In this document: positions 1-64,000 of the stretch, piece after piece | Layout of the letters: the number at the start of each line of letters is the position of its first letter | How positions within the stretch are numbered: the first letter of the stretch is position 1 | Program-made: the position numbers and the translations under genes | The notes under the pieces: generated by a model | Told to the model about the DNA's origin: nothing | Databases searched by the model: none | What the model saw: the letters and a program-made list of their open reading frames with translations, nothing else | Origin: Candidatus Omnitrophota bacterium | GTDB taxonomy: Bacteria > Omnitrophota > Gorgyraeia > Zapsychrales > Fredricksoniimonadaceae | Direction of reading: 5' to 3' | Assembly: GCA_963828495.1 (NCBI GenBank) | Contig: CAWHFJ010000009.1 | Span: forward strand, 298,338 to 362,337 | DNA length: 64,000 nucleotides

Positions 1-1
1 A

Positions 2-1651
2 CAATCTTTTACCTGGATACAATTTGATACGCTGACCATTAACTTTGGATTTCTGGTCAATCCTTTGAGCATCATGATGCTGTTAATGGTCACGGGTGTT
101 GGCAGCGCCATTTTTATCTACTCGAAAGGGTACATGGCCAAAGATCCCGGTCTGCCGCGATTTTTCGCGTTTTTAAGCTTGTTCGCCTTCTCTATGATAG
201 GCATTGTGCTGGCGAATAATCTCATTGAGCTCTTCATCTGTTGGGAATTAGTCGGTTTAAGCTCCTATCTTGTTATTGGTTTCTGGTATGAAAAGCCTTC
301 TGCGGCAGACGCTGGGGTCAAAGCATTTATGGTCAATCGCTTGGCTGATTTTGGATTGCTGTGCGGGATCCTTTTGTTATGGAGCCTTTCGGATGTGGGT
401 GGCGGCAAAAGTTTTGAGCTGACCCAAATGGCCGCGGTCATCCCTCATTTAAATCCCCAAGTGGGGGAGTGGGTGGCCCTATTATTTTTCTGCGGGGTCA
501 TTGGTAAATCCGCCCAAGTTCCCTTACATGTTTGGCTGCCCGATGCGATGGAAGGCCCGACACCGGTCAGCGCGCTCATTCACGCAGCCACCATGGTGGC
601 CGCGGGCGTCTATTTGCTGGCCCGACTATTTTTTATTTTTGAACCGGCCACAGGCACCCTCGCGATGATTGCCGGTGTGGGCGCCCTCACCGCACTTTTG
701 ACCGCCACGCTCGCCGTGGTTGAGAATGATATCAAACGGATCCTGGCCTATTCCACCATCAGCCAATTAGGTTTAATGGTGATGGCTTTAGGGTTAGGCG
801 GGCCTATGCAAGGGATGTATCATTTAATCACCCATGCCTTTTTTAAGGCCCTGCTATTCTTGGCCGCAGGCAGCGTGATCTATGCCCTTCATCACGAACA
901 AAATATCTGGAACATGAAGGGTCTTTTAAAAAAAATGCCCATCACCGGCGTCACCTTCCTTATAGGAGCGCTGGCCCTTTGCGGGATTTTCCCGCTCAGC
1001 GGTTTTTGGAGTAAGGATGAAGTTTGGTCTCTGGCCTGGGAGCACAACACCGTGCTTTATGTGATCGCCGCTTTAGCGAGCGGCTTAACATCTTTTTATA
1101 TGGGACGCTTATTCTGGGTTGCGTTTTGGGGAAAGCCCTACTCTGCGGATGCCTCCAACGAATCTCCGGCTGTCATGACTATCCCCTTGATCGTCTTAGC
1201 CATCTTTTCTGCTTGCGCAGGGTTCATAGGCATTCCTCATTGGCTCTACCCGCAAATACCTTATCAACCGCTGAATATAAAAATCGCTTGTATGTCTTCT
1301 TTGCTGGCCGTCTTAGGGTTAGGGGCTTCCTACCTGATCTACCGCAAGCGTCCTGCCGTCGACCCGATAGAAAAAACACTCAACGGATTTTACGTTATTT
1401 TAAAAAATAAATACTACTTTGATAGTATTTACAACTGGTATGTCGAGTGCGTCCAGCAAAAATCAGCCCTATTATTATCCCAATGCGAAAAAATATACAT
1501 TGATCGTCTGTGTGTCGGCGGCCTTAAAAACACAGCCAAAACCTCGGCCCGTGTCTTTCGCCATTTACAAAACGGCTTAGTGGGGTTCTACGCCTTAATT
1601 TTTGTTTTAGGGGCCGTCTTTCTCTTTTTGATACTGGCTAAAAATCTATGA
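2..1651 (+). CDS. nuoL: NADH-quinone oxidoreductase subunit L; 5' end lies outside the window
   Basis: ORF 65..1651 stays open in frame back to base 2. NuoL/ND5-type motifs are present (WELVGLSSYLVIGFWY, HAATMVAAGVYLLARL). nuoM and nuoM-like nuoN follow directly. Confidence 0.9.
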   Translation, partial: QSFTWIQFDTLTINFGFLVNPLSIMMLLMVTGVGSAIFIYSKGYMAKDPGLPRFFAFLSLFAFSMIGIVLANNLIELFICWELVGLSSYLVIGFWYEKPSAADAGVKAFMVNRLADFGLLCGILLLWSLSDVGGGKSFELTQMAAVIPHLNPQVGEWVALLFFCGVIGKSAQVPLHVWLPDAMEGPTPVSALIHAATMVAAGVYLLARLFFIFEPATGTLAMIAGVGALTALLTATLAVVENDIKRILAYSTISQLGLMVMALGLGGPMQGMYHLITHAFFKALLFLAAGSVIYALHHEQNIWNMKGLLKKMPITGVTFLIGALALCGIFPLSGFWSKDEVWSLAWEHNTVLYVIAALASGLTSFYMGRLFWVAFWGKPYSADASNESPAVMTIPLIVLAIFSACAGFIGIPHWLYPQIPYQPLNIKIACMSSLLAVLGLGASYLIYRKRPAVDPIEKTLNGFYVILKNKYYFDSIYNWYVECVQQKSALLLSQCEKIYIDRLCVGGLKNTAKTSARVFRHLQNGLVGFYALIFVLGAVFLFLILAKNL

Positions 1652-3181
1652 TCATGCCAACTCTTTCATGGATCCTTTTATTACCGACGATGGGCTTAGG
1701 ACTGCTTGCCTTGGTCCCGTCTCATAATATCTCTTGGCTGCGCAGGATTTCTACTTTTGGCCTCTTGCTGCCTTTGGTTTTGTCTGTCTGGTTTTTTATC
1801 GCGTACGAGCATACGGCGGGCGGTTTTCAATTTATTGAAAAAATTCCCTGGGTTGTCCCCTTTGGGATTGCCTATCATTTAGGCGTGGACGGAATTAATT
1901 CCCTGCTTTTGGTTCTTGTAGGGATTGTTTCCCTCTGTGCTGTTTTAATCTCGGCGCCGGTCAAAGAACGGGTCAAAGAGTATTACATCCTTTTGCTGCT
2001 GACAACAATCGGTGCCTACGGCGCTTTTCTTTCTTTGGATATTTTCTTTTTCTATTTCTTCCATGAAATTGTGACCATCCCGGTCTTTTTGATGATTGCG
2101 ATCTGGGGGTCTGACCGCAAAGAACATGCCGCCATGAAATTGACCCTCTATTTAACCGCCGGCGCGGCTCCTATCTCTCATTGGATTGATAGCCCTGTAT
2201 CATGCGGTAGGCTTAAACACCTTTGATTTCATTCAAATCCAACAGTATTTAGCGCTTCATCCTTTGCCGACAGCCCTTGCGATTTGGATCTTTCCGCTTA
2301 TCGTTCTCGGTTTCGGCATTACGCTCACCCTCTGGCCTTTTTATACCTGGGCGCCCGAAGGATACGCGGCCGCACCCACGTCCGTCAGTATGTTGCATGC
2401 CGGTGTCCTCAAAAAAATGGGGGCTTATGCCATTATCCGTTTCGCCATCCAATTAATGCCTCAGGCCGCGCACATCTGGATGCCTCTCGTCGCTGTTTTA
2501 GCGATATTGAATATCCTTTTCTGCGGGCTTGTGGCGCTGACCCACCGTGATTTGAAATATATTTTGGGGTATTCCAGCTGCAGCCACATGGGATACCTTC
2601 TGCTGGGGCTCGCGTGCTTGAATATCATCGGCCTTAACGGGGTGGTTTTGTTGATGTTTGCGCACGGCGTTATGGTGGCCCTCGCGTTTGCGTTGGTCGG
2701 TTTTGTGGCCCATCAAACCAAAACCCGTAATTTGGATGAATTAGGGGGACTCATCAAATGCATGCCGTTTATCGGCACCTGTTTTATGATGGCGGCCCTC
2801 GCCGCCAGCGGTGTCCCCGGATTTGCCAACTTTGTCGCAGAAATCATGGTTCTTTTGGGTTCATGGACCCCCTACCGCGCTCTGAGCGTGTTGGCCGTCT
2901 TAGGTGTTGTGCTCACGGCCATCTATTGGCTCAAGGCCATCCGTCTTGGTTTTCAAGGCCCCCTGAAACTCCAATGGGCCCAACTGACGGATGCCCAAAC
3001 GACACTCGCGAAATTGCCTTATGCTCTATTGGTGGCCGTATTAATCCTCGTCGGATGCTGGCCATCATTCATTGTGAAACACATTGATTCATCAACACGT
3101 GTCATTGCGAATTCTTTCGATAGTGTCATTGCGAGGTCTTCGTCCGGTGTCATTGCGAGCGAAGCGAAGCAATCTCCTTAA
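1648..3181 (+). CDS. nuoM: NADH-quinone oxidoreductase subunit M, frameshifted as assembled
   Basis: ORFs 1648..2226 and 2186..3181 are the N- and C-halves of one NuoM/ND4 protein. The frame changes near 2165-2170 (..LTAGAA | LLSLIGLIALYHAVG..). An ATGA overlap joins it to the nuoL stop. The last ~25 codons come from a tandem repeat. Confidence 0.85.
3099..3170. repeat. 3 x 24-bp tandem repeat with conserved core GTGTCATTGCGA and a variable 12-nt half
   Basis: The core GTGTCATTGCGA occurs at 3099, 3123 and 3147. It is read in frame as VIAN/VIAR/VIAS at the nuoM C-terminus. The same core recurs at 63890. Confidence 0.8.
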
Positions 3182-3190
3182 GGAAAAAAT

Positions 3191-4640
3191 ATGTTGCCCC
3201 TTATCCACTGGAACTTGATTTCATTAGAAATGCTGATGACCATCACTCTGGCCTTTTTGCTGGTCTTGGATATTATTTTGCCTAAAGACATTCTCAAAGA
3301 CTGGATTGGCACTTTAAGTTTTATCGCTCTGTTTGGGTTAATTGTTTTTTGGAGCACCCAACAGCATCTATGTGGCGTGACCTTTAGCGGGATGTTCGTC
3401 ATGGATTCCCTGGCATGGTTTTTCAAAGGGTTTTTCCTGCTGACAATGGTTTTCATTTTTGTCATGACACAGCAATTCTTTAAGGCGTTGGGCGAACGAC
3501 GCAACGAATTCTATTTATTACTGTGGTTGGCATTAATCGGCATGTGCTTGATTGCCTCCAGCGCTGACTTCCTCTTAATGTTTATCTCTATAGAAATACT
3601 CACCCTGTCTTTGTATGTCATGACCGCGTATCTTAAAAGCGACAAACTTTCCATTGAAGCCGGGATGAAGTATCTCATTTTAGGCGCGCTAGCCTCGGGC
3701 TTTTTCCTTTACGGTATGAGTCTCTTCTACGGCGCCACCGGCTCCACACGTTTTGAGACAATTCAAGGTTTTGTCGCCACACATGCCATGGCGCCCATGA
3801 CCCTTTTGGCCTTGGTCCTCATTTTCGCCGCAGTTGCTTTTAAAATCGCGGCTGTGCCCTTTCATATGCGGGTCCCGGATGTGTATCAAGGCGCCCCGAC
3901 ACCTGTCAGCGCGCTACTCTCCGTCGGCTCAAAGGCCGCCGGATTTGTGATCTTAATCCGGCTTTTCTTCGGTGTTTTCGCCGGCTGGCATCCGCAGTGG
4001 AGTTTGGTGCTGGTGATTCTTTCCGTGATCACAATGACCTACGGCAATTTGGTGGCGATGTTTCAAACTAATATTAAACGATTGATGGGTTATTCCACCA
4101 TCGGCCACGCGGGTTATCTGTTGATGGGTGCGGCGGCGGGCTCTTGGCTGGGAGCAGGAGCTATCAACTTTTATCTTTTAGGATATCTGTTTACGAATTT
4201 AGCCGCGTTTTTAGTGATTGTCCTGTTTTCTGCGGCGACAAACACTGATGAAATTGACAATTATGCCGGGACTCTTCAGGCGCTCAGGTATTTTAGCCTG
4301 TACCATGTTGTTAGCGCTGGTGTCGTTGGCGGGCTTGCCGCCCTTAGCAGGGTTCTTCGGGAAATTTGCTTTACTAATGGCGGTCATCAACCGTGGGCTT
4401 ATTGGGCTCGCCCTGGTTGCCGGGGTCAATATGGTGATCTCGCTCTATTACTATCTGATGATCGCCAAACGTATGTACGTAGACGCCCCCCCTAATGCTT
4501 GCCCTATCCCTGTATCCATGAACATGCGCTTGATCCTTGGCGTGGCTATCATCGGGATCCTCGCTATCGGCATTTTCCAAGGTCGATTCCTGGACGCCGC
4601 CTTAAACGCCGTCAAAGGGATGCATCTACTCCAAAGTTAA
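3191..4640 (+). CDS. nuoN: NADH-quinone oxidoreductase subunit N, frameshifted as assembled
   Basis: ORFs 3191..4495 and 4218..4640 together give a full NuoN/ND2. The frame changes near 4265-4270 (..DEIDNYAG | LFRRSGILACTMLLALVSLAGLPPLAGFFGKF..). Confidence 0.85.
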
Positions 4641-5063
4641 CTCGCCTGTGGGGCTGCGGCTTGCACTATTTGAAACTCCGTCGACGAAAGGTTGCGTCCG
4701 TCCACCCCGACCTGCACGCTATCAACCTGCCGATCTTAGGGATTTGAATACCAGCGCCGTTGCCGATCACCATAGATTAAACTCTATATCTCGTGATATT
4801 AACTCTGACCGGGATTGAAAAAGGAATTTTAGTTTGAGGAATGACCCTGTTACCGTCCGCATCGATCACATCCAATTCTAATAAATGGGCAACTCCCCAC
4901 CTCCGTTGACATCAATTCCAGAATAACAACTTCAACCCGAATTGTACTTGTGTGCGGGAATGAGGCCACACTCCACGTATCCACCCCTGCCGCGCAACAA
5001 AGAAAATGTCCCGTCCGGATGGGGCGTTGCCGCGCTGCATAACAATATCGATTTGACTTCCAT
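4636..5063 (-). pseudogene. Small (~142 aa) conserved-looking hypothetical gene downstream of nuoI, broken by at least 3 frame changes
   Basis: AAGGAG lies 7 nt upstream of the ATG at 5063. Coding-like segments sit in different frames: MEVKSILLCSAATPHPDGTFSLLRG, GVDTWSV..EVVILEL, LELDVIDADGNRVIPQTKIPFSIP and VQVGVDGRNLSSTEFQIV. The 428-nt length is not a multiple of 3. Its stop overlaps the nuoN stop in the palindrome GTTAAC. Confidence 0.45.
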
Positions 5064-5083
5064 GGGTTTACTCCTTTATCATT

Positions 5084-5602
5084 TTATTCTTCCATCAACC
5101 GCTTTTTATTGTAGATCATGTTTTCGCGGGAATATTCGGCGATATTGAGTTTGCCTGTGTCCATGCGGATGGCATCTTCCGGGCAGACCTCAACGCAAAA
5201 CCCGCAGTAAACGCATCTGCCCAGATCGAGGATGAATTCAGCGGGGTATTTTTCGATTCTTGGGTCCGGATGTTCTGCGGCTGTAATTTCGATACACCTG
5301 GCAGGGCAGACGGTTTCACACATCATGCAAGCCACACAGCGCACAGAACCATCCTCGCGTTGCGTCAGCCGGTGACGGGTCCTTGAGCGAAAAGCTAATG
5401 GCCGCGGCTTTTCCGGATATTGGTATGTGGCCGCCGCCGGAATATCCCGGCAAAGCCCCACCGCATGAAGCATGTGCAGAGATAAATTACGGAAGAAATG
5501 TTTGGAGGTAATCCAAACACCGCTAAACAGCGAAGGGATATACGTATTTTCCCACCATGTCAACTGGCGGCGATTAGTTTGTTCCCACCCAGGATTTGCC
5601 AT
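5084..5602 (-). CDS. nuoI: NADH-quinone oxidoreductase subunit I (2x[4Fe-4S] ferredoxin-type)
   Basis: Two CxxCxxCxxxCP motifs are present (CVACMMCETVCP, CVYCGFCVEVCP). It sits directly after nuoH. Confidence 0.9.
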   Translation of the reverse strand: MANPGWEQTNRRQLTWWENTYIPSLFSGVWITSKHFFRNLSLHMLHAVGLCRDIPAAATYQYPEKPRPLAFRSRTRHRLTQREDGSVRCVACMMCETVCPARCIEITAAEHPDPRIEKYPAEFILDLGRCVYCGFCVEVCPEDAIRMDTGKLNIAEYSRENMIYNKKRLMEE

Positions 5603-5606
5603 AAGT

Positions 5607-6689
5607 TTACTTTACCAGAATAATAATAACTGCCGTGACAGCAATATTGAGTAAAGAGGCTGGCAGCAAAATCTTCCATCCCAAATTCATCAACTGATCA
5701 TACCGAAATCTCGGGAACGTCCAGCGCACAGCCATTAAAAACCAAATAAAAAAAATGACCTTAATCAAGAATGAGAGTATCCCTAAGAGTGCGACCGATA
5801 AATTAGACAGCGCTATATGCCCTCCCCATGGAAAAGAAAATCCGTCCGGATGCAAATACAGCACCTGCCAACCTCCTAAGAATAAAGTCGTCATAAGGCT
5901 CGCGACTAACACGGTCTCGATCAAATCGGATAAAAAGAACATCCCGAATTTCATGCCGCTATATTCCACAAAATACCCGATGATTTCGGATTCTCCCTCG
6001 GGCAGATCAAAAGGGGTACGCTTTGTTTCAGCAGTGGCCGCAGTTAAAAATAAAATAAACGCCAGCGGCTGAAGGAAAATCCCCCACTTAGGAAGCCAGC
6101 CGCCAAAAAGATACGCCCCTTGAGCACGGACCAACATCTGCAAGTCCACTGTATTAAAAACCATGACAACGCCCATAATAGCCGCCCCCATGGTGATTTC
6201 ATACGCAATCATCTGGGCCGCGGCGCGCATGGCCCCCAAAAAAGCATAATTATTATTGGAAGCAAACCCTCCTAACACTACCCCGTAAACTCCCATGGAC
6301 ATCATGGCAAAAATAAAAATAAGGGCAATGTTTAGGTTCGCCGCCTGAAGCTCGATGACGCGACTGCCTAAAATCAATTGATTGCCAAAAGGAATGGCCG
6401 CAAAGGCGACTATGGCAAAGGTGAAAGATACATACGGGGCTAGATAAAATAAGAACTTGTTTGCCCCCTCGGGGATGAATTCCTCTTTGCTAAGCATTTT
6501 AAGAAAATCCGCGATCGCGTGAAAAAGCCCGAGCGCCCTAAACCCGAAAATGGTCGCACGGTTGGCCCCTATGCGGTCTTGCATGAGAGCGCTCTGCTTG
6601 CGCTCGACCCACGTCAGAAGGCCGGCGATGTTAAACACGACAAATAGCGTGCCGCAGCTCAATAATAATTTGATGGTTATGTCACTCAT
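5607..6689 (-). CDS. nuoH: NADH-quinone oxidoreductase subunit H
   Basis: Polytopic membrane protein with NuoH/ND1-type sequence (ERKQSALMQDRIGANR, PFDLPEGESEIIGYFVEYSG). Confidence 0.92.
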   Translation of the reverse strand: MSDITIKLLLSCGTLFVVFNIAGLLTWVERKQSALMQDRIGANRATIFGFRALGLFHAIADFLKMLSKEEFIPEGANKFLFYLAPYVSFTFAIVAFAAIPFGNQLILGSRVIELQAANLNIALIFIFAMMSMGVYGVVLGGFASNNNYAFLGAMRAAAQMIAYEITMGAAIMGVVMVFNTVDLQMLVRAQGAYLFGGWLPKWGIFLQPLAFILFLTAATAETKRTPFDLPEGESEIIGYFVEYSGMKFGMFFLSDLIETVLVASLMTTLFLGGWQVLYLHPDGFSFPWGGHIALSNLSVALLGILSFLIKVIFFIWFLMAVRWTFPRFRYDQLMNLGWKILLPASLLNIAVTAVIIILVK

Positions 6690-8238
6690 CGTACGTCATC
6701 CCTGAAAAAGAAGCTATGGTTGCTGCTATATCTTTAAATATCGCTTGAGGATCTTTATAGTTAAGCGGGGCGCCTAATTTTTCACTGAGCATGGATAAAA
6801 TTTCCCAATCCGCACGAGCCTCCCCCAACGGTGGAAAGGCGCTCCAAATCCGCTGGACACGTGACTGACAATTGGTGAATGTTCCGTCTTTTTCTGCATA
6901 AACACTGCTGGGTAAATTCAAATGGGCATAACTGCAGGTCTCATTGACATTACTGCCCTGAAAAACAAGAAGTTTGACCTTCCCGGCGATCTGCTCGACG
7001 GTCTCCTTCCCCCAAAGTTTGACTAAATCATGAGCAAATACATACAATAGATCGATCTCCCCTTGCTTGGCTTTTGCCACGATCTGTTGGGCATCGCCCT
7101 CCGGCGCAAGTATGACCGCGGCCCCCGCCGTATTGGGATTCTTGTCCGCTTTCATGAGAAAATCATCACTGTCCCCCGGCTTTTCAGGCACCCTAAAATC
7201 TACCTGTACCCCGCCGAGCACCTGCTTAAATAATTTCCGAATCACAAAAAGGTCTTCATTGGTCAATTGCGCAGAAGCTAAAACGCCGATTCTATTCAGG
7301 CGATGGGAATCTCTCAAAGGAGAAATGGCCTGAGTCAAGGTGTCCATGGCTTGGTCCCATGAAATCAATTCATCTTTAAATTGCGCTCGCAGGATCCTGT
7401 CCTCATCAATGAAATGGTAATTATACCGGCCCTTGTCGCAGATCCAATAGCTATTGACGTCGGGATTAAGACGCGGCTTAAGACGCATGACCCGCGCTTC
7501 CTTATAAGCGTGCGGCCGCGATTTGTCCCATTCGACGGTAATATTGCACCCCATGCTGCAACTGGGACATACCGATGGCGTTTTCTCCAGATACCAAACA
7601 CGGCACTTGAAACGAAAATCTTTGTCCGTCAAAGCTCCCACAGGACAGATGTCGACGACGTTCCCGGAATAATTATTATCCAGTTGTTGGCCCGGATAAA
7701 CATCTAATTGGGAATGGTCCCCGCGGTTAAAAATGCCGAGTTCGTGCGTTTGTGTAATATTGTCCGTAAACCGCACACACCGCGTACACAGGATGCATCT
7801 CTCCTGGTCGAGCATGACGGTGGGCCCTATCGAAAAAGCCTTCTTTTCCTTTTTAACTTTGACATCGGCCAAACGGCTGTTATACAGACCATGCGCCATG
7901 TAATAATCTTGCAGTTTACATTCCCCTGACTGGTCACATACCGGACAATCCAGCGGATGATTGACTAACAAAAATTCCAATACGCTTTTACGGGCTTCCA
8001 GGACCTTGGGAGAATGGGTTTTAACAACCATCCCCTCGGCCACCGGCGTATAGCAAGAAATTTGCAGTTTGGGTTGGCGGTCCACCTCGACCAAACAAAT
8101 ACGGCAATTGCCGGCAATGGGCAGGGCCGAATGATAACAGTAGTGGGGAATCGATATCCCCAGTTTTTTCGCTGCCTGGATGATCGTTGTCCCGGCCGGA
8201 ACTTCTATCTGTTTTCCGTCAATGGTCAAATGAGGCAT
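6682..8238 (-). CDS. nuoG: NADH-quinone oxidoreductase subunit G, short form (518 aa)
   Basis: N-terminal 2Fe-2S ferredoxin fold followed by 4Fe-4S cysteine clusters (CYHSALPIAGNCRICLVEV, HPLDCPVCDQSGEC, CILCTRCVRF). It overlaps nuoF and nuoH. Confidence 0.85.
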   Translation of the reverse strand: MPHLTIDGKQIEVPAGTTIIQAAKKLGISIPHYCYHSALPIAGNCRICLVEVDRQPKLQISCYTPVAEGMVVKTHSPKVLEARKSVLEFLLVNHPLDCPVCDQSGECKLQDYYMAHGLYNSRLADVKVKKEKKAFSIGPTVMLDQERCILCTRCVRFTDNITQTHELGIFNRGDHSQLDVYPGQQLDNNYSGNVVDICPVGALTDKDFRFKCRVWYLEKTPSVCPSCSMGCNITVEWDKSRPHAYKEARVMRLKPRLNPDVNSYWICDKGRYNYHFIDEDRILRAQFKDELISWDQAMDTLTQAISPLRDSHRLNRIGVLASAQLTNEDLFVIRKLFKQVLGGVQVDFRVPEKPGDSDDFLMKADKNPNTAGAAVILAPEGDAQQIVAKAKQGEIDLLYVFAHDLVKLWGKETVEQIAGKVKLLVFQGSNVNETCSYAHLNLPSSVYAEKDGTFTNCQSRVQRIWSAFPPLGEARADWEILSMLSEKLGAPLNYKDPQAIFKDIAATIASFSGMTYDE

Positions 8239-9485
8239 ATTCTATCCCTGATCTTGTTTTCAAATTCACCGCGGAATTTGGCAACATAACTGGCGACACA
8301 CATGGTGACCGCATCCCCGAAGGCGCAAATCGTATTGCCTCCGATATTATCCACAATCCCCGGAAGATTGTTCAAATCATGGGGACGGGCTGTCCTTTCA
8401 TAAATCCTTTTAATATTGCGATAGGCCCATCCGCTGCCTTCACGGCAGGGAGAACATTGCCCGCAGGATTCATTGGCAAAAAACCTGGCCGCTACCATCG
8501 CCGCGAAAACCATGTCGGTGGTATCATCCATGACAATGATCCCGCCGGAGCCCGCCATCGAGCCGATCGCTTTGAGAGAATCAAAATCCATTTTTACATC
8601 AATTTCATCCGCCGTCAGGACCGGCGCTGAAATGCCCCCCGGAATGACCGCCTTAAGTGTGTGTCCATGAGGAATGCCTCCGGCATGTTCATAGATAATT
8701 GTACGCAGCGGTGTTCCCATAGGCAGCTCATATAATCCGGGCTTCTGGATATGTCCGCTTACGGAAAAAAGCCGGTTGCCTCCGTTTTTTTCACAGCCTA
8801 ATTGTGCAAACCACTCGGCGCCTTTATTGATAATAGGCGCTACACACGCGATAGTTTCCACATTATTAACGACCGTAGGGCATCCGAACAACCCTACCAC
8901 CGCCGGAAACGGCGGTTTAAGGCGCGGGAACCCCTTTTTCCCTTCCAGCGACTCCAAAAGTCCGGTTTCTTCGCCGCAGATATAAGCGCCTGCCCCCTGA
9001 TGCACGACCACATCGATATCAAAATCCATACCCATAATACCCCGGCCCAAAAATCCGGCCTTGTAAGCCTCATCCACCGCGCCTTGAAATGTCTGCAAAG
9101 ATTTTTCGTATTCTCCGCGGATATACACATAGGCTTTGTGACTGCCGATGGCAAAGCACGTGATAATAATCCCTTCGAGCACGGCATGGGGATCCTGCTC
9201 TAAAATGTACCTATCTTTAAATGTCCCCGGCTCTCCTTCATCGGCATTGACGACTAAATATTTGGGCTTAGGATTGTCCCTCGGAATAAAACTCCATTTC
9301 ATCCCTGTCGGAAATCCTGCCCCGCCTAGCCCGCGCAAGTTAGACTTCTTGACCTCATCAATGACTTGGGCTGGCGTCATGTGCGTCAAGGCTTTACGGG
9401 CAGCCCGATAACCATTATCCTTCACATAATTGATGAAACTCTGTGAACTGTCCTGGCCAAAATGCCGGCTGATAACTTTTTCCAT
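8226..9485 (-). CDS. nuoF: NADH-quinone oxidoreductase subunit F (FMN/NADH-binding)
   Basis: Typical NuoF sequence: GLRGLGGAGFPTGMKW, YICGEETGLLESLEG, ESCGQCSPCREG. Confidence 0.92.
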   Translation of the reverse strand: MEKVISRHFGQDSSQSFINYVKDNGYRAARKALTHMTPAQVIDEVKKSNLRGLGGAGFPTGMKWSFIPRDNPKPKYLVVNADEGEPGTFKDRYILEQDPHAVLEGIIITCFAIGSHKAYVYIRGEYEKSLQTFQGAVDEAYKAGFLGRGIMGMDFDIDVVVHQGAGAYICGEETGLLESLEGKKGFPRLKPPFPAVVGLFGCPTVVNNVETIACVAPIINKGAEWFAQLGCEKNGGNRLFSVSGHIQKPGLYELPMGTPLRTIIYEHAGGIPHGHTLKAVIPGGISAPVLTADEIDVKMDFDSLKAIGSMAGSGGIIVMDDTTDMVFAAMVAARFFANESCGQCSPCREGSGWAYRNIKRIYERTARPHDLNNLPGIVDNIGGNTICAFGDAVTMCVASYVAKFRGEFENKIRDRICLI

Positions 9486-9487
9486 AA

Positions 9488-9925
9488 TTAGCTGTTCTTA
9501 TCAATTAATTCGTCAATTTTCTTCTTGTTTAAACAACCTGTGTATTCCTTATTAACCTGCATCATCGGCGCTGTTTCACAAGCGCCCAGACACTCCACCA
9601 CGCTCAAGCTAAATTTGCCGTCAGGCGTTGTTTCTCCGGGGTTAAGGCCTAGTCTTTCTTTCAAATGGGCAAGGATATCTTCGCTCCCGTGTAAAGCGCA
9701 AGAAGTGGTTTGGCAAACGGAAAAATGGCATTTGCCTTTTTTGGTCTGATGGAACAAGTGGTAGAAAGAAACCACTTCATGCACACCAACAACCGGAATG
9801 CCCAAATACGCCGCCATGTTCTTTTCTGCCAGCGGTGATATCAGGCCTTCTTTGTGTTGGATATACTGCAGCGCCGGCAAAAGCGCCGCCCGCTTGTGCT
9901 CATACTTGGCTACAATTTTATCCAA
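9488..9925 (-). CDS. nuoE: NADH-quinone oxidoreductase subunit E
   Basis: Thioredoxin-like 2Fe-2S protein with the cysteine pattern CQTTSC...CLGACETAP. It sits between nuoD and nuoF. Confidence 0.88.
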   Translation of the reverse strand: MDKIVAKYEHKRAALLPALQYIQHKEGLISPLAEKNMAAYLGIPVVGVHEVVSFYHLFHQTKKGKCHFSVCQTTSCALHGSEDILAHLKERLGLNPGETTPDGKFSLSVVECLGACETAPMMQVNKEYTGCLNKKKIDELIDKNS

Positions 9926-9971
9926 CTCTTGTAAATACTCTGCGGTAAAAATAACACCCTCCCCTTAATTG

Positions 9972-11294
9972 TTATCTGTCCAGCTCCCCGGCAATCATAT
10001 TCACCGAACCAAACGTCGGGACTAAATCGGCCATCATCCCGCCGACCAAACATTTAGGCAGCGCCGCCATGATCGCAAAACACGGCGGATGAACACGGAC
10101 ACGCCATGGTTTGTCACGGCCATCCGAAACAATGTAAAATCCCAGCTCTCCATTGGCCCCCTCGACGGGAAAATACGCCTCGCCCGCAGGAGGACAAATC
10201 CCATGGCCGTACATGACTAACTTAAAGTGGTTCATCAGCCCTTCGATATTGCCATACGTGTCTTCTTTGGCAGGCAACACAACGTCTTTTCTCATCGCGT
10301 TAATGGCGCCATAGTATTTCCTGGTACTCCCTTGCAAGGTGGGGTCCGTCGTCACTTCATCTTCAATGAATTCCTGGGTTTGGCCCATCTTGGCCCGATC
10401 GACCATTTGGGCCGCCGTAATCACACAGCCCGTCAGATCCCCGGCAATGGGGCCGTCAGGAATTTGCTGCAAGCACTGCTCAACCATCCTTAAGGATTGC
10501 TCCATCTCTGCCATGCGAACAAAATAACGGTCGAGATTATCCCCCGTGGTCCCCGTGGGCACATCAAACTCCAGGCGATCATAGATCAGATAGGGGCTCG
10601 CTTTGCGCACATCATAGGCGACACCCGTCGACCTTAAAAATGGTCCGGTAATCCCATAAGAAATCGCATCTTTGGAAGAAATCCTGCCCACATCCTTCAT
10701 CCGGTCGAAAAAAATACGGTTACGGGTCAACAAATCATCCACCTCAATGAGCACTTTGCGGACCTCTGCTATTTTCCGCAAGGCTTTCTGCGCAAACCCT
10801 TCGGTTAAATCCGCTTTAACGCCGCCGATACGCACATACGAAACGGTTAACCTGGCGCCTGTGACGTCTTCCACCAACTCATATAAATATTCGCGGGCCT
10901 GCATCATATACAAAAACACCGACATCGCGCCCAACTCCATGGCCGTGGCACCTATACACGTCAAATGGTCCGTGACACGCGAAATCTCGCTCATGATGAC
11001 GCGGATATATTTTGCCCGCAAAGGAATATCAATGCCCAATAATTTTTCAACACTCAACGCAAACCCGACGTTATTGACCAGCGGCGAGACATAGTTAAGA
11101 CGGTCCGTATACGGGAAGCACTGTGTATACATAACCGTTTCGCACATCTTCTCAAAGGCCCGATGGAGATAGCCGATCTCGACATCGACACCTTGTATTT
11201 TCTCCCCATCCAATGCCATAATAAGACGAATAACACCGTGCATCGCCGGATGCGAAGGCCCTACATTTAATAACATGGAGCGCGTCTCGGTCAT
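9972..11294 (-). CDS. nuoD: NADH-quinone oxidoreductase subunit D, with an extra ~45-aa insertion
   Basis: NuoD/49-kDa sequence (GPSHPAMHGVIRL, GYLHRAFEKM, C-terminal SVNMIAGELDR). At 440 aa it is long, with extra residues between PDGP and LPAKE. Confidence 0.92.
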   Translation of the reverse strand: MTETRSMLLNVGPSHPAMHGVIRLIMALDGEKIQGVDVEIGYLHRAFEKMCETVMYTQCFPYTDRLNYVSPLVNNVGFALSVEKLLGIDIPLRAKYIRVIMSEISRVTDHLTCIGATAMELGAMSVFLYMMQAREYLYELVEDVTGARLTVSYVRIGGVKADLTEGFAQKALRKIAEVRKVLIEVDDLLTRNRIFFDRMKDVGRISSKDAISYGITGPFLRSTGVAYDVRKASPYLIYDRLEFDVPTGTTGDNLDRYFVRMAEMEQSLRMVEQCLQQIPDGPIAGDLTGCVITAAQMVDRAKMGQTQEFIEDEVTTDPTLQGSTRKYYGAINAMRKDVVLPAKEDTYGNIEGLMNHFKLVMYGHGICPPAGEAYFPVEGANGELGFYIVSDGRDKPWRVRVHPPCFAIMAALPKCLVGGMMADLVPTFGSVNMIAGELDR

Positions 11295-11788
11295 CAGATT
11301 TGTGGTCCGATCAGGGGTTGACGTTTATTAAACGGATAATCCTTACACAACGGATGTCCTTGAAATGCCTCATACATCAAAAGGCGTTTACAATTAGGGT
11401 GCCCCTTGAATCGGATGCCAAACATATCCCAAACTTCTCTTTCATACCAGTTGGCAGAAGCCCAAAGGTCACAGAGCGTATCCACCTCGGGATTTTTTTC
11501 GTCAAGGGCGACCTTAATGCGGATCCGGTGGTTATGCTTAAGGGAAAAAAAATGATAGACAACTTCAAAGCGCCATTCTTTGGGGATCCGTCCACCGGCA
11601 TAAAACAAATAATCAACGGCGGTCAGGTCCATTAAAAAGTTGAAATCTAATTCCGGGGTTTCTTTTAAAAATTCGGCAACGGCCCTCAAGGCAGAAGCAC
11701 GGATCGTGAGCGTTTCATCCCCTCTAAAGGCGTGCGCCTCTAGGATTTCTTGGGCAAATTGTTCTTGGATTCTTTGTGTTGGTGTCAT
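11294..11788 (-). CDS. nuoC: NADH-quinone oxidoreductase subunit C
   Basis: NuoC/30-kDa-type sequence (ANWYEREVWDMFGIRFKGHP). It overlaps nuoB and nuoD. Confidence 0.88.
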   Translation of the reverse strand: MTPTQRIQEQFAQEILEAHAFRGDETLTIRASALRAVAEFLKETPELDFNFLMDLTAVDYLFYAGGRIPKEWRFEVVYHFFSLKHNHRIRIKVALDEKNPEVDTLCDLWASANWYEREVWDMFGIRFKGHPNCKRLLMYEAFQGHPLCKDYPFNKRQPLIGPQI

Positions 11789-12324
11789 AACGAAGATTCT
11801 ATATGTTTAATAGGCCCCTCGAAGGTCTGCTGCAACCCGGCAGGACGTCCTGTTTTGCCTCGAGGATCATACAGCGTTCTAGACTGCTCCCCTTTTTGTA
11901 TTTTTTCCTGGAGCTTGATTAACCCATCGATCACATTTTCAGGACGAGGAGGGCATCCCGGAATATAAATATCCACCGGAATAATGGTGTCAATGCCCAT
12001 CACGGTGGCATAATTATCGTAAAAGCCTCCGGTACACGTACAGACTCCGAAGGCCACCACCCATTTGGGTTCACACATTTGATCGTAGACGGTCTTTAAG
12101 ACAGGGGCCATTTTTTGGCTGATTGTGCCCACGACAAAAAGGACATCCGATTGCCTGGGTGAAAAACGCGGGAATCCGGCACCAAAACGGTCCTGGTCGT
12201 AATGCGACGCATTGGTCGCCATATACTCCATGCCGCAACAGGCCGTCACAAACGGATATTGGAAAATGGAAAATTTACGCGCCCAGCCTAAAGCGTCTGT
12301 TAACTTCGATGTAAAAAAATGCAT
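11785..12324 (-). CDS. nuoB: NADH-quinone oxidoreductase subunit B
   Basis: NuoB/PSST sequence (ACCGMEYMA, GVCTCTGGFY, YIPGCPPRPE). Confidence 0.92.
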   Translation of the reverse strand: MHFFTSKLTDALGWARKFSIFQYPFVTACCGMEYMATNASHYDQDRFGAGFPRFSPRQSDVLFVVGTISQKMAPVLKTVYDQMCEPKWVVAFGVCTCTGGFYDNYATVMGIDTIIPVDIYIPGCPPRPENVIDGLIKLQEKIQKGEQSRTLYDPRGKTGRPAGLQQTFEGPIKHIESSL

Positions 12325-12325
12325 T

Positions 12326-12679
12326 TTACTCCCATTCTAAGGCCTTTTTTTTCAAAACATAAAAAAGCCCTAGTGCCACAAATCCTATAAAGACCGCCAT
12401 CTCAACCAATCCCCATACGCCTAAGCTTCTAAAAACAACGGCCCAAGGAAAAAGGAACATCAACTCGACGTCAAATACAATAAAAAGCATGGCTACTATA
12501 TAAAAATGCACCGGGGTATTCCCGCCGGGCAAAGAAAAAGGTTTCATGCCGCATTCAAAAGGTCGTGATTTCTCTGCGCTGGGGCATCGGGGAGCCAAAA
12601 ACTTAGGGATGGCCAACAGGACAATCGCCATGGCTAAGGCGAATAAAAAAGCAAATAGTATCCCTGCGTATTCTACCAT
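12326..12679 (-). CDS. nuoA: NADH-quinone oxidoreductase subunit A
   Basis: Small three-helix membrane protein with a NuoA motif (PFECG...FDVELMFLFPWA). It is the first nuo gene of the minus-strand operon. Confidence 0.85.
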   Translation of the reverse strand: MVEYAGILFAFLFALAMAIVLLAIPKFLAPRCPSAEKSRPFECGMKPFSLPGGNTPVHFYIVAMLFIVFDVELMFLFPWAVVFRSLGVWGLVEMAVFIGFVALGLFYVLKKKALEWE

Positions 12680-12688
12680 TCTTCCCCC

Positions 12689-13798
12689 TTACAAATTCTC
12701 TAAAATCATGTCCACGTCGACAAAATCATTGACCAGGCGCCTGGCCTCAAGGATTTTATCGCGGTCCGTCTTCTGGATTTTGGGCGTCATGTTCTCAATG
12801 GCGGCCGCGATGGTATAGGTGTCTTGATCCGAATATAAGACCGGGATATGGCTGTCTTTGAGCAATCCGCCGATTTTAGGGTCAGGGATCAAGCCCCCGG
12901 TTAATATAAGGCCGGCGACCTTGACCGCCCGCCCCTGCTGCAATAAATACGAAGAAACTGTGACCAGCATATTGTCCACCCGGTCTCCGGATGTGATGAC
13001 CAAAGCCCCGTCACGCAAGTGGCTGATCATATTATAGGGCTCCATGGCCGCGACAATGGCATCATACACACGGGTTTGCAAATTTTCCTCACCGGAAAAC
13101 ACTTTTAAATCCAGGAGTTCTTTAATCTGTGCCATCGTAGGCGCGCTCAACCAATCCATTTGAGGAATGACGCCTAAAAGCCTGATCCCTTTGCTCTTAA
13201 GCCCACGGCCGACGATATTCTTGATTTTTTCCAGATTTTCCGGAATGACCTTATTGATAATAACGCCCAATACCGGGACCTTGCGCAAATCAAACAGGAC
13301 TTTATTGAGCATGATTTCGTCAATAGCGCGGCCTATGCCGCCGCCGGATATAATGATGACCTGTGAGCCCAGCAAGGCGGCGACATCCGCGTTAGAGCAA
13401 TCGATCACGGAACCTACCCCCGCATGGCCGGTGCCTTCAACAATGATGGCGTCCTTGCCCCTGGTAACCGTCTGAAAGGATTTAAAGATCTTGTCCTGCA
13501 ATTCTTCTCTTTTGGGCTCAAGGATATATTTTTCCGTATAGCCATGACCGATCGTCACCGGGCTCATGTCTTTAATATGCTTCGTACAGTGATACACCTC
13601 GCCTATCAAATACGTGTCTTTATCAATGGCCTCTTGGGCATAGGGGACCGTTTCCTGGCCCACGGGTTTCATAAACGCCGTTTTGATCTTGCGCTCCTGA
13701 AAACTTTTAAAAAGCCCCAGGGCCAAGGTGGTCTTGCCGGCGTTTTGATTGATGGCCGATATAAAAATGTTTTTAAGATGTCCGGATTTTTTCATCAT
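12689..13798 (-). CDS. BioD-like P-loop / DRTGG-domain protein, resembling the N-terminal regulatory half of phosphotransacetylase
   Basis: N-terminal P-loop (ISAINQNAGKTTLALGL) and the overall layout resemble the Pta N-terminal domains. This is my recognition only. The stop lies 9 nt upstream of nuoA. Confidence 0.55.
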   Translation of the reverse strand: MMKKSGHLKNIFISAINQNAGKTTLALGLFKSFQERKIKTAFMKPVGQETVPYAQEAIDKDTYLIGEVYHCTKHIKDMSPVTIGHGYTEKYILEPKREELQDKIFKSFQTVTRGKDAIIVEGTGHAGVGSVIDCSNADVAALLGSQVIIISGGGIGRAIDEIMLNKVLFDLRKVPVLGVIINKVIPENLEKIKNIVGRGLKSKGIRLLGVIPQMDWLSAPTMAQIKELLDLKVFSGEENLQTRVYDAIVAAMEPYNMISHLRDGALVITSGDRVDNMLVTVSSYLLQQGRAVKVAGLILTGGLIPDPKIGGLLKDSHIPVLYSDQDTYTIAAAIENMTPKIQKTDRDKILEARRLVNDFVDVDMILENL

Positions 13799-13836
13799 GG
13801 TTGATTAAAACATAATAAATGGCTTTAGCCTTTAAA

Positions 13837-14883
13837 TCAATGGTTTAGATGCTCAAATAAAATATACGGATAAATGCCTGAAGAGTGATTGTCGCTCCAG
13901 CTGATGCCGACAGCATAATGACCTAACGGCATAATTTCACGGGGAAAAATATCCGCCGGGATCTTTGTGCTATCAACCAGCCGCTCGCCGGTTGTCTCAG
14001 ACACGCATCCGGCGCACGGACAATGCGCGCGCAGATCAAAAGCCTTGGCCGACAGCACCCGCCCGTCGCTGAAAGTCAAAACAACCTGCCCATCCCGGAA
14101 GGCCGTCTCGGTTAACTGAGATGGGGAGGACTCTCTGTCTTTCAGTGCCTGCAACAATTCATCCCCTGCCTTCTGGATATATACGTCCGGCTGATACTGA
14201 CTCATCGATCCGGAGAGGGCCTCTAGAATCGGTATCTCGACTAAGGTCTTGACGCCGAATCGTTGGGCTAAGGCCCCTGCTTTGTGTTGGCCGAAAATAG
14301 TATATTTTTTGCCTGTATCCGGCGCTATAAAATACGCCATGTTCTCGATGACGCCTAAAATAGGCACTTTGACTTTTTCAAACATCAGTATCCCGCGCGC
14401 CGTATCCACCAAAGACAAGGTATGATGTGTGGTGACAATCACGGCCCCTGTTAACTTAATAGACTGAGTAATAGTTAATTGCACATCCCCTGTCCCGGGG
14501 GGCAAATCCAAGATTAAATAATCAAGCTCTCCCCAATCGGTTTGAAATAATATTTGCTGGATATAATTCGTCACCATGGGTCCGCGCATCACCGCCGGAG
14601 CATCTTGCCATAAAAAGCCGAAAGACATTAGCTTCAGATTATGGCATTCAATGGGGACTACCATTTTAAATTCATTAATGTGAGCTTGAATATTAGGCAG
14701 TTGGAACAATGCGGGCAGAGAAGGCCCGAAAATATCCGCATCCAGCAATCCCGTCTTGAATCCCCGATGGGCTAATTCACAGGCTAAAGCCGCGGCTATC
14801 GTTGATTTGCCCACCCCTCCTTTGCAGGAAGAAATGGCTATGACATGGCTGACTTTAGATAAAGCGAACGGATTGCTACTCAT
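13837..14883 (-). CDS. mrp: Mrp/ApbC/NBP35-family Fe-S cluster carrier ATPase with a C-terminal DUF971-like domain
   Basis: Deviant Walker A (SCKGGVGKST), a D-rich switch (LDLPPGTGD) and a C-terminal Cys motif CPCAGC followed by WSDNHSSGIYPY. Confidence 0.85.
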   Translation of the reverse strand: MSSNPFALSKVSHVIAISSCKGGVGKSTIAAALACELAHRGFKTGLLDADIFGPSLPALFQLPNIQAHINEFKMVVPIECHNLKLMSFGFLWQDAPAVMRGPMVTNYIQQILFQTDWGELDYLILDLPPGTGDVQLTITQSIKLTGAVIVTTHHTLSLVDTARGILMFEKVKVPILGVIENMAYFIAPDTGKKYTIFGQHKAGALAQRFGVKTLVEIPILEALSGSMSQYQPDVYIQKAGDELLQALKDRESSPSQLTETAFRDGQVVLTFSDGRVLSAKAFDLRAHCPCAGCVSETTGERLVDSTKIPADIFPREIMPLGHYAVGISWSDNHSSGIYPYILFEHLNH

Positions 14884-14964
14884 CGCATAACCCTCCTTTA
14901 TTTATTATCACAATTTTTCACAAATAGGCTACAAAAATCGCGTTTTGGGATTACAATCGATACT

Positions 14965-16626
14965 ATGAACGATTGGCTAAAAAAACTCTCCGCCCAACGC
15001 TGGCTGGGCGTTGTACTGATCGTCCTCGTTGGCGCCATTGCCTATCACAATTGCCTGCCCAACGAAATGTTCTGGGATGACGATGACTTTATCCGCAACA
15101 ACCGCTTCATCAAAGATTTCCATTATTGGCCTTTATGGTTTTCTCAAAATTTGGTGGCCGGCAGTTACCTTGTCAGCAATTACTGGAGGCCTTTGCTTTT
15201 AAGCATTTTTGCTCTGGAATGGCATTGGTGGCAAGGATGGGTTTATGGGTGGCATGCCGTCAGTGTCGGCGTCCATGTATTAGCCGCTGTCACGCTTTAT
15301 TATTTATTGAACAGGCTTTTCAAGCGGACCTTATTAGCACTCCTGGTTGCCCTGATCTTTGTCGCTCACCCCGTCCACAATGAAGCGGTCGTCTATGTCA
15401 ACAGCATGGGAGATGCGCTGGCCAGCCTGCTCGTTTTATCCGGCCTGCTGTGCTATGCCCGTTTCCGCCAATCGCAAAAGCCGGCATACATAAGCCGCTC
15501 TTATTATGCCTCTCTGCTTTTTTTCCCATTAGCGGTGATGGCCAAAGAAACCGGTTTTGTGTTGGCCGGATTACTCCCCTTAATGGATTTTCTCCTGCTG
15601 CAAAATAAAAAATCTTGTCTGGCCCGCGTCCGACAGACCGCAGCGGCCCTCTGGCCGCTGTTGGGGCTTGCGGTGACCTATGTTATTCTGCGCGCCACAG
15701 TGCTCAATTTTTCCAACAGTTTTAATTTTTATAATCAGGCAAGCAATGCTTTTACCACCCACCCCAGCATCCGGCTCATGACTTTCTTTAAAGCCATGAC
15801 GCAGTACACCGGTTTTCTTCTTTTCCCCTATCAATTGAGGGTAGAAAGACAACTGCCCTGGGCCCAATCCCTTGGGGAATGGGATGTGACAACCGGAGGC
15901 CTTATCGTTGCGGCTTTGTTGGTTGCGGCATTACGCTATTGGAAAACTAAACCGTGGGTTGCTTTTGGCGTAGGCTGGTTTTTTATCGCTATAGCCCCGG
16001 CCTCCAATATTATAGTCCCCATCAATGCCGTCATTTATGAGCATTTCCTTTACATGCCCATGATCGGCATTACTTTAATCTTTGTTCATGCCGTCCTGGA
16101 TTGGGCGCAAATACACCGGGCCACGGCGACGCTATGTAAAATTATGGGTGTGCTTCTCCTGCTGTTTTGCGCCGTCAATATCCACCGCAATCTGGACTGG
16201 CGTACCTCCATCGGTTTCTATGAACAGCTCGTCACCTACAGGCCTGATGATTACCGTGTCATCAATAATTTAGGGATGGAGTACGCCAATAACGGTATTC
16301 GCGATAAAGCCGAAGCCACCTATCTTAAGGCCATTGCCTTAGACCCTCAAAACCCCGTGGCCTACCACAATATCGCCGGCACTTACCGCGACACCGGGCG
16401 CATAGCTCTGGCGCTAAAGAATTTTCACAAAGCCCTTGAACTTAATCCCGGTTTTATTTTTTCTTACCGCTCTTTGGCTGATCTCTACTGGAAACTCGGG
16501 CAATATGATAACTGCAAGGAGAATTTGTTGCAGGTCTTGCGCATAGACCCGAACGATGCCTCTGTCCGTCAGGCCCTGCGCATGGTGGAAGAAAAGCTTA
16601 CTGAAAAATCTTCTCCAGGGGCTTAG
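14965..16626 (+). CDS. TMTC/PMT-like GT-C fold glycosyltransferase with C-terminal TPR repeats (paralog 3)
   Basis: About 10 predicted TM helices. A first-loop acidic motif (FWDDDDFIRNNRFIKDF) resembles the FVFDD motif of TMTC proteins. The C-terminus has 3-4 TPRs. Confidence 0.6.
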   Translation: MNDWLKKLSAQRWLGVVLIVLVGAIAYHNCLPNEMFWDDDDFIRNNRFIKDFHYWPLWFSQNLVAGSYLVSNYWRPLLLSIFALEWHWWQGWVYGWHAVSVGVHVLAAVTLYYLLNRLFKRTLLALLVALIFVAHPVHNEAVVYVNSMGDALASLLVLSGLLCYARFRQSQKPAYISRSYYASLLFFPLAVMAKETGFVLAGLLPLMDFLLLQNKKSCLARVRQTAAALWPLLGLAVTYVILRATVLNFSNSFNFYNQASNAFTTHPSIRLMTFFKAMTQYTGFLLFPYQLRVERQLPWAQSLGEWDVTTGGLIVAALLVAALRYWKTKPWVAFGVGWFFIAIAPASNIIVPINAVIYEHFLYMPMIGITLIFVHAVLDWAQIHRATATLCKIMGVLLLLFCAVNIHRNLDWRTSIGFYEQLVTYRPDDYRVINNLGMEYANNGIRDKAEATYLKAIALDPQNPVAYHNIAGTYRDTGRIALALKNFHKALELNPGFIFSYRSLADLYWKLGQYDNCKENLLQVLRIDPNDASVRQALRMVEEKLTEKSSPGA

Positions 16627-17233
16627 CCTCGATCCTTAAACCCCCGTCATGCTCAATATGGATCGTGTACAAATACCCGGGAATAAACACAACGCCGGGC
16701 GCTTCGATTTGCACGCTCTTGATGCCGGCATTTTTCGCTTTTTTCTCATCAAAAGCAAAACGCCAAAAATCTTTCCAGAATCTGTTTTCAAAACCCCCCG
16801 CGCGCCCCGGGATTTTATAGCCGTCGGGGATTGTGTCCACCGGGGTGATAGGAAATTCCTGCGTATTTGGGCCGTCGAGAAAAAACGCCTTCCAAAATAA
16901 ATACACGCTTTTGCCCCTGAAACGGTCCCCGGCGGCCACAAATTTATCTTCAAAACGCACGACCAAGGACTGAAACTGAATCAAATTCCCGCTGAAAGTA
17001 AAATATTTGGGCTCCATGGCCCTGCCTTCGGTATCATACTCGACGAATTTGATGGTGGTAAAATCCCGGTGCGCGGTCTCGTCAAAATTGACCTTGGTCA
17101 CCAGCACCTGGGCGGCACGCGACTCCGCCCCAAGCCGCTGCAACATTTGCTGATACGCATGCTCCTGATTAAACCGGTTGACGAGCCACCAGGCAGCTAT
17201 CATCAAAAAAAGGATAATAAAAAGTTTTTTCAT
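16598..17233 (-). CDS. Hypothetical membrane-anchored protein (211 aa from MKKLFIILF)
   Basis: The ATG at 17233 forms an ATGA overlap with the stop of the upstream TPR gene. It has one N-terminal TM helix and no family I recognise. The longer ORF start at 17329 would overlap the upstream gene. Confidence 0.5.
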   Translation of the reverse strand: MKKLFIILFLMIAAWWLVNRFNQEHAYQQMLQRLGAESRAAQVLVTKVNFDETAHRDFTTIKFVEYDTEGRAMEPKYFTFSGNLIQFQSLVVRFEDKFVAAGDRFRGKSVYLFWKAFFLDGPNTQEFPITPVDTIPDGYKIPGRAGGFENRFWKDFWRFAFDEKKAKNAGIKSVQIEAPGVVFIPGYLYTIHIEHDGGLRIEAKPLEKIFQ

Positions 17234-19038
17234 CGCTGCGGTACCACTCCCGACACTTTCTTGAGCAGATGGTAAAATTGTGGATTGACCGCATAGCCTA
17301 ATGCTTGCGCTTTGCGTAAATTGACCCAAGCCTTATCGTACTCTTTTAACTGATAAAAAACAACGGCCAGGTTATTATACGTCTGTGCAAAGTGCGGGTC
17401 TATGTCAAGGGCCTTGTTGAAATCGTTGATCGCCTGCGCGTACATTTTTTGTTTGACAAAGGCATTACCGCGATTGTTATACCCTTCTACACGGTCCGGG
17501 TTTAATAGAATGGCCTTGTTATAATCCGCCACCGCGCCGGCAAAATTGCCCTGTCTGGAAAAAACAGCGCCGCGGTTGACATAGGCATCTGTAAACCCGG
17601 AATTGATGTCAATGGCCTGAGTTAAGTCAGCCGCGGCTTGAGTAAGGTTGCCCTGATGATAATACACCATCCCGCGGTTATTATACGCGTCTGCATAGCG
17701 TGGATATATGTCAATAGCCCTGTTTAAATGAACCAACGCTTGCGTGTACTGACCTTCTTTATCCAGGGAAAAACCGTAATTGTTGTGCGGCCTGGCTTTA
17801 TCGGGAGATTTTTGCACGGCATCTTCCCATAAGACAAGATCATTCTTCCAGACTTTATTGCGCTGGAAGGCGGCCATCGCCAATAGCGCGATCATACACC
17901 CTACGATCCCCAACACTAGGGTGCGTCTATGGCTTAGCATCGAGACCGCCGCCACCGCCGCCACAAAGAACCCGAATGAAATAAGATACAATTTATGCTC
18001 AAAGATCACATTGGCCCGGGGCGCCAAATTGGCAGAAAATGTGATCAGCATCCAGGCCAAACCAAAAGCTATTAAAGGCACACTCCGACGCAGCTTGATG
18101 ATCAAACCGATCATACTGCCCATCACACATAATCCCACCAAGGTCAATGGCGGAGAAAGGAGTCCTGTGGAGACAGGATAATCATAATCCAAATTCTGAT
18201 GGATAGGTAACACCAACAGACGCAGAAAGGTCAAAAAGACCCTCATTTGAGTCAACACATAACGTGCCGGAGTCAACATGTCCCCGTCGTGGGATTCGGA
18301 AAGTACTGATTGTGAAAAAACACTGAACCCCTGCTGTCCCATTTTGGTAAACAGCCCATACAATAAAACCCCGGCAACCGCTAAAACAATATACAACGTC
18401 TTATTGTCCTTTTTAGGAAAGAGTATCCACTCTCCGGCCAGCATCATCGCCGGCACGGTAATGACCACTTCCTTGGTCATAAGGCCAAAAACAGCTAAAA
18501 GCCCTGAGAGCCCAAATAATCTGATTTTATTGACCCTGTCCCCCGCCAGACGTGCGCTCAGATAGCAGTACATGGTCCCCAAATAAAACACCGTCGCCAT
18601 AGATTCGAAACGCTGTGAAATATAACTCACGGCTTGGGTTTGGCAGGGGTGGACTAAAAAAAGGACCGCTATCATAAAGGGGAGTTCTTTGCTGAGGCGG
18701 TCTTGTGCGGGAAACCATTTGATTGTTTGAAACAACAGCCCCGCCAAAGCCCACACCAGCCCTGTCGCCGCCAGATGCACGATAAAATTGAAAATGTGAT
18801 AGCCCTGCGGATGGATTTGATTGAAATAATAATTGAGCGCAAAAGAATACATGCCCATCAAACGGGTCATGGGAAAAAAATGCCAGATGAGCGGAATGCG
18901 GCTGAAATCTTTAATGTAGAGATTATTAACAACGAAGGCACTGTCATCAAATACAAAACCAAAGGAAAACGTCTGGCCGTAAATCAAAAGCCCTATCCCA
19001 ACGAGTATTGCCCATCGCCACACATAATATAGTTTCAT
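17230..19038 (-). CDS. TMTC/PMT-like GT-C glycosyltransferase with 5 C-terminal TPRs (paralog 1)
   Basis: It has the FVFDDSAFVVNNLYIKDF loop motif, a polytopic N-terminal domain and a TPR tail. The start forms an ATGA overlap with the upstream paralog. Confidence 0.65.
   Translation of the reverse strand: MKLYYVWRWAILVGIGLLIYGQTFSFGFVFDDSAFVVNNLYIKDFSRIPLIWHFFPMTRLMGMYSFALNYYFNQIHPQGYHIFNFIVHLAATGLVWALAGLLFQTIKWFPAQDRLSKELPFMIAVLFLVHPCQTQAVSYISQRFESMATVFYLGTMYCYLSARLAGDRVNKIRLFGLSGLLAVFGLMTKEVVITVPAMMLAGEWILFPKKDNKTLYIVLAVAGVLLYGLFTKMGQQGFSVFSQSVLSESHDGDMLTPARYVLTQMRVFLTFLRLLVLPIHQNLDYDYPVSTGLLSPPLTLVGLCVMGSMIGLIIKLRRSVPLIAFGLAWMLITFSANLAPRANVIFEHKLYLISFGFFVAAVAAVSMLSHRRTLVLGIVGCMIALLAMAAFQRNKVWKNDLVLWEDAVQKSPDKARPHNNYGFSLDKEGQYTQALVHLNRAIDIYPRYADAYNNRGMVYYHQGNLTQAAADLTQAIDINSGFTDAYVNRGAVFSRQGNFAGAVADYNKAILLNPDRVEGYNNRGNAFVKQKMYAQAINDFNKALDIDPHFAQTYNNLAVVFYQLKEYDKAWVNLRKAQALGYAVNPQFYHLLKKVSGVVPQR
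17820..18997. repeat. Copy 1 of a 1178-bp perfect direct repeat (period 1922 bp)
   Basis: Identical to 19742..20919 at every position I compared. Mismatches begin at 17819 vs 19741 and at 18998 vs 20920. It covers the membrane domain of paralog 1. Confidence 0.9.
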
Positions 19039-20966
19039 TGTATAGATATCTCCCCCCTGCCGCCTGTCCCTGATGCCTTCTTAAGCGCATGAAGAAATTG
19101 AGGATTGACCGCGTAGCCTAAGGCTTCTGCCCGACGGAGATTATCCCAAGCCTGAGCGTACTCTTTTAACTGATAAAAAACAACAGCCCGGTTATTATAC
19201 GTCTGTGCGAAATCCGGCTCTATGTCTATGGCCCTGTTATAATCAGCCATCGCCTGAAGATGCCGGCCTCCTTTAGCATAGGCATTGCCGCGATTATTAT
19301 ACTCCTGGGCGCTATGTGAGTTGATGGCAATGGCCTTGTTATAATCTGACAACGCTTGGAGCCAGTCGCCTTGACGGGAATAAACAGTCCCGCGATTGTT
19401 ATAGGCATCCGCATAGTCGGGCTTTATGGCAATGGCCTGGCTATAATCAGCTATCGCGCCGGGTAAATTGCCTTGATGGAATAAAGCGGCGCCTCGGTTG
19501 TTATAGACTTCTGCCCAGTTAGTGCTTAAGGCAATGGCTTTACTATAATCAGCTATGGCTTGAGCAAACCTGCCTTGGCTGGCATAAACAACCCCTCGAT
19601 TGTCATAGGCATTGACATATTCAGGATTTATGGCAATGGCCTTGTCGTAATCCGCTATGGCTTGAATAAAGTGGCCTTGCGCGTAATGCCCAAGGCCACG
19701 ATTATTGTAGGCTCTCGCTTTATGCGGAGACCTGCGCACGACATCTTCCCATAAGACAAGATCATTCTTCCAGACTTTATTGCGCTGGAAGGCGGCCATC
19801 GCCAATAGCGCGATCATACACCCTACGATCCCCAACACTAGGGTGCGTCTATGGCTTAGCATCGAGACCGCCGCCACCGCCGCCACAAAGAACCCGAATG
19901 AAATAAGATACAATTTATGCTCAAAGATCACATTGGCCCGGGGCGCCAAATTGGCAGAAAATGTGATCAGCATCCAGGCCAAACCAAAAGCTATTAAAGG
20001 CACACTCCGACGCAGCTTGATGATCAAACCGATCATACTGCCCATCACACATAATCCCACCAAGGTCAATGGCGGAGAAAGGAGTCCTGTGGAGACAGGA
20101 TAATCATAATCCAAATTCTGATGGATAGGTAACACCAACAGACGCAGAAAGGTCAAAAAGACCCTCATTTGAGTCAACACATAACGTGCCGGAGTCAACA
20201 TGTCCCCGTCGTGGGATTCGGAAAGTACTGATTGTGAAAAAACACTGAACCCCTGCTGTCCCATTTTGGTAAACAGCCCATACAATAAAACCCCGGCAAC
20301 CGCTAAAACAATATACAACGTCTTATTGTCCTTTTTAGGAAAGAGTATCCACTCTCCGGCCAGCATCATCGCCGGCACGGTAATGACCACTTCCTTGGTC
20401 ATAAGGCCAAAAACAGCTAAAAGCCCTGAGAGCCCAAATAATCTGATTTTATTGACCCTGTCCCCCGCCAGACGTGCGCTCAGATAGCAGTACATGGTCC
20501 CCAAATAAAACACCGTCGCCATAGATTCGAAACGCTGTGAAATATAACTCACGGCTTGGGTTTGGCAGGGGTGGACTAAAAAAAGGACCGCTATCATAAA
20601 GGGGAGTTCTTTGCTGAGGCGGTCTTGTGCGGGAAACCATTTGATTGTTTGAAACAACAGCCCCGCCAAAGCCCACACCAGCCCTGTCGCCGCCAGATGC
20701 ACGATAAAATTGAAAATGTGATAGCCCTGCGGATGGATTTGATTGAAATAATAATTGAGCGCAAAAGAATACATGCCCATCAAACGGGTCATGGGAAAAA
20801 AATGCCAGATGAGCGGAATGCGGCTGAAATCTTTAATGTAGAGATTATTAACAACGAAGGCACTGTCATCAAATACAAAACCAAAGGAAAACGTCTGGCC
20901 GTAAATCAAAAGCCCTATCAGAACAAGTACGGACCATCGCAGAAGATAATATAGAAAACTGGTCAC
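19035..20966 (-). CDS. TMTC/PMT-like GT-C glycosyltransferase with 6 C-terminal TPRs (paralog 2)
   Basis: ORF 19035..21026. The likely start is the GTG at 20966, which forms a GTGA overlap with the upstream stop and matches the length of paralog 1. About 390 aa are identical to paralog 1, followed by a diverged TPR array. Confidence 0.65.
   Translation of the reverse strand: MTSFLYYLLRWSVLVLIGLLIYGQTFSFGFVFDDSAFVVNNLYIKDFSRIPLIWHFFPMTRLMGMYSFALNYYFNQIHPQGYHIFNFIVHLAATGLVWALAGLLFQTIKWFPAQDRLSKELPFMIAVLFLVHPCQTQAVSYISQRFESMATVFYLGTMYCYLSARLAGDRVNKIRLFGLSGLLAVFGLMTKEVVITVPAMMLAGEWILFPKKDNKTLYIVLAVAGVLLYGLFTKMGQQGFSVFSQSVLSESHDGDMLTPARYVLTQMRVFLTFLRLLVLPIHQNLDYDYPVSTGLLSPPLTLVGLCVMGSMIGLIIKLRRSVPLIAFGLAWMLITFSANLAPRANVIFEHKLYLISFGFFVAAVAAVSMLSHRRTLVLGIVGCMIALLAMAAFQRNKVWKNDLVLWEDVVRRSPHKARAYNNRGLGHYAQGHFIQAIADYDKAIAINPEYVNAYDNRGVVYASQGRFAQAIADYSKAIALSTNWAEVYNNRGAALFHQGNLPGAIADYSQAIAIKPDYADAYNNRGTVYSRQGDWLQALSDYNKAIAINSHSAQEYNNRGNAYAKGGRHLQAMADYNRAIDIEPDFAQTYNNRAVVFYQLKEYAQAWDNLRRAEALGYAVNPQFLHALKKASGTGGRGEISIQ
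19742..20919. repeat. Copy 2 of the 1178-bp perfect direct repeat
   Basis: See copy 1. Off-frame ORF translations on both strands are also identical between the copies. Confidence 0.9.
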
Positions 20967-21625
20967 TTGCCTGTCGTTGTCGGTACGGTTGGGACTGTTG
21001 GAGGAATCTGCCCGCTCTGCTCCCATTGCTTGCGTGCGGCAAGCAGCTGCGCTCTGATCTGCGCCGCTGTTTGGGTGTCTCCGTTTTTGACTGCGGCACC
21101 CAGCGCAAAGAAAAGCGGTAGCTGGCTCTGCCTAAATTGCTCTTCTTGGGCGTGTCGGGCGGCCTGTCCCGGATGTGCCTGCAACCATGCTTGCTTGTTA
21201 GCCCTTATTTGAGCAAACCTCTGCTGCGCATTAGCGGCCAATTGACCCTGAAGTTGCTGGGCTGTTTTGGTATCCCCGCGGTCGGTCGCATCTTGTAGTT
21301 GAATTTTAAGCTGCATCTGCGCGTTAGCCCACTGGTCATTGGGATTATTCGACGGCGCCGGCGGATGGGCCTTGGCCCAGGCAATCTTTTGGGAGTGGAG
21401 CACTGCCATCTCCTGAAGAATCATCGCGTTCTCTTGGGCCTTAAGCTGCTGGGCTAAGGGTTGATTCCCGCTTTGTATGGCCTGCTTGATCTGGTCCCGT
21501 AGCTGTTGTAATTGTTGTTTAAATGCCTGCGCGTTAGGTGGAGAGCCTGGTGAAGTCTGGGCCAAAGAGACACTTGTGAAAATCGTCGCTAATCCCACAA
21601 GAAATAATATCTTTTTTAATTGCAT
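20963..21625 (-). CDS. Secreted Gln/Ala-rich repeat protein with a Thr/Pro-rich C-terminal tail
   Basis: Signal peptide MQLKKILFLVGLATIFTSVSLA. Three ~60-aa internal repeats (..TAQQLxxQL..K.AW..AHP..). The C-terminus is PPTVPTVPTTTGK. It is the first gene of a 4-gene chain. Confidence 0.55.
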   Translation of the reverse strand: MQLKKILFLVGLATIFTSVSLAQTSPGSPPNAQAFKQQLQQLRDQIKQAIQSGNQPLAQQLKAQENAMILQEMAVLHSQKIAWAKAHPPAPSNNPNDQWANAQMQLKIQLQDATDRGDTKTAQQLQGQLAANAQQRFAQIRANKQAWLQAHPGQAARHAQEEQFRQSQLPLFFALGAAVKNGDTQTAAQIRAQLLAARKQWEQSGQIPPTVPTVPTTTGK

Positions 21626-21691
21626 AGTATTCTCCCTTTGATTATGATATCGCTATTCTACTACTGTTTTAAATGCTGTACAAGTTTCCTT

Positions 21692-22330
21692 ATGGAAATT
21701 ATTAAAGACTTTATAAATACCTTCCTGCACCTTGACCAGTCTATTTCCATCGTTACTGCCCACTGGGGCGCATGGACTTATGTTCTTGTCTTTGTCATTA
21801 TTTTCTCTGAAACAGGGCTGGTCGTCACCCCTTTTTTACCGGGGGATTCCCTGCTTTTTGTGTTAGGCGCGTTAGCGGCCGACGGAAATCTCCACTTAAT
21901 GCTACTGATTCTGGTGTTATCTGCGGCTGCCGTTAGCGGTAACATGGTCAACTACACTATCGGCGGCCTCTTGGCAGAGCGTGTGATCAACCGTCAACAT
22001 ATCCCTTTTGTCAAACAAGTCTATATTCAGCGCACACATACCTTCTTTGAAAAATACGGCGCCAAGACTATTGTCATTACGCGATTTGTTCCCATCATAC
22101 GCACCTTCGCTCCTTTTTTAGCAGGAGTGGGCAGCATGCCTTACGGAAAATTTACGACTTATAATACTATTGGCGGGGTGCTCTGGGTACTGGTGGGGAC
22201 TTTAAGCGGGTATTTCTTCGGCAACCTGCCTTTCGTGCGCCAAAACTTCTCTCTGGTCATTTTGGCCATTGTGGTTATTTCTCTGATCCCTGCCGCTTGT
22301 GAATTACTTAAACACAAAAACCACCGCTAA
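21692..22330 (+). CDS. dedA: DedA/SNARE-associated family membrane protein
   Basis: DedA signature (ETGLVVTPFLPGDSLLF, RFVPIIRTFAPFLAGV). The start is taken at MEIIKDF; ORF-track start is 21620. Confidence 0.75.
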   Translation: MEIIKDFINTFLHLDQSISIVTAHWGAWTYVLVFVIIFSETGLVVTPFLPGDSLLFVLGALAADGNLHLMLLILVLSAAAVSGNMVNYTIGGLLAERVINRQHIPFVKQVYIQRTHTFFEKYGAKTIVITRFVPIIRTFAPFLAGVGSMPYGKFTTYNTIGGVLWVLVGTLSGYFFGNLPFVRQNFSLVILAIVVISLIPAACELLKHKNHR

Positions 22331-22332
22331 AA

Positions 22333-22821
22333 TCATTGCTGCTCTTCGTGCTCTTGGGCGTCGTGGATCTTCTCATGTTCAAGTTTATGTTTATGCATCA
22401 AGGCGGTAAACTCTGAAAACTGTTGGGGCGTCAAAATACTCCTGACCGCAAGGACGGAATTAAGCCGGTCATCCGCCATTTGAGATTCCAGCGCTTTAAG
22501 TCGGCTATGAAGTTCATGGATTTTATTCATATCCAGCTGCGGCTTCATCAATTCCTGTTGAAAAACTTGTCTATACGCTTTCCCTTGTTCCCGGATAGCT
22601 TTCATTCGAGCGCGATGCTGCATTTTATTGTCTTCCAATTGTTTTTTTTGAATTTCTGTCAAATGAAGCTGACTGTAAATTTCCTGAATGCCTCCGCCGC
22701 CATGCCTCCATGTGGGAGAGGACACCTCAGCCTCCGGGGAGCCTTCCGCGTGCACCCAAGCCGTCGCGCCAAAAACACAAAGCCATAGGCCGCTGAATAA
22801 AACTATTCTTAACTGTGTCAT
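22333..22821 (-). CDS. Periplasmic Spy/CpxP/ZraP-family (LTxxQ) protein with a His-rich tail
   Basis: Signal peptide MTQLRIVLFSGLWLCVFGATAWVHA. Two LTxxQ motifs (LTEIQ, LTPQQ). The C-terminus is HKHKLEHEKIHDAQEHEEQQ. The start forms an ATGA overlap with the sigma-factor stop. Confidence 0.65.
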   Translation of the reverse strand: MTQLRIVLFSGLWLCVFGATAWVHAEGSPEAEVSSPTWRHGGGGIQEIYSQLHLTEIQKKQLEDNKMQHRARMKAIREQGKAYRQVFQQELMKPQLDMNKIHELHSRLKALESQMADDRLNSVLAVRSILTPQQFSEFTALMHKHKLEHEKIHDAQEHEEQQ

Positions 22822-23381
22822 AGAAGACCCTTTCCTTGAAGATTGCCTTTTAAAGACAATAATTTCTCCCTGGCCCTTTTCAACCTTGAACGCACCGTAT
22901 TGATGTTGATTTTTAAAGCTTGGGCAATTTCCTGATAACTTAACCCCTCGATGTTGCGCAACACGACGCACGCCCTCTGGTCAGGGGAAATTTCTCCTAA
23001 AAGATGCTCGACGAGACGGCTTTGGTAGTCCTGATTCATATGCGCCTCAACCTCACTGGGAGCGGGAGAGACACCCTCACCCCAGGCTTCATCAAAGGCC
23101 ACTGTTTTTGTTCTGGAAGCTTTTTTGGCAAAATTAATCGCATAATTAGCTGTGATCCTGTACACCCAAGTTTTGAAAGAAGATTCAAAACGAAAACTTT
23201 TCAGTTTATTGTAAATAATTAAAAAGACCTCTTGGGTCACTTCCCTGGCATCTTCCGTGTTATTGACGACACGTAACGCCACGTTATAAACAAAACTTGA
23301 GCTTGCCTTATACACCTCCTCAAAGGCCTGCACATCTCCTTGAGACGCCCTGACTAAAACATCTTCACTGATCTGGTCCAT
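22818..23381 (-). CDS. ECF-type RNA polymerase sigma-70 factor
   Basis: Region 2 (VYNVALRVVNNTEDAREVTQEVF, WVYRITANYAINF) and a region 4 HTH (LSYQEIAQALKININTVRSRLKRAREKL). Confidence 0.85.
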   Translation of the reverse strand: MDQISEDVLVRASQGDVQAFEEVYKASSSFVYNVALRVVNNTEDAREVTQEVFLIIYNKLKSFRFESSFKTWVYRITANYAINFAKKASRTKTVAFDEAWGEGVSPAPSEVEAHMNQDYQSRLVEHLLGEISPDQRACVVLRNIEGLSYQEIAQALKININTVRSRLKRAREKLLSLKGNLQGKGLL

Positions 23382-23385
23382 TCGG

Positions 23386-23775
23386 CTAATCCCCGCCGGT
23401 CAAATAACGATTCAAAATTCTACCGTCTTCGGCATCAGCTAATTTTAAAATATTCTCTTCCATCCATTGGACCCATGCAGGCCTAAGGGTCTCTTCAGAT
23501 AAAAATCTCACTCCGCATCGATAGCACGCTTCCTCTTCCCCCCTCTGTCTGCTAAACCATGTCAAATGACCTTGGGATGGGAAAGAAGGTATCTCGGCAA
23601 CCCTGAAACATATGACTAGCTTATGTTCAGGAACAAACAATTTATCCGTTGTAAACAACATCCCCTCTAGGCTAATATTAAAAATTCTTCCTTCCCCTCC
23701 TGTTTTTTGGTCGGGGATAGACCAGGTCACATCCAATTGTTTGCGCAATCGAAAACTTTGGCGGTGATCAATCAT
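23386..23775 (-). CDS. PilZ-domain protein (canonical c-di-GMP-binding motifs)
   Basis: RxxxR (RQSFR) and NxSxxG (NISLEG) motifs. AGGAGG lies 5 nt upstream of the ATG at 23775. The ORF-track start at 23808 lies inside a tRNA-derived repeat. Confidence 0.75.
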   Translation of the reverse strand: MIDHRQSFRLRKQLDVTWSIPDQKTGGEGRIFNISLEGMLFTTDKLFVPEHKLVICFRVAEIPSFPSQGHLTWFSRQRGEEEACYRCGVRFLSEETLRPAWVQWMEENILKLADAEDGRILNRYLTGGD

Positions 23776-23795
23776 GTGGCCTCCTACAAATAAAA

Positions 23796-23814
23796 AATTG
23801 CCTCGCATGGACTC
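23796..23814 (-). repeat. 19-nt perfect copy of the tRNA-Gln 3' end (pseudo-tRNA fragment)
   Basis: AATTGCCTCGCATGGACTC occurs at 23796..23814 and at 24016..24034. Upstream, GGTTC plus a 14-nt hairpin insert mimics the T-loop. Confidence 0.7.
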
Positions 23815-24017
23815 CGGCCTTCGGCCTAGAACCAGTTGTTCGCCTCACTAAAGTTCGGTCTCACGCCTCAAGGGAAACCTAACGGTTTCCCTTTGACGCT
23901 CCTCGCTACGCTTCGTCGCTGTTACCCTTCCCTTAATCCTATCCGCGTAGTTGGGGAAAACAATCTTTTCCCCAAACCCCTTTTTTGGTTCTCGTTCAAG
24001 CCGATAAATAATTTTAA

Positions 24018-24088
24018 TTGCCTCGCATGGACTCGAACCATGATACCGAGATCCAGAATCTCGTGTCCTACCATTAGACGACAAGGCA
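24018..24088 (-). tRNA. tRNA-Gln (anticodon CUG)
   Basis: Manual cloverleaf: acceptor TGCCTTG/CGAGGCA, anticodon arm CGAGA-TTCTGGA-TCTCG, T arm CATGG-TTCGAGT-CCATG. No encoded CCA. Confidence 0.9.
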
Positions 24089-24092
24089 GTAT

Positions 24093-25368
24093 TTATTTAA
24101 ATGTTTCTCTCAAGCGGCGGATGGTCTTGGGTTGCCCTAAAATGACCATGGTATCAAATAACCCCGGCCCGACGGCACGGCCGGTCAATGCCACCCTCAC
24201 CGGATGGACTAAAGCCCCTGCCTCAATACCTAATTGGGCAATCACCCCGCGAAAAGCTTCTTCTGCTGTTTTAGTATTAAAATCGGTGACAGTACTTAAA
24301 GCTTGCGCCAATAAGTCAAATTCCCTGGACATGTCCTGGGACAAATGTTGGGCTCTGAGGTCTTCTTGAACATGCACCCGCTCGCTAAATATAAAATCCG
24401 TCCAATCCAGGAAATCCGCAAGAGTGCTCATGCGTCCCTTGAACAATTGCACCATCTGCTCAAATTCACCTCTAGGCGGCAGAGTGACGTCGGGATATTT
24501 GGCCACCACCATCGGAAGAAGGGCATCAGCCAATTTGCGCCGTGTCTGCTTCTTTAATATATTGGCCATTGAGCCACTTGAGCTTATCCAAAGAAAACGC
24601 GGCTCCGGCCTTATTTATCTTTTTAATAGAAAACGCCTTAAGGGCCGAAGCCATGGTGATTTTTTCCTGATTATTCCCGGGCGACCAGCCTAAAAGCATC
24701 AAATAGTTAACAATAGCCTCCGGTAAAAACCCCTGGGTACGGTATTCTGTGACTGCCGTCGCACCGGCACGCTTGGACATGCGCCCGCCCTCGGGGTCCA
24801 ATATTAAAGGCAGGTGGGCAAACTTGGGGATCTTAAAACCCAGAGCTTCATAAATCAAAATCTGCTTAGGGGTATTGGAAATATGGTCTTCCCCGCGGAT
24901 GACACAGGAAATTGCCATCAAAGCATCGTCGACAACACAAGCAAAACTATAGGTCGGTGACCCGTCGGACTTCATCAACACCTGGTCTTTGATTTCTTGG
25001 GTATCGACGACGATCTCCCCGCGGATGACGTCATACATTTTGATAGACTTGGGGGGGACTTTCAGGACAATGGCTTCTCCCTCCTTGTAAGCCTTGCCTT
25101 CCGTCAACAGTTGGTGGGCATATTGTCGGTACAACTCAAAGCGGTCGCTTTGTTTGTAAAATTCATCCCACGTCAACCCCAGCCACTTCATGCTATCAAG
25201 GATTTCCTCAAAATATTCATTCTTGGAACGCACTTGGTCGGTATCTTCAATACGTAAAATGAATTGCCCGCCCTGGGATTTGGCATACATCCAGTTAAAA
25301 AGTGCCGTGCGGGCACCCCCTATATGCAAATACCCCGTTGGGGACGGGGCAAAGCGGACACGAACCAT
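24093..25368 (-). CDS. gltX: Glutamyl-tRNA synthetase, frameshifted as assembled
   Basis: ORFs 24526..25368 (RFAPSPTGYLHIGGARTALFNW, class I HIGH) and 24093..24569 are the two halves. The frame changes near 24555 at ATTAAAGAAG. Confidence 0.88.
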
Positions 25369-25374
25369 TCAGCA

Positions 25375-25728
25375 TTATCCTTTTTTTTCTAAATTGATCA
25401 GTTGGGCAATTTTCTTCTCGAGCAAAATATTCTCAGTCTCGCTTAAAGGCTCAAACTGAATGCCTATGTTATACAGCTTGTTGCTCTGCTCTTGGCAGCG
25501 CACCACAGACCCTTTACACCTAAACGCCATCGTCCCATCATTAAAATCAATTTCAATATCCACTTTCATCCCGACGCCAACATCCCGATTAAGCTCTACA
25601 CACAGCCCTCCCTGCCCAATATCTGCGGCAGTGGTGAATACCGTATCGTAGTGGCCTCCCGTCATCCACAGCGTCAACTGACAAGGATAATTCACGCGCG
25701 GGAATTTTCGTTGACTAGCGTCGGACAT
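25375..25728 (-). CDS. PilZ-domain protein (variant motif)
   Basis: RxxxR (RKFPR) and DIGQGG, which is DxSxxG with Ser replaced by Gly. Single domain, 117 aa. Confidence 0.65.
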   Translation of the reverse strand: MSDASQRKFPRVNYPCQLTLWMTGGHYDTVFTTAADIGQGGLCVELNRDVGVGMKVDIEIDFNDGTMAFRCKGSVVRCQEQSNKLYNIGIQFEPLSETENILLEKKIAQLINLEKKG

Positions 25729-25731
25729 ATC

Positions 25732-26124
25732 TTAAATAAAGGGTTTGGACAGTTCCGTTCCGTTTTTGATCAACTGTTGCAGATTCTTCTGCAAATGATC
25801 GTGGTCTGCTTTGGACATCTGTGTAAATTCAATGCCGATACTATAAAACAAGGGCTTGACGGCTTCGTCGAATTTGCGGCGAACATTCCAGACCACCTTG
25901 CCTTTGGCATGAATGTGCTCGCTCATGTCTAAAAGATCGACTTCCATGGCCACCGGCGTAAAAAGTTTGATTTCCTTCTTTATAATAATGCAAAGGCCGC
26001 CTTGGCCGATGTTTTCCGTATGAGTCAACATCTCTGCCTCTAATTGACCGGCAGATAGTATTTTGACCATACATGGATACATCACTCTGGAGAATTGCCT
26101 GCGGTCCGTTCCTTCCCAAGCCAT
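25732..26124 (-). CDS. PilZ-domain protein (variant motif)
   Basis: RxxxR (RQFSR) and NIGQGG. GGAGGG lies upstream of the ATG at 26124. The ORF-track start at 26166 would overlap ymdB. Confidence 0.65.
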   Translation of the reverse strand: MAWEGTDRRQFSRVMYPCMVKILSAGQLEAEMLTHTENIGQGGLCIIIKKEIKLFTPVAMEVDLLDMSEHIHAKGKVVWNVRRKFDEAVKPLFYSIGIEFTQMSKADHDHLQKNLQQLIKNGTELSKPFI

Positions 26125-26125
26125 A

Positions 26126-26914
26126 TCATCCCTCCGCCACTTGTATGCGGTTAATGCCCCCCGCACGACCAGTTTTAGGATCTATCTGAACTATGGCGCC
26201 CTGTACCGTCGCCCGTGATTGGGCCACCTCAAATTTATGCGGCATGCTGGTCAGGAAGCGATTAATGATTTTTGATTTGTCCTGCCCGATCACTGAGTCA
26301 TCGGGACCACACATGCCCAAATCCGTAATGTACGCCGTGCCTTTAGACAAAATTTTCTCATCGGCGGTTTGTATGTGCGTATGTGTGCCAAAGACACATG
26401 AAACTTTCCCGTCAGCAAAATGGCCCAAGGCCACCTTTTCGCTGGTGGCCTCCGCGTGCATATCCACCATGATCAACGGTGTTTGCCCCTTTATTTGAGC
26501 GACGATGCTATCCAAAGCTAGAAACGGACAAAGAACATTATACCTCATAAAGACGCGGCCCAAAAGATTTATTACACCCACTTGTACACCGTTGGCCGCG
26601 GTGGCGATGGTCCATCCTGCCCCCGGTACGCCATCGGGAAAATTCGCCGGACGTATGATATTTTGAGAATGCGCCTGCAAAAAGTCAAAAATTTCCGGTC
26701 TGTTCCACGCATGGTCCCCCAGCGTGATCACGTCAATCCCAAAGCTTAAAAGTTCCTCGGCATTTTTAGGAATAAGCCCCGAGCCCCCCGAAGCATTCTC
26801 GGCATTGGCAATCACAAAATCGATGCTGCGCTCTTTTTTCAATGACGGCAGGACCTTACGCAGGGCCTCTCGTCCCGGACGGCCGACAATATCACCGATG
26901 CATAATATGTTCAT
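26126..26914 (-). CDS. ymdB: YmdB-family metallophosphoesterase (2',3'-cyclic-nucleotide phosphodiesterase-like)
   Basis: MNILCIGDIVGRPGR...ANAENASGG...GTHTHIQTAD is typical of YmdB. It lies directly downstream of rny, as in Bacillus. Confidence 0.8.
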   Translation of the reverse strand: MNILCIGDIVGRPGREALRKVLPSLKKERSIDFVIANAENASGGSGLIPKNAEELLSFGIDVITLGDHAWNRPEIFDFLQAHSQNIIRPANFPDGVPGAGWTIATAANGVQVGVINLLGRVFMRYNVLCPFLALDSIVAQIKGQTPLIMVDMHAEATSEKVALGHFADGKVSCVFGTHTHIQTADEKILSKGTAYITDLGMCGPDDSVIGQDKSKIINRFLTSMPHKFEVAQSRATVQGAIVQIDPKTGRAGGINRIQVAEG

Positions 26915-26978
26915 GCTCTCCTATCATTCTACTTCGCCTATTCGAAAAGGCCCTATTGCTTCGGCTTCGCAAGGTTTG

Positions 26979-28550
26979 TTACTTTGCGTACTCAATAGCC
27001 CGAATCTCGCGGACCACCATGACCTTGATATGCCCGGGATATTCCATCTCTTCTTCGATTTTCTTGCGTATGTCCCGCGCCATCACGACCGCCTCATCAT
27101 CATTGACCTTCTCCGGCATAACCACCACCCGGATTTCCCTCCCCGCCTGCAGGGCGAAGGATTTCTCAACGCCTTTAAAAGAGTTGGAGATTTTTTCCAA
27201 ATTCTCCAGACGCTTAATATACGTTTCCATGCTCTCTGCGCGGGCCCCGGGGCGTGCCGCGCTGATGGCATCCGCGGCAGAGACTAAAATCCCATAGACC
27301 GTATTCATTTCCACTTCGCCGTGGTGGCTCTCGACGGCATAAGCGACCTCTTCAGATTCGCCGTATTTGCGTGACAGGCGGCCCCCCACAATGGCATGCG
27401 TGCCTTCTTCCACGTCCGAAGAAACGACCTTGCCGATATCATGCAACAATCCGGCACGCTTGGCGATTTTTACATCCACCCCCATCTGGTAGGCCATAAT
27501 CCCCATAAGCTTGGCCACCTCGATGGAATGGTTTAATCCGTTTTGACCAAACGAAGTCCGGTAACGCAAGCGCCCCACCAATTTCACCAGCTCCGGATGC
27601 ATCCCGTGAATGCCCAGTTCAATGGTCGCGTGCTCACCGTCTTCTTTGATTTTCTTCTCTAAATCGGCTTTTGCTTTTTCCACCACTTCCTCAATACGCC
27701 CGGGATGAATACGTCCGTCAACGATAAGCTGCTCCAAAGCCATACGGGCAATTTCCCTGCGCATCATATCAAAACCGGAAATCGTCACGGCTTCCGGGGT
27801 ATCATCAATGATGATATCCACACCCGTGGCCTGTTCCAAGGTACGTATATTACGCCCTTCGCGTCCTATGATGCGGCCCTTCATTTCATCAGACGGCAGA
27901 GGCACCACGGAAATGGTGGTCTCGGCCGTATGGTCTGAAGCGCAGCGCTGAATGGCGATGCTGATTGTCTCCCGCGCTTTTTTCTCGGATGTTTCTTTGA
28001 TTTCCTCATTCATTTGGCGCAACCTCAAGGCTTTTTCATTAAGGATTTCTTCATCGAGACGCCGCAAAAGAATTTGCTTGGCTTCTTCCGCAGACAAATT
28101 GGCAATGCTATACAGGCGCTCTTTTTCCTGGGCTAAAACACGCGTCAGCTCTTCCTCTTTTTGCTTGACGAGGGCCTCACCGCGTATCAAGGCTTCCAGG
28201 CGATTGGCCAGATCTTTTTCCTTTTTCTCCAATAAATCAACGCGCTTATCGAGATTTTCTTCCCGCTGCAAAACGCGCTTTTCCATACTGGCCAGTTCAT
28301 CCCTGCGTTCTTTTGTTTCCCTTTCAAAATCCTGCCGCATTTTTAACAGCAAATCTTTGGCCTGCAGTTCGGCTTCTTTGCGTATCGTTTCGGCTTCGCG
28401 CCGGGCCAACTCCCTGATCTCGCCGGCATCCTTATGCGCCTGATCGGCGCGCTGGCGACCTAAAATACGGTTAAGAAAAAACCCGACAATAATACAAACA
28501 ATGGCACCAAAAATTAAAATAAATACATGGCCCAACATATTGCTTTCCAT
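26979..28550 (-). CDS. rny: Ribonuclease Y
   Basis: N-terminal TM helix, an E/K-rich coiled coil, a KH domain (GRIIGREGRNIR) and an HD domain (LLHDIGK). Confidence 0.92.
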   Translation of the reverse strand: MESNMLGHVFILIFGAIVCIIVGFFLNRILGRQRADQAHKDAGEIRELARREAETIRKEAELQAKDLLLKMRQDFERETKERRDELASMEKRVLQREENLDKRVDLLEKKEKDLANRLEALIRGEALVKQKEEELTRVLAQEKERLYSIANLSAEEAKQILLRRLDEEILNEKALRLRQMNEEIKETSEKKARETISIAIQRCASDHTAETTISVVPLPSDEMKGRIIGREGRNIRTLEQATGVDIIIDDTPEAVTISGFDMMRREIARMALEQLIVDGRIHPGRIEEVVEKAKADLEKKIKEDGEHATIELGIHGMHPELVKLVGRLRYRTSFGQNGLNHSIEVAKLMGIMAYQMGVDVKIAKRAGLLHDIGKVVSSDVEEGTHAIVGGRLSRKYGESEEVAYAVESHHGEVEMNTVYGILVSAADAISAARPGARAESMETYIKRLENLEKISNSFKGVEKSFALQAGREIRVVVMPEKVNDDEAVVMARDIRKKIEEEMEYPGHIKVMVVREIRAIEYAK

Positions 28551-28664
28551 GGCAACTCTCCTTAAACTAAGCCCGCTTCCCCTGCAGTTTTATGGCAAGG
28601 CAGGCAGGGCTTATGTGTATCCCGTCTCACGGGGTTATCTAAAAATTAGGAATCTGTTTCGGAA

Positions 28665-29216
28665 CTACCCTGCGATGATTTGCTGCAAGGGCATATCATG
28701 CGCCCCTATGGGAAGGCTTTCGGTGATTTGAAAATCAAAGGCAAGTCCTACGGTTGCAATCGTCTCGGGGAGACTGCTTAAAAAACGGTCATAATAGCCT
28801 GCCCCTCGACCTAAACGGTTATTAGACCTGTCAAAAGCCAGGCCCGGAACAACCACCGCATCAATGTCCTTGAGTTTTAAGACTTTTTGCGGATCAAGAT
28901 AAGGTTGGGCAATGCCGTATGTGCCGTTATGTACATCTTCCATAGACGAAATTATTGCAGGAATCAACTTCCTTTGATTGTGTTCAACAATGGGTAAAGC
29001 TACCCGTTTTCCCGATAAAAGAGCCTTTTCAATCATCGCCCAGGTGTCCACTTCCCCTGGTATAGATGCATAAAAGAGGATGGTGCGTGCCTTTTGAATG
29101 GCTGGCAATTTCCATAACTGCTCACCAATCAGCCGGCTTTTACGCAACCCCTCTTCTTTCTTCTGCTTTTTAAGAAGCGTAAGATAATGCGTTCTTAAAG
29201 AGCCTTTATCCTTCAT
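28665..29216 (-). CDS. ygfA: 5-formyltetrahydrofolate cyclo-ligase
   Basis: The C-terminal motif GLAFDRSNNRLGRGAGYYDRFL is characteristic of this family. Confidence 0.8.
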   Translation of the reverse strand: MKDKGSLRTHYLTLLKKQKKEEGLRKSRLIGEQLWKLPAIQKARTILFYASIPGEVDTWAMIEKALLSGKRVALPIVEHNQRKLIPAIISSMEDVHNGTYGIAQPYLDPQKVLKLKDIDAVVVPGLAFDRSNNRLGRGAGYYDRFLSSLPETIATVGLAFDFQITESLPIGAHDMPLQQIIAG

Positions 29217-29231
29217 GTTTTATGTATATTA

Positions 29232-30545
29232 TCATTTTTTCTTAAGTTTGTCCATTCTCTCTTTAATCTTGGCCTCATAGCCCTGCAAAGTCGGCTCATA
29301 ATAAACAGCTTTATGCGGCATATATTCTTGCTGGACATAATGTTGCGGATAATCATGCGCGTATTTATATCCCCGGCCATGCCCCAATTGACCCGCCCCC
29401 GGATAGTGGCTGTCTTTAAGATGAACGGGAACGCCGTGCGTGCGCGCCTCTTTGACATCCGCCAGGGCTTTATCAATGGCTAAATAAACCGCGTTGGATT
29501 TAGGGGCGCACGCCACATAGACCGCGGCCTGAGCCAAAATAATACGGGCTTCCGGCAACCCGGTAAATTCCGCTGCCTGCAAAGCCGCATTCGCTAAAAT
29601 CAACGCTTGAGGATCGGCATTGCCGACATCTTCAGACGCGCAGATGACAATGCGTCGCGCAATAAACCGTGGGTCTTCTCCGGCATAAATCATCTTGGCC
29701 ATCCAATAAAGCGCGGCATCGGCATCAGAGCCGCGCATGGACTTGATAAACGCGGAAGCCGTGTCGTAATGCTGATCTCCGTCGCCGTCATAATTAACCT
29801 GTTTTTTTTGTATGGATTCTTCCGCGACAGGCAACGTTATGTGAATCTGCCCGTCCCTGGACTTGGGTGTCGTGAGCGCCGCCACCTCAAGCGCATTAAG
29901 CGCTTTGCGGGCATCCCCGTCACTGACCGTGGCCAAAAACTCAAGGGCTTGTGGCTCAACCTCAAGGGGCAAAACCCCTAAGCCCCTGTCTTTGTCCTCG
30001 ACGGCCCTGCGCATTAAAACCATCAAGTCTTGGGGCGATAAAGGCTGGAGTTCAAAAATCAAAGAACGTGATAATAAAGGACTGACTAAGGCAAAAAAAG
30101 GATTAAAAACAGTGGCCCCGATTAAAATGATATTGCCCTCTTCAACATCCGGCATCAAAACGTCTTGTTGGGCTTTATTGAAACGGTGGATTTCATCGAT
30201 AAAAAGGATCGTCTTACGGGAGCCCGCCATCCGGCGGTTTTGGGCGCCGGCCAAGATCTTACGCATCTCCTCGACATTAGAGGCCACCGCATTGATTCTT
30301 TCAAAATGAGATTGGGTACGATGGGCTATGCATAAGGCCAATGTCGTCTTGCCCACCCCCGGAGGGCCATAAAGAATAAGCGAGGATATCCTGTCTGACT
30401 CAATGGCGCGGGTCAACAGCTTCCCCTCGCCTAAAATATGTTTTTGCCCCACATATTCATCAAGCCCAAGCGGCCGCATGCGGGCACTCAGAGGAGAATC
30501 CGCAGGAACACCTTTTTCATCGGGAGAGAATAGATTAGTAGACAT
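29232..30545 (-). CDS. rarA: Replication-associated recombination protein A (AAA+ ATPase)
   Basis: LSARMRPLGLDEYVGQKHILG, Walker A GPPGVGKTT and a MgsA C-terminal domain (HYDTASAFIKSMRGSD). Confidence 0.9.
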   Translation of the reverse strand: MSTNLFSPDEKGVPADSPLSARMRPLGLDEYVGQKHILGEGKLLTRAIESDRISSLILYGPPGVGKTTLALCIAHRTQSHFERINAVASNVEEMRKILAGAQNRRMAGSRKTILFIDEIHRFNKAQQDVLMPDVEEGNIILIGATVFNPFFALVSPLLSRSLIFELQPLSPQDLMVLMRRAVEDKDRGLGVLPLEVEPQALEFLATVSDGDARKALNALEVAALTTPKSRDGQIHITLPVAEESIQKKQVNYDGDGDQHYDTASAFIKSMRGSDADAALYWMAKMIYAGEDPRFIARRIVICASEDVGNADPQALILANAALQAAEFTGLPEARIILAQAAVYVACAPKSNAVYLAIDKALADVKEARTHGVPVHLKDSHYPGAGQLGHGRGYKYAHDYPQHYVQQEYMPHKAVYYEPTLQGYEAKIKERMDKLKKK

Positions 30546-30741
30546 GTAAAAAAGCCCCGCTTCTGCCGTCGGATCTGGTGTAAATGAGAACCATCATTCT
30601 CAAGTGGGTGTCAGTGTGAGGCCGCCAAAGGCGCGCCAACAGGTGACCAACGCCCGTAGTATTGTTTTGTGGTTCAATACATCCGAGATCCTTACTCGCA
30701 CAGCGCAGGGATACAGTAATTATAGCACTAACAAATTTTTA

Positions 30742-31935
30742 TTAAAGTTTTATTCCCAAGGCAGGCAACATGCTGATGATACCTGTAGCAAAAATACAAA
30801 CAATAAACATCCAATAAATAAATTTATTGAACCCTTTCAAATAATACTCTCCCATCAGTTTCTTGTTTGAGGCCATGAGCCCAAGGATAACCGCAGGCGC
30901 TATAAGCACAATGATCTGTACAACCATCAAATTAAGCGCCAGTTTGATAAGATTAAAGGAAAAAAGCGGGACCAACACAGCCGGAATGGATTCAATAAGA
31001 TAGACCTTAAACCAGTGCTTTCTCCCCCATCCCATGGCCTCTGTCAGGCCCCAGCTGCTGCCAAGGGAAATAACGATCAGCGCAATGAAGGATGCTGTAA
31101 CAAGACCGATACCAAAAACATACGGCGCAAAATTTCCGGCGACTGTAGCCAGACTCTGTGAGAGGACTTTAGGTGATGTGAAATCCAAAGAATTGACGTT
31201 GATGCCGATCGCAGATATGGCAATGGCTACCATGATCAATTCAGAAAATATCGCGCCTACCAAGGTTTCAAATCTTACCCCCCACACGTTGCTTTTGTCC
31301 ATCCCTTTGTCCGCCGTTGCGGATGTTTGATAAAATAACATAAAGGGCATAATAACGGCCCCGATGTTCGCGGCCAGCATAAAAATAAAATCCGGGGATG
31401 TGGAAAAATAAAATGGGACAACTACTATCCCATGCCGCGCCGTCAGGAAAGCCGCCACTATCCATACAAGGGCAAAAAGAATAGAAACGATCAGTAACGG
31501 CTTTTCGGCCTCGGCGTATTTCTTGTTATAGACCACCATTAAATGCGCGACAAAGGCCATGGGCACAGAAATCCAGGGAGAGACTCCCATCATCTGAAAT
31601 CCGACGGCGATCCCGGTGTACTCGACGATATAGCTTAATATATCAACTAAAGCCATCGGGATGGCTGACACCGCGGCCATCCGTCTGCTGTAATTCTCCT
31701 TGATTAATTCACCTAAGCCTTTGCCTGTGACGACACCCACACGGCCGGCGACTTCCTGGATGACATATAACGGAATGACCAATGCCATTAAAAACCAGAT
31801 AAGTTTTGTGCCGTACTGCGCTCCGCTGTCAGCGGCCGTTATGGCGCTGGCCGCATCAACATCCGCTATCATGACGAGCCACGCAGGCCCCCATGTTTTA
31901 ACGATCGCTCCTACTTTAGCTTGGAATTTGTTCAC
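30742..31935 (-). CDS. Nramp-related divalent-cation transporter with non-canonical binding-site motifs
   Basis: About 11 TM helices with Nramp-like TM1 and TM6 contexts, reading DVDAAS (canonical DPGN) and MPF (canonical MPH). GTG start at 31935. Confidence 0.65.
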   Translation of the reverse strand: MNKFQAKVGAIVKTWGPAWLVMIADVDAASAITAADSGAQYGTKLIWFLMALVIPLYVIQEVAGRVGVVTGKGLGELIKENYSRRMAAVSAIPMALVDILSYIVEYTGIAVGFQMMGVSPWISVPMAFVAHLMVVYNKKYAEAEKPLLIVSILFALVWIVAAFLTARHGIVVVPFYFSTSPDFIFMLAANIGAVIMPFMLFYQTSATADKGMDKSNVWGVRFETLVGAIFSELIMVAIAISAIGINVNSLDFTSPKVLSQSLATVAGNFAPYVFGIGLVTASFIALIVISLGSSWGLTEAMGWGRKHWFKVYLIESIPAVLVPLFSFNLIKLALNLMVVQIIVLIAPAVILGLMASNKKLMGEYYLKGFNKFIYWMFIVCIFATGIISMLPALGIKL

Positions 31936-32035
31936 ATCAATCCCTTCATTTAAAATACGTCAAATAATGGCTTATATGGCTTCTCAGCTTACCAAATACC
32001 CTGCGCTTGTCAAGAGTTATTCTATTATATTGATT

Positions 32036-34060
32036 TTATCGACGGATAGCATCCGTCTCGTGGATAAGGGCTTGCACCATGCGCTCGTGAAGGGCGGAGA
32101 CTTCCTCCTCGCGCAAGGTTTTGGTGGGAGATTGGTACTGGCAGGAAAAAACAAGGCCTTTGTATCCGGAGGGGATCTTATCGCCTAAATACTGTTCCAT
32201 AAACTGTACGGATTGCAAAAGATCTTCCCCGTGCTGTACGCAGACTTCTTCAATTTTCTTATAGGGGATTTCTTTTTTAACGGCCAGAGAAACATCCCGC
32301 ACAATGGCCGGAAATTCCGAAATAGGCCGGTATTTTTTAGGCGGATTGGCCGCCGGTAGTAGTTCATCCAGATCCATCTGGGCAAAATAAACATCCTGGG
32401 CCTTAATGTCCCAATTATTTAAAATTTTGCGTGCAATTTTACCTAAAACGCCGATATGCTGGGCCCCGACACGGATAGCCGCGCTGCAGGCGGTGTCAAA
32501 AGTCACCAGCGGGACGCTTTCATAAACAGCGCTGACGCCTATATTTTGGAAAATACCCTCCAGCGCCCCCTTTAAATCAAAAATTTCAACCGCGTCTTTT
32601 CTGCTCAAACGCCAATCCTGATAACGTCGTCCGGTCAATAAGATCGCGAGCGTTTCTTTTTCTCCGTCAGGAAAATAGCATTTGCCGATTTCAAAAAAAC
32701 GTAAATCTTTGTGCCCGCGATGAATATTCGTCAACGCCACCCGCAGCAGTGATGGCAACATGGAAGGACGCATCAGTTCCTGGTCTTGGGTTAACGGGTT
32801 AAAAATACGCAGAGCTGTCCCCTCGTTGATGGCACATTCTCCCAAGTCTTTGGCGCTCACCATGGCATGCGTAATAATTTCATCGTAGCCTGCGGCCACC
32901 AAAACCCGGTGCATCTGCTTTTTGACTTCACGGGGGCTTTTGTCGACGGAAATATTGCCCGACTTAATCACCGGCAATTGCAATGGCAGGCGGTCAAACC
33001 CTATCATGCGGGCGACCTCTTCTATCACATCCACATCTTGCTGGATGTCCCCACGGTGGCTGGGCGGTCTCACCGTCAAAATCTGGGCAGCAGCCGTAAC
33101 TTTAAACCCTAATCCGGACAACCACGTTTTGACTTGACGTGGCGTAACGGCAACGCCCAGCAAAGATTCTATGTCAGCCATTTTAACTTTAATTTTTACG
33201 ACAGCCCTTTGGGCTTTTGACAAAACCTCACCCCTGCCGGATACATGCCCCCCAGTGGCACACAACAATAAATCCGTCGCGCGATTAGCTCCGGTTAAAA
33301 CCCCTTCAAAATCCACGTTGCGTTCAAAGCGATAAGAAGAATCACTTCTGAGGCCCAAGGTGCGCGAAGCCCGACGGATAAGTCCCATATCGAAATGCGC
33401 GCTTTCCAATAAAATGTTTTTAGTGCCTTGGGTGATCTGGGTATCTTTGCCCCCCATGATGCCGGCAATAGCCACAGGCTTTTGAGCGTCGGCGATGACG
33501 AGAATAGAGGTGTCCAGTTTTCGTTCAACACCGTCGATCGTGACCAGACTTTCCCCCGCTTTGGCCCTGCGTACCACGATTTTACCCCCCGTCAACTTGT
33601 CATAGTCAAAGGCATGCAGGGGCTGGCCTGTTTCCATCAAAACAAAATTGGTGATGTCCACCGCATTATAGATGGCAGGGATCCCCAATGCCGCCAACCG
33701 CTGTTGCATCTCTAGGGATGACGCCTTGATATGCACATCACAAAGAAGAGTGCCGATATAGCGGCTGCAATCTTTTTTATTGTCAATATGAATGAGATTT
33801 TTAAGAGAAACTGTCTTATGGCTCTTGATTCTGGGGGGTGTGACTTTGCGTTGCGTGATAGCGCCGATTTCCCGGGCCAAGCCTAAAATACTCAAGCAGT
33901 CCGGACGATTAGGGGTGACCTCAATTTCCAAAACCGTGTCCCCCCCAGAGGATTCAACAGCCTCCACCTCAAGGCCCGCCATAGTCAAACGCTCGCTAAG
34001 CGCCTGCGTCGAGAGCTTGGGGTCAATATACTCTTTTAGCCAATGTAAAGAAAGTTTCAT
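32036..34060 (-). CDS. pheT: Phenylalanyl-tRNA synthetase beta subunit (674 aa form)
   Basis: MKLSLHWLKEYI N-terminus, B3/4 and B5 domains, and a C-terminal FDX-ACB-like region. It follows pheS. Confidence 0.92.
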   Translation of the reverse strand: MKLSLHWLKEYIDPKLSTQALSERLTMAGLEVEAVESSGGDTVLEIEVTPNRPDCLSILGLAREIGAITQRKVTPPRIKSHKTVSLKNLIHIDNKKDCSRYIGTLLCDVHIKASSLEMQQRLAALGIPAIYNAVDITNFVLMETGQPLHAFDYDKLTGGKIVVRRAKAGESLVTIDGVERKLDTSILVIADAQKPVAIAGIMGGKDTQITQGTKNILLESAHFDMGLIRRASRTLGLRSDSSYRFERNVDFEGVLTGANRATDLLLCATGGHVSGRGEVLSKAQRAVVKIKVKMADIESLLGVAVTPRQVKTWLSGLGFKVTAAAQILTVRPPSHRGDIQQDVDVIEEVARMIGFDRLPLQLPVIKSGNISVDKSPREVKKQMHRVLVAAGYDEIITHAMVSAKDLGECAINEGTALRIFNPLTQDQELMRPSMLPSLLRVALTNIHRGHKDLRFFEIGKCYFPDGEKETLAILLTGRRYQDWRLSRKDAVEIFDLKGALEGIFQNIGVSAVYESVPLVTFDTACSAAIRVGAQHIGVLGKIARKILNNWDIKAQDVYFAQMDLDELLPAANPPKKYRPISEFPAIVRDVSLAVKKEIPYKKIEEVCVQHGEDLLQSVQFMEQYLGDKIPSGYKGLVFSCQYQSPTKTLREEEVSALHERMVQALIHETDAIRR

Positions 34061-34065
34061 GGATT

Positions 34066-35079
34066 TTAAAATTGTTTCAAAAACCGCACATCGTTTTCGT
34101 AAAACAAACGGATGTCATTAATACCGTATTTCAGCATGGCCATACGCTCGACCCCCATGCCAAAAGCAAACCCTTTATACTTGCCTTTAGGATACCCGAC
34201 GGCCTGAAACACTTTCGGGTTAACCATGCCGCAGCCTAAAATCTCCAGCCATTTCTTGCGTTGAATGCCTAAGATTTCAGCATTAATGTCTACTTCCGCC
34301 GACGGCTCGGTAAACGGAAAGAAATGCGGACGAAAACGCATAACGACTTTAGGGCCAAAAAATCGCCTGCAAAATTCTGTCAATAATCCTTTAAGCTCGG
34401 CAAATTGCACCTTTTCATCCACCAAAAGACCTTCGACCTGATGGAACATAAATGAGTGGCTGGCATCTACAGCATCGGGGCGGTACACACGGCCAGGAAC
34501 GACCACTGCCAATGGCGGTTTATGCTGTTTCATGATCCTCACCTGTCCGGGAGACGTATGACTGCGCAACAGCAGCCGACGGCCCCTCGCAGATGGGTCT
34601 GGGGCATCTAAATAAAAAGTATCGAAGGCGTCACGGGAAGGATGATCGATAGGGATATTTAATCCCGTGAAATTATGAAATTCCGTTTCTATTTCCGGCG
34701 TCTCTATAGCCACAAAACCCATACGTTCAAAAACCGCAACAATCTCTTCCATGGTTTGCGTTAAAATATGCGTATGCCCCATGGCCTGCCCCGTAGCAGG
34801 CAGAGAAATATCCACACGCTCGCCGGATGCCTGGGTGAGGCCCAACTGCTGTGTTTTGCGCTCGATGGATTGCTCGACACATCCGCGCAGATCATTGGCC
34901 CCTTTGCCTATGGCCGCTTTCTGTTGTCCGTCGGCACCCCCCAACGAAGCAAAAATAGCGGCGACGATGCCTTTCTTGCCCAAATATTTGACTCTAAAGG
35001 CGTCTACCGCCTGCAAGCTATCTAATCCTGCGGCTTCCTGATTGGCTTGATTCTGAAGGTCTTGAAAATTCCATTGCAT
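34066..35079 (-). CDS. pheS: Phenylalanyl-tRNA synthetase alpha subunit
   Basis: Class II motifs (HPSRDAFDTFY, LLRSHTSPGQ, GFAFGMGVERMAMLKYGI). Confidence 0.93.
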   Translation of the reverse strand: MQWNFQDLQNQANQEAAGLDSLQAVDAFRVKYLGKKGIVAAIFASLGGADGQQKAAIGKGANDLRGCVEQSIERKTQQLGLTQASGERVDISLPATGQAMGHTHILTQTMEEIVAVFERMGFVAIETPEIETEFHNFTGLNIPIDHPSRDAFDTFYLDAPDPSARGRRLLLRSHTSPGQVRIMKQHKPPLAVVVPGRVYRPDAVDASHSFMFHQVEGLLVDEKVQFAELKGLLTEFCRRFFGPKVVMRFRPHFFPFTEPSAEVDINAEILGIQRKKWLEILGCGMVNPKVFQAVGYPKGKYKGFAFGMGVERMAMLKYGINDIRLFYENDVRFLKQF

Positions 35080-35129
35080 AATTTAGAATATCATCCTCAT
35101 AGGTAAAAAGCAATTTCTACTTGTAGGTG

Positions 35130-36464
35130 TCATCCCCCCACCGTGCTTGTGGCCCCCTTAAGGATAAAATAAATATAAAAGAGTATAAATCTAGAAACAA
35201 AAAACACAATAAGAAAAATGCCTATCGCCTGAAAATAAAATATCGACGTGAAATTGCCAATCACACGCATGATGATAAACCACATCTGCAATACGCGCGG
35301 GGACATATGTTTAGGTTGAAAAACCACATGGTGGACCCCGTCATATTGGCGCCAGTCATAGGTCAAAATCCGGTTTTGAGCTTTCAGTTTCTCAAAAAGA
35401 GGGGTCCCCGGAAAAGGTGTCAGTATGGTCAACGAAACGATATAAAGACCGGCTCTCAACCAGAACCCTATCAGTCGCAGATACGCCTTAGGTGTGTCCT
35501 CATCAAACCCCAGAATAAAGCTGCCGATGACTTGAATGCCGTGTGCTTTTAATTGCCGAATGGCGTGTCGGTAATCGTCGGGTGTGCGGACACCTGCGAG
35601 GGATGTTTTAGCGAACCGTTGAGGATACATCGTTTCAAATCCAATAAACAGCGACCGACAACCGCTGGCTTGGGCCAGTCGCAGGGCCTCATCGTCGAAA
35701 GCGATATCCAGAGAACTGTTGGCCTGCCAGCGGATGTTTAAAGGAATCAGTTGGCGAAAAAGCTCCTTGGCATAACTCGGATCTGAAAAAATATTGTCAT
35801 CTCTAAAAGAAAGATCGGGCTTGAGGGCAAAAACTCGCGGCACCGTCCGGATGACCCGCTCAATGAGCGCCATGGCCTGATCCATTTTAATAAACCGTGG
35901 CTTGCCCCCCATCGGTGCGCAAAATTCACAACGGTACTTGCAGCCACGGCTGAGGATAAGACCTGTGCGATAGAGGGTGCGGCCATCCAGTTTCATGAAA
36001 TAATCAAAACAGGGAGAAAAATAATCGTCTAAAGGCTTCCCTTCATAAATCTTTTTTAGCTCGCCTTTCTCATAGTCGCCTACGATCTGCGGCCAAACGG
36101 ATTCGGCCTCTCCAATGACGACTGCGTCGCAATGCTCAAGGGCCTCCTGAGGCAGGGCGCTCACATGAATGCCTCCCATCACGACCTTGGATCCCGCCTT
36201 ACGGAAACGATCTGCAATCCGATAACTGCTGACGGCATTGGCCGTAGCACAGGAAATGCCCACCAGGCGTCCTCCTACAAAATCCCGATCGGCCCAAAAC
36301 AGTTTTTGATTAAAAATGGTTACGCGATATTCTGGGGGCGTCAATGCAGGAATGATAAAAAGCGAAAAGGTCCCGGGAGATGTGCGTAAAAATAAATACA
36401 CTACCAACCGCAGAAATGGATGATCCATCGCTGGCAAGACAAGGATAAGGTCTTTGGGGGGCAT
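35130..36464 (-). CDS. B12-binding-domain radical SAM protein with a hydrophobic C-terminal tail
   Basis: CxxxCxxC (CKYRCEFC) preceded by a Rossmann-like B12-binding region (GISCATANA..VVMGGIHVS). The last ~45 aa are strongly hydrophobic. Start taken at MPPKDLILVL; the ORF track extends to a TTG at 36521. Confidence 0.75.
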   Translation of the reverse strand: MPPKDLILVLPAMDHPFLRLVVYLFLRTSPGTFSLFIIPALTPPEYRVTIFNQKLFWADRDFVGGRLVGISCATANAVSSYRIADRFRKAGSKVVMGGIHVSALPQEALEHCDAVVIGEAESVWPQIVGDYEKGELKKIYEGKPLDDYFSPCFDYFMKLDGRTLYRTGLILSRGCKYRCEFCAPMGGKPRFIKMDQAMALIERVIRTVPRVFALKPDLSFRDDNIFSDPSYAKELFRQLIPLNIRWQANSSLDIAFDDEALRLAQASGCRSLFIGFETMYPQRFAKTSLAGVRTPDDYRHAIRQLKAHGIQVIGSFILGFDEDTPKAYLRLIGFWLRAGLYIVSLTILTPFPGTPLFEKLKAQNRILTYDWRQYDGVHHVVFQPKHMSPRVLQMWFIIMRVIGNFTSIFYFQAIGIFLIVFFVSRFILFYIYFILKGATSTVGG

Positions 36465-36526
36465 ATCTATCGTGCCGCAAATCGACGGGTTTCCGTTAAC
36501 CGACAGGACAACCTCCGGCAATTTGT

Positions 36527-36895
36527 CTACTTAACAATTTTTGGCTTCAATAACTTCGCCTTCTCAAGCAACTGAGCAAAAATCTCCGGCTCCCTCACGG
36601 CTAAATCCGCCAACACCTTGCGGTCAAGAGTGATTTGAGCGGCTTTTAACCCGCTGATAAAACGGCTATACGTCATGCCTGCCTCACGGCAAGCCGCGTT
36701 AAGACGAATGATCCATAAGCTTCTATACTCGCCCTTTTTCTTCTTGCGGTCAAAATACGCGTACTGACGGCTGGCGATCAGCGATTTGATGGCTTCTTTA
36801 TACCGTTTGCTGCGATTGCCAAACTGACCCTTAGCTTCTTTTAAAACACGTTTTTTCCGCTTGTGCGCGTAAACATTACTTTTAATGCGTACCAT
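36527..36895 (-). CDS. rplT: 50S ribosomal protein L20
   Basis: MVRIKSNVYAHKRKKRVLKEAKG is a typical L20 N-terminus. It follows rpmI. Confidence 0.93.
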   Translation of the reverse strand: MVRIKSNVYAHKRKKRVLKEAKGQFGNRSKRYKEAIKSLIASRQYAYFDRKKKKGEYRSLWIIRLNAACREAGMTYSRFISGLKAAQITLDRKVLADLAVREPEIFAQLLEKAKLLKPKIVK

Positions 36896-37103
36896 ACGGC
36901 AACACCCTCCTTATACGCTTGGCGTCTGTCGCTGATACGTATCCGCTGTGCCGCAACTGACGTTTGTGTTTGCGTGTCTTTTTCCCCAAAATATGCTGAC
37001 GACCGGCATTGCGCTTTTTTAAAAGACCACTTTTGGTCATCCGTAAACGCTTAGCCGCAGCCTTTTTAGTTTTTAATTTTATCCTTTTTATTTTTTTTCC
37101 CAT
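36882..37103 (-). CDS. rpmI: 50S ribosomal protein L35
   Basis: Small basic protein (KLKTKKAAAKRLRMTKSG..KRNAGRQH) lying between infC and rplT. Confidence 0.9.
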   Translation of the reverse strand: MGKKIKRIKLKTKKAAAKRLRMTKSGLLKKRNAGRQHILGKKTRKHKRQLRHSGYVSATDAKRIRRVLPYGTH

Positions 37104-37128
37104 ACCTTTGACCTGTCATCCTTCCTTG

Positions 37129-37644
37129 TTATTTCTCCGACTTAGGCGACAACACCATCGACACGATACGTCCCTCGGCCATGGGGGCCTTTTCAACCGT
37201 CGCATAGTCAACGGTCGCCGCCACCACTTTTTCCAGGACCGCTTTCCATTGATCCCGGAAACTCATTTCCCTGCCCTGGAACATCATATTGATCTTGACC
37301 TTGTCTTTTTTATTCAAAAAAGCTATGGCCTGACGCATTTTAATTTCCAGATCATGATCGTCGATATGCGGCTTGATCCTGATCTGTTTTAAATGTGTCA
37401 CATGCTGATGCTTTTTGACCTTGCGTTCTTTTTTCTGTTGATCATATTTGTATTTACTAAAATCAATGATCCTGCATACCGGCGGGACAGCGGTGGGTGC
37501 CACCTCGATTAAATCCAACCCGTATTCTTCGGCTAAATCCAGCGCCCGCTGCAAGGCAACCACCCCTAACTGTTCGGAATTAGGGCCAATCACTCTGACT
37601 TCTTTGGAACGGATTTGATTGTTGATTCGGATATTCTTTAAAAT
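37129..37644 (-). CDS. infC: Translation initiation factor IF-3, with an ATT (AUU) start codon
   Basis: The ORF-track GTG at 37593 is internal. The frame stays open upstream and encodes ILKNIRINNQIRSKEVRVIGPNSEQLGV, the typical IF-3 N-terminus. It begins at the ATT at 37644, 3 nt after GAAGGAGGGGGG. Confidence 0.88.
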   Translation of the reverse strand: MLKNIRINNQIRSKEVRVIGPNSEQLGVVALQRALDLAEEYGLDLIEVAPTAVPPVCRIIDFSKYKYDQQKKERKVKKHQHVTHLKQIRIKPHIDDHDLEIKMRQAIAFLNKKDKVKINMMFQGREMSFRDQWKAVLEKVVAATVDYATVEKAPMAEGRIVSMVLSPKSEK

Positions 37645-37764
37645 AGTCCCCCCTCCTTCAATAGTATTGCTTTTTCAAATGGTTCTAGATTTGTGCCGTT
37701 TCCATAATATTCATATTAGAAGAACGGCCTTGTTGTTATAAAAGCGTTATATTATCCCCGAATT

Positions 37765-39495
37765 TTATTTCTTGTCAATGATCTGCTGCACAAGACGGTC
37801 CAGCAAGGCCTCCAGGCTCATCGTGCCCAAATCACTGCCGTTTTGCGCTCGCACAGAGACTTGAGAACTCGCTGTCTCCTTGTCCCCCACGATAATCTGA
37901 TACGGGATCTTTTTGACCGAGGCCTCGCGGATACGCTTGGATAACGATTCATTACGCTCGTCGAGAACGACCCGGATATCCGCCTGCTCTAAGGCCTCTT
38001 GGATGTGTACGGCAAAATGGTGATGTTCCGGCTTGATGGGAATAACCGCCACCTGATGAGGCGCCAGCCACAGCGGAAAATTCCCGGCGTAATGCTCGAT
38101 CAAGGCGCCTATGAATCTTTCCAAGCTTCCTAAAATCGCCCGGTGCAGCATGACCGGCTGGGCTTGGGCCCCGTTTTCATCTATGTAGTTGAGTTCAAAA
38201 CGCTCCGGCAATAAAAAATCACACTGAATCGTTCCGCACTGCCAAAGACGCCCGATGGCATCTTTTAATTTAATGTCTATTTTAGGACCATAAAAAGCCC
38301 CGTCGCCTTCATTGATATCATATTTTAACCCTTTGGCGTCCAAGGCGTCTTTTAATGCGGCGGTGGCTTTGTCCCAATTGGCGATCGTGCCCATAAACTT
38401 CTGTGGACGGGTGGAGAGTTCAATATGCAAATCATAAAAACCAAACACATGCATCGTCTCAAAAACAAAATCAATGACATCCATGACTTCATTTTTGATC
38501 TGGCCAGGGCGCAGAAAAATATGCGCATCATCCTGTGTAAATCCGCGTACACGCAACAGGCCGTGCAACACTCCTGCCTTTTCCTGACGGTAAACCGTGC
38601 CTAATTCAAAATAACGAATGGGTAAATCGCGATACGAACGTGTCTGAGATTTATAAATCAATATATGCCCCGGACAATTCATGGGCTTGACGGCATAATC
38701 CTCATCGTCCACCTTAAAATAATACATGTTCTCACGGTAGTTCTCGGCATGTCCGGAGGTCTCCCAAAGTTTGCCTTTTAACATGTGGGGCGTTCCCACT
38801 AACTGGTAACCGCGCTTCAGGTGCTGAGTTTTAGTATAATCTTCAATAATTTTTCTCAGCATGGCGCCGTTAGGGTGATAAAAAATAAGCCCTGCTCCGG
38901 CGGTGTCGTGATAGATATGAAAAAGATCCAGTTGGGTGGCAATTTTACGGTGATCGCGACGGGCGGCCTCCTCCACCATTTTTAAATAATCATCCAAATC
39001 TTTTTGCGAAAAAAACGCCGTGCCATAAATACGCTGCAGCATGGGCTTGTGTTCATCCCCGTGCCAATAGGCTCCGGCCACGGAAAGCAGTTTAAAAGCT
39101 TTGATCAGTCCCGTCGAGGCTACGTGCGGGCCTTTGCAAAGGTCTGCAAATTCATTGCCGGTTTTATAAATAGACACTTGTTCGTCAGCAATCCCGTCAA
39201 TAAGCTCAACCTTATAGTTCTCCTGGGCGCTGGCGAAAAACTTTTTGGCCTCCTGGCGGGGCACCAACGACTGGACGATCGGCAAATTCTTTTGGATGAT
39301 GCGCGCCATGGCTTTTTCAATTTTTCTTAAATCATCGTCGGTAAAAGGCTCTCTTTTATCAAAATCGTAATAAAACCCGTTGTCAATGGCCGGGCCTATG
39401 GCGACCTTGGTCTCGGGCCAAAGTTCCACCACCGCCTGGGCCATCACATGCGCACATGAATGTCTTAACTTATCTATGTCTTTAGTATATTCCAT
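37765..39495 (-). CDS. thrS: Threonyl-tRNA synthetase lacking the N-terminal TGS domain
   Basis: Starts at MEYTKDIDKLRHSCAHVM, which is the editing domain, followed by a class II core and an anticodon-binding domain. The ORF-track N-terminal extension to 39573 runs into tRNA-Val and is rejected. Confidence 0.9.
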   Translation of the reverse strand: MEYTKDIDKLRHSCAHVMAQAVVELWPETKVAIGPAIDNGFYYDFDKREPFTDDDLRKIEKAMARIIQKNLPIVQSLVPRQEAKKFFASAQENYKVELIDGIADEQVSIYKTGNEFADLCKGPHVASTGLIKAFKLLSVAGAYWHGDEHKPMLQRIYGTAFFSQKDLDDYLKMVEEAARRDHRKIATQLDLFHIYHDTAGAGLIFYHPNGAMLRKIIEDYTKTQHLKRGYQLVGTPHMLKGKLWETSGHAENYRENMYYFKVDDEDYAVKPMNCPGHILIYKSQTRSYRDLPIRYFELGTVYRQEKAGVLHGLLRVRGFTQDDAHIFLRPGQIKNEVMDVIDFVFETMHVFGFYDLHIELSTRPQKFMGTIANWDKATAALKDALDAKGLKYDINEGDGAFYGPKIDIKLKDAIGRLWQCGTIQCDFLLPERFELNYIDENGAQAQPVMLHRAILGSLERFIGALIEHYAGNFPLWLAPHQVAVIPIKPEHHHFAVHIQEALEQADIRVVLDERNESLSKRIREASVKKIPYQIIVGDKETASSQVSVRAQNGSDLGTMSLEALLDRLVQQIIDKK

Positions 39496-39528
39496 CCTTA
39501 ATACTACTTTCTCAAAGGGATCCCAAAA

Positions 39529-39605
39529 TGGTGGACCCGACAAGGCTCGAACTTGTGACCTTTTCCATGTCAAGGAAACGCTCTAACCAACTGAGCTACG
39601 GGTCC
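39529..39605 (-). tRNA. tRNA-Val (anticodon GAC), CCA encoded
   Basis: Manual cloverleaf: GGACCCG acceptor, anticodon arm TTTCC-TTGACAT-GGAAA, T arm ACAAG-TTCGAGC-CTTGT, 3' ACCA. Confidence 0.92.
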
Positions 39606-39659
39606 GTCCTTCTTTCTTAAGTTTTGTCTTCGACAAAACTGCCCTTCTCTAAAACTTTA

Positions 39660-39746
39660 TGGTGGGCGGGGAGGGACTTGAACCCTCACAGCCTTACGGC
39701 CATAGGATTTTAAGTCCTACGTGTATACCAGTTCCACCACCCGCCC
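39660..39746 (-). tRNA. tRNA-Leu (anticodon UAA), long variable arm, CCA encoded
   Basis: Acceptor GGGCGGG/CCCGCCC, anticodon arm TAGGA-CTTAAAA-TCCTA, variable arm TGGCCGTAAGGCTGT, T arm GAGGG-TTCAAGT-CCCTC. Confidence 0.92.
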
Positions 39747-39884
39747 CAAATCTCCATAATTTTTAAAGAACAACTCTAAGAACGATTTGGGTGCGTGTGT
39801 CGATCCCTTAATTTTATTCCAGAAAATCGACCCGCCCCTGCACTTTCTATAAACTTTTAAAAACCAACTTTCAGAAAAATTTGT

Positions 39885-39959
39885 TGGAGGCGTGGAGCGG
39901 AATCGAACCGCTGAATAGTGGTTTTGCAGACCACTGCCTTACCACTTGGCTACCACGCC
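39885..39959 (-). tRNA. tRNA-Cys (anticodon GCA), CCA encoded
   Basis: Acceptor GGCGTGG/CCACGCC, anticodon arm GTGGT-CTGCAAA-ACCAC, T arm AGCGG-TTCGATT-CCGCT. Confidence 0.92.
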
Positions 39960-39963
39960 AACT

Positions 39964-40509
39964 TTAAAAAATCTTAGAAACAACCGCCTTGACAATAGCC
40001 TCAACATCCGCCAAGTGCCCGATGCCTACAACGCCGCAAGCCAATTTCCCTTCGACAGGTTCAATAAATTTAAACCCGTATTGTTTAAGCTTAGCGCAAT
40101 TGTCGCGTACAATTTTATTCGTATACATCCCTTCGTTCATGGCCGGAGCAATAAAAACAGGGGCCCGTGTCGTCATCACAAAGGCAGACAGGACATCGTC
40201 GGCCAACCCGCAAGCCAACTTACCGATGATATTAGCGGTCGCCGGTGCTATCAGGACCGCGTCAGCGTGTCGGGCTAATTCAATATGCGCCATGTTCCCG
40301 GAGTTATGCTCAAACATGTCGCTGTACACCGCTTTTCCTGACAAGGAAGCCAACGTCAAAGGCGTAATAAAATAGGCAGCCTCCTTGGTCATAATCACGT
40401 CGACTTCACAATGCTTCTCCTGCAGCCGACGTATTAAATCCGCCGCCTTATAGGCCGCAATGCTGCCGCACACGCCTAAAACTATGCGTTTAACTTTAGG
40501 AGTTGTCAT
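39964..40509 (-). CDS. coaC: Flavoprotein, phosphopantothenoylcysteine decarboxylase-type (stand-alone CoaC domain)
   Basis: 181 aa with RIVLGVCGSIAAYKAADLIRRL and PAMNEGMY, matching the CoaBC N-terminal half. No CoaB half is attached. Confidence 0.75.
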   Translation of the reverse strand: MTTPKVKRIVLGVCGSIAAYKAADLIRRLQEKHCEVDVIMTKEAAYFITPLTLASLSGKAVYSDMFEHNSGNMAHIELARHADAVLIAPATANIIGKLACGLADDVLSAFVMTTRAPVFIAPAMNEGMYTNKIVRDNCAKLKQYGFKFIEPVEGKLACGVVGIGHLADVEAIVKAVVSKIF

Positions 40510-40759
40510 TCTTTTTAGCTTTCTCTTCTTTAGCTTTTTCCTCTTTAAGTTTAGTCGCCATGTCCGCTATTTTTTCAGTCACCTTCCCCGCACGGATTTC
40601 GTCTAGTGCGGTCGTCGCTAATTTTTGTTCGGCAGGCGCTTGCACCAATTTGGCAGCTGAGCCCGCCAATTCCATGGCACGTACAGAAGCAAGCCTCACT
40701 AAACGGTAAACACTGTTGTTGGCTTTGGGTAACAAATCTTCCAGCGGCTGATAAGCCAT
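40496..40759 (-). CDS. rpoZ: DNA-directed RNA polymerase subunit omega
   Basis: NSVYRLVRLASVRAMEL is the typical omega core. The gmk-rpoZ neighbourhood is conserved. Confidence 0.85.
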   Translation of the reverse strand: MAYQPLEDLLPKANNSVYRLVRLASVRAMELAGSAAKLVQAPAEQKLATTALDEIRAGKVTEKIADMATKLKEEKAKEEKAKKNDNS

Positions 40760-40854
40760 AAGCGTATGCCTTTCTTGAATGTTACTTTTTAAAATAACTA
40801 CCCCACTGCAGCTTTTCTTTAATATCTATATTAAAAAAAGTAGAGAAAATTATT

Positions 40855-40883
40855 TTTATACCATACCCCGGGAGCCTTGTCAA
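40855..40883 (-). promoter_or_regulatory. Candidate sigma-70 promoter for rpoZ-coaC
   Basis: TTGACA (40883..40878), a 17-nt spacer, then TATAAA (40860..40855). It overlaps the gmk 3' end. Confidence 0.35.
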
Positions 40884-41497
40884 TGAATCCCTCCTGGCGG
40901 GCATTCACATAAAAGTTCGTTGTTAACAATTTGTCGCAGCGTCCCCAGGGCCTTGTTTAAGTCCGCATTGATGACTACATGATCATAAAACTTGGCTTCT
41001 TTTAATTCCCTGCGGGCCACCTTTAAACGCAAAGCTAAGTTCTCCCTGCTTTCAGATCCCCTGGCTTTTAAACGGGTTTCCAAAACTTTCAGAGAGGGCG
41101 CTTTGATAAATATTGTCAAAGCTTGCGGAAATTCTTTGGCCACGCTCCTCGCCCCTTTGACATCAATACACAAAAGAACATTGACCCCTTTTTTTAACAA
41201 ATTCAAGACTTCTCTTTTGGGTGTCCCGTAATACCGATCAAAAACTTTTTCCCACTCCAAAAAGTAGCCCTTTTTAATCCTGGCCTCAAACATTTTTGTA
41301 CTCAAAAACAAATAATCTCTCCCCGAGCGTTCCCCCGGTCTTTGCGGACGTGTGGTCGCTGATAGGACTTTGACCAATGTGCCTTTTAAGCTGTCAGACG
41401 CCAGTAAAGCTTTATGTAGCGTTGTCTTGCCGCAACCCGACGGGCCGGAGATAACGACCACCCTGGCCTTTAATGAAGATATTTTTTTATTCGACAT
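40880..41497 (-). CDS. gmk: Guanylate kinase
   Basis: VVISGPSGCGKTT P-loop and SATTRPQRPGERSGRDYLF. Start taken at MSNKKISS. The ORF-track start at 41617 overlaps yicC. Confidence 0.88.
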   Translation of the reverse strand: MSNKKISSLKARVVVISGPSGCGKTTLHKALLASDSLKGTLVKVLSATTRPQRPGERSGRDYLFLSTKMFEARIKKGYFLEWEKVFDRYYGTPKREVLNLLKKGVNVLLCIDVKGARSVAKEFPQALTIFIKAPSLKVLETRLKARGSESRENLALRLKVARRELKEAKFYDHVVINADLNKALGTLRQIVNNELLCECPPGGIH

Positions 41498-42308
41498 TAT
41501 TGGACTGTTCGCGGATTTTTTCAACCTTGCTTTTGATCGCAATAACAGCGGCGGAAATTTCTTTGTCCTGGACCTTGGAACCGATGGTATTCGTCTCTCT
41601 TTGCATTTCCTGGGCAATAAAATCCATCTTCTTGCCCACTCCCCCGTCCTGCTTTAAAAGAATTTTAGCTTCCTCAATATAATGGGCCAGGCGTTGGAGT
41701 TCTTCGTTAATATCATTGCTTTTTTGGTACGAAGAAAATTCATCTGCAGGCAACTGCCCCTTTTTGTCTTTTAAAAGAGCGTTCGAACGGTTTCTGATCC
41801 GGCTAATTTGAATCAGCATACGCTTGAGCTGACCGCTGATGTCCCCATAAAGAGCTTTGCCCTCACGCCTGCGCATGATGACGACCCCTGAGATTGCCTT
41901 CTGCAAAGATTTTTCTAAAACAGGCCACAGTTCTGCGGCCTGCACAAAAACTTCTTTAGCCTCCACCACTCCGGGTAAACGCATAATATCAGCGACGGTG
42001 ATGTCATTTCTTATACGGTGCTTTTGCCCTAAGGCTTTGGCAAAATCCAGATAGCGTTTAACAGCTTCCTGATTTAATAAAATATCCGTGTGCGGGCGCT
42101 CGGTGATTTTAACAGAAACCGTGACCCTGCCGCGGTTGATTTTTTGACTGATGATTTTCTGTATTTTGTCTTCCGTCGACGAGAAGCCGACCGGAAGATA
42201 AAACGCCACATCCAAATAGCGATGATTGACGGTTTTAATTTCGACGACACCTTTGACCTTGCCAAAGGTGATTTCACTGGCTCCAAAGCCTGTCATGCCT
42301 GTTATCAT
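41487..42308 (-). CDS. yicC: YicC/YloC-family stress-induced endoribonuclease-like protein
   Basis: MTGFG...VEIKTVNHRYLD N-terminus and EMQRETNTIGSK near the C-terminus are typical of YicC. Confidence 0.8.
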   Translation of the reverse strand: MITGMTGFGASEITFGKVKGVVEIKTVNHRYLDVAFYLPVGFSSTEDKIQKIISQKINRGRVTVSVKITERPHTDILLNQEAVKRYLDFAKALGQKHRIRNDITVADIMRLPGVVEAKEVFVQAAELWPVLEKSLQKAISGVVIMRRREGKALYGDISGQLKRMLIQISRIRNRSNALLKDKKGQLPADEFSSYQKSNDINEELQRLAHYIEEAKILLKQDGGVGKKMDFIAQEMQRETNTIGSKVQDKEISAAVIAIKSKVEKIREQSNNVE

Positions 42309-42339
42309 AAGCCTCCTAAAATGAAGCCCTCATGTGTTC

Positions 42340-43224
42340 TCATTTTCGCAAAACCCCCAAAATGCGGTCTAAATCATCCAGGGTATAATATTCAATGACG
42401 AGCTTGCCCTTGCCTTTTTTATCTTCGATAACAACTTTTGTTCCCAAAATTTTTCGCAGCTCTTCTTCCAAGATCTCAATATCGCGATTTTTCGGCTTTG
42501 CCATCGCGCCCTTAATGCTGTTGCGGTTCTCGTAGGCTTTTTTCACCAGCTCTTCCACCTGGCGCACAGAAAGGCCTTTTTTGATAATGACCTGGGCCAT
42601 TTTTTTCTGCGTAGGCTCATCTTCTAAACTCAATAAAGCGCGGGCATGCCCCATGGACAATTGTCCGTTGGCTACCTGTTTTTGAATCTCCTGGGGCAGG
42701 CGCAGCAGACGCAATAAATTGGTCACCGTCGTGCGGTCCTTGCCAATCGCTTGGGCGACGGATTCCTGTGTAAATTGAAATTCTTCTATCAGGCGCTTAA
42801 ACCCTTGCGCTTCTTCAATGGCATTTAATTCTTCGCGCTGGATGTTTTCCACCAAGGCCAAGACCAAAGCTTCTGTGTCCGTCACATTTTTGACAATGAC
42901 AGGGACTTGATCCAGCCCCAGAGAACGCGCTGCTCTTAAACGCCTCTCCCCCGCTATAACTTCATAGCCTTTCTCGTGTTTGCGTACCAAAATAGGTTGC
43001 AACACGCCTTTTTCTTTAATAGAAGCTTTCAACTCTGCTAATTTTTCTTCATCATAGCTTTGTCTCGGTTGAAAATTATTTTCCTGAATGGACATTGTTT
43101 TAACATAGGCAACCTCGCCTGATGAATTAATTCCCAGATTGGAAATTTCACTTTGAATAATGCTTTCGGGAGTTTTTCTTGTTATAAGAGCCTGTAACCC
43201 TTTACCTAAAACTTTATTTTCCAT
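42340..43224 (-). CDS. parB: Chromosome partitioning protein ParB/Spo0J
   Basis: ParB box (QPILVRKHEKGYEVIAGERRLRAA) and an HTH (TQESVAQAIGKDRTTVTNLLRL). Confidence 0.9.
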   Translation of the reverse strand: MENKVLGKGLQALITRKTPESIIQSEISNLGINSSGEVAYVKTMSIQENNFQPRQSYDEEKLAELKASIKEKGVLQPILVRKHEKGYEVIAGERRLRAARSLGLDQVPVIVKNVTDTEALVLALVENIQREELNAIEEAQGFKRLIEEFQFTQESVAQAIGKDRTTVTNLLRLLRLPQEIQKQVANGQLSMGHARALLSLEDEPTQKKMAQVIIKKGLSVRQVEELVKKAYENRNSIKGAMAKPKNRDIEILEEELRKILGTKVVIEDKKGKGKLVIEYYTLDDLDRILGVLRK

Positions 43225-43269
43225 TCTGAAATCTCCAAGATAACATATATTTCTATAAACTATTCTGTT

Positions 43270-44049
43270 TCAACTAGTTGCAACTTTATTGTTGATAGCC
43301 ATAAACTCTTCGGCCAATTCTTTATATTTTGTAGCCCCAACAGAGGTGTTATCATAAAAATTGATCGGCTTGCCAAAGCTTGGAGCTTCACTAAGGCGAA
43401 TATTGCGCGGAATTATAGAATTATAGACTTTGTCTTTAAAATAGCTTTTAATTTCATTAATCACTTCATTGGTTAAATTTGTTCTAAAGTCTGCCATGGT
43501 CATTAATACCCCTTCAATATGCAGGTCCGGATTAAGCCCGTCTTTGACCAAGGTGATAGTATTTAAAAGTTGCGAAACTCCTTCCAGAGCATAAAACTCG
43601 CATTGAATGGGTATTAATATGGCATCCGCAGCCACTAAAGTGTTAAGTGTTAAAAGCCCCAAAGACGGCGGAGAATCTATAAATATAAAATCGTATTGAT
43701 CTTTTATAGAGTCCAGAGCTTTTTTCAATCTGGTTTCTCTGGAAAGAACTCCGACGAGCTCAATTTCGGCTCCGGTCAAATTGATATTGCAGGGTATAAT
43801 GCTTAAGTTGTCAAAATCTGTCTTAATTAAGCCTTGTTCAATATTTATGCGGTGAATAAGAACATCATAAAGAGAGGCTTTAATTTCATTCTTATTAACC
43901 CCCACCCCGCTGGTCGCATTCCCCTGGGGATCCATATCTACGATAAGGACTTTTTTACCTAAAACAGCCAGAGCGGAAGCCAGATTAATGGTTGTAGTGG
44001 TTTTCCCTGTTCCGCCCTTTTGATTACAAACAGCTATTATCTTCGCCAT
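43270..44049 (-). CDS. parA: Chromosome partitioning ATPase ParA/Soj
   Basis: Deviant Walker A (NQKGGTGKTTTTINLA) and overall Soj-like sequence. Confidence 0.9.
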   Translation of the reverse strand: MAKIIAVCNQKGGTGKTTTTINLASALAVLGKKVLIVDMDPQGNATSGVGVNKNEIKASLYDVLIHRINIEQGLIKTDFDNLSIIPCNINLTGAEIELVGVLSRETRLKKALDSIKDQYDFIFIDSPPSLGLLTLNTLVAADAILIPIQCEFYALEGVSQLLNTITLVKDGLNPDLHIEGVLMTMADFRTNLTNEVINEIKSYFKDKVYNSIIPRNIRLSEAPSFGKPINFYDNTSVGATKYKELAEEFMAINNKVATS

Positions 44050-44067
44050 TTAGGCCCCTCTAGACCC

Positions 44068-44083
44068 AGTTTCACGTGAAACT
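44068..44083. promoter_or_regulatory. parS centromere-like site
   Basis: AGTTTCACGTGAAACT is a perfect 16-bp palindrome matching the core of the parS consensus tGTTTCACGTGAAACa. It lies 19 nt upstream of the parA start. Confidence 0.8.
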
Positions 44084-44277
44084 CACTGCTTTTTGGTCAC
44101 CTTAATCTTAGCGTTCTTGGCCCCTTGCATACCAAAAAGCCCGCGTTTCTCTTCACAAACAATTTTGATGTTTAGCTTATTCTTAGGAACGCCCAGCGTT
44201 TGGACCGCCTTATTGATAGCTTCGTCTAAGGTATTGCCTTCAAATTCACTGACCTCTGCCTTGATCTCCATGCTCAT
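44083..44277 (-). CDS. Jag_N-only protein (N-terminal domain of Jag/KhpB, no KH or R3H domains)
   Basis: 64 aa with FEGNTLDEAINKAVQTLGVPKNKLNIKIV...RGLFG, typical of Jag_N. It sits in the canonical position after yidC, overlapping it by 4 nt. Confidence 0.6.
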   Translation of the reverse strand: MSMEIKAEVSEFEGNTLDEAINKAVQTLGVPKNKLNIKIVCEEKRGLFGMQGAKNAKIKVTKKQ

Positions 44278-45872
44278 TTTTGACCTGTCATCTTAGCTAT
44301 TTTCCACTGTGTGGCCGTAGAAAGAATATAAAAAACCAGGAAATAGATGGCCCAGCTGCTGGCAAATTTATAAAACATAACTGTCATCATCACCGGCAAT
44401 AGATACATCATCATTTTCTGTTGCGTGGCTTGTTGCTCATCGACTACGATCATGTTTTTGCTGGATATTTTCTGTTGAAGGAACATAATGCATCCTGTCA
44501 AAACTGGTAATATATTAATCTCATTCCCTATAAAAAACAAGTTAAAAGGCAAAATTAATACCCTGTCAGGCTGAGATAAATCTTTAATCCATAAAAACCC
44601 TTTCCCTTGAAAATATTGTGCCCGCCATAAGATCTGGTACAGGGCCATAAAAAACGGCATTTGTATTAAAAAAGGCAGGCACCCGCCTAGAGGATTTATT
44701 TTTTCCCGACGGTAAATCTCAACCATTTCCGCATTCAATTTTTGAGGATCATTTTTATGTTTTTCCCTCAGGGCCGCAATTTTAGGCTGAACTTCCTGCA
44801 TTTTGCGCATAGACAACATGCTTTTCATGGTTAAAGGATAGGTAATGCCGTAAATCAAAATGCTGACTAAAATAATGGACATCCCCCAGCTTTTAAAAAT
44901 ATGATGTAAAAAGGGTATTGTATAATAAATCGCTTGGGCAATCCATTCAATAATAGGAAACCCGCTGAATGCTATTATTTTCTCAAAATTCTTACCATAT
45001 TTCTTCATCAGCCAGGGGTCTTGAGGTCCGGCAAATAGGCTAAACTCATAAACCGCACTTTCTCCAGGCGCTAAATTCTTCTCCGGAAGCTGGATAAAAA
45101 TGCTCAAGTCTTTGTCCGTATTTGCTTTAATTTCATAGGCTTTTGTTTCAAATTCAGGCTTGACAATAAGGGCATAATAATGATTCCTGAAGCCTATCCA
45201 ATGTATTTTGGCTAATTCATTTTTATATTCTTTGTCGGTGAATTTATATGCGTTGCCTTTACGGAATATCTTATTGTTAGCATAGAGGGAGTACTCATAT
45301 AAAGCAATTTCTCTGTTGTTGGAATTGCCTTCCATTTTGGAATTATCAATTTCCAATGCCGTTATTGAAAAGTTGTTCAGAATGGACATTTCTGATAAAT
45401 TCTTAATTTCCATTCTGACGCTTATTAACCCGTTATCTTTACGTTCATACCTTTTGGTGATCTGCCAAGTTTTGTCCCTATATATAAAAGAAACTATGTT
45501 GTTGTCTATTTTTTGACCTGTATACGAAACGTCTTCTAACCCTTTCAATCCTAAGACATCCGTTATGGGGAAATCCTTGTTTCCAGGAAAAACTACTTTG
45601 TGGAGCGCTCCACCCACATTTGTATAATATAATTCAGAGTCCGTGGATTGAACTTTGTAGTCTGCGTTCTTTTTAGTCGCTTTTTTGGTTTCTTCATTAT
45701 TAGTAATGGGGGGTTCTGTTGCCAAATTATTCTTTATTGTGGCCTCTGGAGCTGCGTTGTTTTGCATATTCATTGCCATTGGCGCGCGTTGTTGAGGAGG
45801 GACAAAAAAGGCTTGATAGGCAAAAAAGACTAACGCAGATAAAACAATGGCTGTCAGGGTGTTTTTTTCCAT
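44274..45872 (-). CDS. yidC: Membrane protein insertase YidC
   Basis: Large periplasmic domain followed by the conserved core (KMQEVQPKIAALREKHKNDPQKLNAEMVEIYRREKINPLGGCLP). Confidence 0.9.
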   Translation of the reverse strand: MEKNTLTAIVLSALVFFAYQAFFVPPQQRAPMAMNMQNNAAPEATIKNNLATEPPITNNEETKKATKKNADYKVQSTDSELYYTNVGGALHKVVFPGNKDFPITDVLGLKGLEDVSYTGQKIDNNIVSFIYRDKTWQITKRYERKDNGLISVRMEIKNLSEMSILNNFSITALEIDNSKMEGNSNNREIALYEYSLYANNKIFRKGNAYKFTDKEYKNELAKIHWIGFRNHYYALIVKPEFETKAYEIKANTDKDLSIFIQLPEKNLAPGESAVYEFSLFAGPQDPWLMKKYGKNFEKIIAFSGFPIIEWIAQAIYYTIPFLHHIFKSWGMSIILVSILIYGITYPLTMKSMLSMRKMQEVQPKIAALREKHKNDPQKLNAEMVEIYRREKINPLGGCLPFLIQMPFFMALYQILWRAQYFQGKGFLWIKDLSQPDRVLILPFNLFFIGNEINILPVLTGCIMFLQQKISSKNMIVVDEQQATQQKMMMYLLPVMMTVMFYKFASSWAIYFLVFYILSTATQWKIAKMTGQK

Positions 45873-45877
45873 AAAAT

Positions 45878-46090
45878 TTACCTTACAGGGTCATACCCGC
45901 CATCGGACACAGGCGAGCAACGCAAAATACGGCCTATCGCTTTTTTAACTCCGCAGATGACGCCGTAGCGCTCAATGGCCCCGGCCGCATACTGCGAACA
46001 TGTGGGATAAAACCGACAATTGTTAAAAAATACTGCACGGCTTAGGCACTGATAGGCTTTGATGCCTGAAAGCAGGAGTTTTTTAATCAT
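45878..46090 (-). CDS. yidD: Membrane protein insertion efficiency factor YidD
   Basis: 70 aa with CRFYPTCSQYA and GGYDPV motifs. Confidence 0.85.
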   Translation of the reverse strand: MIKKLLLSGIKAYQCLSRAVFFNNCRFYPTCSQYAAGAIERYGVICGVKKAIGRILRCSPVSDGGYDPVR

Positions 46091-46108
46091 GTGTTAGCCC
46101 GCGGGCCC

Positions 46109-46246
46109 TTAGGGGATAAGCTTACGGCGGCCTTTGGCGCGACGGCGGCTCAATACCTTCTGCCCGTCGGAACTCTTCATGCGCTTACGGAATCCGTGTC
46201 TTTTTGTCCCAACAATATTGGTTGGTGTTTTTAAATGCTTCTTCAT
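46109..46246 (-). CDS. rpmH: 50S ribosomal protein L34
   Basis: 45-aa ORF below the ORF-track cutoff: MKKHLKTPTNIVGTKRHGFRKRMKSSDGQKVLSRRRAKGRRKLIP. The stop lies 18 nt from the yidD start. Confidence 0.88.
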   Translation of the reverse strand: MKKHLKTPTNIVGTKRHGFRKRMKSSDGQKVLSRRRAKGRRKLIP

Positions 46247-46327
46247 TAGATTTTACTTTCCCAATTTATCCTAGAGAGGTGCCGTTTCCTTAATGTGTCT
46301 TAGAACGACGGCCTTCATAGAGGGGCA

Positions 46328-46355
46328 ATTATAACACGGCCTCAAGTGAAGTCAA
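46328..46355 (-). promoter_or_regulatory. Candidate sigma-70 promoter for the rpmH operon
   Basis: TTGACT (46355..46350), a 16-nt spacer, then TATAAT (46333..46328). Confidence 0.4.
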
Positions 46356-46539
46356 GTTCTTTGAAGATAACTGCGGCGGGTGGCTAGGACTTGCTGTTTG
46401 GGGGCGGACGGTGACTGCCCAATGGGGCGATTTAGGGCAGCCACGGTTCTGGACGCTGATAGGGGATGCCCTCGAATCAGGAGCACCCAAATAGCAAGGC
46501 TGAGCCAGGCCCCGCGTGAAAAGGCGTTAGAAAAAACCG

Positions 46540-46567
46540 TTGCAATCAAGCGAAGCTTTGTTATAAT
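46540..46567 (+). promoter_or_regulatory. Candidate sigma-70 promoter for dnaA
   Basis: TTGCAA (46540..46545), a 16-nt spacer, then TATAAT (46562..46567). A 7/9 DnaA-box-like GAATCCACA follows at 46585..46593. Confidence 0.45.
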
Positions 46568-46607
46568 GACCCACTAGCTTGGGTGAATCCACAGCTGTTA
46601 ATAACTT

Positions 46608-47954
46608 GTGATCTCGTCAACAATGACCTTATTAGACGTCTGGCAAAAAGCCCAAAACCCCATCAAAAGCACTATTGGAGAGACCTCCTACGATACCTGG
46701 TTTTCCCACCTGCACATTTGTGAAAACAACCCCGGGGTTTTAACCATCCAAGCCCCCGATGAGTATTTTAAAAATTGGATCGATGAGCGCTACCGTACCA
46801 TTATCGAACGGTGTCTGCGCACCGAAGCAGGGCAGGGGATTAATGTTGAATTTGCCGTCGACTCTCAATTGATCAACGTTAACACCCAGCAAAAGCTCAC
46901 CTCCATTGAAAAAAGTTTGGCACCCACCCAGAAGCTGGCAGATTTAAACCCCCGTTTCCTTTTTGAAAATTTCGTGGTAGGGACGTCCAACCGTTTTGCG
47001 TTTGCCGCGGCCCAGGCGGTGGCTGAAAATCCGGCCAAAGCGTATAACCCGTTTTTTATTTACGGCCCGGTGGGGTTAGGTAAAACCCACCTGCTGCAAG
47101 CGATTGCCCATGAGACTAAAAGAAAAAACCCCGCTCTGAACATTTGTTACCTTTCGTCGGAACAATTCACCAATGAATTGATCAATTCGATCAGGCACCG
47201 TTCGGCGGAGGGCTTCCGTCAAAAATACAGGCACCTCGACATCCTCCTCATTGATGATATCCATTTTATCGCCGGAAAAGAATCGACCCAGGAAGAATTT
47301 TTCCATACCTTCAACACTTTGCATGATCATCGCAAACAAATTATCATATGCTCTGACCGTCCGCCTAAAGAAATCGCCAATTTGGAAGAGCGCTTGGTGT
47401 CCCGTTTTGCCTGGGGATTGATCACGGATATCCAGCCGCCGGACTATGAAACAAGGGTCGCCATTTTACGCAAAAAACTGGAATTAGAATCCGTGGTTGT
47501 GCCTGATGATGTCGTCTCCTTTATTGCCCAGGAAATTAAAACCAATATCCGGGAGCTGGAGGGAGCTCTCATCCGGGTGGTGGCTTACTCTCTCCTGGAA
47601 GATAAAACCATTAATTTATCCGTGGCCAAGCAGGTCCTGAAAGACATGGTCAAGGAAACCATAAAAACGATTAGTGTTGATATGGTGCAAAAAGAAGTCG
47701 CTGTTTACTTTAATATCACCATGGCGGACCTCAAAACCAAAAAACGCCATAAAAATGTGGTTTTGCCGAGGCAAATCGCTATGTATCTGACCCGTAAATT
47801 AACCACTCATTCCTTGCCGGAAATTGGAGCGGCTTTTGGCGGTAAAGATCATACGACTGTTTTGCACGCCTATAAAAAGATAGAAAAAGATTTTATGACG
47901 AATGTCGAAGTGAAGAAAAATATTGACAACTTAAACGCCATTCTTTTAGCATAA
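46608..47954 (+). CDS. dnaA: Chromosomal replication initiator protein DnaA
   Basis: AAA+ core (IYGPVGLGKTHLLQAI, LLIDDIHF) and a domain IV HTH (LPEIGAAFGGKDHTTVLHA). GTG start at 46608, with an alternative ATG at 46623. Confidence 0.93.
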   Translation: MISSTMTLLDVWQKAQNPIKSTIGETSYDTWFSHLHICENNPGVLTIQAPDEYFKNWIDERYRTIIERCLRTEAGQGINVEFAVDSQLINVNTQQKLTSIEKSLAPTQKLADLNPRFLFENFVVGTSNRFAFAAAQAVAENPAKAYNPFFIYGPVGLGKTHLLQAIAHETKRKNPALNICYLSSEQFTNELINSIRHRSAEGFRQKYRHLDILLIDDIHFIAGKESTQEEFFHTFNTLHDHRKQIIICSDRPPKEIANLEERLVSRFAWGLITDIQPPDYETRVAILRKKLELESVVVPDDVVSFIAQEIKTNIRELEGALIRVVAYSLLEDKTINLSVAKQVLKDMVKETIKTISVDMVQKEVAVYFNITMADLKTKKRHKNVVLPRQIAMYLTRKLTTHSLPEIGAAFGGKDHTTVLHAYKKIEKDFMTNVEVKKNIDNLNAILLA

Positions 47955-47961
47955 GTATGAA

Positions 47962-48062
47962 TGTGGATAAAAAAAGACCTTATGCAAGTATTATCCACAG
48001 GTGTTAATAGTGATAACATATTGAAAACATTAAAGATAAGTTTCTAATTCAACTTATCCACA
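47962..48062. promoter_or_regulatory. oriC core: three perfect DnaA boxes in an AT-rich dnaA-dnaN spacer
   Basis: TGTGGATAA at 47962..47970, TTATCCACA at 47991..47999 and TTATCCACA at 48054..48062, with AT-rich sequence between boxes 2 and 3. Confidence 0.7.
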
Positions 48063-48132
48063 ACAACTAATACAATTACTGCTATCTCGAAGATCATTAA
48101 CCATTCAGTAATATAAGCAGAGGGCTGTGTAT

Positions 48133-49221
48133 ATGAAAATCAAGACGAATAAAGAAGAATTGCAGGCCGCTATTGCCACAGTAAGTAATATTGTTTCTCC
48201 CAAAGCCACATTACCTATATTATCTAATATGCTTTTAGAAACTAAAGAGAATTTATTAAAACTCAACACAACAGATTTGGATATTGGTATATCTTGTGAA
48301 TTACCTGTGCATGTCTATGAACAAGGCGCCATAACTATACCAGCCAAGCGTTTTAGTGATATTGTGCGTGAATTACCCAGTGGGGACGTGATGATTATGG
48401 CGCGTAAAAATAACCAAATAGATATTGAAGGGTTAAATTGCCGTTTTAAACTTAATGGTTTACCTAAAGAAGAATTTCCCAAATTTCCTGAATTTAAAGA
48501 TAAAGATGTTGTTTTAATTAAACAAGCTGATTTAAAAGAAATGATTAAGCTGACTAGTTTCGCTGTTTCGTATGAAGAGTCGAGGTATGTTTTAAACGGT
48601 ATTTTATTGGAAGTGGCAGCGGATACTATACGTATGGTGGCGACAGATGGCAGACGGTTAGCTAAGATTGAAAAAAAGTTAGTGCAACCGGCCTCTAAAG
48701 ATTTTCATACTATTATTCCTATTAAAGCGATTAACGAGATCAGCCGTAACCTTAAAGAAGAAGGTTCGGTGAGTCTGCTACAGGGGGTTAATCAAATCTT
48801 GTTTAATATTGACGGTATTTTGATTGCCACGCGCGTCATTGAAGGGGAGTTCCCTAATTATAAGCAGGTGATCCCTAAAGAAATCCCCAATAAAGTCCGG
48901 ATAAAGACCGCCGACCATCTGGCGGCCATACGCAGGGCCAATTTATTATCCACTCCGGATTTTCAGGCGGTTAAGTTTGAGTTGTTTAAGGATAAATTAG
49001 TCATTTCTAAATCAACTCCTGATGTCGGCGAACACAGAGAAGAGATCGATATTCAATACGGGCACCAGGAATTAATGGCCGGGTTTAATCCGCAATTTTT
49101 TATCGATGTTTTAAAAAATGTTCCGTATGAGGAGATTGAACTGGAATTTTTGGGCCCGGATAAGCCGTGTGTTTTGCGGATGCCGGATTATTTATATCTG
49201 GCTCTCCCCATGAGGTTGTGA
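48133..49221 (+). CDS. dnaN: DNA polymerase III beta sliding clamp
   Basis: Typical three-domain clamp sequence (LPILSNMLLE, ATDGRRLA, FNPQFFIDVLK). AGAGGG lies upstream of the ATG at 48133; ORF-track start is 48127. Confidence 0.92.
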   Translation: MKIKTNKEELQAAIATVSNIVSPKATLPILSNMLLETKENLLKLNTTDLDIGISCELPVHVYEQGAITIPAKRFSDIVRELPSGDVMIMARKNNQIDIEGLNCRFKLNGLPKEEFPKFPEFKDKDVVLIKQADLKEMIKLTSFAVSYEESRYVLNGILLEVAADTIRMVATDGRRLAKIEKKLVQPASKDFHTIIPIKAINEISRNLKEEGSVSLLQGVNQILFNIDGILIATRVIEGEFPNYKQVIPKEIPNKVRIKTADHLAAIRRANLLSTPDFQAVKFELFKDKLVISKSTPDVGEHREEIDIQYGHQELMAGFNPQFFIDVLKNVPYEEIELEFLGPDKPCVLRMPDYLYLALPMRL

Positions 49222-49222
49222 T

Positions 49223-49250
49223 AATTGTCATTCCCGCGAAAGCGGGAATC
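49223..49250. repeat. REP-like hairpin element, copy 1 (AATTGTCATTCCCGCGAAAGCGGGAATC)
   Basis: 28-nt perfect match to 52029..52056. It contains a 7-bp stem TTCCCGC/GCGGGAA with a GAAA loop, and is intergenic between dnaN and dciA. Confidence 0.8.
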
Positions 49251-49255
49251 TAACA

Positions 49256-49531
49256 ATGGATACTATTAAAAATATCGTTGCAGAAGTTATAGGACGGATG
49301 TCTTCACAACAGGGTGCGTCATTCCAGAATATCCAGCAGGCATGGATGAGGATTTCCGGCGACAAGGCAAGTCGGGTAGCGGATTTTAAAGACGGCTGTG
49401 TCACCGTTTACGCGGACACGTCCATGCGCATGGTGAGGCTTAATTTAAACAGACAAAGCCTTCTGCAACAGTTAAATCAAGAATTTCCGTCGATCAAAAA
49501 AATTTGTTTTAAGGTGGGCCATATTGAATAG
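49256..49531 (+). CDS. DUF721/DciA-like small protein
   Basis: 91 aa in the dnaN-gyrB slot where DUF721 (DciA-type) genes usually sit. The sequence (WMRISGDKASRVADFKDGCVTVYADTSMRMVRLNL) fits that family by my recognition only. Confidence 0.6.
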   Translation: MDTIKNIVAEVIGRMSSQQGASFQNIQQAWMRISGDKASRVADFKDGCVTVYADTSMRMVRLNLNRQSLLQQLNQEFPSIKKICFKVGHIE

Positions 49532-52021
<2,490 letters not shown>

Positions 52022-52028
52022 CGTTAAG

Positions 52029-52056
52029 AATTGTCATTCCCGCGAAAGCGGGAATC
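52029..52056. repeat. REP-like hairpin element, copy 2
   Basis: Identical 28-mer to 49223..49250, lying intergenic between gyrB and gyrA. Confidence 0.8.
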
Positions 52057-52080
52057 CATAATTCACAGAAAGGCAGACCC

Positions 52081-54538
52081 ATGTCACGCGATTTGAACAA
52101 AAAAGAAAAGATCATCCCGGTTTATATTGAAGAGGAGATGAAGAACTCCTATCTTTCCTATTCGATGTCTGTGATCGTCGGGCGCGCGTTGCCCGACGTG
52201 CGCGACGGGCTCAAGCCCGTGCATCGGCGCATCCTTTATGCCATGAGGGAGCTCAATCTCGAGCACAACAAGCCCTATAAAAAGTCTGCCCGTATCGTCG
52301 GTGAGGTGCTGGGCAAATACCATCCCCACGGGGACTCCGCGGTGTATGACACGATGGTGCGCATGGTGCAGGATTTTTCTCTGCGGTATCCCTTGATCGA
52401 CGGTCAGGGCAATTTCGGCTCCATCGACGGGGACGCGGCGGCCGCCATGCGGTATACAGAGGCGCGCATGGCCTCGGTGGCTGAAGTGATGCTGGATGAC
52501 ATCGAAAAACAGACGGTGGATTTTAGCCCCAATTTCGACGGGTCGCTAGAAGAGCCCGACATCCTTCCGGGCATGGTGCCCAATCTTTTGGTCAATGGGT
52601 CCTCCGGTATTGCCGTGGGTATGGCGACAAATATGGCCCCGCATAATTTAGGGGAAGTGGTTGACGGCATTGTGCATCTTTTGGACAATCCCGAGGCCGT
52701 GGTCAAGGATTTGATGAAATTTGTCAAAGGCCCGGATTTCCCGACCGCGGGCATTATCTGCGGCAGGGAAGGGTTTATCGACGCCTACAATACCGGCCGC
52801 GGGAAGGTGCTGATCCGTGCCCGTGCCAGCATCGAGCAGCAAAAGGGCAATAAAGAAGCGATCATCATCACGGAGCTTCCTTATCAAGTCAACAAGGCCA
52901 ATCTTATTTTGAGCATGGCTGATTTGGTGCAGAACAAACAAATCGACGGGATCACCGATATCCGCGATGAAAGCGACAAAGACGGGATCCGGGTGGTCAT
53001 AGAACTTCGTCGCGACGTGGATGCCAATATTGTGCTCAATTATCTTTATAAGCACACCCAGATGGAAGTCACTTTCGGGATCATCAATTTGGCGCTGGTC
53101 AATAAATCGCCGAAAGTGCTTGAATTTAAAACAGCTGATGAACCATTATATTGCCCATCGTCGCGTGGTGATTCGCCGGCGCACGCAATTTGATTTGGAC
53201 AAAGCGGTTCGCCGGGCACATATTTTAGAAGGGTTTAAGATCGCGTTTAAGTATTTAGACGAGATCATAAAAACCATCCGCGCCTCCAAGACGACAGCAG
53301 GATGCCAAAGAAGCCTTGATCAAAAAATTCGACCTTTCCGAGGCCCAAGCCCAGGCCATTCTGGAGATGCAATTACAGCGCCTGGCGGCCCTGGAGCGCG
53401 ATAAAATCGAGGAGGAATATCAGCAGCTGTTAAAAGACATTGATAATTACCGCGGGATTTTGGCTTCTGAAAAGAGGGTGGATGCGATCATTAAAGAAGA
53501 ACTGGCCGAATTGAAAAAGAAGTACGCGGATGAGCGCCGTACCGAAATCGCCGGGCGTGCGGAAGATATCGAGATCGAGGACATGATCGCCGATGAGGAC
53601 ATGGCCATCACCATCAGCAATAAAGGGTATGTCAAGCGTCTGTCCATAGACGGCTACCGTTCGCAGAAACGCGGGGGCAAAGGGGTCACCGCCATGACCA
53701 CGTCCGATGAAGATTTTGTGGAGCGCATGTTTGTGGCCTCTTCCAAAGATTTTTTATTGATTTTTTCCAATGCAGGCACGGTGCGCTGGCTTAAGGTCTA
53801 TGAGATCCCGGTGGCCTCCCGTACGGCCCGGGGCAAGGCCATCGTGAACTTGGTGTCGTTTAAGCCCGAGGAGAAAATCAGCGCCATCGTGGCGGTCAAG
53901 GAATTCAGGGAAGACCAGTTCTTGGTATTTGCCACCAAAATAGGGCTGGTTAAAAAGACCAAGGTTTCGGCGTATAATAACCCGCGCAAAGGCGGCATTG
54001 TCGGCATCGGCGTGGAAAAAGGAGACGAGCTGATCGGCGTCGCTTTAAGCAACGGCAAGGAAGACGTTCTGTTGGCGACACGCCAGGGAATATCTTTGCG
54101 GTTTCCCGAGAAACAGTTGCGCGACATGGGACGTTCCGCCAAGGGGGTGCGGGGCATCAATTTGGAAAAAGGGGATTTTGTCGTCGGCATGCTGGTGTTT
54201 GCTCCGGATGTGGACAAGACCGGCGCCAAGCTTTTGTCCGTATGTGAATTGGGCTACGCGAAACGTTCAGACTTTGCTGAATACCGCACCCAATCCGCGG
54301 GGGCAAAGGGATCATTAATGTAAAGATCACCGAGAAAAACGGAGCGGTGGTGGGGATCATGGCGGTTTCTGACGGGGATGAGATCATGGCGGTGACCAAA
54401 CAGGGCATGGTGGTGCGTTCCTCTCCCTCTGAGATTCGGGAAACCGGCCGCAGCGCCGTGGGGGTGCGTTTGATTGCGCTGGAGAAAGCCGACAAGTTGT
54501 CGTCCATTGCTCATTTGGTCAGCCACGAAGAGGAATAG
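52081..54538 (+). CDS. gyrA: DNA gyrase subunit A, three frame changes as assembled
   Basis: Pieces 52081..53193, 53021..53404, 53316..54323 and 54347..54538 read as one continuous GyrA ([19 protein letters not shown] ... beta-pinwheel repeats). The frame changes near 53121, 53295 and 54295-54303 (a C/G run). Confidence 0.92.
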
Positions 54539-54559
54539 GAGAGTAAGGGGTTTATCTGC

Positions 54560-54588
54560 TTGACGAAAAAGAACGCCGGCAATATAAT
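54560..54588 (+). promoter_or_regulatory. Candidate sigma-70 promoter for tRNA-Glu
   Basis: TTGACG (54560..54565), a 17-nt spacer, then TATAAT (54583..54588), 25 nt before the tRNA 5' end. Confidence 0.5.
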
Positions 54589-54613
54589 ACCGATTCCAAG
54601 TCATTGTATTTTT

Positions 54614-54687
54614 GACCCCATCGTCTAGCCTGGTCAGGACACAAGCTTTTCAAGCTTGCAGCACGGGTTCAAATCCCGTTGGGGTCG
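54614..54687 (+). tRNA. tRNA-Glu (anticodon UUC)
   Basis: Acceptor GACCCCA/TGGGGTC, anticodon arm CAAGC-TTTTCAA-GCTTG, T arm ACGGG-TTCAAAT-CCCGT. No encoded CCA. Confidence 0.92.
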
Positions 54688-54709
54688 CTTTCAACTATCG
54701 AGGAGGACA

Positions 54710-55371
54710 ATGATGTTAACTATCTACGGTTCTGATTTATCCGCACCTGCCATCAAGGTCCGTTTGACCGCGAGCTTATTAGGCTTGCCTTACAAGTGGC
54801 AGATAGTCAACCTGCGCGAAGGCGAGCAAAAACAGGAATGGTTTTTGAAAATCAATCCGGTGGGCAAGGTGCCGGCCATGGACGATGACGGGTTTTATTT
54901 ATTTGAAAGCAACGCCATTTGTAAATACCTCTGTGACAAACAGGGCTCTTCTTTATACCCCAAGGACGCCAAAAAGCGTGCCACCGTTGATCAATGGATC
55001 GATTATGCTTCTTTTCATATGGGCGCTAATTTTATGCCGGTTGTGTATAATCGGGTTTTTGCCCCGCGCAGGGGGCAGGCCGGTCAATGAAAAAGCTATT
55101 GCCGACGCTCTTGAATTCCTCAAGCAGTACTTTCCTGTCATTGAAAACCAATTGACACAACACAAACACGTCGTGTCAGGCGGAGATATCATTAGCGGAC
55201 ATTATTTTATTGGCACTGCTCGAGCCGGCGGAAATGGCCCACATAGATTTAAGCGCGTATCCCCAATTAAACGCGTGGCGTACAGGGCTTAAAAAACAAA
55301 ATTTTTATACGAGTTGCTATAAAGAATATGGCGAAATGCTGAAAGCCCAGCCGCTGAAAGAAGACTATTAG
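54710..55371 (+). CDS. Glutathione S-transferase-family protein, two frame changes as assembled
   Basis: AGGAGG then ATG at 54710. The N-terminal thioredoxin-like domain has KINPVGKVPAMDDDGFYLFESNAICKYL. The frame changes near 55065 (G run) and 55190, and the C-terminus reads ..AYPQLNAWRTGLKKQ..KEDY. Confidence 0.75.
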
Positions 55372-56164
55372 ATGAAAGTCGCTCTTTTACAACTTTGTGC
55401 CGGGAAGATAAAAAGCCAATGTTCAACAGGCCGTCGCCATGTCCCAAGAGGCGCTATCGCAAGGGGCCGCATTTATGCTTTTGCCGGAAGTTTTTAATTT
55501 TCGTGGGACCGTAGGAATAAAAATTATTTGCAAAGGCGCGGAAAAAATACCGGGCCCATCAACACGACGCTTTTATTCCGCTGGCTAAAAAATACAAAGC
55601 CTCTTTCTTGTTGGGATCTATTTTAGAGAAAGCCACGTGCGATCACGCCTATAGCACCTCGGTGTTTATTGATCCTCAGGGGCAATCACCGCTCAATATC
55701 GTAAAATGCATTTATTTGATGCCCGTCTCGGGGAAGGATAGTCATTAAGGAAGCGGATCATTTGCTGGCTGGCCGCCGGCTCATGACGGCGAAGGCGGGA
55801 GAATTCAGGGTCGGGCTTTCTATTTGTTATGATTTGCGTTTTCCCGGCCTGTATCAAAATTATGGCCGCAGGGGGGTTGAAATTTTGACGGTACCGTCAT
55901 GTTTTACCAAGAAAGACCGGAGAGGCGCATTGGGAAGTCTTGCTGCGCGCCCGGGCTATTGAAAATTTGTGTTATGTTTTGGCCCCCAATCAGGTGGGCA
56001 GGACGGCCAGGGCATGCAAGCCTATGGGCACAGCATGATCATCTCCCCGTGGGGTGAGGTGATAGCGCAGGGCAGCGCCCAGGCCCAAGAAATTATTTTT
56101 GGCGAGATTGATCTTGAAGAAGTCAAGAAAGGCAAGGGCAATTTTACCGGGGATTGTGCCTTAA
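55372..56164 (+). pseudogene. Carbon-nitrogen hydrolase (nitrilase-superfamily) gene with about 7 frame changes
   Basis: Clean family-like segments sit in alternating frames: [122 protein letters not shown] and [14 protein letters not shown]. Breaks fall near 55412, 55565, 55685, 55738, 55915, 56000 and 56125. Confidence 0.7.
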
Positions 56165-56175
56165 GAGGAGAACAT

Positions 56176-57154
56176 ATGGCGAAACGGATAAAAGTGGCGG
56201 TGACCGGTGCGGCGGGCCAGATCGGATATGCGTTATTGTTTCGCATTGCCGCCGGGGAAATGTTCGGGAAAGACACGGAAATTGATTTAAGCCTATTGGA
56301 GCTGGAAAAAGCTTTGCCCGCCTTGCAAGGGGTGGTCATGGAGCTGGAGGATGGCGCCTTTCCTCTGTTGAGGGAGTTCGTGTCCATATCGGAGACCCGA
56401 ATCTTGCGTTTAAGGATATTGACTGGGCTTTATTGTTGGCAGCGTGCCGCGCCGTGAAGGCATGGAACGTGGCGACCTGCTTAAAGATCAACGGCGGGGT
56501 TTTTACTGTACAAGGCAGGGCCCTTTCAGAGCATGCCAAACCCGGCTGCAAAGTGCTCGTCGTCGGCAATCCCTGCAACACCAATGCGTTTATTGCCAAG
56601 AGTGTTTGTAAAAATATTCCCGCCAAGAATTTTTTTGCCATGACCATGCTTGATGAGAACCGCGCGCGGACTCAATTGGCGCAAAAAGCGCTGCGTAACG
56701 TGTCCCTGGTCAAAAATCTGGCCATTTGGGGAAACCATTCATCGACCCAATATCCGGATTTTTATCATGCGACTATCGACGGACATCCGGCCGTGGAAGT
56801 GATTAAAGACGAGGCATGGCTTAAGGGCCCATTTATTGAAACGGTGCAAAAAAGGGGAGCGCCATCATCAAGGCCCGCGGGCTTTCTTCCGCGGCCTCGG
56901 CGGCCAATGCGGTGATTCAGACGGTGCACAACATCACGACACCAACGCCTGCCGGTGAATTTTTTTCAGCCGCAGTTTCTTCAGATGGCAGTTATGGCGT
57001 TGAGCCGGGGATTATTTTTAGTTTTCCTTTACGTTCTAACGGCAAGGATTGTGAAATTGTACAAAATCTCAAGCATAATGAATTTGCCCAAAATAAAATT
57101 AAAGCCACCTTGGATGAGCTTTTAGCGGAAAAAGATGCGGTAAAGCATCTTTAA
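56176..57154 (+). CDS. mdh: Malate dehydrogenase (LDH-like MDH type 2), four frame changes as assembled
   Basis: GAGGAG then ATG at 56176. The sequence includes [44 protein letters not shown] and a C-terminus ending ..[10 protein letters not shown]. Breaks fall near 56383, 56428, 56482 and 56866. Confidence 0.85.
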
Positions 57155-57303
57155 ACAAGCTTACGGATTCGAAGGAACAGGAAATATTTAGTTTGACTTT
57201 TTATTGACCTTAACAAAAAATTAATATATGATTTTATTTATTGAAACATAATAAGTTAGAGAGAAATTATCTAGTAAAAAAGGGTAATTTTAGGGGCAGC
57301 AGC

Positions 57304-57332
57304 TTGCATTTTGAATAAATACCAGGTATACT
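57304..57332 (+). promoter_or_regulatory. Candidate sigma-70 promoter upstream of the PPIase/Tad-like gene block
   Basis: TTGCAT (57304..57309), a 17-nt spacer, then TATACT (57327..57332), in a ~210-bp AT-rich spacer. Confidence 0.4.
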
Positions 57333-57365
57333 TTACAAACATTGTCCAGTCAAGGAGATGATTTT

Positions 57366-58291
57366 ATGAGAAGGCCAGGAGGAATGGTGTGTGGGGTATT
57401 ATTTTTAACGTTGGGGGTTATCTCTTTGACCGGCTGTGACCTGCTGGGGATAGGGCCTAAAAAGCAAGATCATGCCAAACAGCACAGCCGCCGGCATCTG
57501 TAGAAGGGCCTTTGCCCAAGAATGTTTTAGCCCGTGTGGGTAACTGGACATTGACAACCGATGAGTTTAATGAACGGTTGAAACTTTTAAAGCAGGGCCT
57601 TCCGGATTTTAAAGACAATGACGCCAACACCAAAAAAATGGTTTTAGATGAACTTATTCGTCAGCAGCTTTTGGTCAAAGATGCCCAAGACTCGGGGATA
57701 GGCGAGAGCAAAGACATTAAAGATGCCGTGGAGGATTTTCGCAAAACCCTTCTTGTCCAGGAATTGGCCAATCGTCTGACAAAGGATGTCGCGGCCAATG
57801 AAACAGATGCCCGTCTATGGTACGATGAAAATAAAGATAAATTTGCCCAGCCGATCACCTGGAAGGTCCGCGAAATTGTGGTCCCCGATGAGGCGACGGC
57901 TAAAAACCTCTTGGCGCAAGTTTTGCAGGGTGGCGATTTTGCCCAGATCGCCCAGGCGCAATCCAAGGGGGCTACTGCAGCCATGGGAGGAGAATTAAAG
58001 CCATTCATGACCGGCAAAGCGCCTTTTGAGGCTATGCAAGCGGCGATTGCTAATCTAGGCGAAGGAGACCTTAGCACGGTATTCAAGGGGCCACAGGGGT
58101 ATTATATTGTCAAGGTAGATTCCAAAAAAGGCGGCACGGTCAAGCCTTTTGCCGATGTTAAAAATGATTTGATCAGCGGATTGACGATGCAAAAACAACA
58201 AGCGGTCATTTTGGAACATTTGAATAAATTAGCTGAAAAGAATAAAGTAGAAATTAATAAAGAGTTAGTCGATGAAACGACAAAACCATAA
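57366..58291 (+). CDS. Lipoprotein parvulin-type peptidyl-prolyl isomerase (PrsA/SurA-like), one frame change
   Basis: AAGGAG then ATG at 57366. Signal peptide with lipobox (VISLTGC). The frame changes near 57478 at an A run and joins ORF 57512..58291, which has a SurA_N-like region plus a PpiC domain (WKVREIVV..GGELKPF..GYYIVKV). Confidence 0.75.
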
Positions 58292-58309
58292 GGAATAGGG
58301 AGGCGGGAC

Positions 58310-59092
58310 ATGCCCTTAGAGAATAAAAAACAACTCTTGATTATTCTTGGAGCTGTGGCCGCCGGGATTTTTGCGGTTATTTTGACCAGCGGTTATGTCA
58401 AAAGCAGCATTGAAGGACAGACTGCGGCTTTGGCCGAACGCTACGAGGTCAAGCAAAAAGAGGCAGTGTCCCAAATCCAACAGAGAAGCGATCAGCAGAT
58501 GGCGGCCTTGGCTGGGGAGTTGCAACGTGTCAAAGCCGAGCAGGCGCAGGCCATACAAAAACAAATGGCCGCTTTGCAGTCAGAGATACAAAGCAGGCCC
58601 ATCCAGCAACAGGTCATTGCCCCAGTTAAAAGACCCAAGCCGTCGTTGGCTCTAAAAACACCGGCAGGCAAGCGTGCGGTGACGGTGATGATCGATTCCC
58701 TGGAAGCGGTGGGCGGACTGCTTAATGCCGGAGATTTTGTGGACGTGATAGCCGAATTGAATGTGCCCGCACAAACAGCGGAGAAAAAAACCGTGACCGC
58801 GATGATTTTTCAGGGCTTACAGGTCTTGGCCGTCAATACCAATCTGGATGAGCCGGGCCAGTACGATCAACAGCAGGCTCCGGCCTTAAAAATTACGTTT
58901 GCGGTTGACCCGCAAGAAGCAGGACTTTTAGCTTTTGCCAATAAAAATGGCAAACTGCAGTTAGCCTTGCGTTCTCCGGATGAAATCCAGACCCAAAAGG
59001 TGAAAGCCTCCACTTGGAAAACCCTGGCGGACTATGTGTTACAAAATGAGGGGTATAATATTCAAAATCCAGACGGGGAGACCGGGGAATAA
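58310..59092 (+). CDS. cpaB: Flp/Tad pilus assembly protein CpaB/RcpC-like
   Basis: N-terminal TM helix, a Gln-rich coiled coil, then PAGKRAVTVMIDSLEAVGGLLNAGDFVDVIA and a KLQLALRSP-type C-terminus typical of CpaB. Confidence 0.75.
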   Translation: MPLENKKQLLIILGAVAAGIFAVILTSGYVKSSIEGQTAALAERYEVKQKEAVSQIQQRSDQQMAALAGELQRVKAEQAQAIQKQMAALQSEIQSRPIQQQVIAPVKRPKPSLALKTPAGKRAVTVMIDSLEAVGGLLNAGDFVDVIAELNVPAQTAEKKTVTAMIFQGLQVLAVNTNLDEPGQYDQQQAPALKITFAVDPQEAGLLAFANKNGKLQLALRSPDEIQTQKVKASTWKTLADYVLQNEGYNIQNPDGETGE

Positions 59093-59152
59093 ACCCGCAG
59101 AGAAAAAATCAAACATTCAAATTTTTAGAGGAGGCAAGGAACTCTAACGGAT

Positions 59153-60881
59153 ATGAAACCCCATTTTCTAAAATATTTTTTTAGCATTGTCTTTATTTTT
59201 GTTTTTATGATGGCGCGAGGGGCATTTTTATCTGCGCAGGAGAATGCGACAGACACAGACGCTATTGATTTGGTTGTTGGGGATATTGAAAATGTAACGG
59301 CTAACGGTTTAATACGGGTGTCTATTACCAACCCGGAGATAGCAGATATTTCAGACGTCCAAAGCGGCAAAGTTTCGCTGTTGGCCAAAAGAGCCGGAGA
59401 GACAATTTTGTTTTTGTGGGACTCTTCGGGCAAGCGCAGCATGAAAGTGCGCGTGGTGAATGAAGATTTAAGCGTGGTCAAGGCCCGTGTGCAGAAGATA
59501 TTAGATGAAGCGAACATGTCAGGCATTTCTTTGCAAATCAACACGGATGAAGGCAAGGTCGTTGTGTCCGGGGCTGTTTCCAAGGACAATAAAGTCAGGT
59601 TGGATAAAATTTTGGGTGGCTATAAGGACAGCTTGTTGAATTTTGTTACAGAAGAAAAAGACGAGTCCTTGATCCAGGTGGATATGCAGATTGTGGAAAT
59701 CAGCACGTCTTTGGAGAAAGATTTGGGAATCCTTTGGGGGACGGGGAGTGGCGGGACAGGGACAGTCACTGTGGGTAGTGGGAGTACGAATTCCGGCGCT
59801 GTCAATCTTAATTATGGGGAAAATATGCCTTCGGGGCACAAATTTGCAGACCTTTTTAAGATAGGCAGTTTTCAGCGGACAACTCCGTTAGAGGCCACAG
59901 TTAATGCGTTGGTCCAAGAAGGCAAGGCACGGCTTATTTCCAAGCCCCGCCTGGTGGTAGTCAGCGGCAAACAAGCCAGTTTCTTGGTGGGCGGAGAAAT
60001 TCCCGTTGAAAACACGACCACTAATTCCATAGGGACTTCACAAACCACCAGCACGACCTATTCACAATATGGGGTTAATTTGATGGTCACGCCGACCCTC
60101 CGCGCAGGGAAAATCGATGTACAACTCAATGTGGATATTCGAGACATTGACTCCGCGCCGCCGGCTGGCTCGTCCAATAGTGGAAATGGCTTTTATTACG
60201 CGCTCGGCCCAGACCGACTTATTGATGGACAATAAGCAGACCATCGTACTGGCGGGGTTGATTAAATATTCCGACTCGGAACAAGTGACCTCGGTCCCGT
60301 TTCTTTCTAAAATTCCTATTGTGGGGGCCTTGTTTAGAAATCGTAACAACCCCGGGGATAGCAACACGGAAATGGTGATTATTGTGACACCGATGGTGCT
60401 TGCCGACAAGAAATTCGCGGACAAACAATTGGTGATGCCCACTCCGGCGGAGCGTCAGAGTTGGCAAGAAATAGATGCGAAGTATGAGCATGAACCTCTT
60501 GCCGGCAACAAGAGCACTGCCCCGGATAATAGCGCAACGCCGCTATCGGAAATGACGATCTACGCGCGCCTTATTCAAGAGAAAATTTCCAAGATGATTA
60601 CCTATCCACAGGAGGCCATGCAGAATTATTGGACAGGCACCGTGAAACTCAGGCTAAGGATTCTTAGAAACGGGACATTGGCTTCAGGTGAAGTTGTTCA
60701 ATCTTCAGGTCATGCGGTCTTTGATGAGGATGCGCTACGTGCCGCCCAAATGGGCGCTCCCTATGACGCATTTACGGCAGGGATGAATCAGGATGAGCTG
60801 GTTTTTATGGTCCCTATCGTTTATAATAAGGTGACTGAGGGGGGGCAATCGCTGCCGGAGAAAGTCATTGCCTCGTACTAG
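59153..60881 (+). CDS. cpaC: CpaC/RcpA-type secretin fused to a C-terminal TonB_C-like domain, one frame change
   Basis: Signal peptide, a pilus-formation N-terminal domain (IDLVVGDIENV..ITNPEIADI), a BON-like region and a secretin core (GKARLISKPRLVVVSGKQASFLVGGEIPV ... VPFLSKIPIVGALFRNR). The frame changes near 60175. The last ~95 aa (YPQEAMQNYWTGTVKLRLRILRNGTL..VVQSSGHAVFDEDALRAA) look like TonB_C. Confidence 0.8.
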
Positions 60882-60969
60882 GCGTCCTCTCGTTCGTCGC
60901 TGAAAAACGATCCTATCGGCATTAAATCTCCCCGTGACAAAATTGTAAATCGTGATAAAATAAAAAACT

Positions 60970-63144
60970 ATGTCTTGTAAAATCATAACAGTGTTCAGTA
61001 ATAAGGGCGGGGTGGGCAAGACCTTTATTGCGGTCAATATCGCGTGTGCCTTAAGCCTGAAGGCTAAAAGGGTGTTGCTTGTTGATTTGAGTTTACAGGC
61101 CAGCCAGGACATGGCGCGCATGCTCAATTGTTCGGCGACGTATTGTTTGGTGGATATTCTCAACGCCATGGAAAGCCCCCTTGCCGACACGATCAAAAAA
61201 CATGTGGTGACGCATACCAGCGGGCTGCATTTTTTGCCGGGCATACGTTCCCCACGGCAAAGCGGACATATTACGCCGGATAATCTGCGCGTATTCTTCA
61301 AAAAAGCGGCTGGTCAGTATGATTATATTATCGTTGACAGCGGCAGCACGTTTAGCGAGACTTTTATCAGTATCCTGGATTCCTCCAATCTGATTCTACT
61401 GGTGGCCACGCCGGACATTCTGGCGGTGTATCAAGTCAAAACCAGTTTGAGTATTTTGCAGAGCCTGCATTTTCCGGTCAAGATGGTCCGCTTGATTTTA
61501 AACCGGGCGGAAAGCCGGGGGGGTGTCGCCTGGCAGGAAGTCAAAACCGCCTTGGCCTGCGACATTTTTGCGTTGATCCCCTCAGACGGTAAGACGGTAG
61601 GCATGTCTTTAAACCGCGGGATCCCCTGCGTCATGGACAACCCTGACGCCAAAGTTTCCGGGACTTTTTTTGAACTGGCGGAACAATTAGAAAACGAAAG
61701 CATTTATGTGCAGGCGTCCGACGTCATCAAGGTGCGCGTCACGGACGATGTTTTCAATAAAACGGATGCGTTTTGGGAAAAATTCGGCATTAGTTCCAAT
61801 CCGGCCGCAGAGCTAGATTTTAAAAAAGAAGAAGACGAGGTCATTAAATTAAAAAGGGCCATTCATCATCGTTTAGTGGAGCGCATGAATTTACAAAAAA
61901 TGTCCCCGGAGACCCTCAATGACCCCTCCCAGGCCGTTCATATGCGTAAAGCGGCGGAGAAGGTTGTTACGGAATTATTGACGGAGACCTCGGGCGGGTT
62001 TCTCTCCAGCCATGAGGAGCGTTCCAAATTAGTCGGGGAGATCGTCTCGGAAGCGTTAGGGTTGGGCCCTCTGGAAGATCTGCTGGCCGACGAGACTATT
62101 ACGGACATCCTGGTCAACAATAAAGATGAAATTTTCGTGGAGAAGAACGGGAAGATTGTGCTGACGAATAAAAGGTTTGTGACTAATGAACAGGTCCGCG
62201 CCACGATCGATCGCATCATCGCGCCGTTAGGCCGCCGTATCGATGAATCGACGCCCATGGTGGACGCACGCCTGCCCGACGGGTCCCGCATCAACGCGAT
62301 CATCCCGCCATTGTCGCTCAACGGCCCCATGATTACGGTCCGCAAGTTTGCCCAGACCCGTTATACGATGGAGGATATGCTGAATCGTTTTAAGAGTCTT
62401 TCCCAGCCGATGGCGGATTTTTTAGATGCCTGCGTCCTGGGGCGCAAGAACATCATCGTCTCCGGAGGCACCGGTGCCGGAAAAACCACCCTGCTTAATA
62501 TTATTTCACACTTTATTCCCGACAATGAGCGCATTATCACCATTGAAGACGCGGCAGAGCTGCGTCTGAGCAAAACACATTGGGCCAGATTAGAAAGCCG
62601 TTCGGCCAACATTGAAGGCCGGGGCCAGGTAACGATCAGAGACCTTTTTATCAATACCTTGCGCATGCGTCCTGACCGGATTATTATTGGGGAGTGCCGC
62701 GGCCCGGAAGTTTTGGACATGCTGCAGGCGATGAATACGGGGCATGACGGTTCTTTGACCACCCTGCATGCGAACACCCCCCGGGATGTGCTTTCGCGTC
62801 TGGCTTCGATGGTTTTGTTATCAGGGATTGAACTGCCCCTGCGTGCGATTTATGAAATGTCCGCTTCCGCGATCCATATTATTGTCCAAATCAATCGGTT
62901 TTCCGACGGGTCGCGTAAAATCACAGCGATTTCCGAGATGACCGGAAGGATGGTGGATAACCTTCCGGAAATCAAAGACGTGTTTGTGTTTTCGCATAAA
63001 GGGGTCAATGCCGAAGGTCAGGTTATTGGAGAATACGAAGCGACCGGCTATGTGCCTAAATGTTTTGAAGATCTGCTTTCCAGGGGTGTAACACTCAGCA
63101 AAACCATATTTAGTAATAACAGCATAAGCCAAAATCCGGCGTAG
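60970..63144 (+). CDS. Single-polypeptide fusion of a CpaE/TadZ-like ParA-type ATPase and a CpaF/TadA secretion ATPase
   Basis: The N-terminal ~245 aa carry a deviant Walker A (SNKGGVGKTFIAVNIA). The C-terminal ~430 aa form a CpaF core (ITDILVNN, GGTGAGKTTLLN, ERIITIEDAAEL, RPDRIIIGECRG, GHDGSLTTLHAN). One uninterrupted 724-codon ORF. Confidence 0.85.
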   Translation: MSCKIITVFSNKGGVGKTFIAVNIACALSLKAKRVLLVDLSLQASQDMARMLNCSATYCLVDILNAMESPLADTIKKHVVTHTSGLHFLPGIRSPRQSGHITPDNLRVFFKKAAGQYDYIIVDSGSTFSETFISILDSSNLILLVATPDILAVYQVKTSLSILQSLHFPVKMVRLILNRAESRGGVAWQEVKTALACDIFALIPSDGKTVGMSLNRGIPCVMDNPDAKVSGTFFELAEQLENESIYVQASDVIKVRVTDDVFNKTDAFWEKFGISSNPAAELDFKKEEDEVIKLKRAIHHRLVERMNLQKMSPETLNDPSQAVHMRKAAEKVVTELLTETSGGFLSSHEERSKLVGEIVSEALGLGPLEDLLADETITDILVNNKDEIFVEKNGKIVLTNKRFVTNEQVRATIDRIIAPLGRRIDESTPMVDARLPDGSRINAIIPPLSLNGPMITVRKFAQTRYTMEDMLNRFKSLSQPMADFLDACVLGRKNIIVSGGTGAGKTTLLNIISHFIPDNERIITIEDAAELRLSKTHWARLESRSANIEGRGQVTIRDLFINTLRMRPDRIIIGECRGPEVLDMLQAMNTGHDGSLTTLHANTPRDVLSRLASMVLLSGIELPLRAIYEMSASAIHIIVQINRFSDGSRKITAISEMTGRMVDNLPEIKDVFVFSHKGVNAEGQVIGEYEATGYVPKCFEDLLSRGVTLSKTIFSNNSISQNPA

Positions 63145-63154
63145 GACCCTCCCC

Positions 63155-63490
63155 ATGGTCGTTAACCTGACCCGTCAGTGTACGATAGCGTCGAGTGTTA
63201 AAGTGGCCAGTAATCCCTGGCAACGTGTTAAAGGGCTGCTGGGGGCGCGCCATCTGCCTCAAAAAGAGGCGCTGGTCATAACCCGCTGTCAGTCCATTCA
63301 CATGGTTTTTATGAAATTCCCTATTGATGTGATTTTTTGTGATGCCCAAAATACAGTGGTGGGCTTGTGTGAAAACATCCAACCTTTTTGTTTTTCCCCG
63401 ATTTTTTGGAAAGCGTCATATGCCATTGAATTGCCTGCAGGCAGTATAAATGCTTCCAATACCCAAATAGGGGACCAAATGCAGATGTAA
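63155..63490 (+). CDS. DUF192 (COG1430)-like small protein
   Basis: 111 aa. RVKGLLG....AL.I..C.SIHMVFMKFPIDVIF and AIELPAG resemble DUF192, by my recognition only. Confidence 0.65.
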   Translation: MVVNLTRQCTIASSVKVASNPWQRVKGLLGARHLPQKEALVITRCQSIHMVFMKFPIDVIFCDAQNTVVGLCENIQPFCFSPIFWKASYAIELPAGSINASNTQIGDQMQM

Positions 63491-63546
63491 TTTCAAGACC
63501 GGGTCCTGCCTCGGCATTAATTTCACAGCATTGTCGAATTCCCACG

Positions 63547-63598
63547 TTGACGCAATATAGACTTGTGTTATAATAATGTCCAGTCTGGACATTATTAT
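63547..63598 (+). promoter_or_regulatory. Promoter plus a 29-bp perfect palindrome (candidate operator) upstream of the HTH gene
   Basis: TTGACG (63547..63552), a 16-nt spacer, then TATAAT (63569..63574). The palindrome ATAATAATGTCCAG-T-CTGGACATTATTAT (63570..63598) runs from the -10 box into the ATG. Confidence 0.45.
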
Positions 63599-64000
63599 GG
63601 GTGTTACCTATAAATTAAGAGAAGATGTTGTCCGTTTTATTATCAGCCAAAGGCAAAATAATCCTCTTTTTTCCTGCCGCCAACTGGCTGAATCCGTATC
63701 TCAACAATTTGGCATACGCCTTTCTAAGTCATCAGTTCATGATGTCCTTAAGGAATCCGGTGCAGTGACCCCCCGCGGGCGTAAACCCAAAGATAAATTT
63801 CAAATTCCTATAGAAAAAAAGAAACAGATTCAGGTTAGTTTATCCCAAGCAAGTACTGGCAAATCCCCCCGCAACAAAAGATCCTACGAGTGTCATTGCG
63901 AGCCCGCAGGTCGAAATTGCTTCGCCGTTAAAAACACTCCTCGCCATGACACGCAGAAGGGATCGCCCCCTCTTCAGAAGGAAGACATTAAGGAAGCTGA
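63597..64000 (+). CDS. HTH-domain protein, 3' end outside the window (regulator or transposase-like N-terminus)
   Basis: An open frame runs from the ATG at 63597 to the window end. It begins MGVTYKLREDVVRFIISQRQNNPLFSCRQLAESVSQQFGIRLSKSSVHDVLKESG, an HTH-like region. The distal part runs through a REP-like element, so the true length is uncertain. Confidence 0.45.
   Translation, partial: MGVTYKLREDVVRFIISQRQNNPLFSCRQLAESVSQQFGIRLSKSSVHDVLKESGAVTPRGRKPKDKFQIPIEKKKQIQVSLSQASTGKSPRNKRSYECHCEPAGRNCFAVKNTPRHDTQKGSPPLQKEDIKEA
63890..63952. repeat. REP/MITE-like imperfect inverted repeat carrying the GTGTCATTGCGAG core
   Basis: GTGTCATTGCGAG (63890..63902) pairs with CTCGCCATGACAC (63940..63952) at 12 of 13 positions, with a 37-nt spacer. 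The core is the same as in the 3099..3170 tandem repeat. Confidence 0.5.

Follow-up and report, generated by a model that had tools for sequence, protein, structure and literature searches.

Two tandem GT-C/TPR paralogs with divergent ends and an identical catalytic core, probably homogenised by recent gene conversion

How can two adjacent genes share an internal segment that is identical at every position while the sequence on both sides of it has diverged? In the window (the whole 64-kb stretch of DNA that was analysed), positions 17820..18997 and 19742..20919, both read on the minus strand, match without a single mismatch (1178/1178 positions, offset 1922 bp), in agreement with the period first noticed in the sequence-only reading. 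This tract is the sole long identity run at that offset. It covers codons 17-408 of gene A (392 core codons) and the equivalent codons of gene B, consistent with the earlier estimate that about 390 codons of a polytopic domain in two adjacent genes are involved. Both edges are sharp: in a DNA-level alignment of the two genes, identity is down to some 55-70% only a few bases beyond the tract, which bears out the abrupt mosaic boundaries described before. Because the flanks are only about 60% identical, chance can be excluded as the source of a 1178-bp match run. The two copies form a perfect direct repeat of approximately 1.2 kb, separated by 744 bp, and consensus polishing could have slightly exaggerated their identity.

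Gene B (19035..20966, minus strand; 643 aa from a GTG start, based on the ORF list and translation) and gene A (17230..19038, minus strand; 602 aa from an ATG start) each encode a GT-C-like membrane domain of ~410 aa followed by a C-terminal TPR array. The stop of gene B overlaps the start of gene A (ATGA at 19035-19038), and the two are intact tandem genes that are probably co-transcribed. The longest ORF of gene B reaches an ATG at 21026 (663 aa), but comparison with the L001 ortholog indicates that the start is most likely the GTG at 20966. Pfam TPR matches are strong in both genes. Together with the unit listing, they give five TPRs plus a C-terminal cap in the A-specific part (17230..17819, minus strand) and six plus a cap in the B-specific part (19035..19741, minus strand), as had been counted from the sequence. 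The N-termini also differ, over 14-17 codons. Boundary alignment places the B-specific 5′ end (first ~16 codons, shared with the single gene of L001 and L002) at 20920..20966 and the A-specific 5′ end (first ~14 codons, directly after the gene B stop) at 18998..19038, both on the minus strand. The suggestion that the genes become similar again over the last ~50 codons stands for DNA identity (72-90%), but synonymous sites there are saturated too (pS 0.63), so that the similarity is read as protein-level constraint. A third, divergent family member (553 aa, C-terminal TPRs; 14965..16626, plus strand) was identified by tblastn with the membrane domain and by Pfam TPR matches, for three members in the window. 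Its membrane domain has 24% identity to the A/B family domain, and the gene is kept in L001, L002, and L003.

The membrane domain found no match in Pfam, NCBIfam, or PDB-sequence searches with single sequences and a profile; the only profile matches, to ZC3H12 ribonucleases, were at chance level (E 0.4-2.5) and were rejected. The AlphaFold model of the full-length gene A product has a mean pLDDT of 91. In Foldseek searches against PDB, this model had retrieved TPR proteins only, and a membrane-only model (pLDDT 87, pTM 0.90) was used. Nine of the 11 top PDB matches are ArnT (5f15, 5ezm), STT3, EmbB, and PglB, and Pmt4 is twelfth. ArnT 5f15 aligns over the entire 412-aa domain (E 5.8e-4, probability 1.0, TM 0.51), and just one PDB fold match reaches E ≤ 0.001; the other matches include STT3 (8age, 8b6l, 8agc, 6ftg, 6s7t), EmbB (7bvc, 6x0o), PglB (5ogl), and Pmt4 (9i5l). 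Directly after helix 1, in what is modelled as the first extracytoplasmic loop, lie two aspartates, D31 and D32 (FVFDDS), which are conserved without exception across 49 homologs and also in the divergent third paralog. The fold matches of this confident model and the invariant DD point to a GT-C fold with TMTC-like architecture, and for the fold itself the agreement is consistent but moderate. The modelled pattern of ~11 TM helices, the long ones ahead of the TPRs being odd in number, would place the TPR array on the periplasmic/non-cytoplasmic side. Thus, the proposed identity as GT-C/TPR glycosyltransferases is backed by the modelled structure, D31-D32, and the strong TPR matches, while sequence models are silent. 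Genes A and B belong to a very large bacterial family without a curated model (about 18,000 clusters at 50% identity, E ≤ 1e-10).

The closest known parallel in architecture is found in TMTC1-4, the eukaryotic O-mannosyltransferases (GT-C, CAZy GT105). Their N-terminal domains have 11 TM helices and ArnT as best template, and their TPRs are lumenal (PMC7801869). In both TMTC and A/B, ArnT is the best structural template, and an N-terminal domain of ~11 helices precedes a C-terminal TPR array on the non-cytoplasmic side (a predicted location for A/B). Helices 7 and 8 are joined by a long loop in both, and helix 1 is followed by a conserved DD. Unlike TMTC, which is marked by DUF1736, A and B are bacterial. 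Neither DUF1736 nor any other Pfam model was detected on the membrane domain at E ≤ 10 among 24 family members scanned (the scan covered the A membrane domain, the third paralog, 17 aligned homologs, and 7 distant relatives). ArnT (GT83), PglB, and EmbB are the best fold matches but differ from A/B in that sequence identity is 9-14%, an HMM-level relation is undetectable, and their C-terminal periplasmic domain is of another type instead of TPRs. Some homologs carry the JGI label "protein O-mannosyl-transferase" in the source annotation. The PMT/PMT_2 and MIR models of Pfam gave no match, the AlphaFold model contains no beta-trefoil domain, and Pmt4 is a weak fold match only. By analogy with TMTC and ArnT, the membrane domain may use a polyprenyl-phosphate-linked sugar as donor for transfer, and acceptor choice may fall to the TPR array.

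The evidence on the age of the different parts comes from synonymous divergence, which shows an abrupt step along the aligned paralogs (Nei-Gojobori). The core (392 codons) has 0/267 synonymous differences (dS 0), whereas the TPR and C-terminal part (190 codons) has pS 0.64, dS 1.43, and dN 0.30, and the N-terminus (15 codons) has dS 0.43. Since the TPR arrays and the first ~15 codons read as saturated at synonymous sites, A and B appear to be old paralogs. The TPR arrays agree with this view: the B array has 72.6% aa identity to P0012 from another organism versus about 50% to A, and the A array has 59% to P0007 and P0009 and is identical to that of the single L001 gene (100%). Each array is therefore closer to arrays of other organisms than to the other. 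These comparisons support TPR-array lineages that predate the species split, and old paralogs with a recently converted core. We place the probability that A and B are real tandem GT-C/TPR paralogs with a core homogenised by recent gene conversion at roughly 75%. In this process, a recent non-reciprocal homologous recombination would have overwritten an internal 1178-bp segment of one paralog from the other. The converted segment would be essentially the entire catalytic domain, and the outcome a single catalytic module attached to two unlike acceptor-recognition modules. One conversion event accounts for both edges, since the tract lies inside the genes and is flanked on either side by diverged sequence. 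Among the options raised at the outset, gene conversion confined to the catalytic module, with the TPR modules left divergent, is thereby favored by the contrast in dS (0 versus ~1.4), by the older TPR lineages, and by recurrence elsewhere in the family.

Similar mosaics were found in Omnitrophota, Nitrospirota, and Desulfobacterota-type genomes. The tandem pair L033 has an identical tract of 962 bp, with dS of 0.005 in the core versus 1.3-1.4 outside, and L050 and L039 are mosaic pairs as well. P0003 and P0004 are 98.5% identical in the membrane domain and 31% in the TPRs, while P0003 and P0008 have TPRs that are 100% identical and membrane domains that are just 94.6% identical; in the core, paralogs thus resemble each other more closely than orthologs do. 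L082 and L083 also belong to this set, matching at 99.8% through the core and being unrelated beyond it. These patterns suggest that concerted evolution of the core may be a general family feature. Gene conversion between paralogs is a known process, of which the A/B locus is a clean new case. In mammalian TLR1/TLR6, part of the paralogs is held identical by non-reciprocal recombination while the remainder diverges (PMC2077338). Domain-restricted gene conversion has been described for duplicated mtrA (PMC4632066) and for the release factors RF1/RF2 (PMC4530459), and concerted evolution for PKS domains (PMC4256081). The A/B locus has in common with these cases the synonymous step and paralogs that are closer than orthologs. 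It differs in what is homogenised, here the complete catalytic module of a membrane protein resembling glycosyltransferases, and in what escapes, a repeat array; in addition, several phyla show the pattern within a single family.

Comparison with orthologous loci showed that L001, L002, and L003 are all single-copy. The close relatives L001 and L002 carry one hybrid gene, composed of the B 5′ end, the core, and the A TPRs, and L003, from a more distant species, also has one gene at the locus. A reading somewhat short of even odds is that real copy-number polymorphism is the main story, with two-copy and hybrid forms interconverting by unequal recombination in the core. L001 is the exact product expected of such an event, as it lacks one 1922-bp period and otherwise shows no difference from window positions 13770-23054. 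Two Logan contigs cross the core edge unbroken, L087 continuing for 258 nt and L093 for 202 nt inside the core. However, Logan uses a de Bruijn graph with k = 31, discards once-seen k-mers, and keeps each 31-mer once per run (PMC12424806), so that unbroken passage at an edge also arises from low coverage. Furthermore, L002 carries frameshifts, and in the first ~330 nt after its core the sites that differ from A mostly have the base of B (21 versus 9 matching neither), as would be seen if two copies had been collapsed into one consensus. The hybrid gene in L001 and L002 is either an assembler collapse or a real deletion, and an assembly artifact is a live explanation for the single-copy form of these two related assemblies. 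Under gene conversion, the perfect direct repeat would then be a substrate for both recombinational deletion and assembler collapse. The polymorphism reading bears on how L001 and L002 should be interpreted and can hold alongside gene conversion. When two tandem copies share a perfect 1.2-kb repeat, an assembler will lose one gene and output a hybrid instead, and at least one related public assembly was probably affected in this way. MAGs are therefore likely to undercount the genes of this family.

An unlikely history is a very recent whole-gene tandem duplication, after which one copy gained a foreign TPR array and another 5′ end. The core would have stayed in place and the TPR part moved, with another paralog or the allele of another strain as donor. 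Some patterns agree with this history: the TPR arrays behave as exchangeable lineages (the B array being nearest to P0012), the locus varies among relatives in copy number and TPR type, and L082/L083 have the same core at 99.8% identity with unrelated TPR arrays thereafter, the break falling at the domain junction. However, two separate replacements (5′ end and 3′ part) are needed in place of a single internal tract, and the L033 tract stops within the membrane domain, away from the domain junction. In addition, a donor of the B TPR array is absent from the three family members of the 64-kb window and from the protein database; in the protein search, the best match was 53% identical among generic TPR proteins, and no near-identical copy was recorded.

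It is still less probable that the two-copy form of the window is a mis-join or over-expansion of two core-sharing haplotypes, or that unlike cores were polished to identity. The missing period in L001 and the single-copy state of L002 and L003 are what an artifact in the window may predict. The searchable collections also lack its products: exact-protein look-ups for A and for both lengths of B (643 and 663 aa) returned no record, the exact 30-mer over the B/A junction is absent from JGI metagenome contigs, and among the independent contigs none except the window spans the B-to-A junction (19262-18998). Among GTDB species representatives there is no genome of the same species, and the best match is 69% aa identical. 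On the other hand, the Logan contig L086 (ERR10755936) equals window positions 22750-19262 with 0 mismatches and so independently reproduces gene B from its N-terminus through the core and 480 nt into the TPR array. The end of L088 (20890) and the common start of L091 and L095 (17849) each lie exactly 30 nt, or k-1, within the identical tract, in its gene B and gene A copy, respectively. Such breaks, seen at both edges and in three other runs, indicate that the reads contain two paths into the core and two paths out of it. We considered whether the unbroken passage of L086 through the core argues against a second copy and rejected this on the basis of the Logan k-mer rules; its companion L092 stops 7 nt before the core, which fits a coverage gap. 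The 744-bp unique segment contains a full gene junction (the B stop, the A ATG, and the distinct A 5′ end), which is beyond assembler invention. The consensus-like sequence of L002 and the same mosaic in unrelated assemblies also speak against an artifact, and for the window this alternative, raised in the sequence-only reading, is largely excluded. Finally, recent duplication as the sole cause was dismissed given the saturated dS outside the core (TPR parts and N-termini), and TPR hypermutation given the 73% relative of the B array in another organism.

With gene conversion as the preferred reading, the locus represents a natural domain-swap experiment, in which one catalytic module is carried on two TPR arrays. 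This arrangement is in line with a role of the TPR array in determining which acceptors TMTC-like enzymes use, and it offers a direct way of searching for substrates in a large family without a curated model. A more speculative proposal, which we consider doubtful, is that module-specific homogenisation is a selected and recurrent family property, with identical cores serving as handles to add, delete, or swap TPR "specificity cassettes." If true, the core may be kept identical through a shared donor or through dimers via the membrane domain. Populations would then differ in the set of envelope proteins that they glycosylate, much as in phase variation, and the one-copy and two-copy forms would correspond to alternative settings of a switch.

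The genes on both sides of the pair overlap with it. For the downstream gene (211 aa; 16598..17233, minus strand, from the ORF list), the start overlaps the gene A stop; its product had no match in family searches, and the exact protein is present on 7 contigs. For the upstream gene (220 aa; 20963..21625, minus strand, from the ORF list), the end overlaps the gene B start. The product is Gln-rich with a hydrophobic N-terminal leader and had no match in family searches, and the gene also precedes a family member in L001, L002, L082, and L083.

Genes A (17230-19038) and B (19035-21026 as the longest ORF) are intact tandem ORFs on the minus strand, and the stop codon of B shares bases with the start ATG of A (ATGA). 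The product of A has 602 aa. For B, the GTG at 20966 is the likely start, since the ortholog in a related contig begins at the equivalent position, and the predicted protein most likely has 643 aa. The core, located at 17820-18997 in A and 19742-20919 in B, is identical at 1178 of 1178 positions (offset of 1922 bp), and no other long run of identity exists at this offset. Its edges are sharp, with identity of ~55-70% within a few bases on either side. In A, the identical tract corresponds to codons 17-408; the two genes differ in their first 14-17 codons, and the C-terminal parts carry five TPR units in A and six in B. The sequence-only reading had described this 1178-bp identity, the five versus six units, and the differing N-terminal codons, and all of these elements were confirmed. 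The upstream (20963-21625; 220 aa) and downstream (16598-17233; 211 aa) neighbors both encode small proteins with an N-terminal hydrophobic leader and no family match; each overlaps one of the pair, the upstream gene at the end of B and the downstream gene at that of A. The position of the upstream gene is kept across related species. Both neighbors are candidates for a partner or substrate role.

Two closely related ENA contigs, L001 (ERZ25039473) and L002 (ERZ25039472), have one gene at this locus, composed of the B 5′ end, the core, and the A TPR array; the locus is equivalent to the window minus one 1922-bp period. L001 and L002 could be collapsed, a real deletion could have produced the single-copy locus, or the window could be over-expanded. 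In the first ~330 nt past the core, the departures of L002 from A at sites that vary between A and B comprise 21 with the base of B and nine with that of neither copy. This noisy B-like stretch also carries frameshifts and resembles what reads from the two copies would give if merged into one consensus on a collapsed contig. Many genes in L002 (contig_110582) are split by frameshifts relative to L001 and the window, which indicates a low-quality consensus. L002 is probably collapsed, while L001 may be collapsed as well or may result from a true deletion. Between L001 and window positions 13770-23054 (~7.4 kb), the 1922-bp indel is the sole difference, whereas SNPs occur at ~0.5-1% beyond this block on both sides; the block could reflect a tract that these strains share through a recent recombination event or sweep. 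The homology between the window and L001 ends at 23785. L001 (1-1225) and L002 (1334-3239) contain extra genes, including two Abi_2 (abortive-infection) ORFs, that are absent from 23786-24016 of the window. This site looks like a small strain-variable defense islet adjoining ECF sigma/LTXXQ genes.

For the window itself, an assembly artifact, as the earlier reading had allowed, is not favored by independent short-read Logan contigs found through the flanking 220-aa and 211-aa proteins. One of these, L086 (ERR10755936), matches window 22750-19262 with 0 mismatches in 3,489 nt, such that the B 5′ end, the core, and 480 nt of the B TPR array are contiguous in a separate data set. Three others break within the repeat: L088 (ERR11523656) ends at 20890, and L091 (ERR11523654) and L095 (ERR11630400) both begin at 17849, in each case exactly 30 nt into the tract. 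Logan uses k = 31 and stores every 31-mer once per run (PMC12424806). These end points are the expected product of a branch at the repeat edge, and these samples have two entries and two exits for the same core. The two-copy arrangement is very probably real, with independent confirmation of every junction but that from the B TPR end to the A start (19262-18998).

The ages of the parts were compared by Nei-Gojobori estimates of synonymous divergence between A and B. No synonymous differences were found at 267 sites in the core (392 codons), whereas the TPR and C-terminal part (190 codons) is saturated (pS 0.64, dS ~1.4, dN 0.30), and the N-terminus (15 codons) has a dS of 0.43. A recent duplication, also proposed from the sequence alone, would leave the entire unit similar and, given this disparity, is not supported as the only cause. 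The B TPR array shares 72.6% identity with the six-repeat array of P0012, a protein from another organism, and the A array shares 59% with the five-repeat arrays of P0007 and P0009, whereas the A and B arrays are only ~50% identical to each other. Since each array is closer to those of other organisms, the TPR lineages are older than the split between these organisms. The remaining proposal, gene conversion of the catalytic module, agrees with the internal tract, the divergent flanks, and the old TPR lineages; with divergent sequence on both sides of the tract, a single conversion event covers both edges. These comparisons point to A and B as old paralogs whose shared core was converted recently.

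This pattern recurs in other lineages. In pairwise module comparisons of the 60 closest homologs, P0003/P0004 (membrane domain 98.5%, TPR part 31%), P0033/P0034 (95.7%, 32%), and P0022/P0026 (92%, 29%) have similar membrane domains and divergent TPR parts. The TPR parts of P0003 and P0008 are identical, but the cores of this pair share just 94.6%; paralog cores thus resemble each other more closely than ortholog cores do, the classical sign of concerted evolution. Two JGI contigs from different samples of a related organism, L082 (2851-5058) and L083 (1-2208), are 99.8% identical over the 2,208 nt of upstream flank and core, but past approximately codon 397 their TPR arrays are unrelated and the genes downstream differ. 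The gene that follows in L083 is a further divergent member of the family and overlaps by 8 nt. L033, a locus of distant family members in another MAG, has two tandem genes with a 962-bp identical tract (1868-2829 and 3546-4507; core dS 0.005, N-terminal dS 1.3, TPR dS 1.4). The end of this tract lies within the membrane domain, and this location favors conversion tracts over swaps at a fixed domain junction. Patchier mosaics were found in L050 and L039.

The C-terminal parts of A and B are strong TPR arrays. For the membrane domain (~410 aa), no match was found in Pfam (E ≤ 10), NCBIfam, or PDB sequences (single sequence or profile), and Pfam scans of 17 homologs and seven distant relatives also left this domain without a match. 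AlphaFold models were built with 48 homologs (full protein, pLDDT 91; membrane domain only, pLDDT 87 and pTM 0.90). Against PDB, the full-length model matched TPR proteins only, whereas GT-C enzymes accounted for nine of the first 11 matches of the membrane-only model, with Pmt4 as the twelfth. These include ArnT (5f15; E 5.8e-4, probability 1.0, TM 0.51), 5ezm, STT3, EmbB, and PglB. D31-D32 (FVFDDS), after helix 1, is invariant in 49 sequences, and GT-C enzymes have an acidic motif at this position. In the overall layout, ~11 long helices precede the TPRs, and a long, conserved loop joins helices 7 and 8. Eukaryotic TMTC O-mannosyltransferases share this layout and likewise have ArnT as the best template (PMC7801869). 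Based on the modeled structure, the motif, and the layout, we accept a predicted GT-C fold with TMTC-like architecture for A and B. Unlike in TMTC, the defining model DUF1736 has no match in this membrane domain, and membership in the TMTC family was set aside for this reason.

The core of one paralog was probably copied into the other by RecA-type non-reciprocal recombination, and the perfect direct repeat would now promote deletion to a hybrid gene. Homogenization of the core may be selected, through a shared donor or a dimer interface, or may be neutral. The enzymes may take a sugar from a lipid-linked donor and attach it to periplasmic or envelope proteins, with the TPR array picking the acceptor. 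Domain-restricted conversion of tandem paralogs is already well known, as in TLR1/TLR6 (PMC2077338), mtrA (PMC4632066), RF1/RF2 (PMC4530459), and PKS domains (PMC4256081). What is new is a clean instance in a bacterial family that is uncharacterized, very large, and TMTC-like in architecture, where one catalytic module is naturally paired with two recognition modules and the pattern is seen across phyla. It also calls for caution over collapsed assemblies.

The membrane domain (17803-19038) appears to represent a large, uncurated GT-C-like family. A search of 1.84 billion representatives gave 36,912 matching clusters (50% identity) with E ≤ 1e-3 and 18,090 with E ≤ 1e-10. The hosts include Omnitrophota, Nitrospirota, KSB1, Bacteroidota, delta-proteobacterial lineages, and others. 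Among named homologs, the closest belong to Candidatus Omnitrophota MAGs; the best match among GTDB representatives is 69% identical at the amino acid level, and the species is not among them. A third, divergent member in the window (14965-16626) lies on the strand opposite to A and B and is 24% identical. Tandem arrays are common, with at least two copies in 21 of the 80 loci and a maximum of six in one locus. Long same-strand arrays (L019 3204-15442, L030, and L021) were found in MAGs of KSB1, Omnitrophota, and Bacteroidales, with six, five, and four copies, respectively.

Follow-up and report, generated by a model that had tools for sequence, protein, structure and literature searches.

The region at 57.3-64.0 kb of the window (the whole 64,000-nt stretch of DNA analysed here) very probably comprises the promoter-proximal six genes of a Tad (tight-adherence, type IVc) pilus operon that is conserved in Candidatus Omnitrophota. 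The probability of this reading, in which the continuation of the operon is predicted from the sequences of relatives, is put at about 0.85. The locus had been regarded in a preliminary description as minimal or atypical. It represents the initial third of a long Omnitrophota Tad operon that has been described before, ~17-20 kb in full as judged from relatives, and is cut by the end of the window within the sixth gene; the finding is largely ordinary. The ATPase, the HTH protein and the anchor protein have homologues whose sources are named as Candidatus Omnitrophica or Omnitrophota.

Genes of the operon in the window

ORF calls and profile matches confirmed the gene order and the domains proposed earlier: lipoprotein PPIase, CpaB/RcpC, secretin-TonB_C, ParA/MinD-CpaF fusion ATPase, DUF192 and the HTH gene (HTHx), all on the + strand. 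yidC, dnaA, dnaN, gyrB and gyrA lie just upstream in the window, and the operon is situated ~10-10.7 kb downstream of dnaA. The features are as follows.

57204..57232, + strand: promoter-like site TTGACC-17-TATGAT, in the AT-rich stretch separating mdh from the PPIase gene; candidate promoter of the operon by consensus match only
57342/57366-58291, + strand: SurA/PrsA-like parvulin PPIase lipoprotein, first gene of the operon (lipobox LTGC; Rotamase_2, 73.8 bits)
57342-57503 and 57512-58291, + strand: the two parts of the split PPIase gene, the first with the signal peptide and lipobox LTGC; net +5 nt indel at ~57476-57486
58310-59092, + strand: CpaB/RcpC, composed of a TM helix at the N-terminus, a Gln-rich coiled coil and an RcpC domain (PF16976, 85.7 bits)
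59153-60881, + strand: Tad-type secretin (T2SS-T3SS_pil_N and Secretin) with a C-terminal TonB_C
59153-60235 and 60117-60881, + strand: the two parts of the secretin gene, split by a frameshift (1-nt insertion at 60184)
60970-63144, + strand: ParA/MinD-CpaF fusion ATPase, 724 aa, unbroken in the window (AAA_31 and T2SSE matches)
63155-63490, + strand: DUF192 protein (PF02643), 111 aa, without signal peptide, beginning 10 nt past the ATPase stop
63547-63574, + strand: internal sigma-70-like promoter TTGACG-16-TATAAT with a TG extension (11/12 consensus positions)
63576-63592, + strand: perfect palindrome ATGTCCAG-T-CTGGACAT, candidate operator just before the HTH gene start
63598..64000, + strand: 5' part (134 codons) of HTHx, a paired/Tc3-like HTH followed by a disordered linker
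~63890-63950, + strand: MITE/REP-like hairpin, in frame inside the disordered coding linker of HTHx

The promoter-like site in front of the operon matches 10/12 consensus positions, and the GC content across 57000-57499 is 37%. The PPIase shows a weak SurA_N match besides Rotamase_2, and its gene is directly 5' of that of RcpC in every relative having room for it. This protein is the sole lipoprotein of the operon. A TadD/RcpB/CpaD-type outer-membrane lipoprotein (pilotin), the lack of which had been pointed out earlier, was found neither in the operon nor in the Pfam tables of the relatives' neighbouring genes. The SurA/PrsA-like lipoprotein might assist the folding of the secretin or the pilins and might therefore stand in for the pilotin.

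No SAF domain was matched in CpaB by profile search. Residues ~29-105 contain 22% Gln and are coiled-coil-like, and this region is conserved in relatives, so that the earlier remark that a Gln-rich coiled coil replaces SAF was borne out. Both halves of the secretin were matched (PF13629 and PF00263), identifying it as an RcpA/CpaC secretin with the pilus N-terminal domain. Its TonB_C region matched TIGR01352 tonB_Cterm at 46.7 bits (cut-off 27.1), and the fusion is kept in relatives. CpaB and the secretin would provide the conduit through the periplasm and the outer membrane, and TonB_C might serve as an anchoring or partner-binding domain of the secretin.

The N-terminal ~250 aa of the fusion ATPase are TadZ/CpaE-like (AAA_31 at residues 3-163, 59.9 bits; CbiA, 52.3 bits; ParA, 52.1 bits), and the C-terminal part is of the CpaF/TadA type (PF00437 T2SSE at residues 363-638, 198 bits against a cut-off of 24.9). 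The best NCBIfam match was the TadA family TIGR03819, at 322.9 bits and thus under the equivalog cut-off of 373. Neither a separate TadZ gene nor a receiver-like N-domain in the ATPase was seen. The same fusion occurs in >100 Omnitrophota homologues having 64-82% identity to the window ATPase. The fused ATPase would drive pilin extraction via the TadB/TadC platform.

Of the five operon genes that the window contains in full, three are interrupted, by the indels in the PPIase and secretin genes listed above and by a 1-nt insertion at 59081 that truncates the C-terminus of CpaB; the unbroken cpaB gene would end at ~59147 (278 aa). Decay of the operon in this strain, with real frameshifts and a non-functional outer-membrane half, might be suspected from these interruptions, and the loss of Tad complexes from some Omnitrophota lineages is mentioned in the available text of Seymour 2023 (PMC10066038). 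However, gyrA, mdh, GST and the nitrilase gene of the window also carry multiple indel frameshifts. All of these genes, as well as those of the PPIase (306-314 aa), CpaB (TIGR03177 pilus_cpaB, 100 bits against a cut-off of 71) and the secretin (575 aa), are unbroken in a contig of the same species (L001), which is 97.6% identical to the window. A gyrase subunit, being essential, would not be disrupted at several points, and therefore base-calling or assembly error is likelier. In addition, the ATPase (100% identical to P0001 of L001) and the DUF192 protein (likewise identical to the L001 copy) are unbroken, and the remainder of 57-64 kb is >99% identical to L001, where all genes are unbroken. 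Decay is thus unlikely; because gyrA and mdh are broken likewise, the three frameshifts in the operon are probably assembly errors.

Continuation of the operon in related loci

The Flp pilin, CpaA/TadV and TadB/TadC had been reported as lacking, and this holds for the entire 64-kb window. A motif scan found no Flp/class III signal ORF in any frame of the window; a single false match was inside an Nramp gene. T2SSF and Peptidase_A24 gave zero matches among the 57 large ORFs scanned in the window. The pilin and TadB/TadC genes are most probably lacking in the window because its edge cuts the operon, as is indicated by the following comparison with related genomes.

The ATPase is carried by 43 species-representative loci, 31 of which reach far enough downstream. 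In all 31, the Flp-like pilins, the TadE/G-like genes, TadB and TadC are found downstream with unchanged orientation, within 11.5-16.8 kb of the ATPase start. The remaining 12 of the 43 loci stop at a contig end before TadB/TadC; in one of these the end comes past an IS-like ORF of transposase size. HTHx is followed in relatives by 5-11 Flp-type pilin genes (G/QSTIEY), four TadE/G-like pseudopilin genes (~450-600, 75-90, 1150-1300 and 105-120 aa), TadB, TadC and often a giant ORF. The stretch between HTHx and the next large gene contains 5-11 (median 7) ORFs with G/xxxxEY and a hydrophobic stretch in 49/49 loci; no such pilin-like ORF was present on the minus strand of this stretch in the 49 loci. 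Two of these ORFs pass Class_IIIsignal, at 25.6 and 27.8 bits (cut-off 23.7). The loci L007 and L008 have two T2SSF genes each, with PF00482 scores of 58 and 67.6 bits in L007 (cut-off 25.2). The closest relative (L075; ATPase 95% and DUF192 90% identical to the window) contains, on the + strand, eight Flp-like ORFs, genes of 582, 85, 1304 and 118 aa, and a T2SSF gene (TadB) that is cut by the contig end.

This means that the first of the two proposals made earlier, namely a location of the missing parts outside the window, is favoured by the comparison with relatives, except for the clause that they were displaced by an insertion: HTHx is present in 43/43 loci. Discovery of flp, tadB, tadC and cpaA immediately downstream had been named as the outcome that would make the operon an ordinary one; in relatives the first three are indeed found downstream in the same orientation, and cpaA was not found in the ~10-kb surroundings of the anchor gene in 65 related loci. 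The second proposal, a reduced secretin, ATPase and CpaB module with another function, found no support. A reduced module peculiar to this genome, broken after the HTH gene and working without its own pilins and platform, e.g., with components encoded elsewhere, is very unlikely. It would account for the absence of pilin and T2SSF genes from the 64 kb and for the fact that two near-identical contigs of the same species (L001 and L074) both stop 92 nt past the HTHx stop codon. However, contigs are expected to break at this point, since short-read assemblers are confronted here with a series of similar pilin genes, and in the locus L003 the pilin triplet at this place is duplicated and accompanied by an N-gap. 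Furthermore, a reduced module is without precedent among the 31 far-reaching species loci, and the closest relative reaches TadB before its contig end. The same comparison indicates that DUF192 and the PPIase, thought to be present instead of Tad parts, supplement a full Tad gene set.

Unlike the pilins and TadB/TadC, the prepilin peptidase is genuinely absent from the operon. In 65 related loci none was found at distances of up to ~10 kb from the anchor gene, which is central in the operon, and the A24 family was absent from the precomputed Pfam tables of the relatives' neighbouring genes. In stretches of <=21 kb of the 65 loci, the only additional conserved families detected were the pilins, HTHx and a group of divergent copies of the small TadE-like gene. 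The peptidase would act in trans, encoded elsewhere in the genome.

HTHx and DUF192

The view that the HTH gene is separately promoted agrees with the TG-extended sigma-70-like sequence at 63547-63574, a candidate promoter by consensus. The palindrome downstream of it has a single exact match in the window (0.16 expected at <=3 mismatches). Both the promoter and the palindrome are conserved in relatives, and the 7-mer of the palindrome shows a 22-fold enrichment in front of the HTH gene across 48 loci. HTHx is 364 aa in full length in L001, and the window stops short of its C-terminal domain. In the AlphaFold model (mean pLDDT 82.6), the HTH resembles that of Pax6/Pax5 (Foldseek probability 0.98-0.99 for the predicted structure), and the C-terminal 220 aa are confidently modelled as an alpha/beta fold. 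For this domain no PDB neighbour was found by Foldseek and no Pfam match was obtained. An HTH_32 match to HTHx was below the cut-off.

The N-terminus of HTHx is weakly transposase-like (HTH_Tnp_Tc3_2, E ~1e-4; IS630/IS481 models, ~20 bits; all below cut-offs), which might suggest that the HTH gene and the REP-like hairpin are a mobile-element insertion, an IS630/Tc3-type transposase remnant, displacing the rest of the locus. This is extremely improbable. Only the ~60-aa HTH matches IS630/Tc3 transposases (20-24 bits against cut-offs of 31.5-224), the catalytic (DDE) domain is absent, and no PDB neighbour was found for the C-terminal alpha/beta fold described above. In 43/43 species-representative loci the place of the gene is constant, with DUF192 on one side and the pilins on the other, and the promoter and palindrome are conserved. 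The 97 homologues of HTHx (E <= 1e-5) are all from Omnitrophica where the source names the organism, and those that could be located are in the Tad operon. The supposed REP element occurs once in the window, in frame within the coding linker. The presence of both DUF192 and HTHx in 43/43 loci means that they are resident members of the operon rather than an insertion, and the displacement proposed earlier is therefore not upheld.

The DUF192 protein (PF02643, COG1430) matched the profile at positions 2-95 of 96 (72.3 bits; cut-off 27), and 3pjy was matched as a PDB homologue (E = 0.0011). DUF192 was found within Tad/T4P loci on 5/5 bacterial plasmids matched; four of the five loci are full Tad-like operons, each adjoining a very large or toxin-type gene. 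Like the Omnitrophota operon, the Moraxella bovis plasmid NZ_CP087831.1 has DUF192 in one operon with CpaF, TadB, TadC, TadE/G, CpaB and a secretin, and the Streptomyces spp. plasmids NZ_CP107897.1 and NZ_CP107922.1 have it with CpaF, TadB, TadC and TadE/G. The large neighbour is RHS in Moraxella, and LysM, LamG and a polymorphic toxin in Streptomyces. On these plasmids DUF192 is located after TadC or the large protein, whereas in the window it is after the ATPase; the plasmid proteins have only 30-40% identity to the window protein, and, unlike the Omnitrophota operon, the plasmid loci are without an HTHx gene. DUF192 may be an unrecognized accessory of Tad-like machines across phyla, and might act in the cytoplasm as an accessory of the ATPase.

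An operator-like motif conserved at the HTH gene recurs past TadC, ahead of the giant ORFs. HTHx may bind the AATGTCCAnTCTG / ATGTCCAG-N-CTGGACAT motif, and would then be a DNA-binding regulator acting at the palindrome close to its own promoter. It is possible, though rather doubtful, that the Omnitrophota operon is a distinct, elaborated Tad variant in which DUF192 is a cross-phylum accessory and HTHx binds this motif. If both of these readings were true, the pilus genes and the giant surface proteins would constitute one regulon, which would serve host attachment or predation. The recurrence of DUF192 in Tad-like loci of other phyla and that of the operator-like motif at the HTH gene and after TadC are modestly novel.

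Comparison with known Tad systems

According to the available text of Seymour et al. 2023 (PMC10066038), Velamenicoccus archaeovorus LiM has a complete Tad complex at CP019384.1 12382-29832, TadB/TadC and the RcpA secretin are widespread in Omnitrophota, TadBC/RcpA are present in 74/116 Velamenicoccia species, and the RcpA of Omnitrophota clusters with the secretins of predatory bacteria. That text as searched (Seymour et al. 2023, PMC10066038) makes no mention of the DUF192 and HTH genes, the TonB_C-secretin fusion, the TadZ-CpaF fusion or the lack of a cis peptidase. The LiM system is of the same kind and from the same phylum, its genome being outside the loci compared here. The LiM locus, ~17.5 kb, is at low genome coordinates, and the operon of the window lies ~10.7 kb after dnaA.

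The canonical loci are tad of Aggregatibacter (flp-tadV-rcpCAB-tadZABCDEFG) and cpa of Caulobacter. The CpaF/TadA-type ATPase, the ParA/MinD-type TadZ/CpaE module, CpaB/RcpC and the CpaC/RcpA-type secretin are shared with them, as are, in relatives of the window, the Flp pilins with G/xxxxEY, the TadE/G-like pseudopilins, TadB and TadC. The Omnitrophota operon differs from the canonical loci in its inverted gene order, which starts with the outer-membrane genes and finishes with the platform, in the fusion of TadZ to TadA, in the replacement of SAF by a coiled coil in CpaB, in the TonB_C domain of the secretin, and in the absence of both TadV/CpaA and TadD/RcpB/CpaD. The additional components are the PPIase lipoprotein, DUF192, the HTH regulator, the 5-11 pilin paralogues and a TadG-like protein of >1,100 aa. 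Kil of Myxococcus xanthus, said to have been described by Seef et al. in 2021, is reportedly a Tad-like apparatus for contact-dependent killing. It is likewise a Tad-like machine, in a predator, and its likeness to the Omnitrophota system would be a functional analogy only.

Gene order in the window and its continuation in relatives

The main result is a correction: the apparent stripped-down secretin-ATPase module at the end of the window is, as its continuation in relatives indicates, an ordinary Tad operon, of normal and complete type, cut at the window edge. The genes within the window are as follows.

57342/57366-58291, + strand: parvulin PPIase with the lipoprotein signal MRRPGGMVCGVLFLTLGVISLTGC (ORF listing, Pfam/NCBIfam scans)
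58310-59092, + strand: CpaB/RcpC (PF16976, 85.7 bits)
59153-60881, + strand: secretin carrying the pilus N-terminal domain, with TonB_C at its C-terminus (Pfam/NCBIfam)
60970-63144, + strand: fusion of a ParA/MinD-type domain with a CpaF-type T2SSE ATPase, 724 aa (Pfam/NCBIfam)
63155-63490, + strand: DUF192 gene (Pfam/NCBIfam)
from 63598 past the window end, + strand: HTH gene, product termed HTHx (ORF listing)

The ORF listing and the Pfam/NCBIfam scans confirmed the gene order of the preliminary description, and the genes are tightly packed, with intergenic gaps of 5-88 nt. Its view that a Gln-rich coiled coil replaces the SAF region of CpaB also held: no SAF domain was matched in CpaB in the Pfam/NCBIfam scan, and the segment of ~75 residues between the TM helix and the RcpC domain, which is common to relatives, is coiled-coil-like with 22% Gln.

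The yidC, dnaA, dnaN, gyrB, and gyrA genes lie upstream in the window; the locus therefore starts ~10.7 kb after dnaA. In the region of 1-53 kb, 47 large ORFs were scanned against Pfam. Four had no match, and the others were all of housekeeping type (nuo, TPR proteins, an ECF sigma factor, PilZ, tRNA synthetases, parAB, yidC, dnaA, dnaN, and gyrBA), with neither a T2SSF nor an A24 peptidase match. No Flp-like ORF was found in any frame of the entire window. Pilin, TadB/TadC, and peptidase genes are thus absent from the window, as had been noted. On the minus strand, an ECF-type sigma factor gene (22818-23381) adjoins a PilZ-domain gene (23386-23808), at ~34 kb distance from the Tad operon; certain type IV pilus ATPases are under the control of PilZ proteins. 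The complex I (nuo) genes form opposed blocks, with three Proton_antipo_M subunits at 65-4495 (+) and nuoI/H/G/F/E/D/C/B-type genes at 5084-12324 (-).

This absence had been ascribed either to parts lying beyond the window, possibly displaced by an insertion starting at the HTH gene and REP element, or to a reduced module. The relatives support the first reading, though not the insertion, and do not support the reduced module. The pilin and TadB/TadC genes are very probably missing because the window ends in the sixth gene of a ~20-gene operon. In the contigs of relatives, gyrB, gyrA, GST, CN_hydrolase, mdh, PPIase, RcpC, secretin-TonB_C, ATPase, DUF192, and the HTH gene follow in this order, and the operon continues on the same strand. 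In the closest relative, L075 (95% identity to the window in the ATPase, 90% in DUF192, and 75% in the HTH protein), eight ORFs have Flp-type N-termini, e.g., KRGQSTVEYVLLV. The motif G/QSTIEY matches G/xxxxEY, the processing site of Flp pilins, and two of the relatives' small ORFs passed the Pfam Class_IIIsignal cut-off. The pilins of L075 are followed by genes of 582, 85, 1304, and 118 aa with TadE/G-like N-termini, and then by a T2SSF gene truncated at the contig end. Two consecutive T2SSF genes are present in the related contigs L007 and L008, with scores of 58 and 67.6 bits in L007 (cut-off 25.2).

A scan of GTDB species genomes with the alignment of a 451-aa mid-operon family gave 65 Omnitrophota loci, which were used for tblastn and motif counts. 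The gene order was the same in all of them, with every gene on the + strand except for a single weak HTH match in reverse orientation in L070. DUF192 and the HTH gene were both present in all 43 loci containing the ATPase, which makes the HTH gene a fixed member of the operon and not the start of an insertion. TadB/TadC was reached in 31 of these 43 loci, lying 11.5-16.8 kb (median 14.0 kb) past the start of the ATPase gene; in the remaining 12, the contig end precedes this point, in one case after a transposase-sized ORF of IS-like character. Between the two flanking genes, 5-11 Flp-like ORFs (median 7) were found in 49/49 loci having both flanks, none of them on the opposite strand. L050 was considered as a counter-example lacking TadB and was rejected, its next ORF being IS-like and transposase-sized and followed by the contig end.

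The comparison with relatives thus placed flp, tadB, and tadC downstream in the same orientation and placed no prepilin peptidase in the operon. The lack of this peptidase and of a TadD-type lipoprotein, described earlier as atypical, held up in the relatives: no prepilin peptidase was found in the operon of any relative (65 loci and the Pfam tables of neighboring genes), clustering of all unassigned ORFs of the 65 loci gave no conserved candidate, and no TadD/RcpB-type lipoprotein was seen in the operon. DUF192 was rejected as a substitute, being ~110 aa long and lacking any predicted membrane segment; a prepilin peptidase is an aspartic protease that spans the membrane several times.

Between the secretin and the ATPase, some close relatives (L008 1826-2875; L002 8843-9928) carry an additional gene of ~350 aa that matches no Pfam family; neither the window nor L001, a near-identical contig, has it. 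In L006 (5531-7370), two tandem parvulin PPIase genes precede RcpC, and a 4,531-aa ORF lies a few kb upstream of the operon. Candidatus Omnitrophica/Omnitrophota is the source name attached to homologues of three operon proteins, namely the fusion ATPase, the HTH protein, and the anchor protein from the operon's center. The same ATPase fusion occurs in >100 proteins of 64-82% identity. Of two scans for sequence past the window end, that of genome contigs with the HTH protein gave no match, and that of metagenome contigs gave only relatives of 75% and 68% identity.

Frameshifts and assembly breaks

L001, a 12.5-kb Logan contig, was the only one found by an exact-protein match to the window ATPase. 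Over window 52203-63997, the two sequences share 97.6% identity and differ by 52 indel events. L001 has intact genes for the PPIase (306 aa), CpaB (278 aa), and the secretin (575 aa), whereas they are broken in the window at ~57476-57486, 59081, and 60184, respectively. The window gyrA, GST, nitrilase (CN-hydrolase), and mdh genes (53000-57200) are each interrupted by several indels of 1-2 nt and are likewise intact in L001. Since gyrA, an essential gyrase subunit, is also broken, the indels are read as error and not as gene decay; the frameshifts in the PPIase, CpaB, and secretin genes are most likely assembly or base-calling errors. Substitutions relative to L001 amount to ~7% across 53000-57200 and <1% across 57-64 kb. 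This mosaic pattern suggests a noisy or strain-mixed assembly, or recombination.

L001 ends 92 nt past the HTH stop codon, and L074, another near-identical contig, on which the fragment P0239 (100% identical) lies, stops there too; both contigs belong to the species of the window. This break is probably caused by failure of assemblers at the array of similar pilin genes. At that spot, L003 (13956-16701; contig shared with L071) has two tandem copies of a pilin triplet (93, 117, and 110 aa) along with an N-gap. Assemblies break at the pilin array, which seems to be rich in repeats or variable between strains.

HTHx and its candidate operator

The AlphaFold model of HTHx, built with 42 homologues, has a mean pLDDT of 82.6. 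Its N-terminal domain has three helices, residues 86-142 form a disordered linker, and the C-terminal domain is a confidently modeled alpha/beta fold. In Foldseek, the N-terminal domain matched the paired-domain HTH of Pax6/Pax5 (probability 0.98-0.99, rmsd 1.5-1.7 Å), and the C-terminal domain had no PDB neighbor. The sequence previously regarded as a REP element is a MITE/REP-like hairpin, GTCATTGCGAG...CTCGCCATGAC (63854-63950). It is single-copy in the window, lies in frame in the part of the gene that encodes the disordered linker, and folds only moderately better than shuffled sequence (z = -1.9). In this region, +1 and -1 indels 76 nt apart in the window shift and then restore the frame relative to L001. 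L003 has a different but similar-looking element at the same place, translated VILSETKDP...RRMT.

The HTH gene has a promoter of its own, as proposed: a strong sigma-70-like promoter with a TG extension at 63547-63574 (11/12 matches). Between its -10 box and the HTHx start lies a perfect palindrome, ATGTCCAG-T-CTGGACAT, the sole exact match in the window. The TG-extended promoter and the palindrome (63547-63597) are kept upstream of the HTH gene in L001, L075, L068, L071, L008, L021, L052, and L054. Within 155 nt upstream of HTHx, the density of the 7-mer ATGTCCA/TGGACAT is 7.9 per kb (38/48 loci), a 22-fold enrichment over the 0.35 per kb seen overall; within 620 nt past TadC, before the next ORF, it is 2.0 per kb (20/31 loci). 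Where the called genes are known, this next ORF is the giant one; in L008, it encodes 20,849 aa. Two to five TTAATGTCCAnTCTGA-like motifs, of the kind also present at the promoter of the HTH gene, lie directly after TadC and upstream of the next ORF at these positions.

L008: 18020-18110
L015: 16635-16725
L048: 19380-19500
L054: 17605-17725
L068: 18040-18060

This distribution fits HTHx being a putative autoregulator, and HTHx may act also on the giant-ORF promoter. As the same motif is found at the HTH promoter and after TadC, the pilus operon may share a regulator with the giant ORF. The candidate HTHx operator is a modest lead. In distant relatives (L016, L017, L020, L023, L027, L029, L058, and L066), two or three AATGTCCA(A/T)TCTG copies lie 700-1000 nt into the HTH gene. 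They are in frame, in the linker and the start of the C-terminal domain, and code for NVQS/NVHS; either the DNA or the peptide might be what is conserved.

Comparison with known Tad systems and the DUF192 gene

The system is of a known kind, and the locus is another member. A complete Tad complex was described in Velamenicoccus archaeovorus (CP019384.1, 12382-29832), with TadBC/RcpA in 74 of 116 Velamenicoccia species, and was interpreted as an attachment or predation tool (Seymour et al. 2023, PMC10066038). That locus lies at low genome coordinates and resembles the present operon in size. Tad/T2SS genes flank giant ORFs of Omnitrophota, according to a 2026 preprint. Compared with the Aggregatibacter and Caulobacter systems, the present one differs in gene order, in the fusion of TadZ to TadA, in the TonB_C domain of the secretin, in a CpaB without SAF, in its many pilin paralogues, in one very large TadG-like protein, in the addition of DUF192, PPIase, and an HTH regulator, and in having no peptidase in the operon.

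Tad pili in this phylum have already been tied to predation or parasitism as a way of life. Of possible wider importance is the fixed non-canonical set (DUF192, the HTH regulator with its conserved candidate operator, the secretin with its TonB_C tail, the TadZ-TadA fusion, and the lipoprotein PPIase), together with the physical, possibly regulatory, link of the operon to the giant ORFs. Both offer testable handles on host attachment by uncultured nanobacteria.

The DUF192 gene, which is invariant in this operon, lies 10 nt past the stop codon of the ATPase gene, and its product lacks a signal peptide. Literature searches, judged by titles and abstracts, gave no paper on DUF192 function or on a DUF192-pilus link. 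A tblastn search of plasmids with DUF192 gave six hits, and all five bacterial ones are in Tad/T4P-related loci; the archaeal hit has no pilus locus around the gene. The loci are as follows.

Moraxella bovis NZ_CP087831.1, 69503-85691 (L082): CpaB, secretin, ATPase, TadB, TadC, DUF192, TadE, RHS protein
Streptomyces NZ_CP107897.1, 283125-299430 (L080), and NZ_CP107922.1 (L083): CpaF, TadB, TadC, small ORF, three TadE/G genes, LysM protein, DUF192
Alkaliphilus NZ_CP058558.1 (L079): prepilin peptidase, then DUF192

A third Streptomyces plasmid (H4) gave an identical tblastn match. On one of the two inspected Streptomyces plasmids, DUF192 is followed by LamG and polymorphic-toxin genes. The DUF192-Tad link is a modest lead. 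The plasmid DUF192 genes also adjoin genes that are very large or of toxin type, namely those for RHS, a ~1,130-aa LysM protein, LamG, and a polymorphic toxin.

Follow-up and report, generated by a model that had tools for sequence, protein, structure and literature searches.

A Tad-type secretin from an Omnitrophota bacterium with a TonB_C domain fused in frame to its C-terminus

As a rule, secretins depend on separate proteins, among them pilotins and peptidoglycan-binding accessories, for their positioning and retention in the outer membrane, and the manner in which the secretins of Tad pili are anchored is only recently beginning to be resolved. Solved secretin structures have their C-termini outside the barrel, facing the periplasm. 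In the Tad secretin RcpA it is the last four residues that bind the pilotin TadD (PMC10499894), and in Pseudomonas RcpC attaches to RcpA by completing a beta-sheet (PMC12307814). CpaC, the Caulobacter secretin, is encircled by a belt of the OmpA-like lipoprotein CpaD, which has been proposed to serve as its peptidoglycan anchor (PMC13170226), and the secretin ExeD is bound at its periplasmic domains by ExeB, itself described as TonB-like (PMC4098917). In addition, according to an account that cites Huang et al. 2004, the TonB paralogues TonB3 of P. aeruginosa and TonB2 of A. baumannii are needed, by genetic evidence, for the assembly of type IV pili, for twitching or for natural transformation.

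Within the window analyzed here, a stretch of 64,000 nucleotides from an Omnitrophota bacterium, lies the gene for the outer-membrane secretin of a Tad-like (Flp/type IVc) pilus machine. We assign it to the Tad systems because of its PF13629 N-domain, the flanking genes for RcpC and a TadZ::CpaF fusion, the Flp and class-III-signal pilins encoded in relatives, and the identity of its closest solved relatives, which are 8jvb (7.5e-50) and RcpA (8odn; 1.9e-34) when the PDB is searched with the secretin family profile. Solved secretins are also matched by fold when the full-length predicted model is used. The protein shares with RcpA (8odn) and Caulobacter CpaC the PF13629 N-domain, which is all-beta with pLDDT >90 in the AlphaFold (AF2) model, together with the ring-building domain and the Secretin core (Table 1), and its gene likewise lies beside those of RcpC/CpaB and a CpaF-type ATPase. 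Whereas RcpA ends in a short unstructured S-domain carrying the TadD-binding residues, the protein here continues for about 160 residues more, through a helix and a tether into a folded TonB_C domain; moreover, in contrast to the RcpA and CpaC systems, TadZ and the ATPase form one fused protein and no TadD or CpaD gene is found nearby. A sequence-only reading of this DNA had proposed that secretin and TonB_C domain belong to one protein, and the Pfam and NCBIfam searches bear this out, with the Secretin, T2SS-T3SS_pil_N and TonB_C models all above their cut-offs and no stop codon between the domains. In the ring-building domain the Pfam model of the YscD BON-like domain is matched weakly, below its cut-off, and neither STN nor Secretin_N has a Pfam match in the protein. 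Taken together, HMM scores, predicted fold, gene neighborhood and conservation in well above 100 independent relatives support the conclusion that this is a secretin of the Tad/CpaC/RcpA type with a genuine TonB_C domain fused in frame.

Table 1. Features of the secretin::TonB_C gene and its neighbors, in window coordinates (residue numbers are those of the frame-corrected protein)
Feature	Position	Strand	Basis or remark
SurA/PrsA-like PPIase, lipoprotein signal (..SLTGC), indel-split	57342..58291	+	Pfam Rotamase_2 + SurA_N
rcpC/cpaB, Tad alignment-complex protein	58310..59144	+	Pfam RcpC, E 2.8e-24
Whole secretin::TonB_C gene	59153..60881	+	575 aa after removal of one spurious base; stop codon 60879-60881
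Predicted signal peptide, residues 1-28, ending ..FLSA	59153..59236	+	Inferred from hydrophobic helix 3-27 in AF2 model; A28 nearly invariant (alignment)
Tad-type N-domain PF13629 (T2SS-T3SS_pil_N), residues 36-101	59258..59455	+	Pfam, E 2.2e-9, 37.3 bits vs cut-off 23
Ring-building (BON/N3-like) domain, alpha-beta-beta-alpha-beta, residues 107-168	59471..59656	+	AF2 secondary structure, pLDDT about 90
Secretin core PF00263, residues 252-416, spanning the artefactual frameshift	59906..60401	+	Pfam, E 2.4e-38, 131.8 bits vs cut-off 27.5
A-run with single extra base splitting the gene into two frames	60184..60186	+	Alignment to L001 DNA and P0006 protein
Linker, residues 417-465	60402..60548	+	Conserved part, then variable disordered part
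TonB/TolA-type C-terminal domain, residues 466-558	60549..60827	+	N-terminal helix, YP motif 484-485, beta-beta-alpha-beta
C-terminal tail, residues 559-575, predicted disordered	60828..60878	+	pLDDT <50, two models
TadZ/ParA-like + CpaF/TadA-type (T2SSE) fused ATPase, 724 aa	60970..63144	+	Pfam AAA_31/ParA 3-186, T2SSE 363-638
DUF192 protein, directly 3' of the ATPase	63155..63490	+	Pfam, E 3.6e-20

To judge from sequence profiles and the predicted model, the C-terminal domain is a bona fide TonB/TolA-type C-terminal domain (CTD) that is closer to TonB than to TolA. Residues 483-558 match Pfam TonB_C (PF03544) with an E value of 1.6e-15 and 57.7 bits, against a curated cut-off of 24.6, compared with 25.6 bits for TonB_2 on the same domain; the NCBIfam model tonB_Cterm (TIGR01352) gives 46.7 bits against a cut-off of 27.1. 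We rejected an identity as TolA because the full-length NCBIfam model tolA_full reaches 24.1 bits, under its cut-off of 59.45, and because there are no tol-pal genes near the secretin::TonB_C gene. A PDB search with the family profile recovers the TonB CTDs 6sly and 5lw8. The domain is modeled with a pLDDT of 86-95, and the best 26 Foldseek matches of the tail model in the PDB are all CTDs of TonB, FusB, HasB or TolA (TMt up to 0.79), including TonB in its complex with BtuB (TMt 0.75, rmsd 1.7 Å), as the sequence-only reading would lead one to expect; the full-length model matches 9ddz with a TMt of 0.78 and an rmsd of 1.4 Å. The extent of about 60552..60830 given in that reading was essentially right, the structural domain with its N-terminal helix being displaced by only a codon. 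The motifs YP, GTVxL, SSG..D..A and vPIvY are held in common with the CTDs of TonB, HasB and FusB (PF03544; 5lw8, 6sly, 2gsk, 7zc8, 2m2k), as is the predicted fold, which includes an N-terminal helix like that of H. pylori TonB and HasB. Within the family alignment the YP and SSG..D..A motifs are invariant, and the best-conserved part is the edge strand that in TonB binds the Ton box, with P554 and I555 invariant and V556 and Y557 present in 89-96% of sequences. Such conservation of the edge strand might stem from packing of the core rather than from ligand binding. In TonB an N-terminal inner-membrane helix engages ExbB/ExbD and the protein reaches up to the outer membrane, whereas here the domain would hang from an outer-membrane pore with its polarity reversed. 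To our knowledge, this topology is the reverse of that of every TonB studied.

The fusion is real. An intact 575-aa homologue (P0001) is 94% identical to the frame-corrected protein, and Secretin and TonB_C domains, called with HMMs built from the family alignment, occur together in 138 of the best 150 cluster representatives (50% identity). Both domains also lie in one ORF, with no stop between them, in 39 of 40 GTDB species representatives, almost all of them labeled Omnitrophota, in a scan that used an alignment of the closer relatives and is therefore biased to these in its taxonomic coverage. Secretin::TonB_C proteins are a large, vertically inherited Omnitrophota family, within which the co-occurrence that the sequence-only reading had thought worth surveying is the rule. 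In at least 12 representatives the TonB_C domain is present as a tandem pair. Linker length ranges across the family from 18 to 358 aa, and the residues E, K, A, P and Q are over-represented in the linker, some of the long examples resembling TolA domain II. In the present protein the linker had been described as about 45 aa of low complexity, which holds for the variable, disordered stretch at about residues 450-465 but not for residues 428-449 (VMPTP..ER..W.EI..KYEHEP), which are conserved and include a predicted helix at 432-444 (60447-60485). Public annotation has these proteins as "TonB family protein" or as truncated fragments. The former label is misleading because of the reversed polarity and the lack of a motor partner in the neighborhood, and labels of both kinds hide a conserved Tad component in surveys of Omnitrophota genomes. 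Our literature search returned no paper describing a secretin::TonB_C fusion, in agreement with the earlier statement that no characterized secretin has such a domain.

The gene belongs to a module that is always constituted in the same way, namely lipoprotein PPIase, RcpC, secretin::TonB_C and TadZ::CpaF fusion. The PPIase gene adjoins that of the secretin even in relatives in which the outer synteny differs, and the lipobox cysteine of the PPIase is found in five relatives as well as in the window. The C-terminal strand of RcpC (..IQIFRGGKEL) is conserved. The TadZ::CpaF fusion is also found downstream in L003, L004, L045 and L046, and the DUF192 gene is kept in L003 and L004. Small proteins of the Flp_Fap, Class_IIIsignal and TadE-like types are encoded downstream in relatives, where the matches are weak, and TadB/TadC are not recognized by Pfam in relatives. 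Expression of the Tad complex has been reported for the Velamenicoccus archaeovorus enrichment. No gene of the TadD, CpaD or OmpA-like types was seen in the roughly 10 kb around the locus, either in the window or in four relatives, as the sequence-only reading had it for the TadD and CpaD types in the window. Three large TPR proteins (14965-21026) were considered as TadD-like pilotins and set aside, since they are 550-660 aa long and encoded about 40 kb away with nothing to link them to the secretin. Neither exbB/exbD nor tolQ/tolR occurs among the ORFs scanned in the 64-kb window or in the 8-10 kb or so around the locus in L001, L003, L004, L045 and L046, and genes for TonB-dependent transporters are likewise missing from the window and from the 10 kb or so around the locus in four relatives.

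The most likely role of the fused domain, which we favor with evenly balanced confidence and by analogy, would be that of a built-in periplasmic tether or adaptor that captures a beta-strand of a partner, and possibly peptidoglycan, and so holds the pore. Because the C-termini of solved secretins are periplasmic and outside the barrel, each of the 13-14 protomers would be expected to hang one TonB_C domain, or two in some relatives, into the periplasm on its tether. The only hydrophobic helix in the protein (residues 3-27, AF2 model) lies in the signal peptide, which is followed by the secretin domains, and there is no inner-membrane anchor. Given this, and since ExbB/ExbD are not encoded nearby, we infer that the TonB_C domain here is not a transducer of the proton-motive force. 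It might instead act mechanically, in the way that the CTDs of TonB and TolA do, by gripping a short beta-strand of a partner, and it could contact peptidoglycan. For peptidoglycan binding by TonB CTDs the basis is older in vitro work. The secretin would in this manner bring its own anchor or assembly adaptor, and the tether might keep the pore in place against the forces of pilus extension and retraction. We count the variable length of the linker (18-358 aa) and its richness in E, K, A and P in favor of tether behavior, as we do the likeness of some long versions to TolA domain II and the conservation of the edge strand. In those members that have the minimal linker of 18 aa, however, a reach of a few nanometers makes a target in the inner membrane unlikely. 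Nothing is docked onto the TonB_C domain in the AF2 model of the monomer.

Possible functional analogues of such a tether are the CpaD belt of Caulobacter, TsaP or the AMIN domains of type IVa pili, ExeAB of type II secretion, and pilotins. CpaD, TsaP, the AMIN domains of PilQ and ExeA/ExeB would have in common with the present domain that they are peripheral modules at a secretin that tie it to peptidoglycan or aid its assembly. Their folds are different (OmpA-like, LysM, AMIN) from the TonB_C fold seen here, and CpaD, TsaP and ExeA/ExeB are separate proteins and AMIN is a part of PilQ, whereas this module is attached covalently to the secretin C-terminus. It is plausible that the domain would tether the secretin to peptidoglycan or to a partner in place of a pilotin or a lipoprotein of the CpaD/TadD type, as had been suggested from the sequence, although the conserved lipoprotein PPIase may be an alternative candidate for the piloting role. 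A gene for a pilotin or a CpaD-like protein could also sit elsewhere in the genome.

A second possibility, which we regard as unlikely but worth weighing, is that the TonB_C domain augments a beta-strand of the machine itself, giving a daisy-chained collar or clamp that stabilizes or gates the ring rather than an anchor to the wall. Candidate strands are the EKVIASY motif of the neighboring protomer, which forms the last residues of the tail (60858-60878), the secretin N-domain, and the C-terminal strand of RcpC, the conservation of which favors this reading, as does the beta-sheet completion between Pseudomonas RcpC and RcpA. The first of these is a clade-specific, Ton-box-like motif ([EQ][KT]V[IV]A[SA]Y) found at the extreme C-terminus, past a variable spacer, in about 49 of 71 close relatives, and we take it to resemble Ton boxes such as ETVVVTA. 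In the monomer models it has no ordered structure and docks nowhere, as would be expected of a motif that binds in trans; we had also considered that it folds back in cis as the beta4 strand of TonB, but this finds no support in either AF2 model, where its pLDDT is <50. The variants with tandem TonB_C domains are likewise in keeping with self-binding. Nevertheless, only about 5 of the 138 cluster representatives carry the motif, most family members ending no more than 3 aa past the TonB_C domain, so that it cannot be the general ligand, and rings of 13- or 14-fold symmetry with very long linkers have no obvious fit to a tight collar.

An improbable alternative is that the TonB_C domain binds the Ton boxes of TonB-dependent transporters or other outer-membrane proteins, either clustering them at the base of the pilus or competing with the cell's own TonB, and thereby couples the uptake of prey material to the Tad machine. 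In its favor are the typical TonB_C character of the domain, as seen in the TonB_C, TonB_2 and tolA_full scores above, and the prominence of Tad in Omnitrophota, which are predicted to live as predators or parasites (PMC10066038). Against it, the neighborhoods in the window and in relatives are devoid of genes for TonB-dependent transporters or ExbBD, and a preprint dealing with complete genomes of Omnitrophota states, where it discusses the flanks of giant-protein genes, that its collection lacks canonical TBDR/sus-type import architecture. Moreover, binding in the absence of a motor blocks transport rather than driving it.

The tether reading admits a wider, "Rosetta stone" extension that we consider quite doubtful, according to which TonB-type CTDs act directly on the secretins of type IV filaments. 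Omnitrophota would have hard-wired an outer-membrane-anchored TonB/TolA arm of reversed polarity, a class of secretin accessory not recognized before, by which the pore would be fastened to the cell wall or to a strand motif in the periplasm, and the same contact made in trans might explain why free TonB paralogues (TonB3 in Pseudomonas, TonB2 in Acinetobacter) are needed for type IV pilus function. The likeness lies in TonB_C domains being tied to type IV filament machines, and the homology of these two proteins to the fused domain is taken here at the level of the family; unlike it, they are free inner-membrane proteins of type IVa systems in Proteobacteria. What can be said is that a protein-capture domain of the TonB/TolA type has become fused to the pore itself across a phylum whose members are ultra-small, largely uncultured and probably predatory or parasitic. 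If a ligand is found, this would represent a new mode of secretin anchoring or assembly, would extend the uses of the TonB_C fold past energy transduction, and could help to explain why TonB paralogues and type IV pili are linked genetically.

In the deposited sequence the gene is split into two overlapping ORFs in different frames, 59153..60235 (360 aa) and 60117..60881, which give 575 aa when joined rather than the 576 aa first proposed. The frame change had been placed at 60175, but the closest relatives locate the extra A in the run at 60184-60186; where P0006 reads ..SSNSGVAFITR, the corrected window reads ..SSNSGMAFITR... This frameshift is an assembly or sequencing artefact, one among many indel errors in the assembly, because comparison with a relative of about 88-93% DNA identity shows at least seven interrupted genes over 12 kb. 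The genes for gyrA (in four frame pieces), mdh, a GST, a CN_hydrolase, the PPIase and rcpC are also affected, the last ~40 codons of rcpC lying in another frame as a result of a further indel (tblastn with L001 RcpC; C-terminus in frame 3, 59025-59144), and the relative L032, a second long-read MAG, is shattered in a similar way. Frameshifts in this assembly should consequently not be taken as biology. A true pseudogene, or programmed frameshifting, such that secretin core and TonB_C are not made as one protein, would account for the deposited frameshift and for the public protein P0016, which is the 360-aa truncated product. This is nevertheless highly improbable in view of the widespread breakage, which includes the essential gyrA, the comparable damage in L032, the location of the extra base in a homopolymer, and the two halves of the gene, which are still highly conserved and free of further lesions. 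A merger of a secretin gene with a stand-alone TonB-like gene in gene calling or assembly, for which nothing speaks except the general error rate of the assembly, is refuted by the single-ORF fusions in the species representatives, which are independent genomes from many studies, and in the cluster representatives, as well as by the conserved linker segment, and its probability is vanishingly small. We also considered repairing the frame by removing a T from the TTTT run at 60191-60194, but relatives keep that run and the extra base lies upstream of it; the two repairs differ in just two residues of the protein.

The secretin gene (secretin::TonB_C) encodes a Tad-type secretin in which a variable tether leads into a genuine TonB_C domain at the C-terminus, an identification already made by the sequence-only reading and now supported by HMM scores, predicted fold and conservation. 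The gene is present as two overlapping plus-strand ORFs in different frames, 59153-60235 (360 aa), which covers the N-terminal two thirds of the secretin, and 60117-60881, in which the secretin consensus ..AFITRSAQTDLLMDNKQTIVLAGLI.. resumes and which ends at a stop codon at 60879-60881. When these are joined, the Pfam models T2SS-T3SS_pil_N, Secretin and TonB_C all match above their cut-offs, TonB_2 matches more weakly, and NCBIfam agrees (46.7 bits for tonB_Cterm, cut-off 27.1), so that the observation of both domains in one protein, and its coordinates, prove correct; the repaired length is 575 aa rather than the 576 aa first given. The score is under the cut-off for tolA_full and far under the equivalog cut-offs of the GspD, PilQ, MshL and SctC secretin models. 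The protein has the features of the secretin superfamily and of Tad-type members, save for a short S-domain with a TadD/CpaD partner encoded nearby, which it lacks.

AlphaFold2, run on the intact homologue P0001 with 71 aligned relatives, gives a model with a mean pLDDT of 75.6 in which a compact domain follows the secretin sheets. The window's own tail was modelled separately, and its best 26 matches in the PDB are all TonB, FusB, HasB or TolA C-terminal domains (CTDs), in keeping with the TonB/TolA-type fold proposed for it; the comparisons include H. pylori TonB (5lw8, E 2.8e-5, TMt 0.73) and TonB in complex with BtuB (2gsk_B, TMt 0.75, rmsd 1.7 A) or FhuA (2grx_C, TMt 0.79). Among secretins, the full-length model matches that of Acidithiobacillus (9wfd/8jvb) first, followed by GspD, InvG, PilQ and RcpA (8odn), and TonB CTDs are matched as well (9ddz, TMt 0.78, rmsd 1.4 A). 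At the sequence level the family profile matches 8jvb (7.5e-50), RcpA (1.9e-34) and TonB CTDs (3e-9). The domain qualifies as TonB_C by sequence as well as by predicted fold.

Features of the secretin::TonB_C protein and its neighbours (nucleotide positions refer to the window unless a related locus is named)
Feature	Location	Strand	Details
gyrA	52081-54535		frame-split
GST	54713-55347		frame-split
CN_hydrolase	55372-56158		frame-split
mdh	56176-57151		frame-split
PPIase	57342-58291 (frame-split over 57366-58288)	+	frame-split
PPIase, related loci	L001 8217-9137; L003 8098-9069; L004 8164-9114; L045 6950-7870; L046 744-1622
rcpC	58310-59144		frame-split
Secretin	59153-60881		frame-split
TadZ/ParA-MinD-type NTPase (residues 3-186) fused to CpaF/TadA ATPase (T2SSE, 363-638)	60970-63144	+	724 aa
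DUF192 (COG1430)	63155-63490	+	directly 3' of Tad ATPase, also in L003 and L004
T2SS-T3SS_pil_N (PF13629)	residues 36-101		Pfam E 2e-9; 37.3 vs cut-off 23 bits
Secretin (PF00263)	residues 252-416		Pfam E 2.4e-38; 131.8 vs cut-off 27.5 bits
TonB_C (PF03544)	residues 483-558		Pfam E 1.6e-15; 57.7 vs cut-off 24.6 bits
TonB_2	residues 470-532		Pfam, weaker than TonB_C
Signal-peptide helix	residues 3-27		AlphaFold2
All-beta N-domain	residues 38-103		AlphaFold2, pLDDT >90
Alpha-beta-beta-alpha-beta ring-building domain	residues 107-168		AlphaFold2, pLDDT about 90
Secretin sheets	residues 174-417		AlphaFold2
Short helix inside conserved segment	residues 432-444		AlphaFold2
Disordered stretch	residues 450-463		AlphaFold2
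Compact domain: helix, YP, short helix, two strands, helix, strand	residues 466-557		AlphaFold2, pLDDT 86-95
Disordered tail	residues 561-575		AlphaFold2, pLDDT <50
Heptad EKVIASY	60858-60878, residues 569-575		predicted disordered

Positions (nearly) invariant across the family comprise Y470, Q475, I478 and S479 in the leading helix of TonB_C, then Y484-P485, G495-T-V-K-L, G507, S517-S-G..D524..A527..A531 and P536..F540, and P554-I-V-Y557 in the last strand; judged by this conservation, the pattern is the classical TonB_C signature. In TonB complexes the counterpart of the last strand is the edge strand that the Ton box pairs with. The linker that joins the secretin core to TonB_C is between 18 and 358 aa long (median about 46) and has an excess of E, K, A, P and Q, a length and composition that point to a domain tethered to the barrel rather than rigidly packed against it. 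Tandem TonB_C domains, or linkers as long as 358 aa, of which some resemble TolA domain II in being EK/A-rich, occur in the related proteins P0121, P0122, P0124, P0127, P0128, P0130, P0213, P0234, P0238 and P0265 and at the loci L027, L030, L035 and L036. Most family members stop at most three residues beyond ..PIVYxL. In the window's sub-clade, a variable spacer of ~12 aa leads to a heptad conserved at the C-terminus, [EQ][KT]V[IV]A[SA]Y, present in ~49 of 71 close relatives and in only ~5 of 138 cluster representatives. Ton boxes have sequences such as ETVVVTA, and the heptad looks Ton-box-like; docking in cis is not seen in the AF2 models, and its ligand could be a neighbouring protomer's TonB_C, a TPR pilotin or something else.

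An exhaustive phmmer search of 1.84 billion cluster representatives (50% identity) gave 375 proteins at E<=1e-30, the best 150 of which (down to ~29% identity) were scanned with HMMs derived from an alignment of the family. Secretin core and TonB_C lie in one chain in 138 of these 150, ten 'secretin-only' entries are short fragments, and at least 12 of the 150 carry two tandem TonB_C domains. The tail alignment, used to scan a single genome from each GTDB species, yielded 40 loci, labelled Omnitrophota, 'uncultured Planctomycetales' (third-party MAG labels) or plain 'bacterium', and N-domain, Secretin and TonB_C share a single ORF at 39 of them. In the most distant clusters only a few members are named; these too are Omnitrophota, with the exception of one probable mis-binned fragment. 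The fusion is thus not a single case and, in a taxonomic survey weighted towards relatives of this family, secretin::TonB_C is a variant of the Tad secretin conserved across the phylum. Source names are 'TonB family protein [Candidatus Omnitrophica]' or 'pilus assembly protein CpaC', with P0055, P0075, P0079, P0097, P0120 and others bearing the former at NCBI and the latter at JGI. Because neither name reveals the fusion, surveys of Omnitrophota may miscount both TonB and Tad components. TonB proteins, moreover, have a membrane anchor and ExbBD, whereas secretin::TonB_C has no such anchor and no ExbBD nearby; it is not a TonB protein, and the label 'TonB family protein' therefore misleads.

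In full-text searches of a literature that lacks most subscription journals, no account of a secretin carrying TonB_C was found, and this agrees with the earlier statement that no characterised secretin carries one. An Omnitrophota genomics paper discusses Tad and RcpA but never TonB (PMC10066038), and the combination is not described in the type IV filament evolution paper, the Myxococcus Kil paper or a survey of TonB/TolA evolution (PMC12204202). A 2026 preprint mentions 'TonB-domain content' adjoining Tad cassettes and leaves the fusion unrecognised. ExeB/GspB, described as TonB-like, binds the type II secretin (PMC4098917). Type IV pilus assembly in P. aeruginosa needs tonB3 and natural transformation in A. 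baumannii needs tonB2, each by an unexplained mechanism, and for tonB2 a role in pilus assembly is only suggested. As a Rosetta stone, the fusion might point to the secretin as the place where such TonB paralogues act, which we regard as rather improbable.

The window covers the chromosome origin region (yidC, parB, dnaA at 46608, dnaN at 48127, gyrB and gyrA). After gyrA follow GST, CN_hydrolase, mdh, a SurA/PrsA-like PPIase, rcpC, the secretin, TadZ::CpaF and DUF192, an order that recurs in Omnitrophota MAGs at 43-87% protein identity, where small Flp/class-III-signal pilin-like genes come next. In two distant members, L045 and L046, the outer synteny differs and the module of PPIase, RcpC, secretin::TonB_C and TadZ::CpaF is retained, its order slightly altered in L045. 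TadZ and CpaF/TadA are separate proteins in model Tad systems but form one chain in the window, and this fusion is kept in L003, L004, L045 and L046. The PPIase gene adjoins rcpC and the secretin gene throughout, including in distant members with other wider synteny, and in the window, as in each of the five relatives examined, the signal sequence of the PPIase is followed by a lipoprotein-type Cys; the product may be a dedicated chaperone or 'pilotin' of secretin::TonB_C. RcpC ends in a conserved strand-like ..IQIFRGGKEL or ..IEV[FY]RG.. in L001, L003, L004, L045, L046 and the window (~59100-59144), likely the counterpart of the Pseudomonas RcpC beta-hairpin that binds the RcpA N-domain, and a candidate ligand of the fused TonB_C. 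Among the ORFs scanned across the 64 kb there is no match to ExbB, ExbD, TolQ, TolR, Pal, OmpA, a TonB-dependent transporter or a TadD-sized TPR lipoprotein, which bears out the reported absence of a CpaD/TadD-type lipoprotein, and no other TonB_C of this type lies within the window. L046 also has PilM, PilO and T2SSB-like genes and a second, conventional secretin (STN + Secretin_N + Secretin) after its Tad-like module (9627-13721), and only its Tad-type secretin bears TonB_C. Between secretin and ATPase, L003 alone has a 336-aa ORF with no Pfam match (11742-12752) that overlaps the secretin stop codon and is absent from the window and L004.

The C-terminus of a secretin is located outside the barrel, on its periplasmic side. 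The last four residues of P. aeruginosa RcpA bind the pilotin TadD there (PMC10499894), Caulobacter CpaC is ringed by a belt of the OmpA-like lipoprotein CpaD, a proposed link to peptidoglycan (PMC13170226), and the CTDs of TonB and TolA engage their partners through beta-strand addition (PMC12204202). Secretin::TonB_C has no inner-membrane anchor, and motor genes are absent nearby. One or two strand-capturing domains per protomer would hang into the outer periplasm, a TonB arm of reversed polarity, we infer, and would act as the pore's built-in anchor or assembly adaptor and not as an energy coupler. We give this reading, which admits a peptidoglycan-associated target, an even chance. Its main rival, which we consider unlikely, is that TonB_C straps the machine to itself by binding one of its strands, whether the neighbour's C-terminal peptide in the window's clade, the secretin N-domain or the RcpC C-terminus ..IQIFRGGKEL; a precedent exists in the RcpA N-domain sheet, which is completed by an RcpC hairpin (PMC12307814). 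That TonB_C forms a Ton-box hub recruiting transporters is very improbable, because such genes are absent nearby, and the giant-protein loci section of the preprint gives canonical TBDR architecture as absent from its complete Omnitrophota genomes.

The frame change in the secretin gene, initially placed at 60175, maps instead to an extra A within the run at 60184-60186. L001, the closest relative with DNA on file (88% identity over the gene), retains TTTT at 60191-60194 and just upstream has GGA-GTGGC aligned with GGAAATGGC in the window, and the protein of a very close relative, P0006, reads ..SAPPAGSSNSGVAFITR.. at this point; the most parsimonious repair would drop one A from the run to give ..SSNSGMAFITR... 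At least seven consecutive genes across 49500-60900 are frame-split against a relative with ~88-93% DNA identity, gyrA into four pieces, the GST gene and mdh into three, and the CN_hydrolase gene, PPIase gene and rcpC into two each. As the essential gyrA is broken over four frames, we ascribe these splits to indel errors and not to biology, and the frame change in the secretin gene is, on these alignments, an assembly artefact. The assembly is full of single-base indels, probably from long reads, and frameshifts in the window should therefore not be taken as biology. A word-indexed search with the repaired protein gave 750 matches, and among the best 120, inspected for domains, nearly all full-length proteins combine PF13629, PF00263 and PF03544 and one is an intact 575-aa protein at 94% identity. 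A pseudogene, or a merger of two adjacent genes, is essentially excluded. L032, a second relative from a long-read MAG (80% identity, 215 gap positions in 6.5 kb), is shattered likewise and is the one species representative of the 40 without a single-ORF fusion, and the window's own public protein, P0016 (360 aa), is a truncated call of this locus. Elsewhere in the window, three adjacent large proteins at 14965-21026 (553 aa on the plus strand, 602 and 663 aa on the minus strand) have ~400 N-terminal residues with no Pfam match and C-terminal TPR repeats, near two PilZ-domain proteins (23389-23808 and 25735-26166, both minus) and an ECF sigma factor (22821-23381, minus).

Follow-up and report, generated by a model that had tools for sequence, protein, structure and literature searches.

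The locus considered here raises the question of whether the ParA/MinD-like ATPase TadZ (CpaE) and the secretion ATPase TadA (CpaF) of a Tad pilus are truly made as one protein and, if so, where the two parts came from and how they may work together. In the 64,000-nucleotide stretch of Candidatus Omnitrophota DNA analysed in this study (hereafter the window), one ORF with an ATG start and zero internal stops encodes a 724-aa polypeptide that carries both ATPases. We regard this ORF, with a probability of roughly 0.8, as a genuine and selectively maintained fusion of a receiver-less TadZ/CpaE with the TadA/CpaF motor of a Tad (Flp, type IVc) pilus. The original prediction held that described Tad loci keep the two genes separate. 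This view is outdated, as an 'atypical TadZA fusion ATPase' with no receiver domain (ARD) and a flexible linker has been described in Bdellovibrio bacteriovorus HD100 (bioRxiv 10.64898/2026.07.08.737194, July 2026) and public data contain the architecture in abundance. The preprint treats the fusion of TadZ and TadA as an atypical feature of the predator, without discussing its distribution, and our literature search for a CpaE-CpaF fusion under wording other than TadZA found nothing. The ORF of the window is thus a new example of a known architecture that is common in metagenomes, not a new kind of protein.

Domain layout and genomic context

The Pfam models AAA_31/CbiA/ParA matched residues 3-186 of the ORF (E-values of 4e-16 to 8e-14) and T2SSE matched residues 363-638 (E-value of 2e-58), so that the ParA-type and T2SSE domains anticipated in a single uninterrupted frame were both recovered by HMM annotation. 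From the N-terminus, the polypeptide comprises a ParA/MinD-type domain, a linker of about 40 aa, and CpaF/TadA composed of a three-helix bundle, an NTD and a CTD with four boxes (Table 1). A 724-aa protein identical to the fusion is already on record (P0001).

Table 1. Coordinates of the fusion ORF, its domains and motifs, and the neighbouring genes in the window.
Feature	Position	Strand	Basis
RcpC/CpaB gene, same tad locus	58310..59092	+	Pfam RcpC, E 2.8e-24; syntenic in L001, L003, L004, L005
Secretin (CpaC/RcpA) with C-terminal TonB_C, split by assembly frameshift near 60117-60235	59153..60881	+	Pfam T2SS-T3SS_pil_N, Secretin, TonB_C
Whole TadZ::TadA (CpaE::CpaF) fusion ORF, 724 aa	60970..63144	+	ORF listing, domain searches; same architecture in 116/120 closest clusters
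TadZ/CpaE-type ParA/MinD ATPase domain, aa 1-245, no receiver ahead	60970..61704	+	Pfam AAA_31/CbiA/ParA, AF2, Foldseek, phmmer
Deviant Walker A SNKGGVGKT, aa 10-18 (signature Lys12 and P-loop Lys17 both present)	60997..61023	+	motif position
Switch I / Walker A' region LLVDLSLQ, Asp39 invariant	61075..61098	+	alignment of relatives; aligns with VDISLPFG of 3ea0
Walker B-like strand YIIVDSGS, Asp123 invariant	61324..61347	+	alignment of relatives
Interdomain linker, aa 246-289, predicted disordered	61705..61836	+	AF2 pLDDT <50 at aa 251-289
Linker motif FWEKFG, aa 268-273	61771..61788	+	W269, K271, G273 invariant in alignment A1
CpaF N-terminal three-helix bundle, aa 290-363	61837..62058	+	AF2 helices 290-306, 319-340, 348-363; aligns to CpaF 9e24
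CpaF/TadA NTD and CTD, hexameric secretion ATPase core, aa 364-715	62059..63114	+	Pfam T2SSE, E 2e-58
CpaF Walker A GGTGAGKTT, aa 499-507	62464..62490	+	invariant in 63 relatives save G500, A503
Asp box ERIITIEDAAEL, aa 520-531	62527..62562	+	motif position, alignment
Walker B RPDRIIIGECRG, aa 567-578	62668..62703	+	motif position, alignment
His box TGHDGSLTTLHAN, aa 590-602	62737..62775	+	motif position, alignment
DUF192 gene, 10 nt downstream of fusion	63155..63490	+	Pfam DUF192, E 3.6e-20

The fusion gene sits after rcpC and the secretin gene, where cpaE and cpaF normally sit, and the tadZ slot immediately upstream of tadA is occupied by the N-terminal half of the same ORF. The secretin gene of the window is in two pieces (59153..60235 and 60117..60881) versus a single 572-aa ORF in the syntenic locus L001, and the mdh gene of the window is in three pieces. 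In L001, the genes run in the order of GST, CN_hydrolase, Mdh, PpiC, RcpC, secretin::TonB_C, the fusion, DUF192, HTH and Flp-like pilins; the downstream part includes pilins with the Flp/Class-III signal and a TadE-like gene. The DUF192 gene is found at the same position in L001 and L003, and among the 80 loci scanned, 32 have DUF192 downstream of cpaF. In a search with 142 phmmer probes, neither the 64-kb window nor the L001 locus (22 kb) yielded a TadB/TadC platform gene. As candidate platform proteins, we rejected the two unannotated proteins of L001 (367 and 324 aa), which have one and zero TM-like segments, respectively, and an 800-aa protein of L005 with three TM-like segments; none of them matched Pfam T2SSF. 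TadB/TadC of Omnitrophota have been reported to group with those of Bdellovibrionales (PMC10066038).

The CpaF/TadA part and a possible role of the domain ahead of it

The C-terminal part is a complete CpaF, as had been predicted, with all motifs at the places expected. Its closest solved relatives are the CpaF structures 8rkd and 9e24 (369 bits), and Foldseek aligned it to CpaF with a TM-score of 0.68-0.78 and an identity of 42-43% to Caulobacter CpaF. Most residues of the four boxes are invariant in 63 relatives, the three-helix bundle is kept in all of the fused proteins (LK.R[IV]H..L), and the dN/dS of this part against L001 is 0.046. The NCBIfam TadA model TIGR03819 ('TadA family conjugal transfer-associated ATPase', hypoth_equivalog) gave 323 bits, under its cut-off of 373; we do not count this against the CpaF membership because the model covers a narrower named subgroup.

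KilF, the FHA::CpaF ATPase of the Tad-like Kil apparatus in Myxococcus xanthus (eLife 2021, PMC8460266), likewise adds a regulatory domain to the N-terminus of a CpaF-type motor, although the extra domain of KilF is FHA (phosphopeptide binding) instead of a ParA/MinD ATPase. In the NJ tree, the FHA::CpaF proteins of Myxococcota and Lentisphaeria fell in the same broad CpaF clade as the ParA::CpaF proteins, with a bootstrap value of 31%, and no cpaE gene was found adjacent to the FHA::CpaF genes in the loci of these two groups. The presence of a signalling domain at the same N-terminal position in related CpaF clades is one of the points in favour of regarding the TadZ domain as a regulatory clamp acting in cis, not a positioning device. 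According to this idea, nucleotide-dependent pairing of the TadZ domains would bias the CpaF hexamer towards extension or retraction, or keep it inactive in the absence of a signal. CpaF is bifunctional and drives both assembly and disassembly (PMC13170226), and the intact Walker A and the strong purifying selection on the N-terminal domain suggest that catalysis matters. On the other hand, the AF2 model contains no confident docking of the N-terminal domain on CpaF (pTM of 0.45, linker pLDDT below 50), and the region of the Bdellovibrio protein composed of TadZ and the linker binds the polar hub RomR, a landmark interaction indicative of positioning (bioRxiv 10.64898/2026.07.08.737194). We thus consider a clamp in place of a positioning device rather improbable, although the two roles are not mutually exclusive.

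Origin of the N-terminal ATPase domain

The AF2 model of the N-terminal domain has pLDDT values of 70-95, except for one short dip at residues 181-190, and adopts a confident ParA/MinD fold. The best Foldseek match was 3ea0 with a TM-score of 0.87-0.89, followed by FlhG, FleN and MinD; we presume 3ea0 to be the structure that has been discussed as a TadZ-type ATPase domain. NKGGVGKT at residues 11-18 fits the deviant Walker A pattern [KR]GGxGx[ST], and N11, K12, G13, G14, V15, G16 and K17 are invariant in the alignment of 63 relatives. The dN/dS of this domain against L001 is 0.045. Both domains of the fusion are intact, conserved and under purifying selection.

The nearest unfused kin of the N-terminal domain are CpaE encoded directly upstream of cpaF. 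In the phmmer comparison, the four best scores against Firmicute CpaE adjoining cpaF were 162, 151, 140 and 135 bits, versus at most 73 bits against the solved MinD, FlhG and Soj structures in PDB. A CpaE ORF ends just ahead of a separate cpaF in 53 of 80 species genomes, and the encoded proteins share 23-38% identity with the N-terminal domain of the window protein. The unfused CpaE consisted of a receiver and an ATPase in both of the cases scanned with Pfam (L008 and L050 carry Response_reg). In contrast, no receiver domain was found in the fusion, in 116 close relatives, or in 63 distant fused representatives; in the window protein the ATPase fold begins already at residue 3, so that no receiver-like domain precedes it, in agreement with what had been predicted.

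An alternative origin would be a recruited MinD/FlhG-type ATPase of cell division or flagella, by which the pilus motor would be linked to a Min-like oscillator. In MinD, FlhG and FleN, the ATPase domain is followed by a short amphipathic helix that targets the membrane, and dimerisation depends on ATP; the N-terminal domain shares the deviant Walker A fold (KGGxGK[ST]) with them. The best NCBIfam match of this part was the MinD model TIGR01968, several relatives are listed by JGI as 'septum site-determining protein MinD', the two Walker A lysines found in MinD are retained, and the Bdellovibrio TadZA shows pole-to-pole dynamics (bioRxiv 10.64898/2026.07.08.737194). Nevertheless, the TIGR01968 score of 92-94 bits is far under the cut-off of 212.9, the scores to cpaF-adjacent CpaE are about twice those to any solved MinD, and the best structural match is 3ea0, not MinD. 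Retention of GK[ST] is not specific to MinD either, as Firmicute and actinobacterial CpaE also keep it, whereas in many TadZ of proteobacteria and acidobacteria the P-loop lysine is replaced (KGGxG[TA]T). Neither minC nor minE was found in the locus, and there is no flagellar context. On the comparison of scores and the gene context we reject an assignment to MinD, and recruitment from a Min-like or flagellar system appears very unlikely. Judging from these sequence relationships, the N-terminal domain is TadZ/CpaE-derived, as the original prediction had it.

The interdomain linker

No other region of the protein varies as much as the linker, yet the columns spanning the junction (aa 241-300) are 97-100% gap-free in the 63-sequence alignment. 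The dN/dS of the same residues against L001 is 0.19, and the linker is under purifying selection in the fusion frame. FWEKFG or a one-residue variant of it was found in 97 of 114 close relatives but neither in the linkers of Bdellovibrionota nor in the 50%-identity cluster representatives, implying that the motif is clade-specific. This motif is one small new detail of the Omnitrophota fusion.

Basic-plus-hydrophobic motifs resembling FWEKFG also close the tails of unfused CpaE, about as far from the ATPase domain, and a C-terminal amphipathic helix of CpaE has been reported in Caulobacter (PMC13170226). FWEKFG may possibly be a retained TadZ C-terminal amphipathic tail or membrane helix. The tail pattern was found in 15 of 42 unfused CpaE versus 1.5 expected, with the pattern defined post hoc after viewing the data. 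The hydrophobic moment of FWEKFG, which is internal here, is 0.34 (weakly amphipathic) versus 0.48 for the nine-residue MinD segment GFLKRLFGG, and testing CpaE and the linker for an amphipathic tail by hydrophobic moment gave no significant result (mean z of about 0).

The predicted disorder and the low conservation of the linker would also fit a single translated chain whose working species are two proteins, arising either from proteolytic cleavage of the linker or from an internal start, for instance near the almost invariant Met306. However, the linker is conserved in length and contains invariant residues, and Met306 is located within the first of the three bundle helices, so that a start there would truncate CpaF. 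Moreover, TadZA-msfGFP of Bdellovibrio was full-length on the western blot (Figure S6C) and functional (bioRxiv 10.64898/2026.07.08.737194). We see little chance that the fusion works as two separate proteins.

Conservation of the fused frame

In the homologue search, 116 of the best 120 clusters at 90% identity have the same architecture as the window protein. All of the 116 lack a receiver, most are full-length (about 715-727 aa) and 64-100% identical to the window protein, and they come from NCBI, JGI, ENA and Logan, and several are named TadA of Candidatus Omnitrophica/Omnitrophota. The architecture was also found in 13 species-representative genomes, one of which is a complete Bdellovibrio chromosome. 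Because neighbouring genes are frameshifted (secretin in two pieces and mdh in three), the concern raised with the original prediction that an indel in an error-prone assembly had joined separate cpaE and cpaF was reasonable, and a single indel could do so where the end of the canonical cpaE is about 130 nt or less from the cpaF ORF (30 nt or less in most loci), but such an artefact is ruled out by the conservation of the single chain with a gap-free junction across different samples and assemblers, by the recurrence in the species-representative genomes, by the dN/dS of the linker in the fusion frame, and by the experimental detection of a full-length fusion protein in B. bacteriovorus, leaving it practically no probability.

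Distribution and likeness to known Tad systems

The fusion was found in six genomes of Bdellovibrionota, including Bdellovibrio sp. HCB288 (746 aa, CbiA and T2SSE), in Elusimicrobiales and in WOR-3, and in 63 of the 149 cluster representatives at 50% identity. The Bdellovibrionota proteins are single ORFs and share 39-42% identity with the window protein in the best segment; five of them (L006, L007, L013, L014 and L018) match it from about residue 2-21 to 715-724, and the sixth (L017) matches residues 104-715. In 28 of the 63 fused cluster representatives, the KGGxG motif was unrecognisable, implying that ATP-dependent dimerisation cannot be a general requirement of this architecture.

In the NJ trees (100 bootstraps), the sequences of Omnitrophota and Bdellovibrionota were sisters with a bootstrap value of 52% for the N-terminal domain, but their grouping received 0% for CpaF. 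The monophyly of all fused proteins received 5% or less, and the trees are uninformative at depth. In the canonical arrangement cpaE ends within about 130 nt of cpaF, and the loss of a stop codon could thus create such a fusion.

The window protein is like the Bdellovibrio TadZA in being one chain that joins an ARD-less ParA/MinD-like TadZ to a canonical TadA through a flexible linker, in the location of its gene in the main tad locus, and in keeping the Walker A lysines (GKGGVGKS in the Bdellovibrionota loci). The two differ in the host phylum, in the downstream gene (DUF192 in the Omnitrophota window but tadB in Bdellovibrio) and in the linkers, which are unrelated to each other: that of Omnitrophota reads IYVQxSDVxKVR...FWEKFG, whereas that of Bdellovibrionota reads LLQRLKxLKKP followed by an Ala/Ser/Gly-rich stretch. 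With the canonical Tad systems of Caulobacter crescentus and Aggregatibacter actinomycetemcomitans, the window protein shares the two ATPase folds, the gene order of rcpC, secretin, tadZ and tadA, and possibly a tail motif after the TadZ ATPase domain. In contrast to these systems, its two ATPases are covalently joined and the receiver/ARD is missing, and unlike many proteobacterial TadZ it retains the P-loop lysine.

A possible working of the fused motor

The C-terminal part would form the usual hexamer that powers extension and retraction of the pilus on the inner-membrane platform, with every subunit bearing a TadZ domain on a flexible tether of about 40 residues. Since both Walker A lysines are kept, the TadZ domain is likely to bind ATP and to form a dimer with the TadZ domain next to it. 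The covalent fusion by itself fixes a 1:1 stoichiometry, as had been pointed out for this ORF. In the in-situ model of Caulobacter, six CpaE dimers ring the CpaF hexamer at a ratio of 2:1 (PMC13170226), and the fused form must therefore be arranged differently. We suppose three TadZ dimers per hexamer, which would replace the separate ring of six CpaE dimers, and the covalent link may take over from the receiver domains, whose contacts keep CpaE around CpaF in canonical systems. The tether, possibly with FWEKFG, may contact the membrane or a landmark protein, and such a contact would couple recruitment and activity of the motor in one chain. The simplified positioning of the pilus motor suggested in the original prediction is likewise an inference.

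Tentatively, and with the odds against it, the TadZ domain of Omnitrophota could be taken further as a MinD-like ATP switch, of which the former C-terminal membrane helix (FWEKFG) would now lie in the linker. By ATP-driven pairing, adjacent TadZ domains of a single CpaF hexamer would hold the motor on the membrane like a clamp, with no need for a receiver or a separate landmark ring, yielding a self-positioning motor with a three-dimer geometry.

Implications

Within a large Omnitrophota clade, the fusion without a receiver is the standard form, and it is also present in Elusimicrobiales, WOR-3 and dozens more metagenomic lineages. With such a distribution, the fusion represents a recurrent alternative to the usual Tad motor design. 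The Omnitrophota are nanobacteria, and a predatory or parasitic way of life is suspected for them. Given this suspicion and the grouping of the Omnitrophota platform proteins with those of Bdellovibrionales, the shared fusion adds to the case for a common attack apparatus. As a natural 1:1 covalent complex of TadZ and CpaF, the fusion is also a handy object for structural work on the contact between the ParA-like partner and the motor. If the motor positions itself as outlined above, ParA::CpaF would be a widespread and anciently derived alternative Tad design in small or predatory bacteria, not a peculiarity of Bdellovibrio.

One reading frame for the two ATPases

The original prediction, in which a CpaE/TadZ-like and a CpaF/TadA ATPase share one uninterrupted ORF, was confirmed as an observation and supported as an interpretation. 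The ORF listing gave a single frame of 724 aa that opens with ATG and is uninterrupted by stop codons, and every motif claimed for the protein was located by motif search (see the table). In Pfam, aa 3-186 matched the AAA_31, CbiA, and ParA models and aa 363-638 matched T2SSE (E 2e-58), in agreement with the domain annotation that had been proposed. The ATPase fold begins at residue 3 and, therefore, the receiver-like domain is absent from the N-terminus, as had been noticed. The top NCBIfam match of the N part was MinD with 92 bits, far under the cut-off of 213, while the C part matched TadA (TIGR03819) with 323 bits against a cut-off of 373. The fusion is genuine and looks functional.

Positions of the features in the window, the fusion protein and the loci of other genomes
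Feature	Position	Located in	Remark
Fusion ORF	60970..63144 (+)	window	724 aa
Deviant Walker A, SNKGGVGKT	aa 10-18	N domain of fusion	motif search
CpaF Walker A, GGTGAGKTT	aa 499-507	C part of fusion	motif search
Asp box	aa 520-531	C part of fusion	motif search
Walker B	aa 567-578	C part of fusion	motif search
His box	aa 590-602	C part of fusion	motif search
Tad secretin (CpaC/RcpA)	59153..60881 (+)	window	C-terminal TonB_C domain
Secretin::TonB_C	8213..9931	L001	one 572-aa ORF
DUF192 (COG1430) gene	63155..63490 (+)	window	10 nt 3' of fusion
Helix-turn-helix gene	63567..64000 (+)	window	runs off end
Helix-turn-helix gene	12553..13590	L001	345 aa
Pilin and partner genes	13968..20540 (+)	L001	3' of locus
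Genes 3' of fusion	4545..10172 (+)	L005	distant Omnitrophota relative
TadZ without receiver domain	4376..5122	L061 (Sphaerochaetaceae)	249 aa
Frameshift-split genes	54656..57154 (+), 59153..60881 (+)	window	orthologues intact in L001

Junction of the two domains

The caution about indels in the original prediction was justified, because frameshifts adjoin the fusion gene: the neighboring secretin gene is broken at ~60117-60235, where the orthologue of the relative is one 572-aa ORF, and the mdh gene of the window is in three pieces. Nevertheless, an assembly artefact was rejected for the fusion itself. A search of 5.8 billion proteins found the identical 724-aa protein on record (P0001), and both domains were in a single chain in 116 of the 120 best clusters, most of them full-length and 64-100% identical. 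The 116 clusters were drawn from NCBI, JGI, ENA, and Logan assemblies, and several are labelled Candidatus Omnitrophica/Omnitrophota. In the alignment of 63 of the close clusters, the junction (aa 241-300) was at least 97% gap-free, yet the most variable part, with R256, W269, K271, G273, K295, and H299 invariant. Against L001, the syntenic 22-kb locus of a relative, dN/dS was 0.045 and 0.046 for the N domain and CpaF, respectively, and 0.19 for the linker. Multiple other genes of the window are split (GST and secretin in two pieces, malate/lactate dehydrogenase in three, CN_hydrolase fragmented), which is consistent with a (long-read) assembly prone to indels rather than with true pseudogenes.

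Identity of the N and C parts

AlphaFold2 predicted a confident ParA/MinD fold for the N part (pLDDT 70-95 save a short dip at aa 181-190), of which the closest structure was 3ea0 (TM 0.87-0.89, rmsd 2.1 Å), followed by FlhG, FleN, and MinD. The family assignment was taken from gene context. One genome per GTDB species was scanned, the best 80 loci were retained, and their reading frames were then checked. The canonical arrangement, a CpaE ORF of ~400 aa followed by a separate CpaF of ~450 aa, was found in 53 of the 80, with a gap of 30 nt or less in most and ~130 nt at maximum; both CpaE ORFs scanned with Pfam comprised a receiver domain and a ParA-type ATPase. The fusion occupies the usual place of cpaE, in the order PpiC, RcpC, secretin, TadZ::TadA, DUF192, helix-turn-helix, and Flp-like pilins. 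On sequence comparison, the N domain is TadZ/CpaE-derived, as predicted, because the ATPase domains of unfused CpaE in the 53 canonical loci share 23-38% identity with it and the best CpaE preceding cpaF scored 162, 151, 140, and 135 bits in phmmer, about double any solved MinD (73 bits or less).

The C part is CpaF. It matched the Caulobacter CpaF cryo-EM chains with 369 bits, and its AlphaFold2 model gave a TM of 0.68-0.78 to them at 42-43% identity, this structural match taking in the N-terminal three-helix bundle (aa 290-363).

Distribution of the fusion

Single-ORF fusions were found in 13 of the 80 best loci, namely six of Bdellovibrionota, three of Omnitrophota (one labelled Planctomycetales), two unclassified, and one each of Elusimicrobiales and WOR-3. 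Among the Bdellovibrionota is Bdellovibrio sp. HCB288, whose complete chromosome encodes a fusion of 746 aa (CbiA+T2SSE). When 1.84 billion representatives clustered at 50% identity were searched exhaustively with HMMER, receiver-less ParA::CpaF fusions made up 63 of the best 149. In 14 further loci of the 80, CpaF bears another N-terminal extension and no cpaE is adjacent; three of the four such CpaFs scanned with Pfam carry FHA, like Myxococcus KilF. In the NJ trees, Omnitrophota and Bdellovibrionota each formed a clade on both domains (bootstrap 99-100% and 98-100%, respectively). Their sister relationship received 52% on the N domain and 0% on CpaF, and the monophyly of all fused proteins 5% or less.

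Tad complexes in Omnitrophota, with TadB/TadC grouping with Bdellovibrionales counterparts, were described by Seymour et al. 2023 (PMC10066038), where a TadZ-TadA fusion goes unmentioned. The architecture is already known, since an 'atypical TadZA fusion ATPase' was described in B. bacteriovorus HD100 (July 2026 preprint, 10.64898/2026.07.08.737194). In that protein, a flexible linker joins TadA to a ParA/MinD-like TadZ region that lacks the atypical receiver domain (ARD). The TadZ region and linker together are both required and sufficient for binding the polar hub RomR, and TadZA shuttles rapidly from pole to pole.

The stand-alone TadZ of L061 lies directly 5' of a separate cpaF and may correspond, in unfused form, to the ARD-less TadZ domain of the fusions. 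Three metagenomic proteins, P0082 (1156 aa), P0121 (1605 aa), and P0124 (1356 aa), contain two to four successive CpaF-like stretches, putative tandem covalently linked secretion-ATPase cores.

Neighboring genes

No TadB/TadC platform gene was found within the window or the 22-kb syntenic locus, and large unannotated proteins nearby were rejected as platform proteins. The secretin::TonB_C fusion also occurs in L003, L004, and L005; in the tblastn survey of the 80 tad loci, TonB_C lay beside the secretin only in those of Omnitrophota. DUF192 matched in 32 of the 80 loci (L003-L082), with homologues a few kb 3' of cpaF in Firmicutes, Acidobacteriota, Chloroflexota, Actinomycetota, and other phyla, which points to an accessory part of Tad systems not recognised so far. 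The helix-turn-helix gene, syntenic between DUF192 and the Flp-like pilins (79% identity between window and L001), has weak HTH_32 and Tc3-transposase HTH matches and may encode a locus regulator, not a transposase.

Farther 3', L001 carries three or more short pilin genes of the Flp/Class-III-signal type, arranged in repeated pilin-plus-partner modules. Two cysteine-rich proteins (367 and 324 aa), neither matched by Pfam, and the beginning of a protein of >1398 aa are also encoded there, which recalls the giant proteins reported to accompany pilus loci in Omnitrophota. In L005, the genes after the fusion encode a membrane protein of 800 aa without a Pfam match and then a 1050-aa PIG-L deacetylase/GH3 glycosidase fusion, possibly enzymes that target the cell wall and are tied to the pilus locus.

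Nucleotide site, linker, and geometry

Loss of the P-loop lysine (KGGxG[TA]T) is seen in many TadZ of proteobacteria and acidobacteria, whereas in the window lineage the two Walker A lysines (NKGGVGKT) are retained and, like Asp39 and Asp123, invariant. A recognisable KGGxG motif is absent from 28 of the 63 distant fused representatives. Nucleotide-dependent dimerisation is thus plausible in the window lineage, judging from these residues, but not universal across the architecture.

AlphaFold2 predicted disorder for aa 251-289, with a pTM of 0.45, and hence no fixed interdomain packing. Within the linker (aa 246-289), FWEKFG is kept in 97 of 114 close Omnitrophota relatives. Unfused CpaE often end in a tail of basic and hydrophobic residues that lies 15-30 residues past the ATPase domain (e.g., KKKRFSLFG, KKGFSLWK, and KGWLDRLWKRG); this pattern was defined post hoc and matched 15 of 42 tails, where shuffles gave an expectation of 1.5, but a hydrophobic-moment test, run on CpaE tails and the linker, was not significant. 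In the Caulobacter model, the CpaF hexamer is ringed by six CpaE dimers, which are bridged by their receiver domains (PMC13170226). Considering the conserved motif, the tails, and this model together, FWEKFG is probably what remains of the TadZ tail, which has come to lie inside the chain. The covalent tether would substitute for the receiver-mediated ring, and the TadZ:CpaF ratio would shift from 12:6 to 6:6, which would therefore leave three TadZ dimers per motor at most.

The window adds a different phylum, Omnitrophota, to a known architecture already abundant in databases, and the survey shows the fusion to be widespread and no peculiarity of Bdellovibrio. The points of modest interest are how broadly the architecture occurs, the conserved linker motif, and a 1:1 geometry that differs from the 2:1 CpaE:CpaF of the Caulobacter model.
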